From assembly GCA_039621445.1 (NCBI GenBank), contig CP154954.1, forward strand, positions 37,681,703-37,745,702: a stretch of 64,000 bases of DNA, read 5' to 3'. This document shows, piece by piece, positions 1 through 64,000 of this stretch (its first letter is position 1; each line of letters starts with the position of its first letter). The notes below the pieces were generated by a model. The model ran no database searches and had not been told where the DNA came from. It saw nothing but the letters and a program-made list of their open reading frames with translations. Both the position numbers and the translations under genes were made by a program. The DNA comes from Euglena gracilis. Lineage: Eukaryota.

Positions 1-714
1 AGCAACTGGATATCAGTTCTACCATGGTCTTTGTTTTATATCAATACCCTACCAGGGTTGGTTTTACCTCACTCCCCCTATAAATTAGATTTCGGACGGG
101 ACCCTCCGGCCATAGGGGATGTCCCTTCGGAGAGACCCGCCCGAACGAGTGTCAGTTGCGAGACCTGGTTTGCAAAAGTAGAAAATCTACGTTCTGCAGT
201 CCAGAAGCGCGTGACTGATATTCATGCAACCAAACGGAAATCGTTTTTGCAGAATTTCAAGTCACCTGTGTATAGCCCCGGTGACCGCGTGTGGGTGCGG
301 AATATCCGTACTCGCATGCAGTCTTCCAAGCTGGACCCCCTCTGGCTCGGCCCCTGTGAAATCCTAGAAAGACTAGGTACCAGCGGGCGTTACAAGGTTG
401 CATTACCGAATGGTGTTGAGGACGTTCATATGGACGACTTCAAACCATACCTGTCGCCACCGGATGGGAAACCCATCCCGTGTCTGCACTTCAAACCCCG
501 ATCCAGATAACCTGAGACGGACGACTTTGTAGTCGATAAAACTATCGATCACAAAATCGACAAAGGTATGCACCTTTGGAAGGTCCGCTGGAGAGGGTAT
601 GGGCGCGAGGAGGACACTTGGGAGCCAGCAACCAGTTTTCTTGGGTATGTCCAACAGGATTGGAAACTGTGGAACAAGAAGCATAATATTGATGTTTCCA
701 TGACAAGTTTTTGA
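1..714 (+). pseudogene. pol: pol C-terminus: integrase end plus chromodomain
   Basis: ORF 31-510, then in-frame stop at 508-510, then FVVDKTIDHK...WKVRWRGYGREEDTWEP chromodomain, stop at 712-714. Confidence 0.92.
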
Positions 715-875
715 GAACGCATGGGAAACCCATGTTGTTTTCTCTTCTTTTATCATTGATTCTTATCATTCTTTCTTTCCGCAGACTTTTTAACAAATAA
801 TACTCAAGCGGTTACCCTCACACACCTTACAACCAACAACCGCAACATCCCACCGTACCGACCCCGGGCTGTATC

Positions 876-3800
876 ATGCTGCCCGGTGGAAGGGAGCCAG
901 GCGGAGGACCGCCTTACCACCCCACCACTCACCCTCAACCTGACCAGTATGCGTACCGATACGGTACGCAGCCACCTGCACGGACTGCGGCTCAGGGAAA
1001 CCCTGAAGCCAGCAGCAGTGGCAGGATGACCCAGATGCCCGCGGAAGCGCGGCCATCTCAGTCATCAGGCTCTCGTCGCCTCCCACCGTATGCGGGTGTG
1101 ATGATCCACCGCACGGCGGAGACGATGAGCCGGGTTATGCAAACCCGGCACCAGACCACCTAACCCAGGCATTGTGGGATGACCACTGCCGTAAAATTTT
1201 GACTATCGCGAATACCCCTCCAGCCCTGTGGTGTATGTGCGCCCAGGCGACGATGACCGGTGTATTACACCGAACCGGACGCGTCGGGATTCGCGGCAGA
1301 CATTACCATGCGTGACCTGGGCGTGGAAGTCCCGCCACAGGTCGCACGGCAAGTACCACCAGTTGGCACTTACACCGCACATTTTCGTGCTCACTCCCCC
1401 GGATTACCCGAGGAAGAGACAGTGGAAGCACCTGTCCAGAGTGAACACCCACGTGTGAAAGAAAGTATTTTTCGATCACCTGAGCGCATGCCCTGGCGGG
1501 ATTATCCTGCGCAGGAGCATGTGTCTCAGTATACCGTCTCTGGGGACTACCCCCAGGAGGCGCCAATGCCACGGGATCAGTACGTATATCCACCTCAACC
1601 CCACCCAACCATACCTGACCCTATCCCACGACGTCCTGCGGAGGGAAACCCTCCTCCGACGTCTGACACTGCCCGAAGCGCTCGTCCGCGGGAAGCCGCG
1701 GCAGCGCCTCGTGCGGCACCAGTTCCCCAGGTACGGGATGAACCCGTTAACCTGTGGACTGGCCGGCCGTTTGAGACTGAGGAGGAGCGTCAACAGTATG
1801 AATATGCTGTGACGATCCAACGACAAATCGCACGTCGCCCCCCTGTTTCCGCTGGCCAGGGATACCCTGCCCGGGCGGAAATGACACGGGAAGAGCGCCA
1901 GCAGTATGATGCTGCTGTGTCGGCTCTCACAGGAGTCCCAGCTCCATCACGATCAAGTCAACCAGCGCGACAGCAGGACGTTGCTGTGGCGGAAGCGCCT
2001 CCAGCACGGCCCACAAGCTCTGCCGCCGGCAAGCGTGACCGCGGCCCGGAAAATCTCACGCCGCAGCCACAGCGCCGCTCGCCGAGGTCGGAAAATACGC
2101 CCGCGGCGATGCACGTCGACGCTGAGGAGGAAGCTCTGCCAGCGCCAGACGTGACGGCAGAACGGACACGTCGGGAAACCCGAACATCCCCAGTCGCACC
2201 AGTTTACTCGAATCGTGGTGACGCTGAGCAGGAATTTGCTCGAACGCCAAGCACGGAATCCGTGACTTACCCTGTGTTTACGCCAGAAGACCCAGAATAC
2301 TGGGATTACTGGGCAACATTCGATTGGCTGTCTAACACAAAGGGTAAGGGTAAAGGTAAGGGCAAGGGTAAGGGGAAAGGAAAAGGCCAGGAGAAAGGTG
2401 GGAAAGCCCCACCTGGCAAAGGCGGAAAAGCCGCTTGGCCAACTCCAGGCAAAGGCGGAAAATCTGCCGGACCCCCAGAAGGCAAGGGCGGAAAAGCCGC
2501 CGAACCTTCGAAAACGAAGGACGATGACGTTACTGTAGTATTCACCTACCTGCAGGAGACCTGGCCGAAAATCGACGAAGATCTCCGGCAGTTTACACAC
2601 GCAAGCAACGTGATCCATCGACCACCGGATGCGGTGCTCGAAGTGGTGCAGAATCGTATGTACGATCACTGCAAACGTTTTTTCTACAGTTCCGAACTTT
2701 ATGCGTTTGAGGCATACCCTCATTCGGATGAAGTTGCACTGGACCGGATGTCCGGTTTCTGGGAGCTGTGGTTCTGGTTGGGATACCCCTGCCAGAACTT
2801 CGGCATCTTTACCGACCGAAACGGTCATACGTATGCCGACTGTTTGGGAACATGTCCTGACGACGACACGTTCGTAGCACAGTTGAAGGAAATCTTCAAC
2901 CACATGTATTCCGTCGGAGCACTGGGAATCCAGTGGAAATATTACCCCCTGCCGGAGAAACTCCAGGCGCAGGCTGCGGTAATGTTCACGCGCAACCTCC
3001 AAGTATACTTGGACAGCATGTATGGCAGACTGTTCAAGGTACTGGATGTGGACCTTGCGTACCCCCAGCGGTACAAACTGGAATGCCAGTTTGCAAAGAA
3101 GTTCACATTGCTGACTTCTGGGGTTTCGGAGAACGCGGAAACCGCCTCCGACTGCCGAAAGAGCCGGCAGCCAGCCGACCAGGAGATTCCTCCTGCATCA
3201 GTGCCGGAATCCCCGGATCGGAACGCAAGACCGAAAGGTGCTGAAACAGCACAGGCAGAAAATATTTCTGTTGCAACAGTACTGGCACCGGGTGTGGATT
3301 ACCTACGTCCTGGAAGTCTACATTTATTTCCTGGAACAGATGACCACTGATGTGGATATCCACAGGAAGTGGTTACCTCGGGGATCCACCGAGGTGGACG
3401 CCAGACCTCATGACCCAGACCGACGCAGGATGAACCTGCGGCCGGAATGGGAGCAGGCAGAAAGTGGCCTGCGGGATCACCTGGACACCCAGTTCGGGGA
3501 TATCCTCGACTGGAAGGAGTTCGAACCTTTCTTCACAGCACGCGAGGTAAGCCACTCGGTATGCGGTCCCATTGCCTGCTTTCCTGGAAGACACAGGAGG
3601 GCAGGGTATGGGATGGAACCTTCGATCGCAGTGGGAAGACCTCTGCCTGATCAGCGAGGACGAGCCGCAACCTCCACCCGGAAGCTGGGTGAGAGCGTCG
3701 TGGCCGCCTCCATACCCCAACTCTGACAGGAGTGAAAGTATAAGCTTTTACCGGCTGTCCGATGCACAAGGGTGCTACAGAAGCGGAAAAGACCCGCGCA

Positions 3801-6319
3801 CTTCAGTACAACTCCACACAGAGGACTACCCTCCGGAAGCGGAGGAGGAGGAAGAAACGGTCGCTATGGCCGAGGATGAACCTCAGCCAGTGGAACCCCC
3901 GGCACGGGAAACTCGTAGCCCATCGGTAGTGATGCTGGACACTGTGGCAGAAACTGCCCAGCGCCCAGGACCGCCGACTGGTGAAATGACGCCTGTCCCA
4001 CTGTCGCCAGCCTCACTGGGTACGACGGGCAGACCGACTCCTCCGCGGGAAAACCCGCCGGAGACGGTGCCCCACACGCCTGAGGTATTACGCCTCAAGC
4101 CCCCTGTTCCCGGGGAAACCCCGTTAACAGAGGAGTTAAATGAGGAGCCCACCTCAGGTGAGGAACGACGCACCTCGCTAGGCGGACGCGTACTCGGTGG
4201 TTTGCGGTCACTCATCGCAGTTGTCACCCCACGTGGCACTGCGGCCAGTTCTTCCACAGCTGCGGCGGAAGCTGCCCAGCCGACTGAAGACACACATGAC
4301 ACGACAGCCATGGTGGAGGATGAACCTTCCCCAGCGGCGGCGCCACCGCCGCTGTCGGAAGCGACACGGACGGAAGGCGAACAGACAGCAATGGCAGTGG
4401 AGACAACAACAACCGTGCCGGTACAGGATGAACCTGTATCAGCACCGGTAGCGCCAGCCGAGGCACGGGATGAACCCACACCTCAGCGCACATCCATAGC
4501 CACTGCACCAAAGCATCCGGGCACACGGACACCGCCGCCTGAAAAGCAGGCCGAGCGGACGCCCATGCCCCCACCGCAGGCTCAACCAGCGCGAAGTGCG
4601 CAGGGCAAGCCTACATCTACACCATCACCCACGGCTACCCCTGGGAAACCCACGGAAGCTGCGAAGGAACGCGTAGGACGACACTCAGCTCGGGAAACCC
4701 CTGCTGAAGGTCAACGACGCTAGGTGTCGGGGAGAAGACCCCCGTTCCAAGCGTCACCACGCACCTGGGCAAGCAAGCGCGACGCCGATCGGCGGCCCTC
4801 GGATGCTCCGGAAACCGGAAGCCCGAAGGCCCCGGCAAAATCAAAGCCGGGCGCCGCACCTTGTGAGCCCGCACCGAGATCTGGTGATCAGCCCCCACCG
4901 AAAGGCGGTGGTGGTGCTGGCGGCCAGAGTGCTGCATCCTCTTCTCGGGGATTAACCTCGGGACAAGGATTCACGCACGTCACATCATCCGGCTATGGGA
5001 AAACCTCACAGCCGAAACCTTCGTCAAAGGGGCAGGGAAAATCCCGCGCCTCAACAGCCGAGACACCTTCAGAAGACGAAGTTATCATCGACTGGAACGC
5101 GGTCAATCAGGATGACCCTGACATTCATGACCTGAAAAACAGGTACATGATGATCGCACATAAATTGAGAACAAAGCAATGCCTTAACTGGTGGATTGAG
5201 CAACTGTTCTGTCAGGGCCTAAAATGGTACTTTGATCAGAACGTGACCTGGAATTATTACAATTCCAGATCCCCCCGTGTTTTGGCCCAATACTTCGGTG
5301 AGGAATTCCTCATCGACAAAACAATGGGAACCCGTTTTGTGTGGCTTTTCACTGTGTGCCACAAGATGTATAACAGTGCACCTGACCTGGGATTACCCCT
5401 CGTCCATGTGTGCAACCCTGTGGATCGGAAATAGTTCCACAAGGATGTATACATCCCCAAATGTGCCGCCTTGGTATGCGCCAAGTGCGTGGACAGTTGG
5501 ACCCACAAGCACAATTTTAGCTACACCGAGCGAGACGGTACGAATGTACCGATACTCTGCGTCAACTGCCTTCGAGGTACCTTCTAGCAAACTGCGGAAG
5601 GCGCAGTACGCACAATCGTGCCAAGTGCCCAGAAGCCACTGGAGGAATACTCCACCTTGAACAAAAAGTTCAAGGACTTTTTCAAGTACTCCAACCTCAA
5701 GCTGGACGACTACCGCCACACGGGAATGGCCCGTGGGTGGCAGATCGACATTGGGGCGATACGCCTCGCTGCTGAGGAAGCAGGGGTAAGATTACCTTAC
5801 ATCTGGGAGACAGCGGACAGGGAAAAGATATTTTTCCGCCTGTACAAAACCCAGGACCGAAACGGTCGCTGGTGCCTGCCACAATGGCCACCCGAAGAAC
5901 ACGGGATGACCTGGAAAGACTGGCTTGGGGCCGTATTACGACCCCATACAGTCCGCGCGGAATGTGCGTATCACATGCCGATTGACTTCCACCCGGGGAA
6001 TGCCCCGCAGGTGTCAGCCAGTCATCCACGGATGAATCACTTCATCTGGCCAGCCACTCTGCCCAGGAAATTCTGGGAGAAGCAGCAATGGTTCCTCGCG
6101 GAAAGAGCGAGTGCAACCAAGCACACAGTCCCCGAAGGATGGGTTCGGGACTGGGTGGCACCTGATTTCGAATATGAATCGCCAGAAACCTGGCTCGTAG
6201 ATAGGCCACCACCACCACAATTCCAGATGGTCCTTCTGGAAGATCCCTTGGACTCCCGCCATGATTATTGGCGGCTGGAACGGATGTACTGCCGAAACGG
6301 CATTACCAGGCTCATGTAA
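876..6319 (+). pseudogene. Accessory ORF of family A (~1,800 codons, frameshifted), unknown function
   Basis: ORFs 876-1163, 1260-3350, 3238-3726, 3572-4723, 4724-5434 and 5618-6319 join into one frame when compared with copies at 44917-50394 and 29555-32216; Pro/Thr-rich spacers, KG repeats, W/C-rich blocks. Confidence 0.8.
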
Positions 6320-7191
6320 GGTAAGTGCCTTCATGGAGCCCGGACATCCATATACTATACAAATATATATACATTGGTAGCGGAAATCGCTGAACAGCCC
6401 TGGGATGAACCTGGGTCTGTGTCACTCTACGCTCTGGATGGAAGCATCCGAGAGCCCACCCCCCCCCCCGCCACGAGCCCCCCTCTGCCAATGGCCATCC
6501 GGACGGAAACCGTCTGCAAGAGGTAATCGCCTCTTATTGCGTCGTGAAGGAGCTACTGCTGTGAAGACCTTGGCAGCCGGGAAGCCTGGCAAGCCGCTAA
6601 GTGACGCACAGCACACAGCGCGCACGCCGCAAAAATAGGCCAACTTGTCACTTTTCGGCCCTAAGGCCCTTAAGGCTGCCAGACAGCAAAAATTCTGTTC
6701 TGGCCTAAGCCAGCCTCCCTCTCCACCCAACTTTCCCCCCACCCCCGCAAAGCTGTCGCCGGCAGTCGGTTTTGTATGTAGGCTTTTGTTTCCTAGTGCG
6801 GATATGACCGCCTAGGAGCCCTATCCGAGTATGACCAGGATAGGAGTTTGCCCCCCCTTCCACACCTCTCCCCGCAGGTTTTCAGCGAATCGCTTGACCA
6901 ACCCCGCGTGCCTTTGGCACACCCAAAGCGGGTGGATGGGACACTTTGTCAGGAAACTTGCCAAGCCCCGTTTCCCACAGTGGGCTTTTTCACACCCCAC
7001 CTAAGTCGAAACGGCTGATAGGTAACCGCGAAACGCGGCTAACCTTTTGCGCGTTTTTGGGCTTTGGGTGGATGCCACTGTGCGGAAAGGAGAGACACCG
7101 AATGGAGAAGTGAACCCCACCTAGGGCAGCGTCAGATATCCTGACTGGACCTGGGAAACCCTGGTCCATGAAGGAAATCGGGCGGAGCCCT

Positions 7192-7201
7192 GGGAGGGGG
7201 A
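7192..7201 (+). other. Polypurine tract (PPT)
   Basis: GGGAGGGGGA directly before the LTR start TGTGTACC; same at 44048-44057 (-). Confidence 0.88.
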
Positions 7202-7629
7202 TGTGTACCAGGCACGTCCCAGCTCTGTAGGATATCTGCAGAGTGGGTTCTGTGACGGTGGCACCACTGTTGAAATCCACAGCTGGTAGGATCGTGGCAG
7301 ACCCCTCTGGGATCTGCCCCTGGACACGTCAGCACTTTTCTCTCCTTCCCCCACAGGTGGTATTCTTTACTCTCACAATCTCAAAGTTTGACCATTGGTT
7401 TTGTCAGAGGGAAAAACCCTCGGAACAGTCGAACTTGATCTCAGAAGAAACTTCTGAATCTTTGCTTTGTGCTTTGCTTCTTGGGGAGTTGGGAAGAAAA
7501 GGGGAAAACCAGTTTTCGTTACTCCAAAGACTTTTCCCTACCATAAGTAGGCTGCGCACCAAGGCGAAAGCGAAAGGCTTTTACAGAAAGTTCCAAAAAG
7601 GGGAAAAGGGGAAGCTTTGGACGTACATT
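7202..7629 (+). repeat. 3' LTR of copy A1
   Basis: TGTGTACCAGGCAC...GGACGTACA(TT); aligns with 43619-44047 and 59943-60375. Confidence 0.92.
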
Positions 7630-8739
7630 GGCTGGGCTTAATTCAATTTTTCACGATCTCCTCAAATACGAGTACCGTGCAGAGTTACAGCGATCCGTTT
7701 GCACCGCTGGACGGCTCATTGAAAGAGCTTTCGAATGAGGGGTAACATGGCCTATCAGCCAGCTACAGGCGCTGAGATACGTCTTTGATCTTTGGCCTGT
7801 GTCAGTGAGCTTTTGATATAAGCTCCCATAATTTTTTCTACAAAGGCAACTTTTGGTTTCTATCTCATAGGCACTACTACATACAGTCAAAACCTAATGG
7901 CACGAGGTGCCAGAAATTTTGAAGCTTTTGCGGTGGTTTTGAGGCTATGCCAAAGTGACACTTATGCAAATCTGCATAAAACTAGCCTATTTGGCTTGTT
8001 TTGGCCAATTCAGCCACTTTCAGCCATGTAATATGGCTTTTTGTGCCATTTTTTTGAGGTCCTATGGACTTTTCACTTTATAACTTTATAATATGGATTT
8101 GTGGGACCTTTGGTCCTTTTGGTCCTTGCATTTTGTGCAAATTGGTCCTATGGACCCATGGACCACATGGGTATTGGCCCATAGGCCTTGCACATCATAG
8201 GGTGTATTGGTCACATAGACCTAAGGCTAAGTGGTCAAGTCCACAAAAATGCATGTTTGAATGAATTTTTTTCATTTTTTTGGGGGGGGCAACTATGTTG
8301 CAGATTTCCTCAAGAAATTCAACTTATTTCCCTATCGGGATTCACTTCTGCAATAAGAAAAAGGCCATTTTGTTCACAAAAATGGCTGTTCTTTACAAAG
8401 CTGTGCAAGTTCATGGGAAAAATGCAGTATTTGCAATGTATCCCAAAAACTTATCACACACCTTGTGTTTTTGCAAATACCTTCGAAGTTGGCGCAATTG
8501 TGCGCTTGAATGATCAAAACACCTTTGGTGTTCGCCAATGTGGCCAACAAGTTCGTGGTCAAAGAAGGGGGGCTGGCTACTTTTGTTGCTTAAGTAAACC
8601 AAATCTGCATTTTGAGCAGGTGGTTTGCAAATAAACAACAAAAGTGCCGTTGTGAAATATGTACACAAACGGGACTTATTCCCAAAAGAATATGGGTGGG
8701 TTGGGCAGATACCCATTTGTAAGATATACGCAATTGTGC

Positions 8740-9110
8740 GAGATTGGCGCTATGCACGGGTGGGGGGCGGGGGGGGGGGCGCATCTTGTTTGCGGGCTGT
8801 GCAATATGCGCGGGTGTGGAGGTGTGCGCTATGCGCGGTGTGCAAAACAACATGCACGTGATGAGCGCCATGCGCGTGGGGAGCGCAACATGCGCGGGGG
8901 TGTGAGCGGCATAGGCGCGGTGATTGGGGGCGCCATATAGCGCGGGGGTGGCATTATGCGCAAGCTTTGCGCTACGCTTGAGGGTTGGTGGCGTCATAGC
9001 CGCAAAGTCTGTGCTATACGCACTTTGCGCAATATGCGCAGGGAGGCGCCAAAGGCGCGGGGGGTTGTGGTGCCATAGGCGCTTGAGTGGCGGGCGCCAT
9101 AGGCGCGGGT
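8740..9110. repeat. Degenerate short-period GCGC/ATAT low-complexity repeat
   Basis: Recurrent gcgctatgcgc / gcaatatgcgc / gccataggcgc motifs. Confidence 0.55.
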
Positions 9111-12100
9111 GGTGGTGGTTAGTTTGGTTTCAGTTATTTCATTTTGTGTTTGGTTGTTGGTTGTGTGGAAATTTCTCCTAGAGTGCACACCTTAGGGGGA
9201 GGTGCTGAGTAGTTGTCCTTGTCGCGCATGTTGGTCTGGAGGGGTGGAGTGTGTAAGAAAAATTGTACGCGAATTTGAGCTGCTGGGGGTGTGCAGGATT
9301 GTCTGCAATCGACAAACCTGGTGGAAAACGAAAAATGAAAGCAGCTGGGCGACTACTCGACACCATTCGAATTTCAGGCCTTAGGGCTTTCGTCTTGGAA
9401 CCCAGTGAAACGTTGGTGGTTAAGCTACTTGTTACCCCTACCGCATGTGGAACGTTTGTGGATATGCGGTGGGTAGGGGGGGCACTTCCTCTTTACCCCG
9501 GGTTGAAAAACGGTGTTGGTGTTGTTGAAAACGGTGTTGCTGCCATCGAAAACGGTATGTAAAAGTGATGATTAGTGGCAGTTTGAGGGGGGGGGAAGAA
9601 TTTTCGGTGTCGTGTGCATTCTTGGAGCGGGAATCCACTCAACCACATGGACATTCATGGGCTATCCAATGATAAACCACAACCGAAAAACACAAAACGG
9701 TCTATATGTCAAAGGTTCGTGAAAATTTTGAGCGGGGACACCAGAAAATCCTTGCACACTGACCAGAAAGGATACTGGGCAGGGGATGACTAGGGTCGCG
9801 ACTCCTGTCGTAGTACCGTCTGTAGTCCGCATCCTTGGAGTTTTGGTTCCTTCACTCAAAAACTGAACCGGTGGCCATATCAGCCATTGACTTTCTTGAC
9901 ACATATACGTCTTTGAATTTATGAGTGCTAAAGCAGGGATGATCCCTTTGGTTACATGGGGTATCATCCCCCTCCCTGCCCGAAGCCGGGTGATAATCCT
10001 CAATAGAGGTTGTTCGTTGACCTACCTCATGCCTTTTGGCTGAAGTATGGTCTTTTGAACTGCGACTCATATCGCGATGACTCTGGCTTGGGTGGGGAGG
10101 AGTGGCATAGCGACATTTGGGTGGGGAGTGGTTGGTGGATCCGCACAGTGAACCTGTGGATAGTGAATTTTGCGAATGCGCATTTCGTAAAGGATGAGAA
10201 CTGCATGATGAGGCTGATCCTCTTGGTCTTGTGTTGCGCTTTCGCGCTGCGGGATTTGGATATTGGCAAGATATATGACCCTTTTTGTCACACAAAAAGC
10301 AAAATTTGTCCAAAAATTCATCTGAAGAGCGCGAATCGCGCAATTTGGGTTCTGCCATAGCGGTATGTGATAAGCATGACACATTTTTCACAGAACTGAC
10401 TTGGATAGTGGGTATTCTTGTTGTGGGGTGGCTCGTATAAGCCGACTGGATTTGTCCGAGAAGCTGTGATAGCTTCAGTTGTTTGGAAACATAGTTCCAT
10501 CGCTCATCGAGCGTCAAAATACGTCCTGCGAGTTCCCCGCGGTGAATTTCTTTGATGATTTTCGGTATAAAGTGCAGTAATACTGCGTCAAATTGCTCTT
10601 TCATTGGGTTTCGCCTAACTCGTCTGCCTCGGCTGCCAAACAGAGCCATTTTGAGTACCATAGGTCTATCGACCTCAATTTTCGGTCATGGGGGGCATAT
10701 TGCCGCCATTTTTTCTCCAGAGTGATTCTGGAAACTAAACTGGAACGTGATGAAGCATGTTGCTTAACCAAATTCTGAAAAGGCCCGCAAATGACCAATT
10801 GTCTTGCGCGTTCCTTTTCGTCTTTTGGTAGACAATCTATGAACTCCATTTTGATCACCTCTGGGTTTCCGTTGTGGGTTGATCATTTCAGATCCCAATA
10901 ATATTCCCAATCAGGGAAAAACTGTTTCCATGTTGTTGGGTCACCGTCCCATTGGGGCTTTACCTTTTTCGCGACAGCGATGATTCCTTTTATCTCTTTC
11001 TGAGACTCCCATGGCCCTTCGGTGGTATTCAAGGAGGTTGGGCCTGGGCGCAAAACCGCACTATGCGCGGGTACCTCGGTGGTTGCACCAAGTGTACTTT
11101 TGGGTGTATTTTGCGAATGCGCATTCAATATTCCACTTGGTGTACCATAGGTACCTTGCAAACTTGGTGAATCGCGAATGCGCGAATGGTGATGCTGATG
11201 CATCTCAGGATCAATACCATGTGCGGGAGTGCGGCTCATACCGGGACAAAGTTCATATTCCCAAATTTTTCGATTTCTTTGAGGGTTTCGCTTGGCTTTC
11301 TCTTGAAAACCAACCCCATCATCCAAAAAATGGTCCATTGGGACTGGTACCGCTGGGGGAGGGACCACTGCATGAGCAGAATCGTAATTTTGTGGCAATG
11401 TGCCAATAGGCTCCGCCACAGGTGCGCTGTTAGCGCTTTTGGAGCTGGAATCTGCGGCAAGTGTGCCTACAACACCCATATCGGGTTTTGTTGTAAAAAA
11501 ACGCAATTGTGCGTGTACTTGATCAAAATTTTCTGTAAAGTCACGAAAATTTTTCTCCAAATCATCGAGAATTTTCAGATGACGGCTACACACCGCGGGA
11601 CCTGTGGGCGTACGTCGAGGCGCGGCTGCTGCATGTGCTGCGCCGCGCCGCCGGGCGGTGGGGCCGCGCACTGGAAGTGCAGTTTGACGACCGGCTGTGG
11701 GGCGGCTCCGCAGGCTGCGTGGGCCGCCCCCTTGCGGTGTTCCCTCTCCCCTCCCTGCTGGCCGCCCCCTGCCCCCCGCTGGTCCTGGCTGCAGCCTGGG
11801 CCCCCCTCCCTTCCCCCCCCCCCCCCGCGTACCTCGTCAGCATCACTGCGCACTGCAGCCCGTCCACCACATTGTGCAAAAACTGTGTGCAAAGATTGCG
11901 TTCCGCTGCTTTGTCAGGCTTCAAACGGGCCTCCGTTCCATCATCCGACCATTTGGCACTCTCTCAAAGATACTGGCCCTTCACCTCCCCCACACCATTG
12001 CCTTGTGCCAGAGTATTCAGAGCAGACCTTGCCAGAATGGAGTGCAGGCAGAAGCCCCCCCCCCCCTGTTTGTTGCCTGTGTCTGACCTCCACGTGCGGC

Positions 12101-12162
12101 ACGCGACATGATTTCAAAGGCTGAGCGGGCATCTGCTGCCCCCCTCACTGCAGGTCAGCAGT

Positions 12163-12330
12163 ATGGCTGCCGAGCCCAAGAAGGCTGCACTGCTTGGCAG
12201 TGACGACAGTGACGGGGAGGCGGCGCCGAAGAAGCTCTCGCTGTTCGGCGAGGACGACGACGGGCCGGCCGAGGAGGGGGAGGGGGCGGTGCCCAGCGCC
12301 CTCAACTCCCTGCAAGTTGGCCAGGACCTG
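12163..12330 (+). CDS. Possible host-gene exon (acidic N-terminus), product unknown
   Basis: MAAEPKKAALLGSDDSDGEAAPKKLSLFGEDDDGPAEEGEGAVPSALNSLQ with strongly GC3-biased codons, preceded by acceptor-like cccctcactgcag; unlike the surrounding retroelement sequence. Confidence 0.4.
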
Positions 12331-13689
12331 GCAGACCGTTCAAATTGGGGAAATGGGGACCCCAAGCACACACGATCGTGCTACGAATGAGCAGTCGATC
12401 AATGGGGGGGCACTCACCACACAACAAACTGGGCCAGAAAAGTTTTCGCCGGCCATAAACAGACAAGAAGCCTCAGTGCAACTAGGGGGGGGGGTGGATC
12501 AAAGGAATTTCTCCACGTTCATGGTAAATTCTAGATACATAGAACTCACAAAACTCATGAAAGTTAAAGTTCATTTTGTAAAGCCATTCATCCCTGATTT
12601 ACCCCCCAGTGCTAAAATCTTGGTAAGATTTCTCTAGGTTTTAATTTGCAGTTTAAGATTGCACCAATATCTTCCTGCAAACGCTTAATACGCCTGCGGT
12701 GTTTGGACATATCGTCCAGAAGAGGGATTTTGTCAGAAAAAGACCGGAAACCTTGCGAAATTTTTACAAAACCACTTTCCAATTCCCGTAGCACAGCTAG
12801 AGTGTGCACCGCTTCGGAAATAGACTCCAGTTGTGGAGATGGTTTGGAAGGAGGGGTATTTTGCGGATTCCGCACGTTTTCAGCCATTGGCTGTTCCACG
12901 CGAGAGAAATCTTTTTGCAAGTTTTTGACTTGCTGATTCACTGTTTCTTCAGTCCGTATCAGACTGTCACAAAAAAATTTCCTGACTTGGTGATTTTGAT
13001 CACGCATATCTGCAGAAAATCGCTGAAATTCTGAATTATGTGAACATGGTACTGCATTGCGGTTCTGCAACTCCGCAATTGCGGTTAGGATGTCAACAAT
13101 ATTATTCTGCCACCGTTGGTGGTAAGCATCCTGCCTGCTTGCAATATTCGCGATATGGGCGTAAAAACTTGTTTTTTCAGCAGACTTTTCACCACACCTA
13201 CATGATTTTTGCTCCAACCGGGAAAGTCTTTCCTCCAATTGCTGCACATAAGTGATGGAAGCCAAACCTTCACCTGGTTGGGTGTGCATATGGTGAAAAT
13301 ATGCCGATTCACGGCTCAGTTGCATAATGCGCTGTTGCGCTTCCTCGAATGCAGCAGCTAGGGTATCGAGCTGCTCCAAGGTAACAAAAGCTCCCATATC
13401 AGGATTTTTGTGCTCAAAAAGTACCGTTATTGGCTCCACTTTTGTAAACAAATTTTGCAAACTATGTTGCATGTGCGAAAATGCCGCGTCATTGCTGGAT
13501 TGCCTCTCACACAAATTTTCGCTCAGTCTCTGAGTGTTTTGTGCGGGTGTGTCCTCCTTTGGAGGACATGCCAGCACGCGGTGGACCACATCATCAGGTT
13601 GTTTTGACAATTGTGCCTGTAGGCACCGTTGCGACATCCTGATGCAGGGAAGTACTACAAGATGACTGACTTTGATAATCACACTGGGC

Positions 13690-14150
13690 GATGGGTTGCT
13701 CAATAGAGCCACACGTCGATAGGCGTTGCACCCATTGCGCATCGGGGTTATCACCTAAATCAAACACCGTTAGGTGTGGAAACTCGTTGGTGTGGAGATG
13801 CTCGATGGAGCTTGATACCGTTAGGTGTTGCACCCTTTGGGTGCTGGAATGCTCGATAGAGCTGGGAACGGTGGGGGAATGCTCTATAGAGCTGGGGGTT
13901 GGAGGTAATTGCTCGATAGAGCTGGCCAATGTGGGGGGATGCTCGATAGAGCTGGACACCGTTAGGTGTGGCACCCATTGGGTGGGGGGTTGCTCGATGG
14001 AGCTGTGGGGGGAATGCTCGATAGAGCTGAAAACTGTGGTGCGGTGGTGCTCAATAGAGCTGAAAACCACTGGGGTGGGGGATGCTCAATAGAGCTGGAA
14101 ACCATTGGGGTGCGGGAATGCTCAATAGAGCTGGGAGTTGCCCCATATAG
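13690..14150 (-). repeat. Coding minisatellite (~27-45 bp units) at the gag N-terminus, encoding SSIEH/SSIEQ repeats
   Basis: About a dozen copies of tgctcRatRgagct; ORF 13594-14070. Confidence 0.85.
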
Positions 14151-14487
14151 GGCCACACACCTGGGTTGGAGCATATACTCCTGCGACAAATCTTCATCAA
14201 ACTTTCTCAAAGAACTAATCAAAGCTTTTGATGTGTTGGTGCTTGAGCTCTGCATAGTTTTATTTGCAGAAACAAACACAGTCAAACCACAAAAGGTAAG
14301 CAAAGGAACAAACTTAGAAGGATGTGGCAGCGTATACTGCCCGGAACCTCCTGAAGCTTATACCTGTGCTTAGAAGTTGGCTCCAAACAGCTCGTGGATG
14401 GTCTGTAGCCTATAGGCTCAGCACCACTCACTATTTGAAGTCACCTGTTAAGATGGGGGGGAGAAGGGGCGTAGGAAAGAAACCTAA

Positions 14488-14497
14488 TCTGCTACCA
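14488..14497 (-). other. Primer-binding site (initiator tRNA-Met)
   Basis: TGGTAGCAGA on the - strand directly after LTR end GGACGGACACT. Confidence 0.85.
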
Positions 14498-15229
14498 AGT
14501 GTCCGTCCCCTGACTCTATTCCCACTGCCTGTCGGCCTACTTACACACTCCCGTGGGAACAGAACCAGGAGAGTAACAAAAAAGAAAGTCTTTCACTTAA
14601 CTATTAGTTTTTATTGCCTTTGGGCTTATGCAGAGCACAAGGCAAACCAGGTGTGATTTTGGAACCTCAGTTCCAGTAGTGTTCTCCTATCGGAGTTCAA
14701 TCCTTCAAATCTTTGATTTGCCCTTTTGGGCTGATGAAACACAAAGCAAAACAATAATACCACCTTGTAAGGGTTGCCCCTCCTGAGGTCCCTGTGAAGG
14801 GACCCCTGGCGGCGCAACCCGCGTAGGATCGTTAAAATTTGAGCACCTCGGGCCCACCTGGTGGGGGTTTTCCCCTTGGTAGAAAAGTGGGGTAGGGGTG
14901 GGTGTTGGTGAGGATGGTGATGAAAATGACATACTTTTGTTTCAGCAAATGAACTTTGATACTTGAACTTGATTGTAATTTCAACTTTCCTTGATTTCTT
15001 TGTACTTTGAATTTGCTTGCAATGCAAAACAATTGACGCCAAATGTCAGACAAAACAGAGTGTGAACAGAGTGTAAACAGAGCCCTGTGAACAGAAAATG
15101 TAGCATTGGAGGGGGGCTACAGCTGGGGGGGGCTACTTGGTATACTCTGCGCGATTCTTAATGAATTGCGCCATCGCAAGCACCCACGAAGGGGGTGCGC
15201 ATGCTTGCGCAAAGCCCGGAGGGGCTTGC

Positions 15230-16830
15230 ACATCCCCTTGGGGGTTGCCTGTTGGCCCCCTCAACCTGCCCCCTCCTTTACCTTCCCTTGGCTTGGTCAA
15301 AATGGGCTGCGGGGCCCCCTTGGGGGCCAGTGGGGCCTCAAAAGGCCCTTGGGGGCCTTGGAGCCCCCTTGCGGCCCTTCGTGGCCCCTTTGGGCCCCCT
15401 TGGGACCCCCTCTTGGACGGGGACGGGCACCCTCGGACCGCGCACACTCCTCTCCTAAAAAAATTGCCGTGCAATTTAAATTCGACTCCTTTGCCGGTCC
15501 GAGGTGCCGCCCCCCCCTTTTGCTTTCCCGCCTCTGAAAAAATTTGCATTTTTTTCTTGTTGAAACGCACAGACGGTGGCGCCACGTGCCGTGCGTGGCG
15601 CGTGCTGTCGGGGAGGGGGTACAAGGGAGGGGCGAGAAGGGGGACGGGCGCCTCTGGGCTCGTGACCCGGGGAGGCACCGCTTGGGGCCCCTCCGCTCCC
15701 CCTCCGGTCCTGTGAGCCTTCTTGGCCCATGGGTAGGGCCGGACTGCCCCCCCCCCCGCAACACTCGATGCCAATGTGTAATTGTGATTCCCCCCCCAGG
15801 CCCCGCTTGGCCCGGGGTGGAAAGCTCCTGCATGTTGAGAAGGAAACATTTGACCAACCCAGCAGGGCTGCCCCGCCTTGCCCGGTATCTCGGGGCCAAA
15901 GGCCCCCGGGGGCTTGGCAGGGGTGCGTGCTGGAGGGGGCGCCGGGGAGGCGCCTTGGGTGGGGCCCGTTCCTTGGAGGAGGGGGCTGCCCCCCCACCCC
16001 CGTGGAGGGGGTCGGGGCTGCCCCCCCCCCCCCGCGTTGTGGGCTGGGCCGCCTTGGCCGTGGCCCGTCCTCTTGAGAGGGGGGTCTGGGGGCTGTCCCC
16101 CCCTCCCGCTCCCTCCGGTGTGGAGGGGTGTGACCGACCGCAAAAAAAATCGGCAGGCGCCCAGGCGCCCCCCACCTTTCCGTCGGCACGGTTGGCCGAT
16201 GAGGGGGGCAGCCAACCGTCAAAAATCGGGAAGAATTGGCAGGCGCCCCCCCCCCTCCCTCGGCACGGTGGGCCGAAGAGGTGTGTGGCCAACCATCAAA
16301 AATTGGTTAAAATGGTAGGTGCCCCCCCCTCCCTCGGCACGGTGGGCCGAAGAGGGGTGTGGCCAACCAGCAAAAATTGAACAAAATGAGCAGGTGCCCC
16401 CCCCCGGAGCCAAATTTGGCCACGGGGCACCCCCACCGCCTAATGACAACGCAACACGAAAATGAAACCGAGATCGACCGAACGCTTGAAGGGCTCAAAA
16501 AAAAAAGGAAAAAATAATGCACACCCGGGGGCTCGAGGCACCCGTTGGGCCTCCGTGGCCCTGTGGGCCCTTGGGCCCGCAGGCGCCTGTGGACCCCCTG
16601 TGGGCCCCTGGGGCGCCGCACTGTGCGGTGTGGTGCACGTGCGGCGCGTGGGGCGCCTCATCTCGTGGGGCGCTTGCCCCTCGGGGCGCTATGTGGGCCG
16701 CGGGTGGTGGGCGAGGCCAGCCTTGGGGGGGCTGTGGGCCCCTCACCCATTGGGACCCCCCCCCGGTGTGCTCCTGTGGCCTCCTCGCCCCACCCGGGCG
16801 TCCCGTCGCCCCTCCTGGCCCCCTCGCCCG
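15230..16830. repeat. GC-rich low-complexity region with ~75-85 bp tandem units at ~16150-16400
   Basis: Repeated ctccctcggcacggtgggccgaagagg...ggccaacca..aaaaatt; many G/C homopolymer runs. Confidence 0.6.
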
Positions 16831-17699
16831 TAGCCAAGGGGCACTGTGGGGTTGACTTCGCTGCAATTGAAATTGAGATTGAACCTGCGAAACACAACAA
16901 CAACAACAAACAAAGGAAATCAGCTCGTTCCCTCCATGGTTTTCCGCACCAACCCCATTTCGGCCCCCCCCTCCCCCGGCATGGGCTAGCCTCCACAGGT
17001 AAGCCGGCCCAGGCTACGTCTGGGTCGGCGGGGGGGGGGGGGGCTTAGGCGTCCTCATCGGAGCCGGGCCACAAGGGCTCGAACTCCGCGAGGAGCAGTT
17101 GGAGCACCCCGCCGGGCTCCCCGACCTGGTGCCCTTCGGCGTCCTCGGCCTCGGGGTCCCTGGCCGTGGCAGCCGCGGCGAGGAGGTCCAACGACCCGAC
17201 TCGCTTGCCTCCTCCTCGCTCCCCTGGTCGTCCCCTTCGCCAGGCGCCTCCGCCTGCACCTCCGCATCCACCCGCTGCGGCGCTCCCTCGCCCACCAACC
17301 GCCCCACCACGCTCCGGAGGTGCTTCACCTCCGCCACCAGCCCCTTGAGGTAGGCCAGCAGGGAGCGGAGGTCCTCCGGGCGTGTGGGGGACGGTGGTCG
17401 GGGGGGGTCGGCCGGCTGGGGAGGTTCCGCGGGGGTGTCCAGGTGGGGGCGCTTGGGGGCGGGCAAGAGGGTGAGGAGGGCGGCCTCCGCCTCGGCGGCC
17501 GATGGTGGCGGGGGGGGGGAAGGGGAGAGGTCCAGGGACGTAGGGGCGACGGGGCACGTAGCGCTGCATCCTACGCACAAGAGCGAAGGATGTGCGTGTG
17601 CTCCGCCACCACCACAGTCCCGCACCCGCCGTCCCCTCGCCTCCACCTCCTGCCCCTCTCCTCCCTTATTGACCCCGTCCCCGCCCCCCCCCCTCTTCC

Positions 17700-18760
17700 C
17701 GGGGCGGAGAAGTCCCACCACCTCCAACGGAATCCCCTTGGCTGCACAATAATCCACCACATCCTCGTTGTAGGAGGGGAAGAAATCCGACCAAGGCAGC
17801 CATTGGAGATCCGTCGGATCCCAATTTTTCCACGTCACCTAAAATTCCGGGACCCCCGTTTCCGGGTGGTTCCGGCTGCCAACAATCTCCTCCACCACCC
17901 ACTCATCCGGTCCCACCTCTAGGGGGGCCGCCTTGTCATTGAAATAGAACAGTGGGAGGGGGTCGGTGGAGAACTCGTCCTCCGCGTGGAGCTTGAGTTG
18001 GCTCCGGTGTGTCTCTTGGCGGGCACCCGGGGCCAGCTCCACCACATATGAGTGGCGACCCCGGCGGGCCACCACAGTCCCCCTTTTCCACTTGGTGGCC
18101 AACTTGTCTGTGCCCGGCTGTGTCTCGGGGCGGGACCACACCTTGGCACCGACCTCCAGGGGAGGTGGGTCCCTTCTCCTGGCGTTGATGGAAGCCCACC
18201 TCTTGGCGTGCAGGGCGTTCAGGGTTGAGGCCACCTTCTCGTCCATAGCCCGCATCCGTGCCATGAAGTCGGCTGCCCCCTCGGCCTCTCGTGGGGGCTG
18301 GTGGGGCAGGCCTTGGAGTGGCCGGTGCCGCCCGAAGACCACCTCGTAGGGCGACAAGCCCGACTCTCCTGGCACATCGTGCAGGTGCCGGAGGGCCTTG
18401 GGTAACAGCACCACCCATGAGGCCTCCTTCTCCGACAGGTCAGTGATGAGCTTGGACAGAGTGTTCATCACCCGTTGGCCTGCCACCTCTGCCCGACCGT
18501 TGGCCTGGTGGTGGTAGGCCTGCCCGTAGGCACGCCTCACCTCCATGGCGGCGCACATTGTTTGCCACCAAGCCGAAGCGAAGTGGGGGCCACGGTCCGA
18601 GGTCACCACAGAGGGCACCCCGAACATGTCCCAGTGGCGGAACATGGCCTTGGCCACCACCTCGGCTGTAAGGCCCTACTTCTGGGGGGCGGCCACTGTC
18701 CACCCACTCTCACGGTCCACGCACATGGCCAGGTAATCATACACCTGGACCTCCTCACTC
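17700..18760 (-). pseudogene. pol: Integrase core plus chromodomain of family B (N-terminus deleted)
   Basis: CVDRESG, GVPSVVTSDRGPHF, HHQANGRAE, SPYEVVFG; chromodomain EWVVEEIVG...EF*VTWKNWDPTDLQWLP. Confidence 0.92.
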
Positions 18761-19199
18761 AGAACTCTTTGCCCTGGTTGGTGTTCCTCAGGTCCCCCCC
18801 TCCTTGCCGGCTGTTCATTCCCGAATTCATCCACGAAAAGATGGGCACGTGGGGAACCTCGCGTCTCCCGCGTTTCCAACCCAGGTACCCCAGGTCCCTC
18901 CCCTCCCATGACGATGGGACCTGAATCTCCCGAGGGGGCGTCCACAGGCCCCTCCTCCCCTGTGGGGTCAGGGCCAGGGCCCCCTGGCACTGAATCCTCA
19001 GCCCCCTCCCCCTCTGTGGGGCTGGGGCCAGGTCTGTGCTGTGCTGCTGTGTCTCTCCCACTGCGTGTTGTTACCGCCACGTGGAGTTCCTCCCGCCCGT
19101 GCGGTGTCCCGCATTCTCGCTCTTCCCTCCGTTCCTCTTCGATCATGGCCCTCATTGCCTCAACATCCTCCTCGCTCCCGTGGAGGCTGATGTCGGCAA

Positions 19200-20620
19200 G
19201 TGCCTTGGAGGTAGGATACGCCCATCTGCTGAGGGCATCCGCCACCACGTTTTCCTTTCCCGGAATGTAGACCACGTGAAGGTCAAACCGGGAGAACATT
19301 TCATACCAGCGTCCCCGCCTTCCCGCAGGTCCGCTGGGCGTGTCCAGGGTTTCCTTGGCCCAGGCCTCCAGGGACTTGTGGTCCGTGGGGACCAACACCG
19401 GCTGCAGGCCGATGTAGGAGGCCCATTTTTGGAGTGCCAGGATGATGGCGTAAGTCTCCTTCTCCCGCGGAGACCAGCTTTTCACCTGCCCAGCTGTGAG
19501 ATTTCGGGAGCAGAACGCCACAGGCACTGTTTTCCGTGTTGTGGCCTCCACAGCTGTGGGCATCCCCTCTGTTGGCTCCAAAAACTGTTCAAGTGCTGCC
19601 CCCACCGCCTTGTCGCTCGCATCAACCCGGAGAATAAATGGCTGGTCCGGGTTGATGGTGTGGAGCTCCAATCCCCAGAGGAGCTCCTGATTCAGGGCGG
19701 TGAAGGCCTCCCGTTCCACTTGGCCGAATTTCACAGGTTTTTTGCTGCCTTTTTTCCCTTCCACACGTCCCACCTTGAGGAGTTCCATCAGGAGGGCTGC
19801 ATACAGCGTATACTCCTTCACGTAGCTGGAGTAGTAGTTGGTGAAGCCCAGAAAGCCCCTGAGGGCTGTGATCGTGCGGGGCTCCTCCCACTTCTCCAGC
19901 GCCATGAGTTTGCCCGGTTCTGGCCTCCGTTTTCCTCCCCCCAGGATGTGGCCACAGAATTCCACTTCTCTTACGAAGAAGCGGCACTTGTTTTTGTCCA
20001 CGACTAGGCGGTGTTCCCGCAGTGCCCCTAACACTCGCCTGATGTCCTGGTCGTGTGCCTCCATGGTAGCTTCCTCCGTGCCACACCACTCTGTCCCCAC
20101 GATGATGTCGTCAACGTGTGGGTTGGCGACATCAGCCACTTCCCTCAGCGAGTAGTCGATCACCCGCTGGAAAATGGCCAATCCATTTTTCAGGCCCATC
20201 ACGACCACACACCACTGCTTGGACCCTCGGGGGGTGCTGCAGCAGGTGTATGGGCGTGAGTCTTCGTGCAGGGGCACCTGATGGAAGGCATCCTTGAGAT
20301 CAAGGACGGAGAACAGGTACCTCCGTCCCTGGTTCACCAGGATGTCTTCAATCCTGGGGAGGAGGTAAGCATCCGTCACTGTGGCCTCGTTTAATGCCCG
20401 GAAATCCACAACCCCACGCCACTTCCCCTGTTTCTTGGCCACCACGAATGTGGGGCTGCTCCAGGCACTTGGCACCCCCTCTCCCACCTTCTTGCCCCGA
20501 ACCCTCTCATCCACTAGGTCACACAAGGCCCTGTGCCTCTCCCCCGTCAGGTGGATGGGCCTCTGTTTCTTTGCCACAGATCCCGGTTTTAATTCTATTT
20601 TCCCTTCCCCCAGGGGCCCC
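19200..20620 (-). pseudogene. pol: Reverse transcriptase plus RNase H of family B
   Basis: WRGVVDFRALN, LDLKDAFHQV, MGLKN, HVDD (YxDD mutated); RNase H VDASD...EKETYAI...TDHKSL...VADALSR. Confidence 0.95.
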
Positions 20621-21079
20621 CGAACGATTCTTTCCCCCCAAATCCTGTCTCGGAGAACCTCCCCCTCGAATTCCCTCCGGAGGGCTGCCCGGAGCTCCTC
20701 AGCCTGCTGGCTGGTCACCTGCTCCCCTTCGGGAACAAGGATGACCCCTTGGGCTGCCCGTGCTTCGACCTCCCGGGCTGCCCGCAGGAGTTCCCTGGCC
20801 ACTGTCTCCTGGGTCGCCTCGTCCTCGTGCAGGGGGTTTTCCTCCCACTCAGGCTCCTCGGTATCCTCCCCCAGGGCTGCCTCCGGCAAAGCAAGCCGCA
20901 GTGCTCTGACTTTTTCCACCATTTTCAGGTATTTCACTCGCTTTTGTGCCTTTTTGGTGGCTGCTGGCTGAACTTGCTCACCCTCCGCATCATGTCCCCG
21001 AAGGAGGACCACCTGCTCTCCCCTCAATGCCAAGGCTCGGAGATGTGGAAACACCCCGAGCTGGTTTTCCTCCAGCCAC

Positions 21080-21390
21080 AGAAAGCCGATGATGGCCTCC
21101 ACGTGGATATCTGCCTCGTAGAAGGAGGCTGAGGCCGTCCACAGGGCCCCTTCCCCCTGACCCAAGCCCTCCTCCCGCCGGAGGACCAGGCCCGGGTTGC
21201 CTCACGTTCCCCCCCTTCCATCTTGGCTCCACTACCCGTCACCAGGGACAGGGGCTTGGGGGCAGGCAGGAGGTATGTGCTGGGTAGCATGCCTCTTCGG
21301 ACCAGGTTCACCTCTGCCCCTGTGTCAATGAGGGCGTTGATGAAGTGGGTCTGTCCGTCTGGCCCCCTGGCCTGCACCCGCATCAGCAGC
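21080..21390 (-). pseudogene. pol: Aspartic protease of family B
   Basis: ALIDTGAEVNLV (DTG at 21318-21326); AIIGFLWL after a frameshift. Confidence 0.9.
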
Positions 21391-21519
21391 TGCCGTTCAC
21401 TGGCACCCTGCCCCACCTCACGGAGCAAGACCGAGGGCACCCCTCGCTCTGTCTGGGGGTCCCGCTCTGGCTCCGGAGACCCGGCAGCGTGGGCCTCCGG
21501 TGCCGGTGCTGTGGCCAGG

Positions 21520-22115
21520 TCACGGATGAGCGCCTCTAGGATACGATATTTCAGGTGCCTGGGCAGGTTTTGGTGTTTGCTGCTGAGCCGAATTTTGTGC
21601 CGTCCCTTTCGTCCCCCCTCCGGTACTGGGCTTTCCAGGTTGGTGCAGGTCCGGTCGTCACACACCCGTGGCCGGAGACCCAGGACATGGGGGCTGCCCC
21701 ATATCCTGGTGGGCTTCTGGTAGCCCCAGCCAGCGTACTGGCAGTAATCCACGTCCACGTGTGGGATCCCTGCCATGTACCTGCGGGTCCGCAGGTAACC
21801 GTACCCGGGGTTTTTCAGCCACCACCGCCGTGGGCGGAGGTATCTGGTGATGGCCAGGGCCCGCTGCACCAGCCGATCAGCCAATTTTAAATCTCGTTCC
21901 CTGGTGGTCAGCGCCAGGCTGAATTCGGTGCAGGGGACCCCGCACACCACCACCTCAAAATACCCAGGCTGGAACTGTTTTTTAAAATTCCATTTCAGCA
22001 CGTCAACACAAGTGTCTGGCCGCCACCTGGGGTCCACGTCCACCGACGTGACCTGGTAACCCAGGCTGCGGTAGACGTCCCCTACTGAACCTGTCCCGCA
22101 GAACAGGTCCAGCAT
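21520..22115 (-). CDS. C5-cytosine DNA methyltransferase domain within pol
   Basis: Motif I MLDLFCGTGS, II VDVD, III CVDVL, IV CGVPCTEFS (catalytic PC), VI WWLKNP (ENx-like), DYCQYAGWGYQKPTRIW, C-terminal YRILEALI. Confidence 0.88.
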
Positions 22116-22199
22116 CCGCCTGGGCTGGTCCGCTCTCCCCACCTGCCCCAGGTGTGTCAGCTTGACCTCCCCTGTGGCCCCCCCGGTCCCTGGGGGTGG

Positions 22200-23820
22200 C
22201 CCTGAAAAATGTGTCCCGAACCTGGTTTTTTTTCTCCCGTATTACGGGTGACCAACAGGGTTTGCGGCCGGATTTCCGGTACCAGGATTCACCTTCACCA
22301 GAAACTTCGCGATTCCGACAAGAATCCGGAAAGGATACGCTTGGTGCTCGAGCGTACCCAGGCCCAAAACCACGGAATCATTGGGCTCCTCAGAAAGACT
22401 TCAAGGGCACCATCACAATCGCGAACAAGGTGAAACCACAATGGGACGGTGATCCAAGCACATGAACACAGTTTTTCCGGGACTGGGAGTACTACTTGGC
22501 ATTAAAAGGGCCAACCCAGGACACAAACCCGGAGGTGATCAAGATGGAATTCATCGATTGCCTCCCTAGGGATGAGAAGGACCGCACACGACAACTTGTT
22601 ATTCGCTACCGCGTTTTCCTTGATGACCTGGTGGAGCAATACGCCTCTACCAGTTCAAGTTTGGTCGCTAGGATTACCCTAGAAACCAAGTGGCGGCAAT
22701 GCGCCCCACCCGATCGCAAGTGGAAGTCCATTGCACTTTGGTATGTCAAATGGTTAGGACTTGCCGCAGAAGTGGATGAACTCGGTGAAAAGCAAAGGCG
22801 CGAACAGTTTGATGCTGTTCTCATGCATTTCACGCCTAGCCTCATCAAGGATATCCTAGGTGAGGAGTTGGCGAGTCATCCAATGACTCTTGACCAAGGC
22901 TGGAACTTCCTTTCCAAGCAATTGAAGCTATCACAGCTTCTTGGTCAGATTCAATCCGCTTATAACGCACACCCAACCGCTGGATTACCGGCTGGTTCGG
23001 TGAACGCATTGCAAAATCACCGGTTTCACCCACTTCACCTACCACGGGATCGAAAACACAACATCCGCGTTCTTCGGACGAAGCCACCGATAAAGTGTGC
23101 CTTTTGTGCAACAAAGCGGGACATATGTCCTGGGAATGTCCTAATCCTGAAGCACGTAAGCGTATTCAGAGTCCGCGAGGCTCGACCCCATCACGGGGTT
23201 CGGGTTCCTCTGCTTTTTCACGCCAATCGGGCAATTGACGGTCATCGGGTCCCCGTTCCGGTGGTATTAGCCCCCGGATCCTGTTCCGCGATGAGCGGAA
23301 ACACGGTACCCCTCGGGGTAGGTCACCCGGCGCCCCGGCCAAGAAGCGTGATTCTTATCGCGAGACATCGCGATCGCGTTCGCGAAGCGGATCAACTTCT
23401 TCGCGATCGTCATCGGAAAAAACCCGATGCTCCGGTCATAGTCGACGGGATACCCGCTCACCACGACGGTTTGACGGGAAATGCGGAAACCGATCCCCCC
23501 GTTACCCAGAGTCGCGACACAAATCTCGGTGTGGATCGAGTCATAACCACTCATCCAAATGTCCGCGTTCTCCTTCTCCTGGCCCTGGCCAACATCATCG
23601 CGGTATGAATCGCGGTGACAAGGGTCACTCCTCCAACCGCCATAAAGTCGGTTTCAAGATATCTTCTTTGGAGGATGACACCCCGGCTTCGGGCAGGGAG
23701 GGGGATGAGACCACGGATACCGATTTCGACGAGGCCTGCATGGCGGTGCCCACGTTGAAATCCGTGTATACCTCTAAAAGGCCCATATCCGGCTATTCGG
23801 CCGGTTCGGACCTGGAGTAG
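22200..23820 (+). pseudogene. gag: gag C-terminal part (capsid-like core, CCHC knuckle, RS-rich tail)
   Basis: KPQWDGDP, KMEFIDCLP, knuckle near 23097-23140, LEDDTPASGREGDE...GSDLE-TAG. Confidence 0.85.
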
Positions 23821-25259
23821 GGGAGCCCGAGGTCCGAGGGCACGGACCTGTGGGCTGATGAACAGATGGAGGTAGGACCTGATCATCCCTACCCCCCCCT
23901 GCCCATTTGCCTTCCTGGTCGGTACCCGAAAATTTTCGGGTCCCCCACCCCCACTCCAACTTTCCGCTCGGAATGTTGTCCAAAGTAGGAAAGGGTTCAT
24001 GGGAAAGCTGGCAATAAAACGTATTTTCGGCAGACCGTTCACTTTGCCTACCCCCCATGGAAGTTTTATTCCAAGCGGAAAAACAAAATTTTTTGTCAAA
24101 AGTCAAAATTCTCATGGACACTGGTTGTCACATTGCACTACTTTTTCGGTTCGGGTTGATACCAACGCCCCTCTTGGTGCAAGCCAGGAAGCCGATCAAA
24201 ATTACGACGGCTGACAACACTTCCATGCGCGCTGGTGAAATGATATGCTTTTTGGATATTGTCCTACCCCTCATCCCCAAGCACCACTCAAACCCCCCCC
24301 AACCGCAAAATTTTCCGGATACCTGGGGATATGCTTCGGGAGTCCATGGTTCTGGCGTAATTTTGGGATACCCCTTTTTTACGTCAGCACCGGCTGGTAG
24401 TGGATTGCCACTCCCACGGTTTGCGAACGTCACCAATCTCTTCATTGCCCCCCAAACCTTCATTACCTGTGGCGTCAACCCCGACGACCACCAGTTTTTC
24501 CACACCGTTTCAAAATTTTTTACCCCGTTACCAACCACACCAACCAACGTTTTCCATACCGGGTGTACCGAGAAAGTTCACCCCCTGCCCATTGACACAC
24601 CAACTTCCGTTCCCCATGGGGCAGGGCAAGCGAGTAGCGGTACCCCTCTCGTTCCACTGGGTTACAAGACGAAAGCCCAAAGGCCTGAAGTTATAACGGT
24701 GTCGAGTAGTCGCCCAGCTGCACTAATACCCCGTTTTCCACCAGATGTACCGCTTTCAGACACATCTGCACACCCCCAAACAGCTACAAAAGCGCATCCC
24801 AACTTTTACACACACCCTCACCAGACCAACATGCGCGACCAGGACCATTACTCCGATACTTCCTTCCAATGCGTGCACTGTTGGAGAATTTCCGCCGAGC
24901 CAGATTTGGATTGTGGATGTTTAGTCCAAACACCAACACTAATCCCGATTTCGGTCACCCATACACTTGGTTGCGGATCGCAATGCGCGACTGTACATCA
25001 AGTGCTCCAACAACGAGGTATTGCCTTGTTGTTTGGGACCGCAAAATCCGTGTCACACACCTCCCCCACCTCCATCTGGCACGATATGGACTGGGTATGC
25101 ACCCATCCAACCCATCAACCCTTGGGAATGCCAATCAGGAGTGTGGATGACACACCCCTGACCTATGTTTGCGGATCCCTGAATTGCGTTACTGCTCTTC
25201 AACCCGCGAACCAGGTCGACACCTACGGGATGCGTGTATGGAACGCATTTAAGTTTGGT

Positions 25260-25670
25260 CAATACCGTATTTTGTAGGAATGGTTCTCCAAAATCGCGGC
25301 TTTGGCTGGTTCCTTCGATTTGTCGTCGGAAATGGATGCGTTTTCATCAAAAGCACATGCGCGCTTGTTGCAATATTGGTCGCGACACTCAAACGCGTTT
25401 CTAAAATTTTGGGGTGATACAGTGCTCTGGATGCTCCCTCCCCCAAAACTTATCCTGGATGTGGTGGAGAAAATCCTCCGCGATGAAGCGCGAGGAGCTC
25501 TCCTCATTCCCGTCAATCCGAATGCGGATTGGTTTCACCAATTATCCTATGTGTGTTTTCGTTGGTTGGATTTACTCGCTGATGTACCACTATTTGAGGA
25601 TTTTTGTGGTTTATTATTACCACCCGTTGAAGAAATCATTTTTCACGTTTGTTTCTTTGACGCATTCGGT
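25260..25670 (+). CDS. Dam/DIRS-type N6-adenine methyltransferase-like domain between PR and RT
   Basis: YRIL.EWF.KI...EMDAFSSKAHARLLQYWS..SNAFLKFWGDTVLWMLPPPKLILDVVEKILRDEARGALLIPVNPNADWF follows the DIRS-MT pattern DLFAS..N..L..Y.S..DAF..W....Y.xPP..LI..VL.KI...LI.P.W..WF. Confidence 0.75.
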
Positions 25671-26708
25671 ATATCCGATCTGCGTGTGTCAAGATACCTT
25701 GGTACGGATGGGGATGCCACACCCTCAACACACATTCCTGCTGGCATTGACAACGCGACCAACACCCCAAGTCTGCTGACTATTGTTCGCGAATTACTCG
25801 CTAATTCCATGGTGTACTGGATAACCCAGTTTACGCCTGCGACGTCGACCCCGCGATTCGCGGTCCGTTCGGTGTTTGCAAAATTGAGCTCAAGGATGGC
25901 GCTAAACCCATGTACCGGAAATTCTTCCGTTGTTCGGGTGAACGCGACAAGCTCTCAACGAGATGATTGAGACGCTCATCCAGCGGAAGTGGATTATCCC
26001 TTCCGAGAGGAATGGACATCACAAGCCTTTGTGGTGCCCAAACCTGCTGACCAGTCTGGTCAGAAGAAGTGCAGACTAGTGCTGGATTACCGGTACCTGA
26101 ACTCCCAAATGAAAAATGACCCCTTCTCGTTACCGCTGATCGAGGATTTGATCACAAGACAATCGGATAACTGGTCGTGGTCAATCTTTGATCTGGATGA
26201 CGGTTTCCACCAGATGCATTTGCATCCGGATTCGCAACCGTATACGGCTTTCGTGACATCCAAGGGTGTGTACCAATGGACGGTACTCCCCATGGGTGTT
26301 AAGAATGGCCCAGCACGATCCAGTGGGTTTTGCGCGATTTACCGTTTGCTCTGGTGTACATCGATGATGTACTGGTGGGAACCCAACCACCATCCGCGAA
26401 AAATGGCAAGGATATCCTCGAACTGCATTATCGCGATGTGCGGGCGGTATTGTCCGCGTTCAAAAAGCATTTGCTCTTTGAGAAGGGATCCAAAATGCAA
26501 CTGTTTCGCAAAATTATTAAGTTTTGCGGGAATATGCTGAGCAACTGGCAGCGTAAAGTGCACCCAGTAAGATGGAGGCCATTAAGAAATGGACTCCTGA
26601 GGTCATTAAGACCTTAACGCATTTAAAGGGATATTTTGGGATTAGCCCAATATTACGCGATTTACTTGAAAGATTTTGCGAAAATCGCGGTACCCCTAAC
26701 CCGAAAGC

Positions 26709-27566
26709 TTAAAATTTGGACACCCGATAACGCAAAAGTCATTTGGTATGACGAAATGCGCGAGGCCTTGAATAAAATCAAGGACTTGCTCCTCGGGAAC
26801 GTGGTTCTCGATATCGCGGGTTCATACAAACCGTATTTCCTGGAAGTCGACAGCAGCGATTACGCTGTTGGCGGGGTTCTTAGTCAGCATAATGCGTCGA
26901 ATGAACTCCGACCTGTGGCTTTCTTCAGCAGGAAGCTACAGGGCGACAACGGGAAAGGACAGGTTAAATGGAGCATTCGCGAAACGGAGACATATGCCAT
27001 TGTGCTTATTCTCCAGAAATTCCGCAGCTGGATAGCCAGCAGCTTGGTCCAGATACTCGTGTTGACGGATCATGAGAGCCTTCAACACTGGTATACCGAG
27101 GACCTAAACAACGCCATGTCATCAGTGGGCAGAAGATTTAAAATTTGGACACCCGATAACGCAAAAGTCATTTGGTATGACGAAATGCGCGAGGCCTTGA
27201 ATAAAATCAAGGACTTGCTCCTCGGGAACGTGGTTCTCGATATCGCGGGTTCATACAAACCGTATTTCCTGGAAGTCGACAGCAGCGATTACGCTGTTGG
27301 CGGGGTTCTTAGTCAGCATAATGCGTCGAATGAACTCCGACCTGTGGCTTTCTTCAGCAGGAAGCTACAGGGCGACAACGGGAAAGGACAGGTTAAATGG
27401 AGCATTCGCGAAACGGAGACATATGCCATTGTGCTTATTCTCCAGAAATTCCGCAGCTGGATAGCCAGCAGCTTGGTCCAGATACTCGAGTTGACAGATC
27501 ATGAGAGCCTTCAACACTGGTATACCGAGGACCTAAACAACGCCATGTCATCAGTGGGCAGAAGAC
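26709..27566 (+). repeat. 429-bp near-perfect in-frame tandem duplication of RNase H
   Basis: Units start at 26709 and 27138; KIWTPDNAK...SSVGRR occurs twice in ORF 26636-27688; only about 2 substitutions seen. Confidence 0.95.
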
Positions 27567-29554
27567 GCCGATGGCATGAGTTCTTGAGCCAGTTTATCCT
27601 GGTGGTTATCTATACCCCAGGTCACACACAAAAAGTGGCGGATCCTCTCAGCCGAGCCCCCCTGGTAGTATCCTGGGAACCCGGATGAGGGTGACGCGAC
27701 TTTTCATGGCAGCCATGAGGCTGACCGGTTCGCACGTCGATCCGACGCTGCGGACAACATGCTCGATTCACTACCCGTTTCCTGGGTATATCGCAGCATC
27801 GCCATTTCACCATTGCGTGGAAGGCGCCGGCGTGGACGCACTGCCGGACCCCGTCGCATTACGCGTACGGAAACTCCTACCCCCCTATTTTTCCGCGAAT
27901 GGGATTATTCGCGTGACCCTATATAGTACCATTGTGAATAGACTTCGTAATGGTGAATCCATAGAGAATTACTCTCTATCACCATTGCACCTTATTTTCC
28001 GGAATGATTCTGGTTATAAATATTGTATGCCCCAAGACCTGGTTGATGATGTGATTTTGAGCTGTCACAACCATGGCCACCCTGGGGCCCCCAAACTTCT
28101 TTCTCTAGTGGGTCGCAAATATTGCACAACCCTGAGTGAAAAAAGATTTATATTCGCGCTGTTTGCAAATTTTGCAACGGTGCCAAATCTGTCAGGCTGT
28201 GAAACCGCGCAGAGGTACCCCCCTGGTAGGATGGACTTTTAACTCGTACCACCACACATTTTTACGTCCCTCTGCAATGATTTTCTCGAACTTGAAACTT
28301 GCAAAGGATCAGTCGACAAAATTTCCGATTACTTTTTTGTTGTCGTCTGTCGGTTGAGTGGGTACATAGTAGCCATTCCATGCCGGAAAGCGGGGTTGAC
28401 AGCCCAAACTTTGGCATCCATATTCCTGGAGATGTGTCTGCTTAATGGGTTTACCGAACGAAATCCGTAGTGATCAAGATCACTTGATCTCTTCGCGGTT
28501 TTTCACAACTTTGTGCGATTTACTCGGCACTAAGCAGCATTTTTCAACTATATACCGCCAGAAAGGCAATGGTAGAGCCGAGGCAGCCGTGAAATCTGTT
28601 GTCAATATGCTTCGCCTTTCACTGGCTGACTCGGGTAAGAATTGGTTATCCGTTCTTCATTGGTGTTTATTTTACGTCAATACCTTGCCAGGGTTGGTAT
28701 TACCACACTCGCCATACAAAATTGTTTTTGGACGGGATCCTCCGGCCATAGGGGATATCCCCTCGGAAGTACCCGCCCGAAGTAGCGTCAGCTGTGAAAC
28801 GTGGTTTGCAGAAGTGGAATCACTCCGACCTGAAGTCCAATCACGTACCACAGAAATTCATTCCAACAAAAGGAAATCGTTTTTACAAACTTCAACACAC
28901 CTGTGCATAGTTCGGGTGACCGCGTGTGGGTACGGAGTAACCGCACCCGCATGCAACCTTCCAAGCTAGATCCTCTTTGGGTCGGACCATGCGAAATTTT
29001 GGAGAGGTTAGGTAGTAGCGGGCGATATAAAGTTGCCTTGCAGTTGCCTTGCCCAACAGGATTGAGGACATCCATATGGACAAGTTCCCACCGTACCTAA
29101 GCACCCCGGACGGAAACGCAATCCCCTGCCTATATTTCAAGCCCCGTTCCAGAGTACCTGAAACGGACGACTTTGTGGTCGATAAGATAATAGACCACAA
29201 GGTCGACAGGAATGTGCCCTACGGAAACGTTCGTTGGAAATGGTATGGGCCAGAGGAGGACACTTGGGAGCCAGCATCCAGTTTTGTTGGCTATACCCAT
29301 CAGGATTGGAAGCTGTGGAACAAGCGCAGTAACGTAAACATAAACATAAACACTTTCTGAAACGATTTCGTTTTGGAGAATGCGTGCGTTTTATGTGAAT
29401 GTTTCGTGTTTATGCCCCCCTGCACTTCCTCCTTTCTCTATCTTTGTCGCAGAGTTTTTTGATTAGGATAGAAGCCTTCTTTTTCAGTGCGCCAGCACAC
29501 AAACCGACTGACATCAAAGTTTCCCTTCGTTGCAGTCGTTGTTCGGGTAGCATC

Positions 29555-32216
29555 ATGCTTCCTGGGCACTGACCTGGACCACGTTCCACTATGGCCGCAG
29601 CCTTCTGGCGCGCCATACCCCCAGTACCCTCAGTATGCTGAGGCCCCGATTCCGGGTGCCCCACATGCTGAGAGGGCTTCAGCCCCGGTATTCGCCGCGG
29701 ATACCAGCAGCCGGTCCGCATATGCGGTACCAGATGCATCTGCCGTCCAGCAGCCGGCATCTCAGCCACCAGGGCAGCACAGATCGCGCCTGCCCCCGTA
29801 TGCGGGAGAGATGACATTCCGAACTACGAAGACGTTGGAGCGGGCGATGCGCATGTGCGCACACTCCCAAACGGAGCCCTTTATGCAAGCCCTTTGGGAT
29901 GCACACTGTGCTCAGTTGTTGGTGGTAGCCAACCCGCCTGTGGCTCAGTGGTGACCCTGTGGTCAATCCCTGATGACGGGGAGACGTTTTTTCTCGTCGG
30001 CATCCAATTCCGGATTCCAGCATGGAAAGACAGTGATGGACCTGGGCGTGTATGTACCGCCCATGCTGCAAACGCAGACGCCGGTGGGATCACACACCGT
30101 GCAGATGCGTGAGCACACGCCCCTACCGGTACGTGAGGCTGTGCATGTCCCACCTGGGATGAAGGCAGGTCTGGCAGTATTTCCTGCCACCCTGAAGCGC
30201 GACAGGACTACGGAGAACCTTACCACACAGCCCAGGCGACCCAGCCCACGGGACGCGGAAGGCTGTGTGGCGATGCAGGTGGAAGCCAGCCAGGATACCC
30301 CGGCTGGACGACCACCGGCAGAGGCACAGGGAGGTGATGGGCCGTCCTTTTGCCGCAATGCCACCGCCGATCCCTCCGGTATGGAAGGAGCCGCGACCCC
30401 CTACGTCGAAGCCAAGCCCACGCCAGGTTCTTAGCCAGCGCCCAGCCACGCCATCACCGCGACATGCAGCGGAGCGGCCAGGTCCCTCCCCAGAGATGGA
30501 ATGGGAAGGAACCGAAACGACTCCTGCGGCACCCAGCGCCCGACCTTCTGGTATTCGCCGGACGGGAAAGGACACAGGCAAGGCCGAAGGCAAAGGCAAG
30601 GTAGAGGGCAAAGGCGTGGCCAGCAAAGGGAAGGGTGAGGGCAAAGGTGAGGGTAAAGGTAAGGGAACAGCACGTGTAGAAGAACCAGCAGAAGTCCTAT
30701 CGGACTTGGAGCATATGCTCAGGTTCAAGGAGGAGCTGGAGGACGAAGGCTGGCGAAGGCAGCATGGTTACCATGTTGCAGGAAACCGCCCCTTCACCCC
30801 TCCATAAGCAGTCATCGATGTGTATTACATTACATTAGGTATTACACCACACCAAGAACACAGTCAGACTATTCCATTTATGGAATAGATCTGTACTCCT
30901 TCGAAGGTGAAGGTGGCAGACCCTTGCTGGGTGTCCAGCCGGGTTTGTGGGAGCTCTGGTTTTGGCTGGGATACCCCTGCCAGAACTGGGGACTCTTCAG
31001 CGACTCGACTGGTCGCATTTACCCGCACCAGTTGGGATTTCGGGAGCAGCGTGTGTTGGCCCGAAGGCTGAAGGCAATCTTAGACGGTATTCATACAGTC
31101 GGCCCCCTCGGCCTGCAGTTGGAATTCTACGCACTGCACCCCGACATCGAACGCCTGATCGAGGTGTTGTGGTGCAACAACCTCCAGGTGTGGCTGGTGA
31201 GCCATTACGGCTCCACCTTCCGCGTGAGGCGTGTTTCGCTGGCTTACCCGCAGAGGTATGACCTGTGTTGTAAGTACTGCCGGCATGAATTTCCTGTCGA
31301 AATTCTGGGGATTCGGCGTGCGCGGAAGTCCTCCACCGCCTCGGGATAACCCGGGCCTGGAGATGGGACGCCGCATGCTTATGCATGTGTGCCGCGACGC
31401 CCCGGATGTCCAGGGCAGATGTCGCCGAGTCCACAAGCAGCGTATTTTTATGCTGCAGCAGTTCTGGTGGCGAGCCTGGACCACCTCTGTCGTGGAGGTG
31501 TATATACATCTCCGTGACGTCCGTGACGATAGGCCTGGTATGGAAAGCCTGCCACCGGATTACGGTGACGCAATCGAGGGTCCTCGTCGTCGGATTATCG
31601 GCCACCTGCGCCCCAACTGGCACCTGGCTGATATCAGCCTGGAAGAACATTTGCGGCGACAGTTTGGCGGTACCATCGACCGGGAGGTATTCCTTTCGCT
31701 GATTTTGTAACCCGCAGGCCATCCTCGAACAGCGTATGCCGATTCTGACATGCGTTCAGGAGTTCAAGGAGTGCTTTTTCGAGGTCTGTGAGGACACGCG
31801 TTACCGCGGATTCCTGGGCCCGAACAGGCCTGCCAACGCCTGGGTGCAGCCATCATGGCCGCCACCCTGGCACAACAGCGCCAGCAGCAGTATGCTGGCC
31901 TTTTACAGGCTGGCGGACGCACACGACTGCCGATGGCAACCCGACGATCCACATTCGCCCGAGGATCTGCGCGCCCTCATCGCCCCAGAGGATGAACCTC
32001 TGGCGCGAAGCAGACGTGAGGCGTCAGTCGCTTCCACCACCGCGATCCCGCGGCAAGAGGAACGCGAACGCAGCCCCTCTGTCACCATCCTGTAGGCGGC
32101 GCCGCCGTCTCCGACAGGAACGGCTGTCTCCTTGATCTCTGCCCCGCGAGCGGCAGGGGAACGATCAGTTTTATCGGCCCCCGCGGCGTCTCCCGTCTGT
32201 CCACTGGTAGGTGAAG
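29555..32216 (+). pseudogene. Accessory ORF of copy A2 (diverged homolog, 3'-truncated)
   Basis: MLPG start, RLPPYAG, QALWDAHC, KG repeats, GLWELWFWLGYPCQNWG, LAYPQRY, SWPPP..FYRLADA all shared with 876-6319. Confidence 0.82.
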
Positions 32217-34679
32217 ACAGTTAGGTAAAGCCCTTGTTTTTGGAACGCCGGCGCAGCCGATTTCGGCCGAAAATGACGTTTCTGGGGGCAGTCCGTTACT
32301 TACGTGCTATTTTGCGCCTCCCGGGCGGTAACGGCTGCGTTTTATGCACGCCTGCCGCGGGCAAAAATGCGGCTAGCTGCCCGCCGCACTTCGCAATTGT
32401 CAGAAAAAGGATCGCCAACCTCTAGCCGGGGCAGAGCGCTCGCTTTTGGAGTGCCGGCGCAGCCGATTTCGGCCGAAAATGGCCGAAAAATGACGTTTTT
32501 GTGGGCGTCCGTTACTTACGTGCTGTATTGCGCCTCCCGGGCGGTAACGGCTGCGTTTTACGCACGCCCGCGGCAGGCAAATTGGCGGCTCTCCGCCCGC
32601 CGCACTTCGCAACAGGACCGCCGACCTCTAGCCGGGGCACAGGGCTCGTTTTTGGAGCGCCGGTGCAGCCGATTTCGGCGGAAAACGGCCGAAAAAAGAC
32701 GTTTCTGGGGGGCGTTCGTTACTTACGTTCTATTTTGTGCCGCCCGGGCGGTAACGGCTGCGTTTTACGCACGCCCGCCGCGGGCAAAATTACTTCTATC
32801 CGGCCGCCGCCCTTTGCAACAGTTAGGTAAAGGATCGCCGTCCTCTAGCCGGGGCAGAGCGCCCGTTTTTGGACCCACGGCGCAGCCGATACGGCCAACA
32901 CGGGAAAAAATGACGTTACCTACGGACGTACTATTTTGCGCCTCCCGGGCGGTAACCGCTGCGTTTTACGCACGCCCGCCACGAGAAGGACGGCGGGCCG
33001 ATAACCGCAATTTTGGCCGCGGCACGCGTGCGAAAAACGCAGCCGTTCCCGCCCGGGAGGCGCAAAACAGCACGTAAGTATCGGACGCCCCCCAAAAACG
33101 TTGTTTTTTGGCCGTTTTCGGCCGAAATCGGCTGCGCCGGCGTTCCAAAAACGAGCGCTCTGTCCCGGCTAGAGGTCGGCACCCCATTACCTAACTGATG
33201 CAAACGGCGGCGGGCGGATAGCCGCAATTTTGCCCGCGGCGGGGGTGCGTAAAACGCAGCCGTTACCGCCCGGGAGGCGCAAAACAGCACGTAAGTAACG
33301 GACGCCCCCCAAAAGCGTCACTTTTCGGCCGTTTTCGGCCGAAATCGGCTGCACCAGCCTTCCAAAAACGAGCGCTCTGCCCCGGCTGGAGGGCGGCGAT
33401 CCTTTACCTAACTGATGCAAACGGCGGCGGGCCGATAGCCGCAATTTTGTACGCGGCGGGCGTGCGTAAAACGCAGCCGTTAACGCCCGGGAGGCGCAAA
33501 GTAGCATGTAAGTAACGAACGCCCCGGAAAAACGTCACTTTTCGGCCGTTTTCGGCCAAAATCAGCTGCGACAGCGCTCCAAAAACGAGCGCTGTGCCCC
33601 GAATAGTGGTCGATGATCCTTCACCTGACTGTTGCGAAGGGCGGCGGGCCGATAGCCGCATTTTTGCCCGCGGCGGGCGTGCATAGAACGCAGCCGTTAC
33701 CGCCCGGAAGGCGAAAAATAGCACGTAAGTAACGGACGCCTTCCAAAAAGGTCATTTTACGGCCGTTTTCGGCCGGAATTCACTGCGCCGGCGGTCTATA
33801 AACGAGCGCTCTGCCCCGGCTAGAGGTCGGCGATCCTTTACCTAACTGTTGCGAAGGGCGGCGGGCGGACAAATTTTGCCCGCGGCGGGTGTGCGTAAAA
33901 CGCAGCCGTTACCGCCCGGGAGGCACAAAATAGCACGTAAGTAACGGACTTCCCCCAAAAAACGCCATTTTTCGGCCGTTTTAGGCCAAAATCGGATGCG
34001 CCGGCGCTCCAAAAACGAGCGCTCTGCCCCGGCTACTGGTGGGCGATCCTTTGCCTAACTGTTGCGAAGGGCGGCGGGCGGATAGTGTGTACGAGGCGTA
34101 TGCTTCTGTCCCCTTCCGTTGAGGAAGTTAGGATGGAAGCAGAGCCTATTAGGATCTCCTAATGGGTGCCCCTTCTCTCTCCACAGGTGGTATTCTCCTT
34201 TATTCCTTTTCCTTCCTTTCCATCGGACCAGACTTGGTTATCCAGTCCGTCCTCCATGCATTGCACTGTGCTTTGCTTCTTGGGAAGTGGGAAAAGGGTT
34301 TTTACTGTTACTCTGATTTTCAGTTCCCAAGTAGGTGCGCCAAGGCGAAAGCGAAGTTTTTTGGAAATTAGGAAAGGGGAATTAGGAATCAGACGTCCAC
34401 TGATAGCCCGCAAATTTGGGAGCGTTTTAGGAGCGCTGGCGCAGCCGATTTCGGCCGAAAACGGCCGAAAAATGACGTTTTTGGGGGCGTCCGTTACTTA
34501 CGTGCTATTTTGTGCCTCCCGGGCGGTAACGGCTGCGTTTTACGCACGCCCGCCGCGGGCAAAATTGCGGCTACCCGCCCGCCGCCCTTCGCAACGGTTA
34601 GGTAAAGGATCGCCGACCTCTAGCCGGGGCAGTGCGCTCGGTTTTGGAACGCCGGCGCAGCCGATTTCGGCCGAAAACG
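32217..34679. repeat. ~216-bp CpG-rich satellite with two orientation switches
   Basis: ggtaacggctgcgtttt recurs near 32326, 32543, 32749 and 32950 (+); inverted near 33035, 33251, 33468, 33686 and 33897; + again near 34525. Confidence 0.95.
34086..34401 (+). repeat. Solo LTR (short family-A subfamily) with 5-bp TSD GATAG
   Basis: GATAG(34081-34085)-TGTGTACG...GACGTCCACT-GATAG(34402-34406); matches the LTR at 40676-40991. Confidence 0.9.
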
Positions 34680-37600
34680 TGTGATTCAGGGGTGCTGAGT
34701 GCCCAAAACAACATAACCTAACCCAACCCAACCTGATGACTCTGCAGTTAGGATTAGGAAAAGCTTACTAGGAATTGCAAACATTTGACTCCATCTGTCC
34801 CTGTGCAGGGCTCTGTTACTCTGTCTGTCATTCTGTCAGTTTGTTCAAGAATTATCTGGGTATCAATTATTTGGACCAATTATTATCTTACCCTTGGTTT
34901 GGACTTGGGACTTTCTTCCCTTGTGGTTTTCTTGTATAGTTCTGCTGGATTTGCTGATTGCTTGTGGTTTTTTTCTCAAAGGAAAGGTGTGAGCCGACCA
35001 ACCCACCTGTGTTCACCCCAAAAACCCTCAAAAATAAAAGAAAATACAATTTTTAAAACAAGCCGCGGGGGGAATTGAAAACGCATTGGGCAGGGTTAAA
35101 GATCCTACGCAAAGGGGTGCCGGCCCCGAGAAACAGGAAACTCAGGGACAGGCCCCACGGTTACAACATGGTCGCAGAGGTAGACTGCCCTTTTTTGATT
35201 CCCCTCCAACATGCGGCTACGAACAAGAAACTGAAAAACGACAAGAAACTGCAAAAACTGACGCTGACATGCCTGCTGCCTCAACTTCCATCGCTAGGAT
35301 GGTGGAGCCGGCGGATGGCTGCCCAGCCCTGAACCATACACTGGATGTGCCAGCTGCCTTAACCGCCATCGCTAGGGCGGCGGAGCAGGCGGATGGTTTC
35401 CCAGCCATGAACCAAACACTGGAAATTCCAGATACCTTAACCGCCATCGCTAGGGTGGTGGAGCCGGCAGATGGTCTTGCCGCGGTGTACCAGTCACTGG
35501 ACATCAACACGTGGACTGAACCGGAACAAAACGGCACAGATATTACAGTGCCACGGACATGCAATGACAGCCCACATGTCATTGCCATGGTGCACATGGA
35601 CCAGGACGACACTGAACAGACCGGTCCAGCACCAGATTACACAGAACTGGACAAAAACAACGAACCATACTTCGACGAACAGGTGTTTGAACCACAAAAT
35701 TGGTACCAACAGCCAGAAAAGGACACCCAGAACGACCAAAACTGGCAAACTGCAACAGCACAGCAACCAGGAACCCAGAGTTTTGCACTGGGGGCGGTAC
35801 GACAGAGCCCGGAACAACCAGACCGCCTCCAGGGTGAAACTGAAACTTCGTACCAGGAACCATCGTACAACTCGTACGAGACTCCACAGCCGGAACCACA
35901 GAACCAGAACACTGACTGGGACTGGTGGTCAAACTTCGCATACGAAACTGGACAGCTGACCCAGGAATTTCAATAGTTCAGATGTAAAACCGAACAGACG
36001 AACCATACAACGGCAGAAACACTGCAGCAGCTACAGCAAACAACGACAGAACGGGTCAGCGAACTGCATGCAACAGTGCACAGACAGGGCGAAGCACTCA
36101 GGACAGAAATAAACGGCAGGCACGAAGAACTGACGATAGTCCTGGCAACAACGCAAGCAAACATGGCACAGGTGACCGTCAACCAGAACAGGCTGTACCA
36201 GGAACATTTTCACGGAATGTTACAGCAGATCACAGAAATCAGGGAAATGTCTGGCTCACTGGGTGAAAAACTCACGGAATTTCACATTTTTCTGCAGGTG
36301 GCAGGTGGAAATGCACTGAACCAGGGTGAACATCTGGTTGGTTTACTGCACCGACAGCGAGAAAACGAAAAAAAACTGCAGAACTGCAAGAGAGATTGGA
36401 TCTGGCAGAAGAACGGGGCGCAGGAATCACAGGCGGAGTCCAAAAGGTGAACAGCAAAGTGGACGAAACTGTGGCAACAGTGTCCAGAAAAGTTGAAAAC
36501 CTCAGAGGTGAAATCAGCAGTGTGGTGGATAAAATTAAGAAGGACATGGGCAGTGAAATCGGAAATCTGGCAGGACGGGTTCAGCAGCAGGAAACAAAAA
36601 CGACGACAACAATCCAAAACTGTGGTTACCTGCACAAACAACTGGTCGAACTTCAGAAAATCCCAGATCAGCAGCAGCAGATTACACAGCTGAACGAGGA
36701 AATCGGCAGACTGAAACGACAGGTGGAAACTCTGACCTCCAACGAAGAAAAACACAAACAACACACTGAACGTCTGAACCTGGAGGTCGGCAACCTGGGT
36801 CACGGGGTGGACGAAACAGCCCAAACGACTCAAAAACCGCTGGGTGAACTGCAAAAAGGGGCCATTAAAACAGGAACACGTGCCACATCTGAACATGCCA
36901 AATGGCTGGAAATGAAATCTGCCATTGGCTCAATGACAACCAGGGTCGGTCAACTGGAAGCAAAACTGGCTGGTCTGACAACAAAAACTGCAGAACGAGA
37001 AGCACATGACAACGGCATCTGGCAGCATTTACATTTTCTGACCACGGAACTGCAAACACAGCAGAAACGGTGCACAGAACAGCTGGTGACCATGGGCAGA
37101 AAAATCAGTACTGTGACAAAAGCGAATGGAAACCTGACTGAAAAACTGGAAAGGCAAAGCACCCAGCAAATCACAACCCCCTGCCATAGCCTGGCTGAAA
37201 TGCACAAACTTTTTGAAAATTTAAGCATTTCCCCTTCGCCCAGCCTGCACAGGGGCCTTCGGGCCAGAGACGGGGGCCAGCCCGCTGTCCAGTGGGCTTC
37301 CCTCGAGGACCCAGTCTGGACAGCCAGGAGCAGCCACAACGGCCCATCGAACAGAACAGCCTCCCCACCGGAGTAAACAGGGCCGCGGGCCAACGGGGAT
37401 CTGGGACCTCAAAACCCCAGAACCAACCCCAGGCAGCCCTGAGGGGCCAACCCACAGGACAACACAGGACGGGGACCCTAGAACCCCAGGCTTGGCCAAA
37501 GGGGATGGGGACCCCACAACCCCTGGCCCAGCCACGGCAAGCCCTGAGGTGCCAGCCCGCAGGAAACCAAGGGACGGGGACCCCGGAATCCCAGGCCTGT

Positions 37601-38100
37601 CAAACGGGGACGGGGACCCCACAACCACTCACAGGTACGTTCAGCCAAAGCAGCCAGCAGTGGGGGAACGAAACACCACACCCAAAAATGGAAGGAGGAG
37701 CTGCAGCACTGGGGACCGTTAACCCGGCTTCCCTTGTGGGGCAGCTCATCCAGTAGGAACTGAAAACCGCCTTGACACCACTAATCGCCGAGCTGACTCG
37801 ACAGACAGAACAACGACAGACTGTAGTGCCGACCAGCCCAGCACTTACGACAAACCCGACAAACCTAGCACCACCACAGCCAACCCAGCCGACTCAACAG
37901 ATTTCACAGCCACTGACGACACAACGAAACCCACAGACACGGGCTCGGAGCTTTTTCGTGTGGGCAGACGAAATCGAAACTCAGAACACAGCCACAACAA
38001 CCTGTGTGCGCCAGGTCACGTTCCCTCAGGGAGCACGATTTTTCGGCAGAGGGGAGGAGTCGTGCCGGGGGACCAAGTGGCCCATCACAGCCTTTTTGCT
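34680..38100 (+). mobile_element. Probable 5' part of another retroelement: TGTG-starting leader plus long Q/T/E-rich coiled-coil (gag-like) frame
   Basis: Starts abruptly inside the satellite with TGTGATTC; ORFs 35086-35976, 36076-36450, 36396-37376 and onward; ~78-bp repeats at 35290-35480 and ggggaccc repeats at 37400-37730; no diagnostic motif. Confidence 0.45.
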
Positions 38101-41049
38101 GTGTGGGTACCCAGACCGGTGCACGCTGGAGGAGGTGACACGAAGGTGTGGGGGTATGTCGCGCATGCAACACGTGACCCGCTCCCGGTGTACGGGTTTG
38201 GCTCATTCCACGCACAAGCATGGAATGATGGATTTCTTGATGGAGACGTGGCGGAATCGCCGTGTTTTCAGAGAATTTGGTTCCCGTAATGGGAAATTCA
38301 TCTGAAAACTGGGTTTGGGTTGTGAACAAGTCCAATGGTGGCACAATTCGCGGAATCACGGATTGTGACACTCGGGAAACGAGTGGTGGTGGTGCATGTG
38401 CACCCAGAGCCGGGTTATGGGAACGCAACTCTGGAACATTTGGCGCATCTTCGGAAATGCATACTGCCGAATTGCGGTGTGAAACCCGTTGTTGGTTGGA
38501 CACATTATCCAAACCCACAGACGAGTCATGCACACTTTGCTCCAAAAGCTCCCTCTCCCCCCCCCCCCCCCCCCCCCCCCCCCCACACGAGTTGGAGTTG
38601 GCCGCAAATACGGTCAACTTCATCCTCCAAAGCGCGAATACGCTTGCGGTAACGGGAAAAGTCATCCAAGTGCGGAATCCTTTCGTAAATTCCGGTAACG
38701 TCTTGGACAAGTTTCCCGTCAGACTTATCCAGTAATTGGAGTTGTCCCATTAATGCTTTTACAACATTTGAGAGAAGCTGCAAAGGTGATGTCACCTTGG
38801 GTGGTGTGGTGGTAGGTGCAACCGGTGCGGGATAACCCGACAACGCGGTTGTGGTCCCCACGTGCAATTTTCCGAATTGTGGCTTATCCAGAAACTCGGA
38901 AATTCGCTCATCCAACCTGGTAATCTCACTGTGTGGATCAGGCATTCCGCTTCACCGATTCCTCAAGCCGTAAAAGACTGTTGCAAAAATCTTGCAAGGT
39001 TTCCTGATTGTCAGTGAGCATTTTGTTATAAAACGCCTTGAAATCAGGGTTCTCGGTAATCCGGGAACTGGAACCTGCAGGTAAAGACTGTATTTCCGTT
39101 ACTTTGGTAGAAACCGATATATACCGGGTCTGGAGTTCCCCAATAGCAGTCTGAATACCTCTAATGTCCGGAACTCGGTGGGAAAGTGCGGAATTGCTTT
39201 GCTGAAAACTGGCAAAGGCCGAGTTAATCCCGCCAATGTCTGATTGCAACTGCAACTGCAGAGAATCCTGCCGTTGTGCTACTTCCGCGACTTTCGCGCT
39301 CAGATTGGATAATCCAACCCGATTTGCGCCACAATAGCAGGTTTTCTGCTCCAAACGGGAAACTCGCTCCTCCAACTGCCGCACATACGTGTGGGGAGCA
39401 AAATTCTCGTTGGCTTGTGACTGGAATTGCCGAAACTTTTCCGTTTCGTTGCACAACTGCATAATGCGGTGTTGCGATTCATGGGAAGTTGCGGATAGGG
39501 TAGTGAAATGGCCCATAGACACAAATCCACCACTGTATGTTGTTGCAGACGAGGAATCTCGTTCATGCAACTGTTGTTGCAAATGCAACATCGCGGATGA
39601 ACAGGACTCCATTTGTCCCGATAACTGTCGTAGTGAGTCATGCAAGTGCAGAGGGAGCTGTTGGCACATTTTGTCAAAGGTTTCCCGAAGGTTTGCAAGG
39701 TCATGCCCGCACTTTCGAAATTCCTCTGGCAATATTTGCCAACTTCCTGCAAGTAATTCCAGCACTATTCCGGCTTGGTGAAGACATGTTTTTTGGTTGT
39801 CCTCATCAAACTGGAGCCTTGTTGAGTGCGGTTGCACAATCTTCAACGCATTGTTGCACATGGTTGAATTGCCTCACAAAGAGGTCATCGCCTGTAAGCC
39901 GAGCAACGATATCCTGCACATCCTCAGCAGTGAGGAGCTCCCCAGTGCCCTTACCATAGCCATCCATGGGTTGGGACGTACCAGAGAATTCTGGTACCAC
40001 TAGGCGAGTCTCCGGCTGCAAAGGTAATGCAGGATAGCACCCAAGATCGGTGGGGGTGGCAAAGCTCTATAAGGGCTTGCCGGTGGAAGAACGGGTGGTG
40101 GTTGGAAGAAACACGGGGTCCATCACCAGAGAAACCCGGTAGCGGAAGCACCACGGGTCTCTCCGCTGTGCGCAGCTGCACCGTTGTTGCAGACAGAGGC
40201 GAATAATCCCGTTGTGGCAAGGTGAGTGCGGAAGAGGCCGCATTAGCCCCTGAAGCCAATGATGTGGAGGGCTCATTGCCGACCACTGTTAATGATGACA
40301 AGTGTTGCAATTGTGATAATTGAACCAATTGTGCCTCATTGGCGTGGGAACTGGAAGCACTTTCACATAAAAGCTTCCAATCCCCAGTTTCTTGGTCAAT
40401 GTCTTGCAATGATGCCTGTATCAAGGCAGGATTGAATTGATGGTTGGGGCCTGTGGTTTGCATCTTTCAGAGGACAAAAACAGCAAAAACAATTAAAACT
40501 AAGCAGTTGCGCTGGCACCAGAGGGGCTGTAACGGGTAATACCGTACAGAGCCTTCCGGAGCCTGCTCGTCTGCTTAGACGTTGACTAGAAGCCGGGAGT
40601 GTAATTGGGAAGTGTAATTCCCGGTGGCCTTTCTTTCTGTAAAGTCTGTGTAGGATCATAACCAATCTGCTACCAAGCGTACGTCTGACTCCCAATTCCC
40701 TTTCCCATTTCCCAAAAAGCCTTCGCTTTCGCCTTGTCGCACCTACTTGGGAACTGAAAACCAGAGTAACATAAAATCCCTTTTCCCACTTCTCAAGAAC
40801 CAGAGCACAGAGCAATGCAGGGAGGACGGACTGGATATCCAAGTCCGGTCCGAAGAAAAAGGAAGGACAAAGGGAAAAACAGAATACCACCTGTGGAGAG
40901 AGAAGGGGCACCCATTAGGAAATCCTAATAGGATCTGCATCCATCCGAAGTTCCTCATCGGAAGGGGACAGAAACATACGCCTGGTACACACCCCCCTCC
41001 CATGGCTATGCCCGATTTCCCCTTTGGACCAGGCATTACACGGTACACA
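38100..41049 (-). mobile_element. Family A element 5' part (copy A5): LTR, PBS, N-terminal gag
   Basis: LTR 40676-40991, PBS 40666-40675, gag from 40463 (MQTTGPN...GDW); LQFDEDNQ and PHLDDFSRYRKR shared with 55554-59688. Confidence 0.88.
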
Positions 41050-41745
41050 CGCCGACCTCTAGCCGGGGCAGATCGCTCGTTTTGGAGCGCCGGCGCAGCC
41101 TATTTCGGCCGAAAACGGCCGAAAAATGACGTTTTTTGGGGCGTCCGTTACTTGCGTGCTATTTTGTGCCTCGCGGGCGGTAACGGCTGCGTTTTCCGCA
41201 CGGCCGCCGCTGTCAAAATTGCGACGATCTACCCGCCGCCCTTTGCAACAGTTAGGTAAAGGATCGCCGACCTCTAGCCGTGGCAGAACGCTCGTTTTTG
41301 GAGTGCCGGCGCAGCCGATTTCGGCCGAAAACGGCCGAAAAATGAAGTTTCTGGGGACATCCGATACTTACGTGCTATTTCGCGCCTCCCGGGCGGTAAC
41401 GGCTGCGTTTTGCGCTTGAGCGCCGCTGGCAAAATTGCGGCTATATGCCCGCCGCCCTTCGAAACAGCTGGGTAAAGGGTCGCTGACCTCTAGCCGGGGC
41501 AGCGCGGTCGTTTTTGGAGTGCCGGCGCAGCCAATTTCGGCCGAAAATGGTCGAAAAATGACGTATTTTGGGGGCGTCTGTTACATACGTGCCATTTTGC
41601 GCCTCCCGGGCGGTAACGGCTGCGTTTTACGCACGCGCCCGCGGGCAAAATTGCCGCTATCCGGCAGCAGCCTTTCGCAACAGTTAGGTTATGGATCGCC
41701 GACCTCTAAAGGGGCAGAGCGCTCGTTTTTGGAGCGCCGGCGCAG
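41050..41745 (+). repeat. ~216-bp satellite (about 3 units)
   Basis: Same unit as 32217-34679; ggtaacggctgcg near 41179, 41395 and 41612. Confidence 0.95.
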
Positions 41746-42739
41746 TTTCCCGAACGATCTTGATTTTGCCCAGCCTTCACTCCCGGGGGTCCGTGAGGCG
41801 GTACCGGCGGGTCTGGGCGTAGGCGCTATGGGCTCTGGGGTGAAGGGTAGGTTCGGGATACTCCCCTTCCCACGTAGGATTTTTTCCCGGGGACCGAAGG
41901 CCCTCCTTTTTTGGGGAGTGGTTGGATGGGGGTGTCCGGCTTGGCGTCCCTTCCGGCATTGGGGAGGGATTAGGAAAAGGCCTGGGTGCCCTCTCCTAGG
42001 CTTCTTGTACCCCAGCACCAACACCTTTTTTGCTTGTACAGCTCCTCCTGCGCCAGCAGATAACCATTCTTTGTAATCTTTTGCTTGCTCCGCCCTTGGT
42101 ATTTTTGACTTTCTTGAACTTTTGCACTTTCTTGGCCCCAGCGCCTTTCCTTGAATTCCTGAAATACGTTGAAAATTGATATAATTTGACCTTGGACTTG
42201 ATTCAGCAGGCACAATCTTGAATTGAAACCATAGGTAAAGAGAGGGATCCTGCAGTGAAAAACATCAGAACAGTTAGAAGCCGGTTTGCGCTATTTTGTT
42301 GCTGAATTATTATTATTATTATTATTAGCGCAGTGGTTCGCTATACACAACAGCAGACTGTAATAGTGCCAACGGAAGGTGCAGCGGCCGGTCCGCCAAC
42401 TCTCCTCTTCCTCGGCCTTGCCTCCGGCTGCCGGGCCTGGCCGCTGCCTCTCTCGCCCCCCTGCCACAGAAGCCAGGCCGGGGCTCCCCCGTCCTTCGTC
42501 GTGCCGCTGCCTGGCGTGCCGGCTGCGGGCAGGCTCCTGTGGTCCGGGTGGGGGTGGACACCAGCCAATCCCTGGCCGTGCTCTGCAGGCGTTCAGTGGG
42601 CGTCGCTGCTGACGTCGTCCGGCCTTGCGGGCTGGCCTCAGGAATTGGCTGTACTCGGGCTTTGGCTCTCCTTGGCTCTCCTTGGTGGGTGGTCTTGTCT
42701 GGTTTCGGTTGCCCCCTCCCTTTATGGCTGGCGGTAACC

Positions 42740-43560
42740 CTGGCCGCTTTTCGTCCCCCCCCCCTGGGGTCTGTGCGGCCCCCCTGGGCCGCTTTTCTTG
42801 CCCCCCCCCGGGTCGTGGGCGGTCTCCCCTGGGCCGCTCTTGGGTCCCCTCCCGGGGTCTGGGCGACCCCCTGGCCGCTTTTTTTTGGCCGGCCCCACTG
42901 GGCCGTGCGTGCCCCCCCCCCCCCGGGTGGTCTTGGGCGGCCCCCCTGGGCCGTTCTTTGGCGCCCCCTACCCCCTGGGGTCTGGTCGGCCCCCCTGAAC
43001 CGCCTTTCGGCGCCCCCCTCCCTTGTGGTCCTGGGTGGCCCCCCTGGGCCGCTTTTTTTTGGTTCCCCCCCCTGGGTCGTGGGCGGCCCCCACCTGGGCC
43101 TCTCTTGGGTTCCCACCCCGGGGTCTGGGCGGCCTCCTGGCCCTTTTTTTTTGCCGGCCCTCCTGGGCCGCGCGTGCCCCCCCCCGGGTGGTCTTGGGCG
43201 GCCTCCCTGTGCCGTTCTTCTGCGCCCCCACCCCTGGGGTCTGGGGTGCCCCCTTTGGCAGCTTTTCGGTGCCCCCCACCCCTGGCGTCCTGGGTGGCCC
43301 CCTGGGCCGCTCCTGGGTTCGCCCCCCCCCCGGGGTCTGGGCAACCCCCTTGGGCCTTTTTTCGGCGGCCCACCCCCCTGGGGTCTGGGCGGCCCCCTGG
43401 CCGCCCTGTTGTTTTTTTTTTGCCGGCCCCCCTGGGCCGTGCGTGCCCCCCCAGGGTGGTCTTGGGCGGCCCCCCTGGGCCGTTCTTCGGCGCCCACCCC
43501 CTCCCCTGGGGTCTGGGCGGCCCCCCTGGGCCGCTTTTCGGCGCCCCCTCCCCCGGCAAA
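42740..43560. repeat. C-rich ~45-bp minisatellite
   Basis: Repeated ccccctgggccg...cccccc.gggtctgggcggc. Confidence 0.85.
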
Positions 43561-43618
43561 GGCGCCCACACCCACCGGAGCCCCAGAGCGCCAAGCGAGA
43601 ACCGAAGAGGGCGCAAGG

Positions 43619-44047
43619 AGTGTACGTCCAAAGCTTTCCCTTTTTCCCTTTTTGGGACTTTCTGAAAAAGCCTTTCGCTTTCGTCTTGGTGTGCAGCCTA
43701 CTTATGGTAGGGAAAAGTCTTTGGAGTAACAAAAAGTCGTTTTCCCCTTTTGTTCCTAATTCCCCAAGAGGCAAAGCACAAAGCAAAGACTTCAGAAGTT
43801 TTTTCTGAGATCAAGTTCGACTGTTCTGAGTGATTTTCCCTCTGACAAAACCAATGGTCAAACTTGGAAGTGATTACAGTGAAGAATACCACCTGTAGGG
43901 GAAGGAGAGAAAAGTGCTGACGTGTCCAGGGGCAGATCCCAGAAGGGTCTGCCACGATCTTACCAGCTGTGTATTTCCACAGTGGTGCGACCGTCACAGA
44001 AGCAACTCTGCAGATATCCTACAGAGCTGGGCCGTGCCTGGTACACA
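43619..44047 (-). repeat. 3' LTR of A3 (PPT at 44048-44057)
   Basis: - strand TGTGTACCAGGCAC...GGACGTACACT. Confidence 0.93.
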
Positions 44048-44916
44048 TCCCCCTCCCAGGGCTACGCCCGATTTCCTTCATGGACCAGGGATTCCCAGGT
44101 CCAATCAGGATATCTGACGCTGCCCCAGGTGGGGTTCACTTCTCCATTCGGTGTCTCTCCTTTCCGCACAGTGGCATCCACCCAAAGCCCAAAAACGCGC
44201 AAAAGGTTAGCCGCGTTTCGCGGTTACCTATTAGCCGTTTCGACTTAGATGGGGTGTGAAAAAGCCCACTGTGGGAAACGGGGCTTGGCAGGTTTCCTGA
44301 CAAAGTGTCCCATCCACCCACTCTGGGTGTGCCAAAGGCACGCGTGGTTGGTCAAGCGAATTCGCTGAAAACCGGAGAGGAGAGGTGTGGAAGGGGGGGG
44401 GCAGGCTCCTATCCTGGTCATACCCGGATAGGACTCCTAGGAGGTCATATCCGCACTGGGAAACAAAAAAAGCCTACTTAGAAAACCGACTGCCGGCGAC
44501 AGCTTTGCGGGGGTGGGGGGAAAGTATGGAGGAGAGGGGTGCTGGCTTAGGCCAGAACAGAATTTTTGCTGTCTGGCAGCCGTAAGGGTCCTTAGGGCCG
44601 AAAAATGACAAGTTGGCCTGTTATCACGGCGTGCGCGCTGTGTGCTGTGTGTCACTTAGCGGCTTGCCAGGTTTCCCGGCTGCCAAGGTTTTCACAGCCG
44701 CAGGTCCTTCACGACGCAATAAGATGCGCTTACCTCTTGCAGACGGTTTCCGTCCGCATGGCCATTGGTAGAAGGGGGGGGGGTTCTTGGATGCTTCCAT
44801 CCAGAGCGCAGAGTGTGTGCCACAGACCCAGGTTCATCCCAGGGCTGTTTAGCGATTTCCGCTACCAGTGTATATATATAGTATATGGGTGTCCAGGCTC
44901 CATGACGGCACTAACC

Positions 44917-47900
44917 TTGACATGAGCCCGGTAATGCCGTTTCGGCATTACATCCGTTCCAGCCGCCAATAATCATGGCGGGAGTCCAAGGGATCTTCCA
45001 CAAGGACCATCTGGAATTGTGGTGGTGGTGGCCTATCTACGAGCCAGGTTTCTGGCGATTCGTATTCGAAATCAGGCACCACCCAGTGCCGAACCCATCC
45101 TTCGGGGACTGTCTGCTTGGTTGCGCTCGCTCTTTTTGCGAGGAACCACTGCAGCTTCTCCCAGAATTTCATGGACAGAGTGGCTGGCCAGATGAAGTAG
45201 TTCATCCTTGGATGGTTGGCTGACACCTGCGGGGTGTTCCCCGGGTGGAAGTCAATTGGCATGTGATACACACATTCCGCGCGGACTGTATGGGGTCGTA
45301 ATACGCCACCAAGCCAGTCTTTCCAGGTCGTCCCGTGGTTTTCGGGTGGCCATTGTGGCAGACACCAGCGACCGTTTCGGTCCTGGGTTTGGAACAGGCG
45401 AAAAAGTATCTTTTCCCTGTCTACTGTCTCCCAGAGGGAAGGTAACCTTACTCCTGCTTCCTAAGCAGCGAGGTTTATCGCCCCACTGTCGATCTGCCAC
45501 CCACGGGCCATTCCCGTGTTGCGGTAGTCGTCAAGCTTGAGGCTGTAGTACTTGAAAAAGTCCTTGAACTTTTTGTTCAAGGTGGAGTATTCCTCCAGTG
45601 GCTTCTGGGCACTTGGCACGATTGTGCGAACTGCGCCTTCCGCCGTTTGCCAGAAGGAACCTCGAAGGCAATTGACACAGAGTACTGGTGCATTCGTACC
45701 GTCTCGCTCGGTGTAGCTAAAATTGTGCTTGTGGGTCCAACTGTCCACGCACTTGGCACATACCAAGCTGGGGATGTATAGTCCTTGTGGAACAATTTCC
45801 GATCCACAGTGTTGCACACATGGACGAGGAGTAATCCCAGGTCAGGTGCACTGTTAGACATCTTCTGGCATACAGTGCAAAGCCACACAAAACGGGTTTC
45901 CGTTGTTTTGTCGATGAGTAATTCCTCACCAAAGTATTGGGCCAAAACACGGGGGGATCTGTAATTGTAATAATTCCAGGTCACGTTCTGATCAAAGGAC
46001 CAATTTCATTTTCGGCCCTGACAGAACAGTGGCTCAATCCACCAGTTAAGGCATTGCTGTGTCCTCAGTTTGTCGTCGATCATCATGTACCTAATTTTCC
46101 AGGTCATGAATCTCAGGATCATCCTGAATGACAGCGTTCCAGTCGATGATAACTTCGTCTTCCGAAGGTGTCTCGGCTGTTGAGGCGCGGGATTTTCCCT
46201 GCCCCTTTGGCGGAGGTTTCGGCTGTGAGGTTTTCCCATAGCCGAAGGATGTGACGTGCGTGAATCCTTGTCCCGAGGTTGATCCCCGAGAAGAGCATGC
46301 AGCACTCTGGCCGCCAGCACCACCACCGCCTTTCGGTGGGCGCTGATCACCAGATTTCAGTGTGGGCTTGCAAGGGGCGGCGCCCGGCTTTTATTTTGCC
46401 GGGGCCTTCGGACTTCCGGTTTCCGGAGCATCCGAGGACCGCCGTTCGGCTTCGCGCTTGCTTGCCCAGGTGCGCGGTGACGCTTGGACGGGGGTCTTCT
46501 CCCCGAAGCCGAGCGTCGTTGACCTTAAACAGGGGTTTCCCGAGCTGAGGGTCGTCCTACGCGTTCCTTCGCGGCTTCCGCGGGTTTCCCAGGGGTAGCA
46601 GCGGGGGATGGTGTGGGTGTAGGCTTCGCCGGCGCACTTCGCGCTGGTTGAGCCTGTGGTGGAGGCATGGACGTCCGCTCAGCCTGTTTTCAGGCGCCGG
46701 TGTCCGTGTGCCCGGATGCTTTGGTGCGGCGGCTGTGGATGTGCGCTGAGGTGCGGGTTCATCCCGTGCCTCGGCTGGCGGTACCGGTGCTGATACAGGT
46801 TCCTCCTGTATTGGCACGGCTGGTGTCGTCTCTACTGCCATTGCTGTCTGTTCGCCTTCCGTCCGTGTCGCGTCCGATACCGGCGGTGGCGCCGCTGCTG
46901 GGGGAGGTTCATCCTCCACCATGGCTGTTGTGTCAGGTGTGTCTTCCACCGGTTGGGCAGTTTCCGCCGCAGCTGTGGAAGAACTGGCCGCAGTGCCATG
47001 TGGAGTGACAACTGCGATCAATGATCGCAAACCACCGAGTACGCGTCCGCCCAGCAAGGTGCGCCGTTCAGGTTCTTCATCTGAAGTGGGCTCCTCCGCT
47101 GGCTCCTCTGTCGACTGGGTTTCCCCGGAAACAGGGAGCTTGAGGCGTAATACCTCAGGCGTGTGGGGTACCGTCTCCAGCGGGTTTTCTCGCGGGGGGA
47201 TCGGTCCACCCGGCGTACCCAGTGAGGATGGCGAGGGTGGGACAGGTGTTATTTCGCCTGTCGGCGATCCTGGGTGCTGGGCAGTTTCTGCCACAGTGTC
47301 CAGCATCACGACCGATGGGCTACGGGTTTCCCGTGTTGGGGGTTACGCTGGCTGAGGTTCATCCTCGGCCATTGGGACCGTTTCTTCCTCCTCTTCCGCT
47401 TCCGGAGGGTAGTCCTCTGTGTGGAGTTGTGCTGCGGAACGCGGATCTTTTCCGCTTCTGTAGCACCCTTGTGCATCTGATAGGCGGTAAAAGCTTGTAC
47501 TTTCACTCCTGTCAGAGTTGGGGTATGAGGGCGGCCACGTGGAGGTTGCGGCTCGTCCTCGTTGATCAGGCAGAGGTCTTCCCACTGCGATCGAACGTTC
47601 AATCCCATACCCTGTTTTCCTGTGTCTTCCAGGAAAGAGGGCTAGGGGACCGCATACCGAGTGTTGCTTACCTCGCATGCTGCGTTGAAAGGTTCGAACT
47701 CCTTCCAGTCCAGGATATCCCCGAACTGGGTGTCCAGGTGATCCCGCAGGCCGATTTCTGCCTGCTCCTACATCCGGCCGCAGGTTCATCCTGCTTCGAT
47801 CTGGCTCATGAGGTCTGCCGTCCACCTCGGTGTATCCCCGAGGTAACCACTTCCTGTGGATATCCACATCGGTGGTCATCTGTTCCAGGAAATAAATGTA

Positions 47901-50394
47901 GACTTCCAGGACGTAGGTAATCCACGCCCTGTGCCTGTACTGTTGTCGCAGAAACATTTTCTGCCGGTGATGTTTCAGCACCTTTCGGTATTGTGTCCCG
48001 ATCTGAGGATTCCGGCACTGATGCAGGAGGAATCTCCTGGTCGGCTGGCTGCCGGCATTCTCGGCAGTCGGAGGCGGTTCTCCGCGTTCCCCGAAACTCC
48101 AGAAGTCAGCAATGTGAACTTCCTTGCAAAACTGGCATTCCAGTTTGTACCGCTGGGGGTACGCGAGGTCGACGTCCAGCACCTTGAACGGCGTGCCATA
48201 CATGCTGTCCAAGTATGCTTGGAGATTGCACGTGAACATTACCGCGGCCTGCGCCGGGAGTTTCTCCGGCAGGGGGTAATATTTCCACTGGATTCCCAGT
48301 GCTCCGAAGGAATGCATGTGGTTGAAGATTTCATTCAACTGTGCTACGAACGTTCCGTCGTCAGGACATGTGCCCAAACAGTCGGCATACGTCAGACCGT
48401 TTCGGTCGGGTAAAGACGCCGAAGTTCTGGCAGGGGTATCCCAACCAGGACCACAGCTCCCAGAAACCGGACATCCGGTCCAGGACAACTTCATCCGAAT
48501 GAGGGTATCCCTCAAACGCATAAAGTTCGGCACTGTAGAAAAAACGTTTGCAGTGATCGTTCATATGATTCTGCACCACTTCGAGCACCGCATCCGCTGG
48601 TCGGTGGATCACGTTGCTTGCTTGTGTAAACTGCTGGAGATCTTCGTCGATTTTCGGCCAGATCTCCTGAAGGTAGGTGAATACCACAGCAACGTCATCG
48701 TCCCCGATTTCGAAGGTTCGGCGGCTTTTCTGCCCTTGCCTGCTGGGGGTCCGACAGATTTTTCGCCTTTGCCTGGAGCTGGCCAGGCGGCTTTTCCGCC
48801 TTTGCCAGGTGGGGCTTTCCCACCTTTCTCCTGGCCTTTTCCTTTCCCCTTACCCTTGCCCTTACCCTTACCCTTACCCTTCTTACTACACAGCCATTCA
48901 AATGTCGCCCAGTAATCTGGGTTAACGTATTCCCAGTATTCTGGGTCTTCTGGTGTAAACACAGTGTAAGTCACAGATTCCGTGCTTGGCGTTCGAGCAA
49001 ATTCCCGCGCAGCGTCACCACGATTCGATTAAACTGGTGTGATTGGGGATGGTCGGGTTTCCCGACGTGCCTGTTCTGCCGTCGCATCTGGCGCTGGCGG
49101 AGCTTCCTCCTCAGCGTCGACGTGCATCGCCGCGGGCGGATGTTCCGACCTTTGGCTAGCGGCGCTGTGGCTGCGGCGTGAGATTTTTCGGGCCGAGGTC
49201 ACGCTTGCCGGCGGCAGAGCTTGTGGGTCGTGCTGATGGCGCTTCCGCCACAGCACCGTCCTGCTGTCGCGCTGGTTGACTTGATCGTGATGGAGCTGGG
49301 ACTCCTATGAGAGCCAACACAGCAGCATCATACTGCTGGCGCTCTTCTCGTGTCATTTCCGCCAGGGCAGGGTATCCCGGGCCAGCGGAAACAGGGGGAC
49401 GACGTGCTATTTATCGTTAGATTGTCACGGCACTTTCATACCGATGACGCTCCTCCTCAGTCTCGGACGGCCGGCCAGTCCACGGGTTAACGGGTTCATC
49501 CCGTGCCGGGGGAACTGGTGCCGCACGAGGCGCTGCCGCGGCTTCCCGCGGAACGAGCGCTTCGGGCAGTATCAGACGTCATGGGAGGGTTTCCCTGTGC
49601 AGGGCGTCGTGGCATAGGGTCAGGTATGGTTGGGTTGGGTTGAGGTGGATACACATACTGATCCCGTGGCATTGGCGCCTCCTGGGGGTAATCCCCAGAG
49701 ACGGTGTAGTGAGACACATGCTCCTGCGCAGGATAATCCCGCCGGGGCATGCGCTCAGGGGATCGAAAAATACTTTCTTTTACACGTGGGTGTTCACTCC
49801 GGACAGGTGCTTCCACTGTCTCTTCCTCGGGTAATCCGGGGGAGTGAGCACAAAAATGTGCGGTGTAAGTGATAACTGGTGGTACTTGCCGTGCTACCTG
49901 TGGCGGGACTTCCACGCCCAGGTCACGCATGGTAATGTCTGCCGCGAATACCGACGTGCCCGGGTCGGTGTAATACACCAGACCGGTCATCGTCGCCTGG
50001 GCGCACATACACCACACGGCTGGAGGGGTATTCGCGATGGTCAACGTTTTACGGCAGTGGTCATCCCACAACGCCTGGGTGAGGTGGTCTGGTGCCGGGT
50101 TTGCGCTCATACGCATAACCGGCTCATCGTCTCCGATGATCCGCCGTGATCCGCCGTGCGGTGGATCATCACACCTGCGTACGGTGGGAGGCGGCGAGAG
50201 CCTGATGGCTGAGATGGCCGCGCTTCCTCGGACATCGGGGTCATCCTGCCACAGGGGCTGGCTTCAGGGTTTCCCGGTGCCGCAGTCCGTGCAGGTGACT
50301 GCGTACCGTATCGATACGCAGACTGGTCAGGCTGAGGGTGAGTGGTTGGGTGGTAAGGCGGTCCTCCGCCTAGCTCCCTTCCACCGGGCAGCAT
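44917..50394 (-). pseudogene. Accessory ORF of A3
   Basis: Close homolog of 876-6319, with frameshifts at different positions. Confidence 0.82.
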
Positions 50395-50555
50395 GATGCC
50401 GCCCAGGGTCGGTACGTTGGGATGGTTAGGTTGTTGGTTGTAAGTTGGTAAGGGTAACCGCTTGAGTATCATTTGCTAAAAGGTCTGCGGAAAGAAAGAA
50501 TGATAAGAATCAATGATAAAAAGAAGAGAAATCAACATGGGTTTCCCACGCGTTC

Positions 50556-53500
50556 TCAAAAACTTGTCATGGAAACATCAATGTTATGCTTCTTGTTCCA
50601 CAGCTTCCAATCCTGTTGGACATGCCCAACAAAGCTGGTTGCTGGCCCCCAAGTGTCCTCCTCGGGCCCATACCCTTTCCAGCGGACCTTCCAAAGGTGC
50701 ATACCTTTGTCGATTTTGTGATCGATAACTTTATCCACTACAAAGTCGTCCGTCTCAGGTTATCTGGATCGGGGTTTGAAGTGCAGACACGGGATGGGTT
50801 TCCCATCCGGTGGCGACAGGTATGGTTTGAAGTCGTCCATATGAACGTCATCAACACCATTCGGTAATGCAACCTTGTAACGCCCGCTGGTACCTAGTCT
50901 TTCTAGGATTTCACAGGGGCCGAGCCAGAGGGGGTCCAGCTTGGAAGAGTGCATGCGAGTACGGCTATTCCGCACCCACACGCGGTCACCGGGACTATAC
51001 ACAGGTGACTTGAAATTCTGCAAAAACGGCTTCCGTTTGGTTGCATGAATATCAGTCACGTGCGTCTGGACTGCAGAACGTAGATTTTCTACTTCCGCAA
51101 ACCAGGTCTCGCAACTGAAAGTTGTTCGGGCGGGTCTCTCCGAAGGGACATCCCCTATTGCCGGAGGGTCCCGTCCGAAAACTAACTTATAGGGGGAGTG
51201 AGGCAAAACCCACCCTGGTAAGGTATTGGTATAAAACAAAGACCATGTTAGAACTGATATCCAGTTGCTGCGCGAGTCAGCCAGTGAAAGGCGAAGCATA
51301 TTCTCGACTGATTTCACGGCTGCCTCGGATCTACCATTGCCTTTGGGTCGGTATGTATATAATGGAAAAATGTTGCTCAGTTCCGCGTAAACCGCACAAA
51401 GTGGTGAAAAACCTTGAAGAAATAAAACGGTCTTGATCACTCACGATTTCATTCGGTAAACCCATTAAGCAAATGCCTTTCTCCAAAAATATAGTTGCCA
51501 AACTTTGGGCAGTCAACCCTGACTTCTGGCATGGAATGGCTACTATGTACCCACTCAGCCTGCAGACGACAACAAAAACATAATCGTAAAGTTTGTGTCT
51601 GTTCCTTTGCACGGTTCTAATTCCATAAAATCCATGCAGAGTAATGTAAAAATGTCAGGGGGTACAGGGAAAAAGTCCATCGTACCAGGGGGGTACCTCT
51701 GCGTGGTTTTACCGCTTGACAAATTTGACACCGTTGCGCTATTAGCAAACAGCGTGAGTAAAGCTCTTTCTCGCTCAGGGTTGTGCAATACCTGCGGCCC
51801 ACCAACGAAAGAAGTTTGGGTGCCCCAGGGTGACCATGGTTGTGATAGCACAAAATCACATCATCAACCAGGTCCTGGGGGATATAATATTTGTAACCCG
51901 ATTCATTGCGAAAAACCAACCGTAAAGGTGAAAGAGTGTAATTGTCCAACACTTCGCCATTACGAAGTGTGGTGACAATGGTGTCATACTCCGGATCACG
52001 ACTATAATCCCATTCGCGAAAGAACAGTGGGGAAGGGGACTCCGTACGCGTAATACGCCGGGGTCCGGACGTGCTTCCACGTCGGCGCCTTCCGCGCACT
52101 GGTGCGACCAGGAATAGTTGTGAAACGGAAAAAGAATCCAAAAGATTATCTGCAGCGTCCTTTCGACGTGCGTATTCGTCAGCTTCCTGACTTCCGTGAA
52201 AAGTCACGTCTCCCTCATCCGGGTTCCTAGGGTAATACAAAGGGGCCCGACTGAGCGAATCCGCTACGTTTTGTGTGTGACCAGGTGTATAAATAACCAC
52301 ATGGTTTAATTGACTCAAAAACTCATGCAATCTGCATCGCCTTCCGACCGATGACATGGCCTTGTTCAAATCCTCGGTGTACAGTGTTGGAGACTCTCAT
52401 GGTCGGTCTTGACGAGGATCTGGACGAGACTGCTGGCTACCCAGCTTCGAAATTTCTGGAGTATAAGCACGATTGCGTAGGTTTCCTTCTCGCGTATACT
52501 CCACTTGACTTGACCTTTTCCGTCGTCGCCCTGTACCTTTCTGCTGAAGAAAGCCACAGGTCGAAGTTCATTCGCTGCGTTTTGCTGGCTAAGAACTCCG
52601 CAAGCAGCGTAATCGCCGCTGTCGACTTCCAGTACGTATGGTTTGTATGGGTCCACGATTTCGCGGACAACATTCTCCAAGAGCAAAACCTTAATCTTCT
52701 CAAGGGCCTCGCGCATTTGGTCATCGCAAATGACTTTGGTGTTGTCAACAGCCCGGTTTTTGAGCTATTTGGTAATGGGCACCGCGATTTTCGCGAAGTC
52801 CTTCAGAAATATCGCGTAATATTGGGCTAGTCCCAAAAAACCTTTGAGGAGAGTAATCGTTTTGATTACCTCAGGGGTCCATTTCTTAATGGCTTCGAGC
52901 TTACTCGGAGCGGATTTCCGCTGTCCGTTGCTGAGGATGTGACCGCAAAATTTATAAGTATCCGAAATAAAATGCATTTTCGAGCCTTTCACGAAATGCA
53001 CATGTTTTGAAAAGCGGTTAATACCGCGCAAACATGGTGGAAGTGTGTGACTAGGATATCCCCACTCGCTTTTGCGGATGGTGGTGGTGTTCCCACCAGC
53101 ACATCATCAATGTACACAATTGCAAACGGTAAATCGCGTAGAACCCATTGTAGCATGCGTTGAAACATGGCTGGGCCATTCTTAAAACCCATGGGGAGTA
53201 CCGTCCATTGGTATACACCCTTGGATGTCACGAATGCCGTGTATGATTAGGAGTCATGGTGCAAGGGCATTTGGTGAAAACCGTCCTCCAGATCGAAAAT
53301 TGACCAAATCCGGTTTTCCGATTGTGTGGTGATCAAATCATCGATCAGGGGGAGCGGGAAGGGAGCATACCCTTGTTTGGGACTTCAGGTACTGGTAATC
53401 CAGTACCAGTCTCCGTTTCTTCTGACCGGAGGGGTCTGGGGGTTTAGGAACAACAAATGCCTGGGATGTCCACTCGCTTTTCGAGGGTACAATCCTCTTG

Positions 53501-55553
53501 CGCTGAATAAGCTTCTCAATCATTTCGTTGAGAGCTTGTTCGCGTTCTCCCGAACAACGAAAAAGTTTGGGGTGCATTGGTTTAGCTCCTTCCTTAAGCT
53601 CGAGCTGACAAACAACGAACGGGCCGCGTATCGCGGGGTCGATGTCGCACGCGTATACTGGATTTTCCAACACGCCGTGAAATTCTCGGGGGATCCGCGA
53701 ACAGAATTCGGCTGCCATAGGATGCTGACCTGCACTTTCGATGACTGCGGAAACCTCCAGGTGTCCCTGGGGCTACCGAGCTTCCTCGGCAACGCGAATT
53801 CGGACATTCCGAATGCCTCGAAGAAACATACGCGAAAAATGATTTCTTGCAAGGGTGGTAATATTTCACAACAAAAACATTTGTGGGTAAATCCCACCAA
53901 TAAAAACACACATGCGATAGTTGGGTGAACCATTCCGCTTCCGGAATGATGGGTATGGGAATAACTCCACGGGCTTCATCCCGCAGAATTTTCTCAACCG
54001 CACCTTCGATAAGCTTTGGAGGGGGGTGCATCCATAACACCGTATCACCCCAAAATTTGTCAAATGCGTTGCAGTGTTGTGACCAACGACCTGCAAACGG
54101 GCATGTGCATTGGACGAAAAGGTATCGATTTCCAATGCCAAATCAAAAGAATCGGCCAATGTCGTTATTTTGGAAAACCATCGTTCCAAAATGCGATATT
54201 GACCAAAATTGAAAGGGTCAATCTTCCACTACCGAAAGGGTTAATCCCAAGGGAGTTTGAACAGGCTGGGGGTTTCCCCATTCTGCATCAAATCCGTACC
54301 CAGTGTGATCGCGATTGAAATTAGGTGTGACGCTTTTCATGTTTCCAAACAACGAGGCTACTCCGCGTTGTTGGAGTACTCGGTGTATCTCCACACATTG
54401 CGGGCTACAAACAAGTGTATCCTTGGGTGTGGATTCTGTATTCGGAATAGCGATTAGTGTCGGATTTTCAACTAAACATCCACAATCGAAATCCGTTTGG
54501 GTGGAAATTCTCCTGCAGTGCAAACATTCGTAGGAAGTGTGATGGTGTGATGGGTGTGCGTGTAAGTGGGTGTCGATGGCATTAGCCGGTGAGTCTTGTA
54601 CAGGTGTGCGTGGATTCGGCACAACTGGTGGGAAACGGAGTGGTGGTGTGGCTGGGCGAGGACTCGACACCGTACGTACTGTAGGCCTTTGGGCTTTCGT
54701 CTTGTAACCCAGTGAAACGGCGGGGGTACCGCTACTCGCTTGCCCTACCTCACGTGGAACGCATGTAGGTGTGTGATTGGGTACGGGGGAGGCTTTCTCC
54801 GTACCCCGGGTGTGAAAACGGTTGTTGGTGTGCTGGCTAACGGTGTTGCCATTGTGAGTAACGCTGTCGAAAAAGTGGTGGTCGTCATGGTGGACGCCAA
54901 CAGTGATGGTGGTTTGGGTGTCATTGAAGTGGTGGGTGCTGTGTACAAACTGTGGGAGTGTCAATCCACAACCAATCGGTACTGCCGTAAAAATGGGTAT
55001 CCCAAAATTACGTCAGACCCGTGAATTCCGGACTCTTAACCCCAAATATTCGTGAAATGTTGTAATTGTGGGGGGTGTGAGTGATGTTTCGGAATGATGG
55101 GCAAGAGTATCTCGAGCACACATCCCAAATCACCACCGCACATGGGGGTGTTATCCGCGGTTGTAATTTTTATCGGTTTCTTTGCGCTTTCCATGAGCGG
55201 GGTCCGTATCAACCGCAACCGAAAAAGCAGTGGTATGCGACAACCAGTGTCAATGAGAATTTTACCTTAGGTGGAGAAATTTTGAATGCGTATTTCAGCT
55301 TGGACGAGCAATTCCATTGGTGGTACGCAAAGTGAAGGGTCTGGCGGAAATACGTTTGCTTGCCAGCTTTCCCAAGAACCCTTTCCTACTTTGCTCAACA
55401 TTCCGAGCGGAAATGTGGGGTGGGGGTAGGATACCCGAAATAATTCTGGGTACTGACCGTGAAGGCGGATGGGCAGGGGGGGCAAGGTTGATCAGGTCTT
55501 ACCTCCATCTGTTCATCAGCCCAGAGGTCCGTGCCCTCGAACCTCGGGCTCCC
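50556..55553 (-). pseudogene. pol: pol of A3: PR-(Cys motif)-MT-RT-RH-IN-chromodomain
   Basis: DTG at 55243-55251; YIDD at 53103-53114; EVDSGD...TDHESL; HNHGH...CQIC; MDF, SDQD, GRSE; WKVRWKGYGPEEDTW. Confidence 0.95.
53800..54210 (-). CDS. Dam/DIRS-type N6-adenine methyltransferase-like domain (second copy, frameshifted)
   Basis: EIDTFSSNAHARLQ...NAFDKFWGDTVLWMHPPPKLIEGAVEKILRDEARGVIPIPIIPEAEWF. Confidence 0.75.
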
Positions 55554-58500
55554 CTACTCCAAATCCGAACCGGCCGCATAGCCTGCAACAGACTTTCTGG
55601 TGGAATAGATGGAATTCAATGAACGCACCGCCATTCATTTAAATTCCCTGTCCGAGGTCTCATTCCCCTCCCTGCCCGAAGCCGGGGTGTCCTCCTCCAA
55701 AAAAGAAATCTTGAAACCGAATTTTTGCCGGTTGGAGAAGTTACCACGGTCCTCACGGCGCTTACCGCGATTTCTGTAGCCGGGCCGGGGGGAACGGGAT
55801 CTTGGACATTTGGATGAGTGGTGGTCTTTGGAACCGCAAAGTGAACAACGGGATTTGTGGAGGGATTCCGCAAAACGGGTAGAACGATATTCCGTTCTTC
55901 CATCAAACCGTCGTGGTGAACGGGTTTCCCGTCGACCATGACCGGCGTACCGGGGTTTCCCTGATGACTCGCGCGAAGAAGATGATCCACTTCGCGAACG
56001 AGATCGTGAAGAGTCGCGATTGAAATCCCGTTTCCGGGTAGGGGGTAGAGGTGACCGAAAGCGAGAAGGACGGGTTTCTTGACCATCACGCGATGGTGAC
56101 TTGGGCCTACTACCGTTAACTTGGTTCTCCGAAGAACGTGAAACGCGCGATTGTCGTGAAAACGCCGAGGAACCAGATCCCCGTGAGGAGGTCGAGCCCC
56201 TTGGACTTCCAATACGCTTTCGCGCATCGGGATTCGTGCATTCCTGAGACATGTGACCAGATTTGTTGCACAAAAAGCACAGTTTATCCGTGCCTTGGTC
56301 CGAAGAACGCTGATTCCGCGTTTTCTGTCCCGTGGTGGGTGATCTCGGTGACATGGGTGATTTTTGCAACGCTTTAACCGCACCCCCAGGGATTCCCGCG
56401 GTGGGATGTGTTTGGAAAGCGGACTGTATTTGTACCAAAACTTGTGTGAGCTTGAGTTGCTTTGACACATAATTCCAACGTTGGGCAACAGTCATCTCAT
56501 GCCCTGCCAACTCCTCGCAATGGATATCCTTCACGAGAGATGGTGTGAAATGTAACAAAACGGCATCGAATTGTTCGCACATTTTCTTCTCGCTAAGTTC
56601 ATCAACTTCGGAAGCAAGTGCCAACCATTTGGCATACCAAAGGTCAAAGGATTTCCATTTGCGATCCGGTGGCGCGGATTGTCGCCATTTCTTTTACAGG
56701 GTAATCCTGGTGACCAAACCTGAGTTGGTTGAAGCGTATTGCTCAACCAGGTCATCGAATGATACGCCATTACGTATCACCAAATTGCGTGCGCGTTCTC
56801 GCTCCTCCCTCGGTAGGCAATCGATGAATTCCATCTTGACTACCTCGGGATTCGGGTCTTGGGTGGGTCCCTTGAGTGCCCAGTAGTACTGCCAGTCCCG
56901 AAGAAATTCTCTCCATGTGGTTGGATTCCCGTCCCATTGGGGTTTCACCTTGTTCGCGATTGAGATGGTGCCCTTGTAGTCTCTCTGAGTAACCCGTTGA
57001 CCGCCGGTGGTATTCCAGGGGTTTGCGTCCGGGTACTTCTTAACACCAAACGCGTTTCGCGGATCTTCCGCACCATGTGTACCCCGTGCAGGGTCTCCCG
57101 CACCAAGGGTAGGGGTGGCAGTATTTACCGCACCTTAACACCAAACGCGTTTTTCCGCTCCATGTGTACCCTGTGCAGGGTCTCCCGCACCAATGGTAGG
57201 GGTGGCAGTATTTTCCTGCGGGAAGTGCGAGAAATGTGGTGAAATTTTCCGGGTTGGGCGGGTTTCCCGCCGAAAACCCGATGTGTGATCTGGTAATCCA
57301 GAACCCGATGGTGGTTGGTATGATCGCGAACGCGACACATGACCAATACCAGGTGTGGGGTGTTGGCTCATTCCTCGTACAAGGTTGGAATGTTGAATTT
57401 CTTGGTGGAGACCCGAATTTTAGAGTGGGGTATGAATTTCCCCATCGGAAATGTGTTGTGAAAAGTGAGTTTGTGGTGTGGGCAAAACCAAGGTGGTACA
57501 GTTCGTGTTTTCGCGGGTGGTTGTAGGGATTCCTACTCCAGAAGCAGTAATTTGAGAACGCGATTCCGGGACATTTGGGATACCAACCGCAGCGCTTACC
57601 GCGGTGGGTGGTGGCACAACCGGTCCCGGAATGGACGTTTTATCCAAACTCGCGGACAAGTCATGCAACGTTTCTTCCAAATGTTCCACTAACTGGAGTT
57701 GGCCGCAAATACGGTCAACCTCAGTCTCCAGATGCCTAACGCGTTTGCGGTAACAGGAGAAATCGTCCAAGTGTGGTAACTTTTCAGAAACCAAGTGTAA
57801 TTCTTGGACAAGTTGTCCTTGGGACTCCTCCACATTCCGGAGTTCACCCGCAAGCGCTTTTACTGCATTTGAGACAATTTGCAATTGGTGGGGTTAATTG
57901 GTTGAGGTTTCCGAGGTGGTGCGCGAGTTTAGCGCGGTTGGCTTTTCCAACAACGCAGAAATTCGTCCATCCAACCGTGAAACCTCATCTTGCATGGATC
58001 GGGCATTCCGATTCATAGATTCCTCAAGTTGAATCAAACTCGTACAAAATGCTTGCAAGGTTTCCTTGTTGTCACCAAGCATTTTGTTATAAAATGAGCG
58101 AAATTCCGGTGACTCGGATATCCGAGCGCGCGAAACATTGGGAAGTGCGCGAATTTCCGCTACTGTGGTGGACAACAAAGTACAACGGGTTTGCAATTCC
58201 CCAATAGCGGCTTGAATAATACTAATGTCGTGAACTCGCTTGGAAAGTGCAGAAACATGCTCCTGCAAACCGACAACGGTGGCATTAATACCGCCAATGT
58301 CCGTTTGCATTTGTTGTTCCGCGAAATCCAAACGTTGTGCGCAATCCGCGGTTTTCGCTTTCAAGGAGGGTAACCCATCCTGGTTTAGGGCACAATGGCA
58401 GGATTTTTGCTCCAAATGTAAAATTCCTTCCTCCAAAAGCTGGATTTGCATACGGGGAACAAAATGTTCTTGCACTTTTGCTTGAAATTGCTTCAAATGC

Positions 58501-59688
58501 TCGATTTCCGAGCAAAGATGCAAAATCCGTTGTTGGGCTTCTTGGAGAAAAGTGGTAGTGCGGCAAAATGCTCCATCACAACAAAGTTACCGATTTCCGG
58601 CATTTTGGGGGTGGCATTTTGCGCTTGTAACTGTTGCTGCAATTGCAGTAGCATGGTTGAACATGATTCCACTTTTTCAAAAAGATGGCTCACACCACCT
58701 TGCACATGCAGAAACTTGGAATCATTCCGCGTTTCCGCTTCATGCAGTGTTTCACTGATTTGTTGAAAATTTTGTGGAAGTTGGGTGCGCAAAATACTGT
58801 CAACACTTTCTCGAGAATGCTGAAGGTCTTTCCCGCATTTTCGAAATTGCGTTGGCAATATTTGCCGATTTCCTGGAAATAATTCCAGCAATATTCCAGT
58901 TTGGTGTTGACAACCCTTTGATTGTCCTCATCAAACTGCAAAACCTTGTTGAGCATGGTTGCACATTCCGCAACACATTGGTGGACATGCAAAATTTGCT
59001 TGCTCGGCGGGTGATCCGCTGGGAGTTTACCGAGAATACGGTAAACATCACCGGGGGTGAGTTTATCCCTCAAATCTTCCTCATAGTCCTCCACAATGGA
59101 AACGGCACCAGAGATTTCCGGTACCACCAGACGCATATCTGGGTTCCATGGCAAAGCAGGGAAAACAGCAGTTTCCGCTGGTAATCCTGCAATGCGTGAA
59201 ATGGTGTGGGGGGTGGAAATTGAGGGGGGGGGGTGGAGAAAACACGGTGTTTCCACCGAGTTGCACTCCAAAATGCCCACCGGTGCTTCCACCTGGGATC
59301 TTTTGGGAGTGAACAGAGCAAAGGGCAAGGACCCCTCACTTTGTTCATGGGTTACATGAGTTGCCAAGTGTAACGGTGCAAGGGGTTCATCCCTTCGCCG
59401 AATCAATGATGGGTGAACCGGGATGGAGGAAGGCATTTTGCCACCTACATCCCACACAATCAATGACAATGATGATTAGGAAGGCTCATTGCCCCCTTGC
59501 AACAAGGAAGGCGTTTCGCCTTGTGACAATAACAATGGATGCAATGTGTCTTCTTGTTGCTTGGGGAGTCGGGAATTGGAACTTGTTTCCTTCGAACCGT
59601 TCCAATCCCCGCAATGTTCATCAAGATTGGTCAATGAATTCATCAACAAGTCATAATCAATTTTGCTGTTGGGGGTTGTGCTCTGCAT
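55554..59688 (-). pseudogene. gag: gag of A3 (~1,380 codons; coiled-coil N-terminus, capsid-like core, two CCHC knuckles)
   Basis: ATG 59688 (MQSTTPN); KPQWDGNPTTW; CFLCNKSGHMSQEC and CSLCGSKDHHSSKC; TAG at 55554-55556. Confidence 0.88.
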
Positions 59689-59932
59689 CTTTTGAGATGG
59701 GTAAAAAGGCAAAAACCCAAAAATTCACACAAATAAGCGGAGAAACAGGGACCAGAAAGGTTGTATCGGCGAATACCGAACAGAGCCTTCTGAGACCTGT
59801 ATCCTTGCTTAAAGGTCGGCTAGGGGCCAGGAACAGTACTTTCACCGTGTTTCACGGCTCAGTACGATCCTCACCACCACTCAACCACAGAGTTTCTCTG
59901 TGTGGAACGTCCGTGTAGGATCGTTGCCTAAA

Positions 59933-59942
59933 TCTGCTACCA
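59933..59942 (-). other. Primer-binding site (initiator tRNA-Met)
   Basis: TGGTAGCAGA is complementary to the TCTGCTACCA 3' end found on many eukaryotic tRNAi-Met. Confidence 0.9.
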
Positions 59943-60375
59943 AGTGTACGTCCAAAGCTTTCCCTTTTCCCCTTTTTGGGACTTCTGAAAAGCCTTTCGC
60001 TTTCGCCTTGGTTGCTCAGCCTAGTTATGGTAGGTAAAAGTCTTTGGAGTAACAAAAAGTGGTTTTCCCTTTTTCTTCCCAGTTCCCCGAGAGGCAAAGC
60101 ACAAAGCAAAGAATTCAGAAGTTTCTTCTGGAGTGAAGTTCGACTGTTCTGAGGGTTTTTCCCTCTGACAAAACCAATGGTCAAACTTGGAAGTGATGAC
60201 AGTGAAGAATACCACCTGTGCTGTGGGGGAAGGAGAGAAAAGTGCTGACGTGTCCAGTGGCAGATCCCAGAAGAGTCTGCCACGATCTTACCAGCTGTGG
60301 ATTTCCAAAGTGGTACGACCGTCACAGAAGCAACTCTTCAGATATCCTACAGAGCTGGGACGTGCCTGGTACACC
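59943..60375 (-). repeat. 5' LTR of A3
   Basis: Direct repeat of 43619-44047; followed by the PBS. Confidence 0.93.
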
Positions 60376-61494
60376 CCCCCAGAGCGCCACAGCAGAACCG
60401 AGCAGGCGCAAGGGAGAGAAAGGCATGCCGCCCCCCAGCCGGCCGAAGGAAGCTAGGCAAGGGGCAAAGGAGGCGAGCCGAAGACCCCCGAGGCACCAAA
60501 AAGACCCAAGGGAGCCCAATGGACCGCCCCCCCCCCCGCCCAACCAGCCGGGGAGCGCACCGCCCCCACCGAAAGGCTCAACGCTCCGAGCTCTGCCCCC
60601 AGCCTGAAGGTCGGCGCGGCGCGGCTGCCAAGCCACCCAGCAGGAACTGCGGCCCCCGCCCAGAGCCCGGAGGAGTTCCACCCCCTCCCAAGGCGCCCAC
60701 AAGAGCCTGCGGTCTGCCTGCCAGCAGACCGCCCGGGGACCAACACCAGCACCCGACCAGGCTCCTGTGGCGCGCGAGGCCACACACGAGGGGCGCCCCC
60801 GGGGGCCAAACGCCAAAGGCCAAGGCCGGTGAAAAGGCCACACCCCTGCCCTCCTTATACCTGAACCACCCCGAAGTTTGTTTGTACAATTCGTTCACTT
60901 CGCCGATGAGGTGCGCTTCGCCCCCGCTCCCGCCTCCGAGGTTAGCCGAAGGCAGGCGAGGCCGGGCACCTTGGTAAGAAGAGGAGTGTGGGCGGCGGGA
61001 GGCGGCCTGGCGACTGCGCACCGGAATTAGCGAATTTTCTTCCCATTCCGCTACTTTTATTACCTGTGTACTTTCCCCACCACAGGTTCTCTCTTTCTGA
61101 TTTTTCATTCAAAGAATTGTGCATGCTGGATCAAGAAGAATCAAATATCAATCTGAGTTCAATAAAACAACTGTCCAAGAAATTCAAAGGTCAATCTGGA
61201 AGCCAGGCAAAAGGGGAATCAAAGGCAGCAAATCAATTCGAGAAAGGGGAAGAGCAAGCGACGCTGGGAATCAAGGTGAAGGTGTTCTTCCGCTACCCCC
61301 CCCCGCTACCCTTTTTTAATTGCAAACCAAGCTTTTCATACCCCTCCCTACTGCTTCAGAGGCACCCCCAAGGAGTTGGCCAAAAATACCGCCCCCCCTT
61401 TTTTGACTTATTTGGCTGCCCGAACCCAGGTGCTGGCTGAATTCAGGGACCAAAAGACACAAAAAAAAGTTAATTTGTGGGGCGTGTGTGCCTA

Positions 61495-61996
61495 TTTTTA
61501 CCGGAGCGCCGGGTGACTGTTTTCCCCCACTCGGCCTGCCGGGAAGCCCACTCCGCGCACGGTCACCGAACCGCTTTTTTACCACTTGGTAGGAATCGGT
61601 GTTTTTGGTTGTGGAGAGCGTTGTGGAAATGCGGGGGGACATCTTGGTTGACGTCATGGGGGGACAAGTTTGGGTGCGTGGTGTGTGTGCGGGGGGTAGT
61701 GCGCAAATCGTGTGAACGAAAATCCACCACCAGTCGGTGTTGCCGTAGGAACAGAAAACCCAGTATGGCATCTGACCCGGCGACATTTGCCTTGAATGCC
61801 CAGGTACCCAGAATGTCTTGGAATTGTGGAGGGTGTCTGCGGTGCTTCGGGAAATGGGGAGGAGCATGTCCAAAATGCATCCCAGGTCACCACCGCACAT
61901 AGGGCTGTTACCAGCGGTCATAATTTTGATGGGATTTATGGCATGAACCAAGAGGGCGGTGGGGATAAGTCCTTTGCGGAAAAGAAGGGCGATTCG
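61495..61996 (-). pseudogene. pol: Family A protease fragment interrupted by insertion of A4
   Basis: RIALLFRKGLIPTALLVHAINPIKIMTAGNSPMCGGDLGC...DAILGFLFLRQHRL; cut just after the DTGC position. Confidence 0.85.
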
Positions 61997-64000
61997 TGTG
62001 TACCAGGCACGATCCCAGCTCTGTAGGAAACCTGCAGAGTCTGGATCCGTCACAATCTGACGGCTCTGATGAACACAGCCTGACGATCGTGGCAGATCCT
62101 ATGGGATTTAGCGACACGTATCACACGTGCCTGCGTGATCTCTTTTCCTCACAGGTGGTATTCTATTCTTCACATTCTGATTGTTTTGAAGTAAGAGGAC
62201 AAACCTCTGAAAGGACTGAACACAACTGTGAACAGTGACTTGCCTTGTGATCTGTCTTAGCATAGGGGAATTGCGAAAAAGGGTTTTGTTACTCCAAGGA
62301 TTTTTAGTCACCTAAGTAGGTGCGTACCAGGAGAAAGCGAAACAGGCTTTTCCGGGACAAAATGGGTCAAATGGAAGTCCTTGGACGTACACTTGGTAGC
62401 AGAATAGGTCAAAGATACTACAGAAAGAAAGGCCACCAGGTAATACACTTGGTAGCAGATTTAGGCAACGATCCTACAAAGACGTTCCACACAGACAAAC
62501 TCTGTGGTTGACTGGTGGTGAGGATCGTACTGAGCCGTGAACCACGGTGAAAGTACTGTTCCTGGCCCTTAGCCAACCTTTAAGCAAGGATACAGGTCTC
62601 CGAAGGCTCTGTTTGGTATTCGCCGATACAACCTTTCTGGTCCCTGTTTCACAGCTTATTTGTATTAATTTTTGGGTTTTTGCCTTTTACCCAGCTCAAA
62701 AGATGCAGAGCACAACCCCCAGCAACAAATTTGATTATGACTTGTTGATGAGTTCATTGACCAATCTTGATGATTATTGCGGGGATTGGAACGGTTCGAT
62801 GGAAACAAGTTCCAATTCCCGACCCCCCAAGCAACGAGAAGACACATGACATCAATTGTCATTGTCACAAGGCGTCATTGTCATTGATTGCACGGGATGT
62901 GGGTGGCAAAATGCCTTCCTCCATCCCGGTTCACCCATCATTGATTCGGCGAGGGGATGAACCCCTTGCACCGTTACACTTGGCAACTCATGTAACCCAT
63001 GAACAAAGTGAGGGGTACTTGCCCTTTGCTCTGTTCACTCCCAAAAGATCCCAGGTGGAAGCACCGGTGGGCCTTTTGGAGTGCAACTCGGTGGAAACAC
63101 CGTGTTTTCTCCACCCCCCCCCTCAATTTCCACCCCCCACACCATTTCACGCATTGCGGGATTACCCGCGGAAACTGCGGTTTTCCCTGCTTTGCCATGG
63201 AGCCCAGATATGTGTCTGTTGGTAACGGAAATCTCTGGTGCCGTTTCCATTGTGGAGGACTATGAGGAAGATTTGAGGGATAAACTCAATCCCGGTGATG
63301 TTTACCGTATTCTCGGAGAACTCCCAGCGGATCACCCGCCGAGCAAGCAAATTTTGCATGTCCACCAATGTTTTGCGGAATGTGCAACCATGCTCAACAA
63401 GGTTTTGCAGTTTGATGAGGACAATCAAAGGGTTGTCAACACCAAACTGGAATATTGCTGGAATTATTTGCAGGAAATCGGCAAATATTGCCAACACAAT
63501 TTTGAAAATGCGGGAAAGACCTTCAGCACTTTCGCGAAAGTGTTGACAGTATTTTGCGCATCCAACTTCCGCAAAACTTCCAACAAATCAGTGAAACACT
63601 GCATGAAGCGGAAACGCGGAATGATTTCAAGTTTCTGCATGTGCAAGATGGTATGAGCCATCTTTTTGCCAAAGTGGAATCATGTTCAACCACGCTACTG
63701 CAATTGCAGCACCAGTTACAAGCGCAAAATGCCACCCCCAAAAAGCCGAAAATCGGTACGTTTGTTGCGGTTGGGCATTTTGCAACACTCACTACTACTT
63801 TCCAAGAAGCCCAACAACGGATTTTGTATCTTTGCTCGGAAATAGAGCTTTTGAAGCAATGTCAAGCGGAAGTGCAAGAACATTTTGTTCCCCGTACGCA
63901 AATCCAGCTTTTGGAGGAACGAATTTTACACTTGGCGCAAAAATCCTGCCATTATGCCGCAAATCAGGACGGATTAACCACCCTGCACGCGAAAATTGCG
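61997..64000 (+). mobile_element. Family A element 5' part (copy A4): LTR 61997-62393, two PBS, gag from 62703
   Basis: TGTGTACC...GGACGTACACT then TGGTAGCAGA at 62394 and again at 62450; gag closely matches 58340-59688. Confidence 0.92.

Follow-up and report, generated by a model that had tools for sequence, protein, structure and literature searches.

Decayed copies of a probable sense-oriented third gene between pol and the 3′ LTR of a large Euglena gracilis chromovirus

Introduction

Few parts of eukaryotic mobile DNA are as poorly understood as the extra genes that LTR retrotransposons carry, and most of those characterized are either env-like or short ORFs in antisense orientation. In a 64-kb stretch of the Euglena gracilis genome (hereafter the window, meaning the whole of the DNA analyzed), a region of ~5.4 kb is found downstream of the chromodomain and upstream of the 3′ LTR in a Ty3/Gypsy element, which raises the question of what, if anything, this region encoded. 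We consider it probable (about 0.72) that it represents the decayed remains of a genuine sense-oriented third gene (ORF3, ~1,810 codons) of a large chromovirus, whose product would be an intracellular, non-membrane orphan protein rather than an env protein, acting in trans as an accessory factor and translated from spliced RNA.

Results

Judged by its sequence organization, the host element of ORF3 is a Ty3/Gypsy chromovirus of ~16.75 kb. The whole element, A3, lies on the minus strand at 43621–60373 (16,753 bp) and comprises, in order, ~3 kb of extra 5′ sequence, gag (with zf-CCHC), pol, and ORF3. Its LTRs, at 60373–59945 and 44045–43621, are 91.4% alike, and TG..CA LTR ends, a primer-binding site (PBS) after the 5′ LTR, and a polypurine tract before the 3′ LTR are all present. 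The 10-nt PBS (TGGTAGCAGA, 59942–59933, minus strand) resembles the 3′ end of an initiator tRNA-Met; no target-site duplication of A3 was recognizable. Pfam domains occurred in the expected order, from zf-CCHC (E = 2e−5) through RT_RNaseH (E = 7e−44), Integrase_H2C2 (E = 3.4e−6), and SH3_Tf2-1 (E = 1.9e−7) to Chromo, and its broken pieces yielded no Pfam match to RVT_1 or protease. Chromo (PF00385) was found in a diverged copy, A2, at 29031–29360 (E = 1.2e−7, 32 bits against a cutoff of 25.1), and its counterpart in a further copy, A1, at 511–714, is 67% identical to it. The pol end of A1 (1–714, plus strand) consists of the integrase C-terminal SH3-like module, whose A3 counterpart gave the SH3_Tf2-1 match, and the chromodomain; it ends with a stop at 712–714 and has an earlier in-frame stop at 508–510 in common with A3. 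ORF3 begins at a conserved AUG ~160–195 nt past the pol stop and ends ~0.9 kb short of the 3′ LTR, in the slot assigned to it by the preliminary description. In A1, a non-coding tail (6320–7203, plus strand, with the polypurine tract at 7192–7201) and the 3′ LTR (7204–7627, plus strand, with the ends TGTAC...GTACA) follow. The extra 5′ region of A3, compared with a partial copy, A4, showed differences of 12/10/10 by codon position, a pattern uninformative as to coding. Rfam and tRNA scans of the window returned 0 matches each. The CpG observed/expected ratio of ~0.8 speaks against a heavily CpG-methylated genome.

ORF3 occurs three times in the window. The A1 copy (876–6319, plus strand; ~1,808 codons on read-through) is damaged by five frameshifts (~1138, 1258, 3090, 3140, and 3553) and three in-frame stops (4721, 5432, and 5585). 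The A3 copy (50394–44917, minus strand) carries 11 stop triplets and ~11 indels that shift the frame, none of which A1 shares, and its frame extends 23 codons past the A1 end. The A2 copy (29555–32216, plus strand) retains only the first ~55% of ORF3 and is also frameshifted. The preliminary description had reported a ~5.4-kb sense-strand frame in three copies, and this account needs correction on three points. The frame is broken in every copy, with a longest open piece of 697 aa (1257–3350 of A1) and with motifs that fall in different frames within each single copy; A3 is inverted relative to the window, with 1–7627 matching 51269–43621 at 91.3% DNA identity; and A2 is alignable only to 825–3937 of A1. 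Because a ~217-bp satellite array begins at 32264, in place of the remainder, the A2 counterpart of A1 ~3940–6319 is missing, which leaves the two close copies, A1 and A3 (92% alike), as the sole source for the C-terminal block.

Between A1 and A2, protein-level similarity has outlasted DNA similarity: blastn detected almost none in ORF3, and tblastn of A1 pieces against A2 gave E values of 7e−29, 1e−18, 5e−10, and 1e−7. For the interval 1956–3089, the sense frame scored 114 + 35 bits against A2 (E = 1.6e−31), and the other five frames scored at most 59 bits. Differences between A1 and A3 at codon positions 1, 2, and 3 numbered 108, 120, and 178 of 1795, 1799, and 1797 sites (χ2 = 22.4, p = 1.4e−5), with position 3 the most variable in all four sub-regions and in both the GC and AT classes, although the signal in the C-terminal block was weak by itself (22/27/37, p = 0.11). 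The two copies differ by 6.8% in the non-coding tail and LTR. The NG86 dN/dS ratio was 0.44 between A1 and A3 (1,270 codons) and 0.28 between A1 and A2 (553 codons in aligned blocks, with dS saturated), the latter being biased downward because the blocks were picked by protein similarity, against 0.08–0.22 for the integrase and chromodomain. These ratios, which are not near 1, agree with the selection that had been proposed and support the view that the region is a real, formerly selected coding part of the element. In non-synonymous divergence it exceeds pol by a factor of 2.5–6, a pattern common among host-interaction proteins.

The breaks are confined to single copies. Across the 1,785 codons compared, A3 has a sense codon at each of the three A1 stops and A1 has one at each of the 11 A3 stop triplets; at each frameshift the other copy keeps the frame that matches A2 or P0003, a protein fragment recovered by the profile search described below. 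Moreover, the A1 deletions at 1138 and 1258 are absent from the contigs of three of four sequencing runs, and from 3554 to 6316 A1 has one frame interrupted by its three private stops only. Since the breaks are each confined to one copy, A1 and A3 probably descend from an ancestor with an open ORF of ~1,810 codons, and the continuous ancestral frame implied by the preliminary description is thus the parsimonious reading. As no copy here is intact, the single ORF is a reconstruction, for which two adjacent ORFs would be the alternative.

The predicted protein, about half of which is low-complexity, can be divided into five parts. The N-terminal part (876–2339, plus strand, as are all parts in A1) is Pro/Ala/Arg/Glu-rich and largely low-complexity, with conserved islands at RLPPYAG and QALWDxHC. 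A Lys/Gly tract (2340–2519) of KG repeats followed by four GKGGK units leads into ordered block 2 (2520–3800, ~425 codons), which shares 37–43% protein identity with A2 and bears FWELWFWLGYPCQN, LAYPQRY..CxxC, LRPxW, and SWPPP..FYRLxDA. An acidic, Pro/Thr/Ala/Glu-rich, low-complexity linker (3801–5074, ~425 codons) separates it from ordered block 3 (5075–6319, ~415 codons), seen in A1 and A3 only, which contains a Cys/His cluster at ~5290–5584. The conserved motifs listed earlier for this protein were located as reported, at the following positions in A1, A3 (minus strand), and A2, respectively: MLPG at 876, 50394, and 29555; RLPPYAG at 1077, 50193, and 29787; QALWDxHC at 1166, 50077, and 29886; the KG tract at 2340, 48881, and 30625; [FL]WELWFW at 2757, 48465, and 30945; LAYPQRY at 3054, 48167, and 31239; and SWPPP..FYRLxDA at 3698–3746, 47537–47492, and 31853–31901. 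LRPxW was placed at 3436 in A1 and 31606 in A2, with no A3 position given. Additional Cys pairs had been claimed for the C-terminal block; CAKC and CVNC do occur in both A1 and A3, and CTVC in A3 only, as claimed, but the two copies that carry the block are 92% alike, with no diverged copy for comparison. No zinc finger exceeded the curated Pfam threshold, the piece at 5435–5584 scoring 14.9 bits for zf-B_box (cutoff 24.1), 12.2 for Zn_ribbon_10 (24.2), and 12.0 for zf-RING_2 (27.3). From its CxxC spacing and these sub-threshold scores, the Cys/His cluster is at most a candidate zinc-binding module.

Upstream of ORF3, a pyrimidine-rich tract ending in CGCAG (735–784, plus strand) may have served an ORF3 mRNA as its 3′ splice acceptor. 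The equivalent tracts end at 50485 (minus strand) of A3 and 29452 of A2, and CGCAGA is invariant in all three copies. The tract and its CAG are located ~90 nt upstream of the conserved start codon, and in A1 and A2 the first ATG after the acceptor-like site is that of ORF3. This arrangement suggests that ORF3 was expressed from a spliced subgenomic mRNA. Contigs from the four runs contain copies 88–99% alike that cover 30, 25, 30, and 27 of 30 bins; only one run is recorded as an RNA library (a metatranscriptome, possibly with DNA), so this coverage does not show transcription. None of the 10 joints listed from these contigs (seven of them “skip” joints) had GT..AG ends, the stretch compared being without the 5′ leader.

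Searches for relatives supported the earlier impression of an unrecognizable family. Eight pieces of ORF3 in each of two sets gave nothing above the Pfam threshold and, save noise, nothing at E ≤ 1, and a PDB sequence search with three pieces gave nothing below E = 0.18. The only viral PDB matches, to astrovirus spike chains (E = 0.18–0.34), were rejected as noise. A word-based homology search of 5.8 billion proteins with block 2 and, at near and longer lengths, with block 3 returned no match. When 1.84 billion representatives were searched with a profile from a four-row block 2 alignment, two matches emerged, P0002 (E = 1.1e−4) and P0003 (E = 5e−4), which are unnamed Logan fragments of 176–217 aa from clusters of two members. 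In the ESM Atlas, the best score for the second half of block 2 was 0.76, to a Peptidase_C48 cluster, under the lead level of the tool; the RT of the neighboring element drew matches from mixed phyla there and no host placement. Scans of metagenome contigs for the block 2 motif and the integrase gave 213 and 188 pattern matches, and a scan of viral contigs gave 25, none of which was confirmed. Profile and structure searches of the globular blocks had been recommended; the Pfam and profile part pointed to no named family, and the AlphaFold2 models had mean pLDDT values (43.1 for block 2a with an 8-row alignment, 32.9 for block 3 with three rows) too low for meaningful fold matches. At the sequence level, these results support the assignment of the ORF3 product to no described family, and no described env or host protein was matched; the blocks may still have a known fold.

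Discussion

According to the reading that we favor, ORF3 would have been open and subject to purifying selection during the active period of the lineage, with independent decay later in each inserted copy. Translation would have proceeded from a spliced subgenomic RNA via the conserved pyrimidine-tract/CAG site at 783–784, and the product, intracellular and non-membrane, would have acted in trans as the accessory factor of the element. It may have bound nucleic acid or an RNP through its basic tract and Cys/His module, or engaged host factors; the roles proposed earlier (anti-silencing, targeting, and RNA chaperone) are guesses.

An unlikely alternative with some points in its favor is that host sequence, captured by the element as a transduced gene fragment and maybe co-opted since, makes up all of ORF3 or at least the C-terminal block. 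A foreign origin would fit the GC3 of the ordered ORF3 blocks (0.60–0.69, versus 0.48–0.59 in gag/pol), and capture is a frequent source of additional ORFs in LTR elements (PMC5408684). However, no search found a host-like relative, there are no internal intron remnants, the frame path is collinear between copies, and the position of the first 3 kb is shared by lineages that differ by ~24% in their pol DNA. Block 3 is not in what remains of A2, but the A2 tail is itself missing, and hence its absence there is not demonstrated.

It is rather improbable that two or more separate genes (e.g., 876–~3900 and ~5000–6319) are present with a non-coding or fast-evolving spacer, even though A2 keeps the first part only, the linker is low-complexity, and no copy is open throughout. 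Against this division, one frame runs in A1 from 3554 to 6316 with three private stops as its only interruptions, and among the four parts it is the linker in which third-position changes are most clearly in excess (mismatches of 33/29/53, p = 0.009); a non-systematic look ahead of block 3 noticed neither a start-codon context nor an acceptor-like site.

The position after pol and before the 3′ LTR, the possible upstream splice acceptor, and the fast evolution would also suit an env-like gene of the errantivirus or Athila kind, which would make the element a potential endogenous retrovirus. This reading is very improbable on the hydropathy and composition of the protein. Gly, Pro, and Thr abound in the first 87 residues, where the 19-residue Kyte-Doolittle mean peaks at 0.07, and the highest such mean over all nine pieces, a crude test for membrane spans, is 1.08, in line with the claim that signal peptide and transmembrane segments are lacking. 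The composition is mainly Pro/Ala/Arg/Glu low-complexity, no env family appeared in Pfam at E ≤ 1, and PDB sequences gave no fusion glycoprotein likeness at the sequence level. The length of ORF3 is about three times that of a typical env.

Hardly credible is a real antisense gene with the sense frame as its by-product, for which a 414-aa antisense ORF at 1953–3197 in A1 and the long pol-to-3′ LTR regions with antisense ORFs that PMC11963269 describes for plant Retand elements could be cited: the codon-aligned antisense frame scores 59 bits against A2, compared with 114 + 35 for the sense frame, its codon position 1 is the most variable site class, and in A3 it is split into pieces of 166–211 aa. 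That there was no gene, and that open stretches and shared motifs are left over from neutral decay of repeated DNA in which frameshifts and stops abound in all three copies, is equally hard to believe, because it is contradicted by protein conservation (E = 7e−29) where DNA similarity is gone, by the codon periodicity of substitutions, and by the superiority of the sense frame, to which the 697-aa open piece can be added.

Our preferred reading, a sense-oriented accessory gene, can be set beside known systems. ORF3 has a coding signal and a constant location in diverged copies, inside the LTRs but outside gag-pol, and thus belongs by position to the additional ORFs of LTR retrotransposons. In complex retroviruses, accessory genes encode non-structural, fast-evolving proteins, lie 3′ of pol, and are expressed from spliced RNAs; they offer a possible working analogue with no homology, ORF3 being far larger and its splicing only inferred. 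Chromoviruses and other Gypsy elements of fungi or non-seed plants, according to the survey of Tcn1-like elements in PMC2864245, likewise combine an extra ORF with an LTR-bounded chromodomain element; the present element (~16.75 kb) exceeds the range quoted there, and its ~5.4-kb ORF3 is set against those ORFs by description only. Retand (Tat-lineage) elements of plants have a pol-to-3′ LTR region of 2.9–6.6 kb with antisense ORFs, mostly with a TRP28 domain, according to PMC11963269. They share with this element a very long pol-to-3′ LTR region (~6.5 kb here), conserved extra coding capacity, and frequent tandem repeats nearby, but Retand is a non-chromovirus with antisense ORFs, whereas ORF3 is a sense gene in a chromovirus. 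As PMC13524379 and PMC2864245 describe for the env or env-like ORF3 of errantiviruses and Athila, our ORF3 occupies the post-pol slot, has its own start codon, and would probably need a subgenomic spliced mRNA; unlike them, it has no hydrophobic N-terminus, membrane anchor, or env domain. Bdelloid rotifer LTR retrotransposons, according to PMC5408684, also add lineage-specific ORFs to gag and pol, a likeness by description only.

The ORF3 copies in this window are dead, which limits their value for now. They are the remains of a selected gene in sense orientation that, at ~5.4 kb, accounts for one third of its element, has no detectable relatives, and stands behind a conserved splice-acceptor-like site. 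A bolder proposal, which we advance only tentatively as unlikely, is that ORF3 is the founding member of a new family of chromovirus accessory proteins that are giant (~1,800 aa) and largely disordered, are made from a spliced subgenomic RNA, and serve as an RNP scaffold through the Lys/Gly tract and Cys/His module or as a host-silencing antagonist. If this were true, a chromovirus lineage would have evolved retrovirus-like expression together with a host-interaction gene that exceeds its pol in length. ORF3 would be a useful entry point to the non-env accessory functions of chromoviruses and their expression.

The host element

The window consists of repeat-rich eukaryotic DNA, and its self-comparison showed that one LTR element is present three times: A1 (1–7627, + strand), whose 5′ part is lost beyond the window edge; A3 (60373–43621), a whole element; and A2 (about 22389–32216, + strand), a diverged copy. 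A3, which carries the second copy of the frame in the preliminary description, is in minus-strand orientation within the window. A1 1–7627 matched 51269–43621 of A3 at 91.3% identity, and the identity of A2 was 75–78% with A3 in gag-pol and 76.6% with A1 over 4–678. The Pfam domains occurred in Ty3/Gypsy order (gag zinc knuckle, RNase H, integrase zinc-binding, SH3-like, and chromodomain), the A3 LTRs (about 425–429 bp, with TGTAC...GTACA ends) were 91.4% alike, the PBS (TGGTAGCAGA, 59942–59933) lay 2 nt past the 5′ LTR, and the 3′ LTR was preceded by a polypurine tract. A3 is therefore an old insertion of a chromovirus 16,753 bp in length.

A3 sits in a GC-rich tandem repeat (42291–43729 and 60374–60400) with several open frames on both strands and Gly/Pro/Arg-rich translations; the two flanks share one repeat motif, and no target-site duplication was recognisable in them. 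An in-frame stop separates the integrase SH3-like module from the chromodomain in both A1 (508–510) and A3 (50760–50762, − strand); at this position, A2 and the contigs of all four public runs carry a sense codon. The integrase encoded by the master copy behind A1 and A3 may have lacked the chromodomain. In A2, a 428-bp tandem duplication in the RNase H region (26709–27565, 99.5% identical) produces two RNase H matches within one ORF. Upstream of gag, a second additional gene may occupy the stretch of about 3 kb in A3 that separates the PBS from the A2-matching part of gag (59933–56989, − strand). This region has ORFs of 261 aa (58690–59475) and 230 aa (57894–58586) with weak coiled-coil-type matches, partial copies at 62444–63995 (+) and about 38938–39873 (−), and near-even codon-position mismatches (12/10/10); its weak NPV_P10 match recurs in the ORF at 38938–39873 (−), about 78–80% alike over about 180 nt.

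Elsewhere in the window, satellite arrays whose repeat period is about 217 bp occur in both orientations at 32264–34085, 34423–34679, and 41050–41745 (units 80–91% alike). A different, GC-rich (62–68%) Gypsy-type element at 17839–22241 (−) includes an intact RT-RNase H ORF of 841 aa (18676–21201) together with an integrase-core fragment. In the stretch at 36001–38000, strand composition is strongly biased towards A over T (AT skew 0.44), and a 348-aa ORF at 36330–37376 showed only weak coiled-coil-type Pfam matches.

A formerly open reading frame

ORF3, the extra gene between the chromodomain and the 3′ LTR (876–6319 in A1, + strand), had been read in the preliminary description as a continuous frame of about 5.4 kb. 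All the motifs listed there were found where they had been placed in all three copies; however, no copy has a continuous frame, and the motifs fall in different frames within each copy. Of the additional Cys pairs, CAKC and CVNC were present in both A1 and A3, and CTVC only in A3. The stop-to-stop ORFs of A1 are 801–1163, 1007–1315, 1257–3350 (697 aa), 3115–3726, 3551–4723, 4724–5434, and 5588–6319 (all +), and the frames of A3 and A2 are at least as badly broken. The diverged third copy was borne out in part: A2 matches A1 over 825–3937 and nothing beyond, and on self-comparison a satellite array (unit of about 217 bp) replaces its sequence from 32264 onward. The C-terminal 45% of ORF3 is therefore known solely from A1 and A3.

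Over 700–6400, the A1–A3 alignment comprised 5,659 columns with 429 mismatches, an identity of 92.4%; of its 26 indel events, 19 were not multiples of three. When each break was checked against the other copy, A2, and P0003 (an unnamed Logan protein fragment), a single frame path of 1,808 codons was obtained in A1 (876–1138, 1139–1258, 1260–3089, 3092–3139, 3142–3552, 3554–4720, 4724–5431, 5435–5584, and 5588–6316, +), interrupted by five frameshifting indels (at about 1138, 1258, 3090, 3140, and 3553) and three in-frame stops (4721, 5432, and 5585). The A3 counterparts of these three stops are sense codons; conversely, A3 has 11 stop triplets opposite A1 sense codons (1,785 codons compared), together with about 11 private frameshifts. 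Near 1138 both copies are damaged, in different ways, and the A1 deletions at 1138 and 1258 were absent from the contigs of three of the four public runs. At the 3′ end, a 1-nt difference places the A1 stop at 6319 and makes the A3 frame 23 codons longer. Because A1 and A3 have no break in common, the parsimonious reading is that in their last common ancestor ORF3 would have been open over its full length of about 1,810 codons.

Coding signal and selection

In tblastn searches, pieces of A1 matched A2 with E-values of 7e−29 (136 aa, 43%), 1e−18 (129 aa, 37%), 5e−10, and 1e−7, and blastn comparison of the ORF3 DNA of A1 and A2 gave only three short similar spots (four HSPs of 35–64 nt). A 414-aa antisense ORF at 1953–3197 was dismissed as a real gene, because in a six-frame control against A2 over 1956–3089 the proposed sense frame scored 114 + 35 bits, whereas none of the five other frames exceeded 59 bits, a score reached by the codon-aligned antisense frame.

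The A1–A3 mismatches in ORF3 numbered 108/120/178 at codon positions 1/2/3 (1795/1799/1797 sites; χ2 = 22.4, p = 1.4e−5). Position 3 was highest in all four sub-regions: the N-terminal part (27/34/45), the Lys/Gly tract with the ordered block 2 (26/30/43), the linker (33/29/53), and the ordered block 3 (22/27/37); the excess was present in GC and AT site classes alike. The A1–A3 difference in the non-coding tail and LTR (6.8%) was near those at ORF3 positions 1 and 2 (6.0% and 6.7%) and under that at position 3 (9.9%). The dN/dS (NG86) was 0.44 for A1–A3 (1,270 codons) and 0.28 for A1–A2 (553 codons of aligned blocks; dS saturated, at about 2), the latter biased low because the blocks were picked by protein similarity. 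Neither value is near 1, in agreement with the earlier proposal of a selected gene. For A1–A2, dN/dS in the integrase and chromodomain was 0.08–0.22, and dN was 0.57 in ORF3 versus 0.09–0.23 in neighbouring pol, 2.5–6 times higher. ORF3 was once maintained by purifying selection; all three copies in the window are now dead.

Expression and predicted product

The conserved ORF3 start context (ATCATGCT) lies 161 nt (A1) and 194 nt (A2) past the pol stop (712–714 in A1, 29358–29360 in A2). In all three copies, the interval contains a tract of about 82% pyrimidine ending in an invariant, acceptor-like CGCAG|A (CGCAG at 780–784 in A1, 50489–50485 in A3, and 29448–29452 in A2), with no ATG between this site and the ORF3 start. 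It resembles a 3′ splice site and might act as one for an ORF3 subgenomic mRNA. Among the joints listed from the public-run contigs, in a compared stretch that excluded the 5′ leader, none was GT..AG; a joint from the leader to this site would fall outside that stretch.

The predicted product begins with about 490 Pro/Ala/Arg/Glu-rich residues containing small conserved islands, followed by a Lys/Gly tract of about 60 residues, block 2 (2520–3800, +), an acidic Pro/Thr linker of about 425 residues, and block 3 (5075–6319, +), which contains a Cys/His cluster at about 5290–5584. The 50-residue core of this cluster matched the Pfam B-box, zinc-ribbon, and RING families below threshold (E = 0.03–0.27), and the AlphaFold models reached mean pLDDT values of 43 for block 2a and 33 for block 3. 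In a hydropathy scan, no 19-residue window had a Kyte–Doolittle mean above 1.08 and the N-terminus had no hydrophobic stretch; therefore, both env hallmarks are missing, consistent with the earlier view that the protein lacks a signal peptide and transmembrane segment. Contig depth over the Lys/Gly tract region (2314–2570) was about 1,068 in one public run, against depths below 100 in 28 of the 29 other bins, most likely through cross-matching of unrelated low-complexity sequence.

Relatives and comparison with known elements

No relatives of ORF3 were found in Pfam, among PDB sequences, among 5.8 billion proteins, or in motif and integrase scans of metagenome contigs and a viral-contig scan; the family is thus as unfamiliar as the preliminary description had held. 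An Atlas match (0.76) was noise. A block-2 profile search of 1.84 billion representatives gave two matches, both unnamed fragments: P0003, a close, decayed copy of ORF3, and P0002, which shares 26% identity with A1 and represents a third lineage, further removed. The ORF3 protein is an orphan. Overall, the preliminary observation was partly right and its interpretation is partly supported, with any functional role still putative.

Extra ORFs in LTR elements are already known as a kind. A survey of fungal and non-seed-plant chromoviruses notes additional ORFs with unknown function and elements reaching more than 13 kb (PMC2864245), a plant Retand report describes pol-to-3′LTR regions of 2.9–6.6 kb with antisense TRP28 ORFs (PMC11963269), and env or env-like genes are described for errantiviruses (PMC13524379) and Athila (PMC2864245). 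ORF3 differs from the antisense TRP28 ORFs in its sense orientation, from the errantivirus and Athila genes in not being env, and from the surveyed chromoviruses in occupying about 5.4 kb of an element of about 16.75 kb. ORF3 is a genuine additional gene of this giant chromovirus.

What the first reader, a model, noticed from the sequence alone, without database searches (positions are those of the whole stretch)
21024..22196. C5-cytosine DNA methyltransferase fused in frame to the protease of a chromodomain Gypsy element
Seen: one uninterrupted ORF encodes a compact ~200-aa MTase (LDLFCGTG; VDVD; CVDVL; GVPCTEFS with intact catalytic PC; WLKNP; DYCQY..YQKPTRIW; YRI..LI), then a linker, then ALIDTGAEVNLV, followed by RT-RH-IN-chromodomain. 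The frame stays open upstream to the truncation. Known: these are C5-MTase motifs I-IV, VI and X-like, and cytosine MTases have been reported in retrotransposons of dinoflagellates and charophyte algae, so the idea has precedent. Inference: the enzyme is processed from Pol and packaged, and could methylate new cDNA while the chromodomain steers integration to heterochromatin. This may be an independent capture from a viral or bacterial-type MTase. Motif VI has K in place of E (a single G>A change), so this copy may be inactive.
Basis: partly seen in the sequence, partly recalled or inferred. Interest (0 to 1): 0.88.

Follow-up and report, generated by a model that had tools for sequence, protein, structure and literature searches.

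The report
Dead methyltransferase-carrying Gypsy retrotransposon copy
This is a broken, truncated copy of a Gypsy-type jumping gene whose polyprotein really does carry a small cytosine DNA methyltransferase ahead of its protease, a kind of element that a 2026 preprint has already described.

Summary
On the minus strand, ORF 21024-22241 encodes a 212-aa domain with C5-cytosine-methyltransferase motifs, then a linker, then the protease motif. RT, RNase H, integrase core and a chromodomain follow.

The window's own copy misses Pfam PF00145. Its relatives do not: 40 of 53 long homologs match, a family profile hits DNMT1, and the predicted fold matches DNMT3A/B, M.HhaI, DNMT1 and DIM2 (Z 10-14).

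The domain belongs to the element family. Relatives carry it inside Gypsy Pol in at least six positions, often beside a Dam-like adenine methyltransferase. One relative is a Cymbomonas protein with the architecture the preprint calls an EpiLTR (bioRxiv 10.64898/2026.05.21.726589, May 2026). So this is a new member of a known kind.

This copy is dead:
- It is cut at both ends and has no LTRs.
- A 1-nt frameshift splits the protease.
- Two in-frame TAG stops interrupt the integrase and the chromodomain.
- The integrase zinc finger is missing.
- Lys replaces the motif VI Glu, which 109 of 109 relatives keep.
- Leu replaces a conserved motif X Pro.

One addition: the nearest relatives outside transposons are standalone MTases of about 208 aa on giant-virus-like contigs. 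What the enzyme does for the element was not tested.

The parts
22242..22378 (-). Upstream remnant between the repeat boundary (22378) and the TAA that closes the MTase frame. It may be the linker or tail that follows a Dam-like domain in the closest relatives.
   Evidence: Contigs of DNA run X1 break away on both sides of 22378 (13 and 14 records). A match to the stretch after the Dam domain of P0021 lies in another frame but is weak (E 0.12).
21501..22136 (-). Compact C5-cytosine DNA methyltransferase domain (212 aa) with motifs I, IV, VI, VIII and X in the usual order and a very short target-recognition region.
   Evidence: Homologs reach E 1e-88. PF00145 matches 40 of 53 long homologs. The AF2 model has pLDDT 85. 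Foldseek and VIA best matches are DNMT3A/B, M.HhaI, DNMT1 and DIM2.
21930..21935 (-). Pro-Cys of motif IV (catalytic cysteine), intact.
   Evidence: Read from the sequence. The Cys is present in 109 of 109 aligned relatives.
21813..21815 (-). Lys codon in place of the motif VI Glu (WWLKNP instead of WW[LI]ENP).
   Evidence: Glu stands here in 48 of 48 full-length homologs and in 109 of 109 rows of the tree alignment.
21537..21539 (-). Leu codon in place of the conserved Pro of the motif X-like YRIP.
   Evidence: Pro stands here in 106 of 109 rows, the other 3 being gaps. At 21538, 35 contigs of DNA run X1 read another letter than the window.
21022..21440 (-). Retropepsin-type protease (DTG at 21318-21326), split by a frameshift.
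   Evidence: P0021, P0096 and P0169 align up to 21198-21201 in one frame and resume at 21141 or 21129 in another.
21142..21200 (-). Interval that holds the 1-nt loss breaking the protease frame.
   Evidence: P0096 has 20 residues where the window has 59 nt. In run X1, 11 contigs carry one more base behind 21193.
19105..20742 (-). Reverse transcriptase and RNase H.
   Evidence: Pfam RVT_1 E 1e-27 and RT_RNaseH E 3.8e-19. Aligns to P0044, P0096 and P0169.
17906..18741 (-). Integrase core, lacking the HHCC zinc finger and the start of the core, with an in-frame TAG at 18676-18678.
   Evidence: Read through with X, rve scores E 1.2e-8 over profile positions 25-101 of 102. P0096 residues 1678-2077 have no counterpart, with 370 nt in their place. 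The stop is shown.
17704..17905 (-). Chromodomain, interrupted by an in-frame TAG at 17839-17841.
   Evidence: Read through with X, Pfam Chromo scores E 4.8e-4, 20.4 bits against a cut-off of 25.1. It aligns to the Pfam-confirmed chromodomain ends of P0106 and P0096. At 17841, 42 contigs of run X1 read another letter.

Best explanation
The stretch 17.6-22.4 kb (minus strand) is an internal fragment of a Ty3/Gypsy chromovirus. In the intact family, Pol reads [Dam-like N6-adenine MTase]-C5-cytosine MTase-protease-RT-RNase H-integrase-chromodomain as one polyprotein. The MTase is a true DNMT-fold domain with a minimal target-recognition region, and it is a stable module of this retrotransposon family. 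The elements fit the 'EpiLTR' type recently described in Cymbomonas and Euglena.

Inferred mechanism for intact members: the MTase is made as part of Gag-Pol, enters the virus-like particle, is freed by the protease, and puts 5mC on the new cDNA or on the fresh insertion. The chromodomain then steers integration.

Shown here: the fold, the motifs, the fusion, and the spread of the module across the family. Not shown: activity, sequence specificity, processing and packaging.

The window's copy cannot do any of this. It has lost its 5' part and both LTRs. Its protease is frameshifted, its integrase is deleted and stopped, and its chromodomain is stopped. Its MTase carries Lys for the motif VI Glu and Leu for the motif X Pro.
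For: MTase identity:
- Relatives number 2803 cluster representatives at E<=1e-3, with 169 at E<=1e-30.
- PF00145 matches 40 of 53 homologs of 300 aa or more, best E 1.3e-8.
- A profile of 13 family members finds DNMT1 first in the PDB (E 4e-4), aligned from PC to ENV.
- The AF2 model has pLDDT 85 and pTM 0.82.
- Foldseek's listed best matches are DNMT3A/B/C, DNMT1 and DIM2 at E about 2e-8.
- VIA-align ranks 1-20 of 48,161 chains are all C5-MTase-fold enzymes at Z 14.1-9.8. Generic Rossmann MTases start at rank 21 with Z<=9.6.

Fusion is a family trait:
- P0096 is an open 2513-aa protein with DNMT, protease, RVT_1, RNase H, rve and Chromo.
- P0021, P0187 and P0189 read DAM-MT-PR, and P0186 (584 aa) reads DAM-MT.
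- L001 and L004 read MT-PR-RT.
- 9 of 18 longer homologs carry Pfam Dam.
- In DNA run X1 the MTase bins are as deep as the RT bins: 267,000-379,000 against 225,000-401,000.

Link to EpiLTRs:
- P0164 and its cluster are Cymbomonas tetramitiformis proteins.
- P0173 of that cluster reads PR-RT-RNase H-Dam-IN-Chromo-DNMT, as the preprint's section 8 describes for Cymbomonas.

Decay of this copy.
Against: - PF00145 does not match the window's own domain at E<=0.1. A single-sequence PDB search gives no C5 enzyme. NCBIfam dcm reaches only E 0.29.
- No Dam domain is left in this copy. The only trace is a weak match (E 0.12) to the stretch that follows the Dam domain in P0021.
- The window chromodomain stays below Pfam's cut-off even when read through.
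- No LTRs were found.
- Whether other copies in the same genome keep Glu at motif VI is unknown. The read table showed no row for that codon, and 142 rows were not shown.
- RNA runs gave only 32, 17 and 45 reads over 6 kb and almost none on the MTase, so there is no sign of expression.
- The host species is not known to me.
- No activity data exist for this family in what I read.
Confidence: 0.85

Rival explanations
1. The MTase does not act on the element's own cDNA. It works in trans on host chromatin, as was proposed for Symbiodinium retrotransposon DNMTs. Alternatively it serves as camouflage or protection of DNA, as viral MTases are thought to do, so that new copies resemble a host genome that is methylated by default.
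For: Standalone homologs sit on giant-virus-like contigs next to PolB, ribonucleotide reductase and D5-type primase genes. The preprint reports 5mC as nearly the default state at CG in Euglena gracilis (passage in section 10). The 2018 paper discusses effects on host methylomes (PMC5890265, abstract and section 6).
Against: Nothing here separates action in cis from action in trans. The domain's constant place inside Pol fits packaging with the cDNA.
Confidence: 0.3
2. The MTase stretch is a passive or chimeric insertion, a nested fragment or an assembly artefact in this one copy, with no role in the element.
For: The element is a fragment in a nest of other retrotransposons. The preprint warns of nested insertions and assembly artefacts in Euglena (section 7).
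Against: The same MT-PR junction occurs in many independent sources: 11 MT-PR proteins, P0096, L001, L004 and L018. The MTase bins are as deep as the RT bins in a DNA run. In the careful tree 34 of 35 retro-linked MTases form one clade with support 100/99.
Confidence: 0.03
3. The domain has the DNMT fold but another substrate or chemistry. It could be a Dnmt2-like tRNA m5C enzyme, a C5-carboxymethyltransferase, or a non-catalytic DNA binder like DNMT3L.
For: Dnmt2 enzymes, a C5-carboxymethyltransferase and DNMT3L all appear among the structural matches at Z 9.5-11.9. The target-recognition region is very short and modelled with low confidence (residues 165-185).
Against: The catalytic Cys, the ENP Glu and the SAM motif are kept across 109 relatives, which argues against a non-catalytic role in the family. 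The top matches are DNA enzymes. Viral and retroelement contexts point to DNA.
Confidence: 0.07
4. This is a new, independent capture of an MTase by a Gypsy element, unrelated to DNMT-bearing retrotransposons in print.
For: The position upstream of the protease differs from the Cymbomonas elements, where the DNMT is at the 3' end of Pol (preprint section 8). In the careful tree the Cymbomonas MTase groups with a viral row, apart from the main retro clade (99/91).
Against: The domain is plainly homologous to the Cymbomonas one (E 1.3e-31). The AU test does not reject a single clade of all retro-linked MTases (p 0.07). The preprint reports Euglena elements with DAM, DNMT and chromodomain, which are the parts found in the window's closest relatives.
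Confidence: 0.05

Closest known systems
EpiLTRs: Ty3/Gypsy elements with DAM, DNMT and chromodomain in Euglena gracilis and Cymbomonas tetramitiformis (Fernandez-Moreno et al., bioRxiv 10.64898/2026.05.21.726589; I read the abstract, sections 7, 8 and 11, and passages)
   Same: It is a Gypsy/chromovirus backbone with a DNMT of the same protein family. The Cymbomonas cluster P0164 is a direct hit. The closest relatives carry a Dam-like domain just upstream of the DNMT. Neighbouring elements in the window carry Dam-like domains.
   Different: This copy has no Dam domain left and is dead. The DNMT lies upstream of the protease, not at the 3' end of Pol as in Cymbomonas. The domain order in Euglena is given only in figures I could not see. 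The host of the window is unknown to me.
KnitGypsy-Dnmt3 of Klebsormidium nitens (de Mendoza et al. 2018, PMC5890265, section 9 read)
   Same: A C5-MTase sits inside the Pol ORF of a Gypsy retrotransposon. Structurally, DNMT3A/B are the best matches of the window domain.
   Different: That DNMT is reported as a Dnmt3 family member. The window's domain is about 200 aa and about 20% identical to DNMT3 in structural alignments. Its sequence relatives are compact viral-type MTases. I did not test this by phylogeny against Dnmt3.
SymbioLINE-Dnmt and SymbioDIRS-Dnmt3 of Symbiodinium (PMC5890265, section 6 read)
   Same: Retrotransposons encode C5-MTases. That paper's abstract reports de novo CG methylation by retrotransposon DNMTs.
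   Different: Those are LINE and DIRS backbones with a tyrosine recombinase or an endonuclease. They have no protease-integrase-chromodomain Pol.
Standalone MTases of about 205-209 aa on giant-virus-like and other viral metagenome contigs (IMG/VR loci L081-L144)
   Same: They have the same length, the same motifs (PC, ENP, DYC, KPTR, three conserved Cys) and 29-44% identity over the whole domain.
   Different: They are free-standing genes on low-GC contigs (median 0.34), next to PolB, RNR and D5-type primase genes. 62 of 64 loci have no RT, PR or IN nearby.
DNMT3A/DNMT3B catalytic domain and bacterial M.HhaI (solved structures)
   Same: The fold and motif order agree. DNMT3A 4u7t_C gives Z 14.1 over 188 residues at rmsd 3.8, and M.HhaI 10mh_A gives Z 13.2 over 200 residues.
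   Different: Identity is 14-20%. The domain is shorter and has almost no target-recognition domain. No PWWP or ADD partners are present.

Membership tests
C5-cytosine DNA methyltransferase (Pfam PF00145, DNMT fold) | Match to the family profile | tested here: inconclusive
   The window domain has no PF00145 hit at E<=0.1, and dcm TIGR00675 scores E 0.29. However, 40 of 53 long homologs match PF00145, and the family profile hits DNMT1 at E 4e-4.
C5-cytosine DNA methyltransferase (Pfam PF00145, DNMT fold) | Motif I FxGxG (SAM binding) and motif IV Pro-Cys (catalytic nucleophile). The motif names are recalled knowledge. | tested here: met
   LDLFCGTGS and GVPCTEFS are in the sequence. Cys is present in 109 of 109 relatives and Phe in 103 of 109.
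C5-cytosine DNA methyltransferase (Pfam PF00145, DNMT fold) | Motif VI Glu-Asn-Val/Pro | tested here: not met
   This copy has Lys-Asn-Pro. Glu stands there in 109 of 109 relatives. The family meets the feature; the copy does not.
C5-cytosine DNA methyltransferase (Pfam PF00145, DNMT fold) | Fold of the catalytic domain | tested here: met
   The model has pLDDT 85. VIA ranks 1-20 are all C5-MTase-fold chains at Z 14.1-9.8 and cover residues 1-212. Foldseek gives probability 1.00.
C5-cytosine DNA methyltransferase (Pfam PF00145, DNMT fold) | Transfers methyl to C5 of cytosine in DNA | not testable with these tools
   This needs an enzyme assay of an intact relative.
Ty3/Gypsy chromovirus (LTR retrotransposon) | Pol order PR-RT-RNase H-IN | tested here: met
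   DTG at 21318-21326, RVT_1 E 1e-27, RT_RNaseH E 3.8e-19, and rve E 1.2e-8 read through with X, all in this order on the minus strand.
Ty3/Gypsy chromovirus (LTR retrotransposon) | Chromodomain at the C-terminus of integrase | tested here: inconclusive
   Pfam Chromo scores E 4.8e-4, 20.4 bits, below the 25.1 cut-off, when read through a stop with X. The stretch aligns to relatives whose Chromo passes the cut-off.
Ty3/Gypsy chromovirus (LTR retrotransposon) | Long terminal repeats and gag | tested here: not met
   No direct repeat pair flanks the element. The family-wide depth ends near 17620 and 22378. No gag was seen. The copy is an internal fragment.
EpiLTR (DAM + DNMT + chromodomain LTR element) | DNMT of the EpiLTR DNMT family | tested here: met
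   The Cymbomonas protein P0164 (KAK3250676.1) is hit at E 1.3e-31. P0173 of its cluster shows the published Cymbomonas architecture.
EpiLTR (DAM + DNMT + chromodomain LTR element) | Dam-like N6-adenine MTase in the same element | tested here: not met
   It is absent from this truncated copy. The only trace is a weak match (E 0.12) to the stretch after the Dam domain of P0021. A Dam-like domain lies directly upstream of the MTase in P0021, P0186, P0187 and P0189, and Pfam Dam is on 9 of 18 longer homologs.
EpiLTR (DAM + DNMT + chromodomain LTR element) | Placement with the Euglena/Cymbomonas DNMT clade, sister to DNMT4 | not testable with these tools
I had no DNMT4 or Euglena reference sequences.
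Dnmt3-type retrotransposon DNMT (KnitGypsy-Dnmt3, SymbioDIRS-Dnmt3) | Groups with Dnmt3 in a DNMT phylogeny | not tested
   The only evidence is structural: DNMT3A/B are the top matches at about 20% identity. No Dnmt3 sequences were available for a tree.

The most novel reading that the evidence does not exclude
The compact DNMT of these chromoviruses is not a trimmed host DNMT. It belongs to a family whose other members are free-standing genes of about 208 aa in giant-virus-like genomes. The module has passed between such viruses and LTR retrotransposons, perhaps twice: once for the main retro clade and once for the Cymbomonas lineage. It has since been moved to at least six different places in Pol.
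Probability: 0.4. Interest if true: 0.6.

Novelty: new member of a known kind. Interest (0 to 1): 0.38.

Why it matters
Retrotransposons that carry their own DNA methyltransferases show mobile elements writing epigenetic marks, not only being silenced by them. This window adds a degenerate example of a type already in print, so it does not change the picture by itself.

Two observations made while checking it may help people who work on these elements:

- The same small DNMT module sits at many positions in Gypsy Pol across freshwater and marine metagenomes.
- Its nearest relatives outside transposons are standalone genes on giant-virus-like contigs. That bears on where the module came from.

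Tried and rejected
**Profile and sequence searches that gave nothing**
- The single-sequence searches of the window domain gave no C5-MTase call. They were Pfam, NCBIfam and PDB phmmer.
- A dinoflagellate origin was my first guess. A spliced-leader motif search found 0 matches, and this tested little.
- No own genome is held for the window.
- Rfam and tRNA scans of the window found nothing.
- Pfam on 10 other window ORFs gave no host gene.
- Earlier notes of this scan held nothing.

**Dam remnant.** A search for a Dam-domain remnant upstream of the MTase gave only an E 0.12 match, to the stretch after the Dam domain of P0021 and in another frame. I do not count it.

**Nested insertion.** I asked whether the neighbouring plus-strand element split this one. 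No minus-strand match to the upstream part of P0021 lies beyond 29.4 kb, so this is not supported.

**TAG reassignment.** Both in-frame stops are TAG. Relatives have a Leu at the second site (P0106) and apparently a Lys or Arg at the first (my reading). 42 contigs of a DNA run read another first letter at the second site. I read both stops as mutations.

**Two origins of the retro-linked MTases.** The AU test of one clade gave p 0.07 on the first data set, and I named the group after seeing the tree. One origin is therefore not excluded.

**Expression.** RNA runs gave 32, 17 and 45 reads over 6 kb at 90% likeness or more. Most of those in two of the runs fit only in part. This is no evidence of transcription of this copy.
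Full report
**What is in the sequence**

On the minus strand, a stop-to-stop ORF covers 21024-22241 (405 aa).
- LDLFCGTGS
- GVPCTEFS, with Pro-Cys codons at 21930-21935
- WWLKNP, with the Lys codon at 21813-21815
- DYCQY..GYQKPTRIW
- KYRILEALI
- a linker, then ALIDTGAEVNLV, with Asp-Thr-Gly at 21318-21326

Downstream on the same strand lie:
- RVT_1 (E 1e-27) and RT_RNaseH (E 3.8e-19) in ORF 18679-21201
- an integrase core
- a chromodomain-like end

The MTase occurs only once in the window.

**Is it a C5-cytosine methyltransferase?**

The window's own domain fails the direct tests:
- PF00145 gives no hit at E<=0.1.
- NCBIfam dcm scores E 0.29 over 18 residues.
- A single-sequence search of the PDB finds no C5 enzyme.

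The indirect tests are clear:
- A scan of 1.84 billion cluster representatives gave 2803 relatives at E<=1e-3, 1306 at E<=1e-10 and 169 at E<=1e-30.
- Of the 53 listed relatives of 300 aa or more, 40 match PF00145, best E 1.3e-8.
- A profile of 13 members finds DNMT1 first in the PDB (E 4e-4). The alignment runs from the PC motif to ENV.
- An AlphaFold2 model built on that alignment has mean pLDDT 85 and pTM 0.82. Only residues 165-185 are poorly modelled.
- Foldseek's listed best matches are DNMT3A/B/C, DNMT1 and DIM2, at E about 2e-8 and probability 1.00.
- VIA-align against 48,161 chains puts C5-MTase-fold enzymes at ranks 1-20, and generic Rossmann methyltransferases begin at rank 21 with Z<=9.6. 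Examples from ranks 1-20:
  - DNMT3A 4u7t_C: Z 14.1, 188 residues, rmsd 3.8
  - M.HhaI: Z 13.2
  - MET1, DIM2, Dnmt2, M.MpeI, M.HaeIII and ZMET2
  - DNMT5: Z 9.8
- The protein atlas lists clusters of 213-219 aa, mostly viral, with PF00145 on 16-64% of members.

The domain is therefore a compact DNMT-fold enzyme with almost no target-recognition domain.

**Is the fusion a property of the element family?**

Yes. The same module lies inside Gypsy Pol in many independent sources.
- P0096 is an uninterrupted 2513-aa protein with DNMT, protease, RVT_1, RNase H, rve and Chromo.
- P0021, the best hit at 67% identity, reads Dam-MT-PR, as do P0187 and P0189. P0186 (584 aa) reads Dam-MT.
- L001 and L004 read MT-PR-RT.

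Other orders also occur:
- PR-Dam-MT-RT-IN (P0190, P0192, P0197)
- Dam-PR-MT-RT (P0067, L003, L006)
- PR-MT-Dam (P0036, P0045)
- PR-RT-MT-IN (P0169, L011)
- PR-RT-RNase H-Dam-IN-Chromo-MT (P0173)

Further counts:
- Of 18 longer homologs, 9 carry Pfam Dam.
- In a DNA run that holds this repeat, 12,057 contig pieces were laid on the 6-kb stretch. The MTase bins are as deep as the RT bins, 267,000-379,000 against 225,000-401,000. Depth is not copy number, but the MTase is no rarer than RT.

**State of this copy**

It is an internal fragment and it is dead.
1. Contigs of the DNA run break away at 22378, and depth falls near 17620. No LTR pair flanks the element.
2. The protease is split. Relatives align up to 21198-21201 in one frame and resume at 21141 in another. 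The window has 59 nt where P0096 has 20 residues. In the DNA run, 11 contigs carry one more base behind 21193.
3. An in-frame TAG lies in the integrase at 18676-18678 and another in the chromodomain at 17839-17841. At 17841, 42 contigs read another letter.
4. P0096 residues 1678-2077 have no counterpart. They include the HHCC finger and the start of the integrase core. The window has 370 nt in their place.
5. Read through with X, the integrase core scores E 1.2e-8 over profile positions 25-101 of 102. Chromo scores E 4.8e-4, below Pfam's cut-off.
6. In the MTase, 46 columns are at least 80% conserved among 48 full-length homologs, and the window departs at 3 of them. That equals the median for other members, whose range is 0-10.
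7. Two of those three departures hit the most constant residues:
   - Lys replaces the motif VI Glu. Glu stands in 109 of 109 other rows.
   - Leu replaces the motif X Pro. Pro stands in 106 of 109 rows, the other 3 being gaps.
8. At the middle base of the Leu codon, 35 contigs read another letter.
9. Whether other genomic copies keep Glu I could not see. No row was shown for that codon, and 142 rows were hidden.
10. RNA runs gave 32, 17 and 45 reads over the 6 kb and almost none on the MTase.

**What is known**

*de Mendoza et al. 2018 (PMC5890265; sections 6 and 9 read).* The paper describes SymbioLINE-Dnmt, SymbioDIRS-Dnmt3 and KnitGypsy-Dnmt3. Its abstract reports de novo CG methylation by retrotransposon DNMTs.

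*Fernandez-Moreno et al., bioRxiv 10.64898/2026.05.21.726589, 22 May 2026.* I read the abstract, sections 7, 8 and 11, and passages.
- It describes Ty3/Gypsy elements that combine DAM, DNMT and a chromodomain in Cymbomonas tetramitiformis and Euglena gracilis, and names them EpiLTRs.
- It reports that their DNMTs form one clade, sister to DNMT4.
- That tree is a supplementary figure I could not see. Figures are not held, so the domain order in Euglena is unknown to me.

*The link to the window.*
- P0164 hits the window domain at E 1.3e-31. It heads a cluster of 19 Cymbomonas tetramitiformis proteins.
- P0173 of that cluster has the published Cymbomonas architecture.
- The window's neighbours also carry Dam-like domains: 25314-25538 on the plus strand (Pfam Dam E 3.7e-4, below the cut-off), 37991-38131 and 53642-54112.

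*Literature searches.* They were. The only paper holding 'Euglena gracilis', 'retrotransposon', 'DNA methyltransferase' and 'chromodomain' together was that preprint.

The finding is therefore a further, degenerate member of a described kind. If the window comes from E. gracilis itself, it is already known. I cannot tell which.

**Relatives outside retrotransposons**

- Of 80 metagenome loci kept, from 545 confirmed of 593 candidates, 9 show retroelement domains next to the MTase and 71 show the MTase alone. Many of those 71 are short contigs.
- In IMG/VR, 64 loci encode relatives at 29-44% identity over the whole domain. Of these, 62 have no RT, PR, IN or Dam nearby. One (L130) reads RT-IN-MT, and one gave no hit in my re-scan.
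- In the 8 loci I checked (6 from IMG/VR, 2 metagenome), the gene is a free-standing ORF of 205-215 aa.
- Pfam on 10 neighbouring ORFs found family B DNA polymerase, ribonucleotide reductase, three D5-type primase-helicases, a dynamin and an ABC transporter. One ORF had only a marginal Dockerin hit, and two had no hit.
- Median GC of these loci is 0.34, against 0.48-0.58 for the retroelement loci.
- Phage records hold only distant relatives: 12 records, the best at 30% identity and E 6e-17.

**Trees**

*Data set.* I built a careful IQ-TREE tree of 96 rows, with three phage enzymes as outgroup. 22 near-identical rows had been dropped beforehand and are listed.

*Result.*
- 34 of 35 retro-linked MTases form one clade, together with one short metagenome contig (L005). 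Support is 100/99.
- The window sits with P0021 and P0186 (100/90).
- The sister of the retro clade is a viral and metagenome group, but that node is weak (75/83).
- The Cymbomonas MTase pairs with a viral row, L127, which lies next to a PolB gene (99/91).
- None of 200 bootstrap trees unites all retro rows.

*Limits.*
- An AU test on the first, 110-row set does not reject one clade (p 0.07), and I named the group after seeing the tree.
- No cellular DNMT families were in these trees, so the preprint's DNMT4 placement is neither confirmed nor contradicted.
- In the passages I saw, viral sequences come up for DAM, not for the DNMT. One search showed 12 of 14 places.

**How it most likely works**

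For intact members I infer the following sequence:
1. The MTase is translated within Gag-Pol and enters the particle.
2. The adjacent protease releases it.
3. It methylates cytosines on the new cDNA or on the fresh insertion.
4. The chromodomain guides integration.

Shown here are only the fold, the conserved catalytic residues across the family, and the constant place inside Pol. Action in trans on host DNA, or a role as camouflage in a host whose CG sites are methylated by default, fits the data as well. That state is reported for Euglena in the preprint's section 10 (passage).

**Verdict**

The claim of novelty is overtaken by a 2026 preprint, and this copy is a wreck. Two points may be worth passing on: the module's many positions in Pol, and its kinship with compact genes on giant-virus-like contigs.

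Noticed in passing
window 22378-29384 (+): The neighbouring element on the plus strand is a Gypsy chromovirus with a Dam-like domain and no C5-MTase. Its parts are a gag-like ORF (22466-23605), a protease match (24093-24266), Dam (25314-25538; Pfam Dam E 3.7e-4, below the cut-off), RT/RNase H (25829-27655), integrase (28130-28741) and Chromo (E 1.2e-7, within 29031-29360). It abuts the truncated 5' end of the MTase element.
   Followed up: partly
window 26709-27437 (+): A perfect 429-bp tandem duplication (two 300-nt copies, 100% identical) lies inside the RNase H region of that neighbour. The ORF 26627-27688 therefore repeats about 140 residues, and Pfam sees the RNase H domain twice.
   Followed up: no
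window 50559-55263 (-): Another degenerate Gypsy element carries a Dam-like stretch. Its parts are a protease match (55102-55263), Dam-like (53642-54112), RT/RNase H (52181-53769) and integrase (50559-52036), spread over several frames. Pfam found no Dam in the ORF 53597-54142.
   Followed up: partly
window 37991-38131 (+): A short stretch is 53% identical to residues 372-418 of P0021, which span the end of its Dam domain and the stretch after it (E 2e-12). Pfam found nothing in the ORF around it.
   Followed up: no
window 32256-34085 and 41033-41623: Two blocks of tandem repeats have a period of about 217 bp, with related units in both blocks (families D1-D4). Their nature is unknown.
   Followed up: no
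window 42752-43574: A very GC-rich array of units about 48-49 bp long is rich in C and G runs (family D5). It lies in a stretch with open frames on both strands.
   Followed up: no
MTase domain residues C132, C159, C164 (window 21501-22136, -): Three cysteines outside the catalytic motif are kept in 109, 108 and 108 of 109 relatives, across retroelement, viral and phage rows. A His after them is nearly invariant in alignment A2. They flank the short, poorly modelled region where the target-recognition domain would be. A zinc site is my guess only.
   Followed up: no
protein P0067 (NCBI EPS62093.1): A Dam-PR-MT-RT fragment of this family is filed as a partial hypothetical protein of the carnivorous plant Genlisea aurea, on a 2.5-kb contig. 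It may come from a trapped or associated protist and not from the plant. That is my inference.
   Followed up: no
L130 (IMG/VR contig, 8083 bases): One 'viral' contig holds RT (3545-4753), integrase (5210-6247) and the MTase (7166-7672) in the Cymbomonas-like order. It looks like a retroelement filed among viruses.
   Followed up: no
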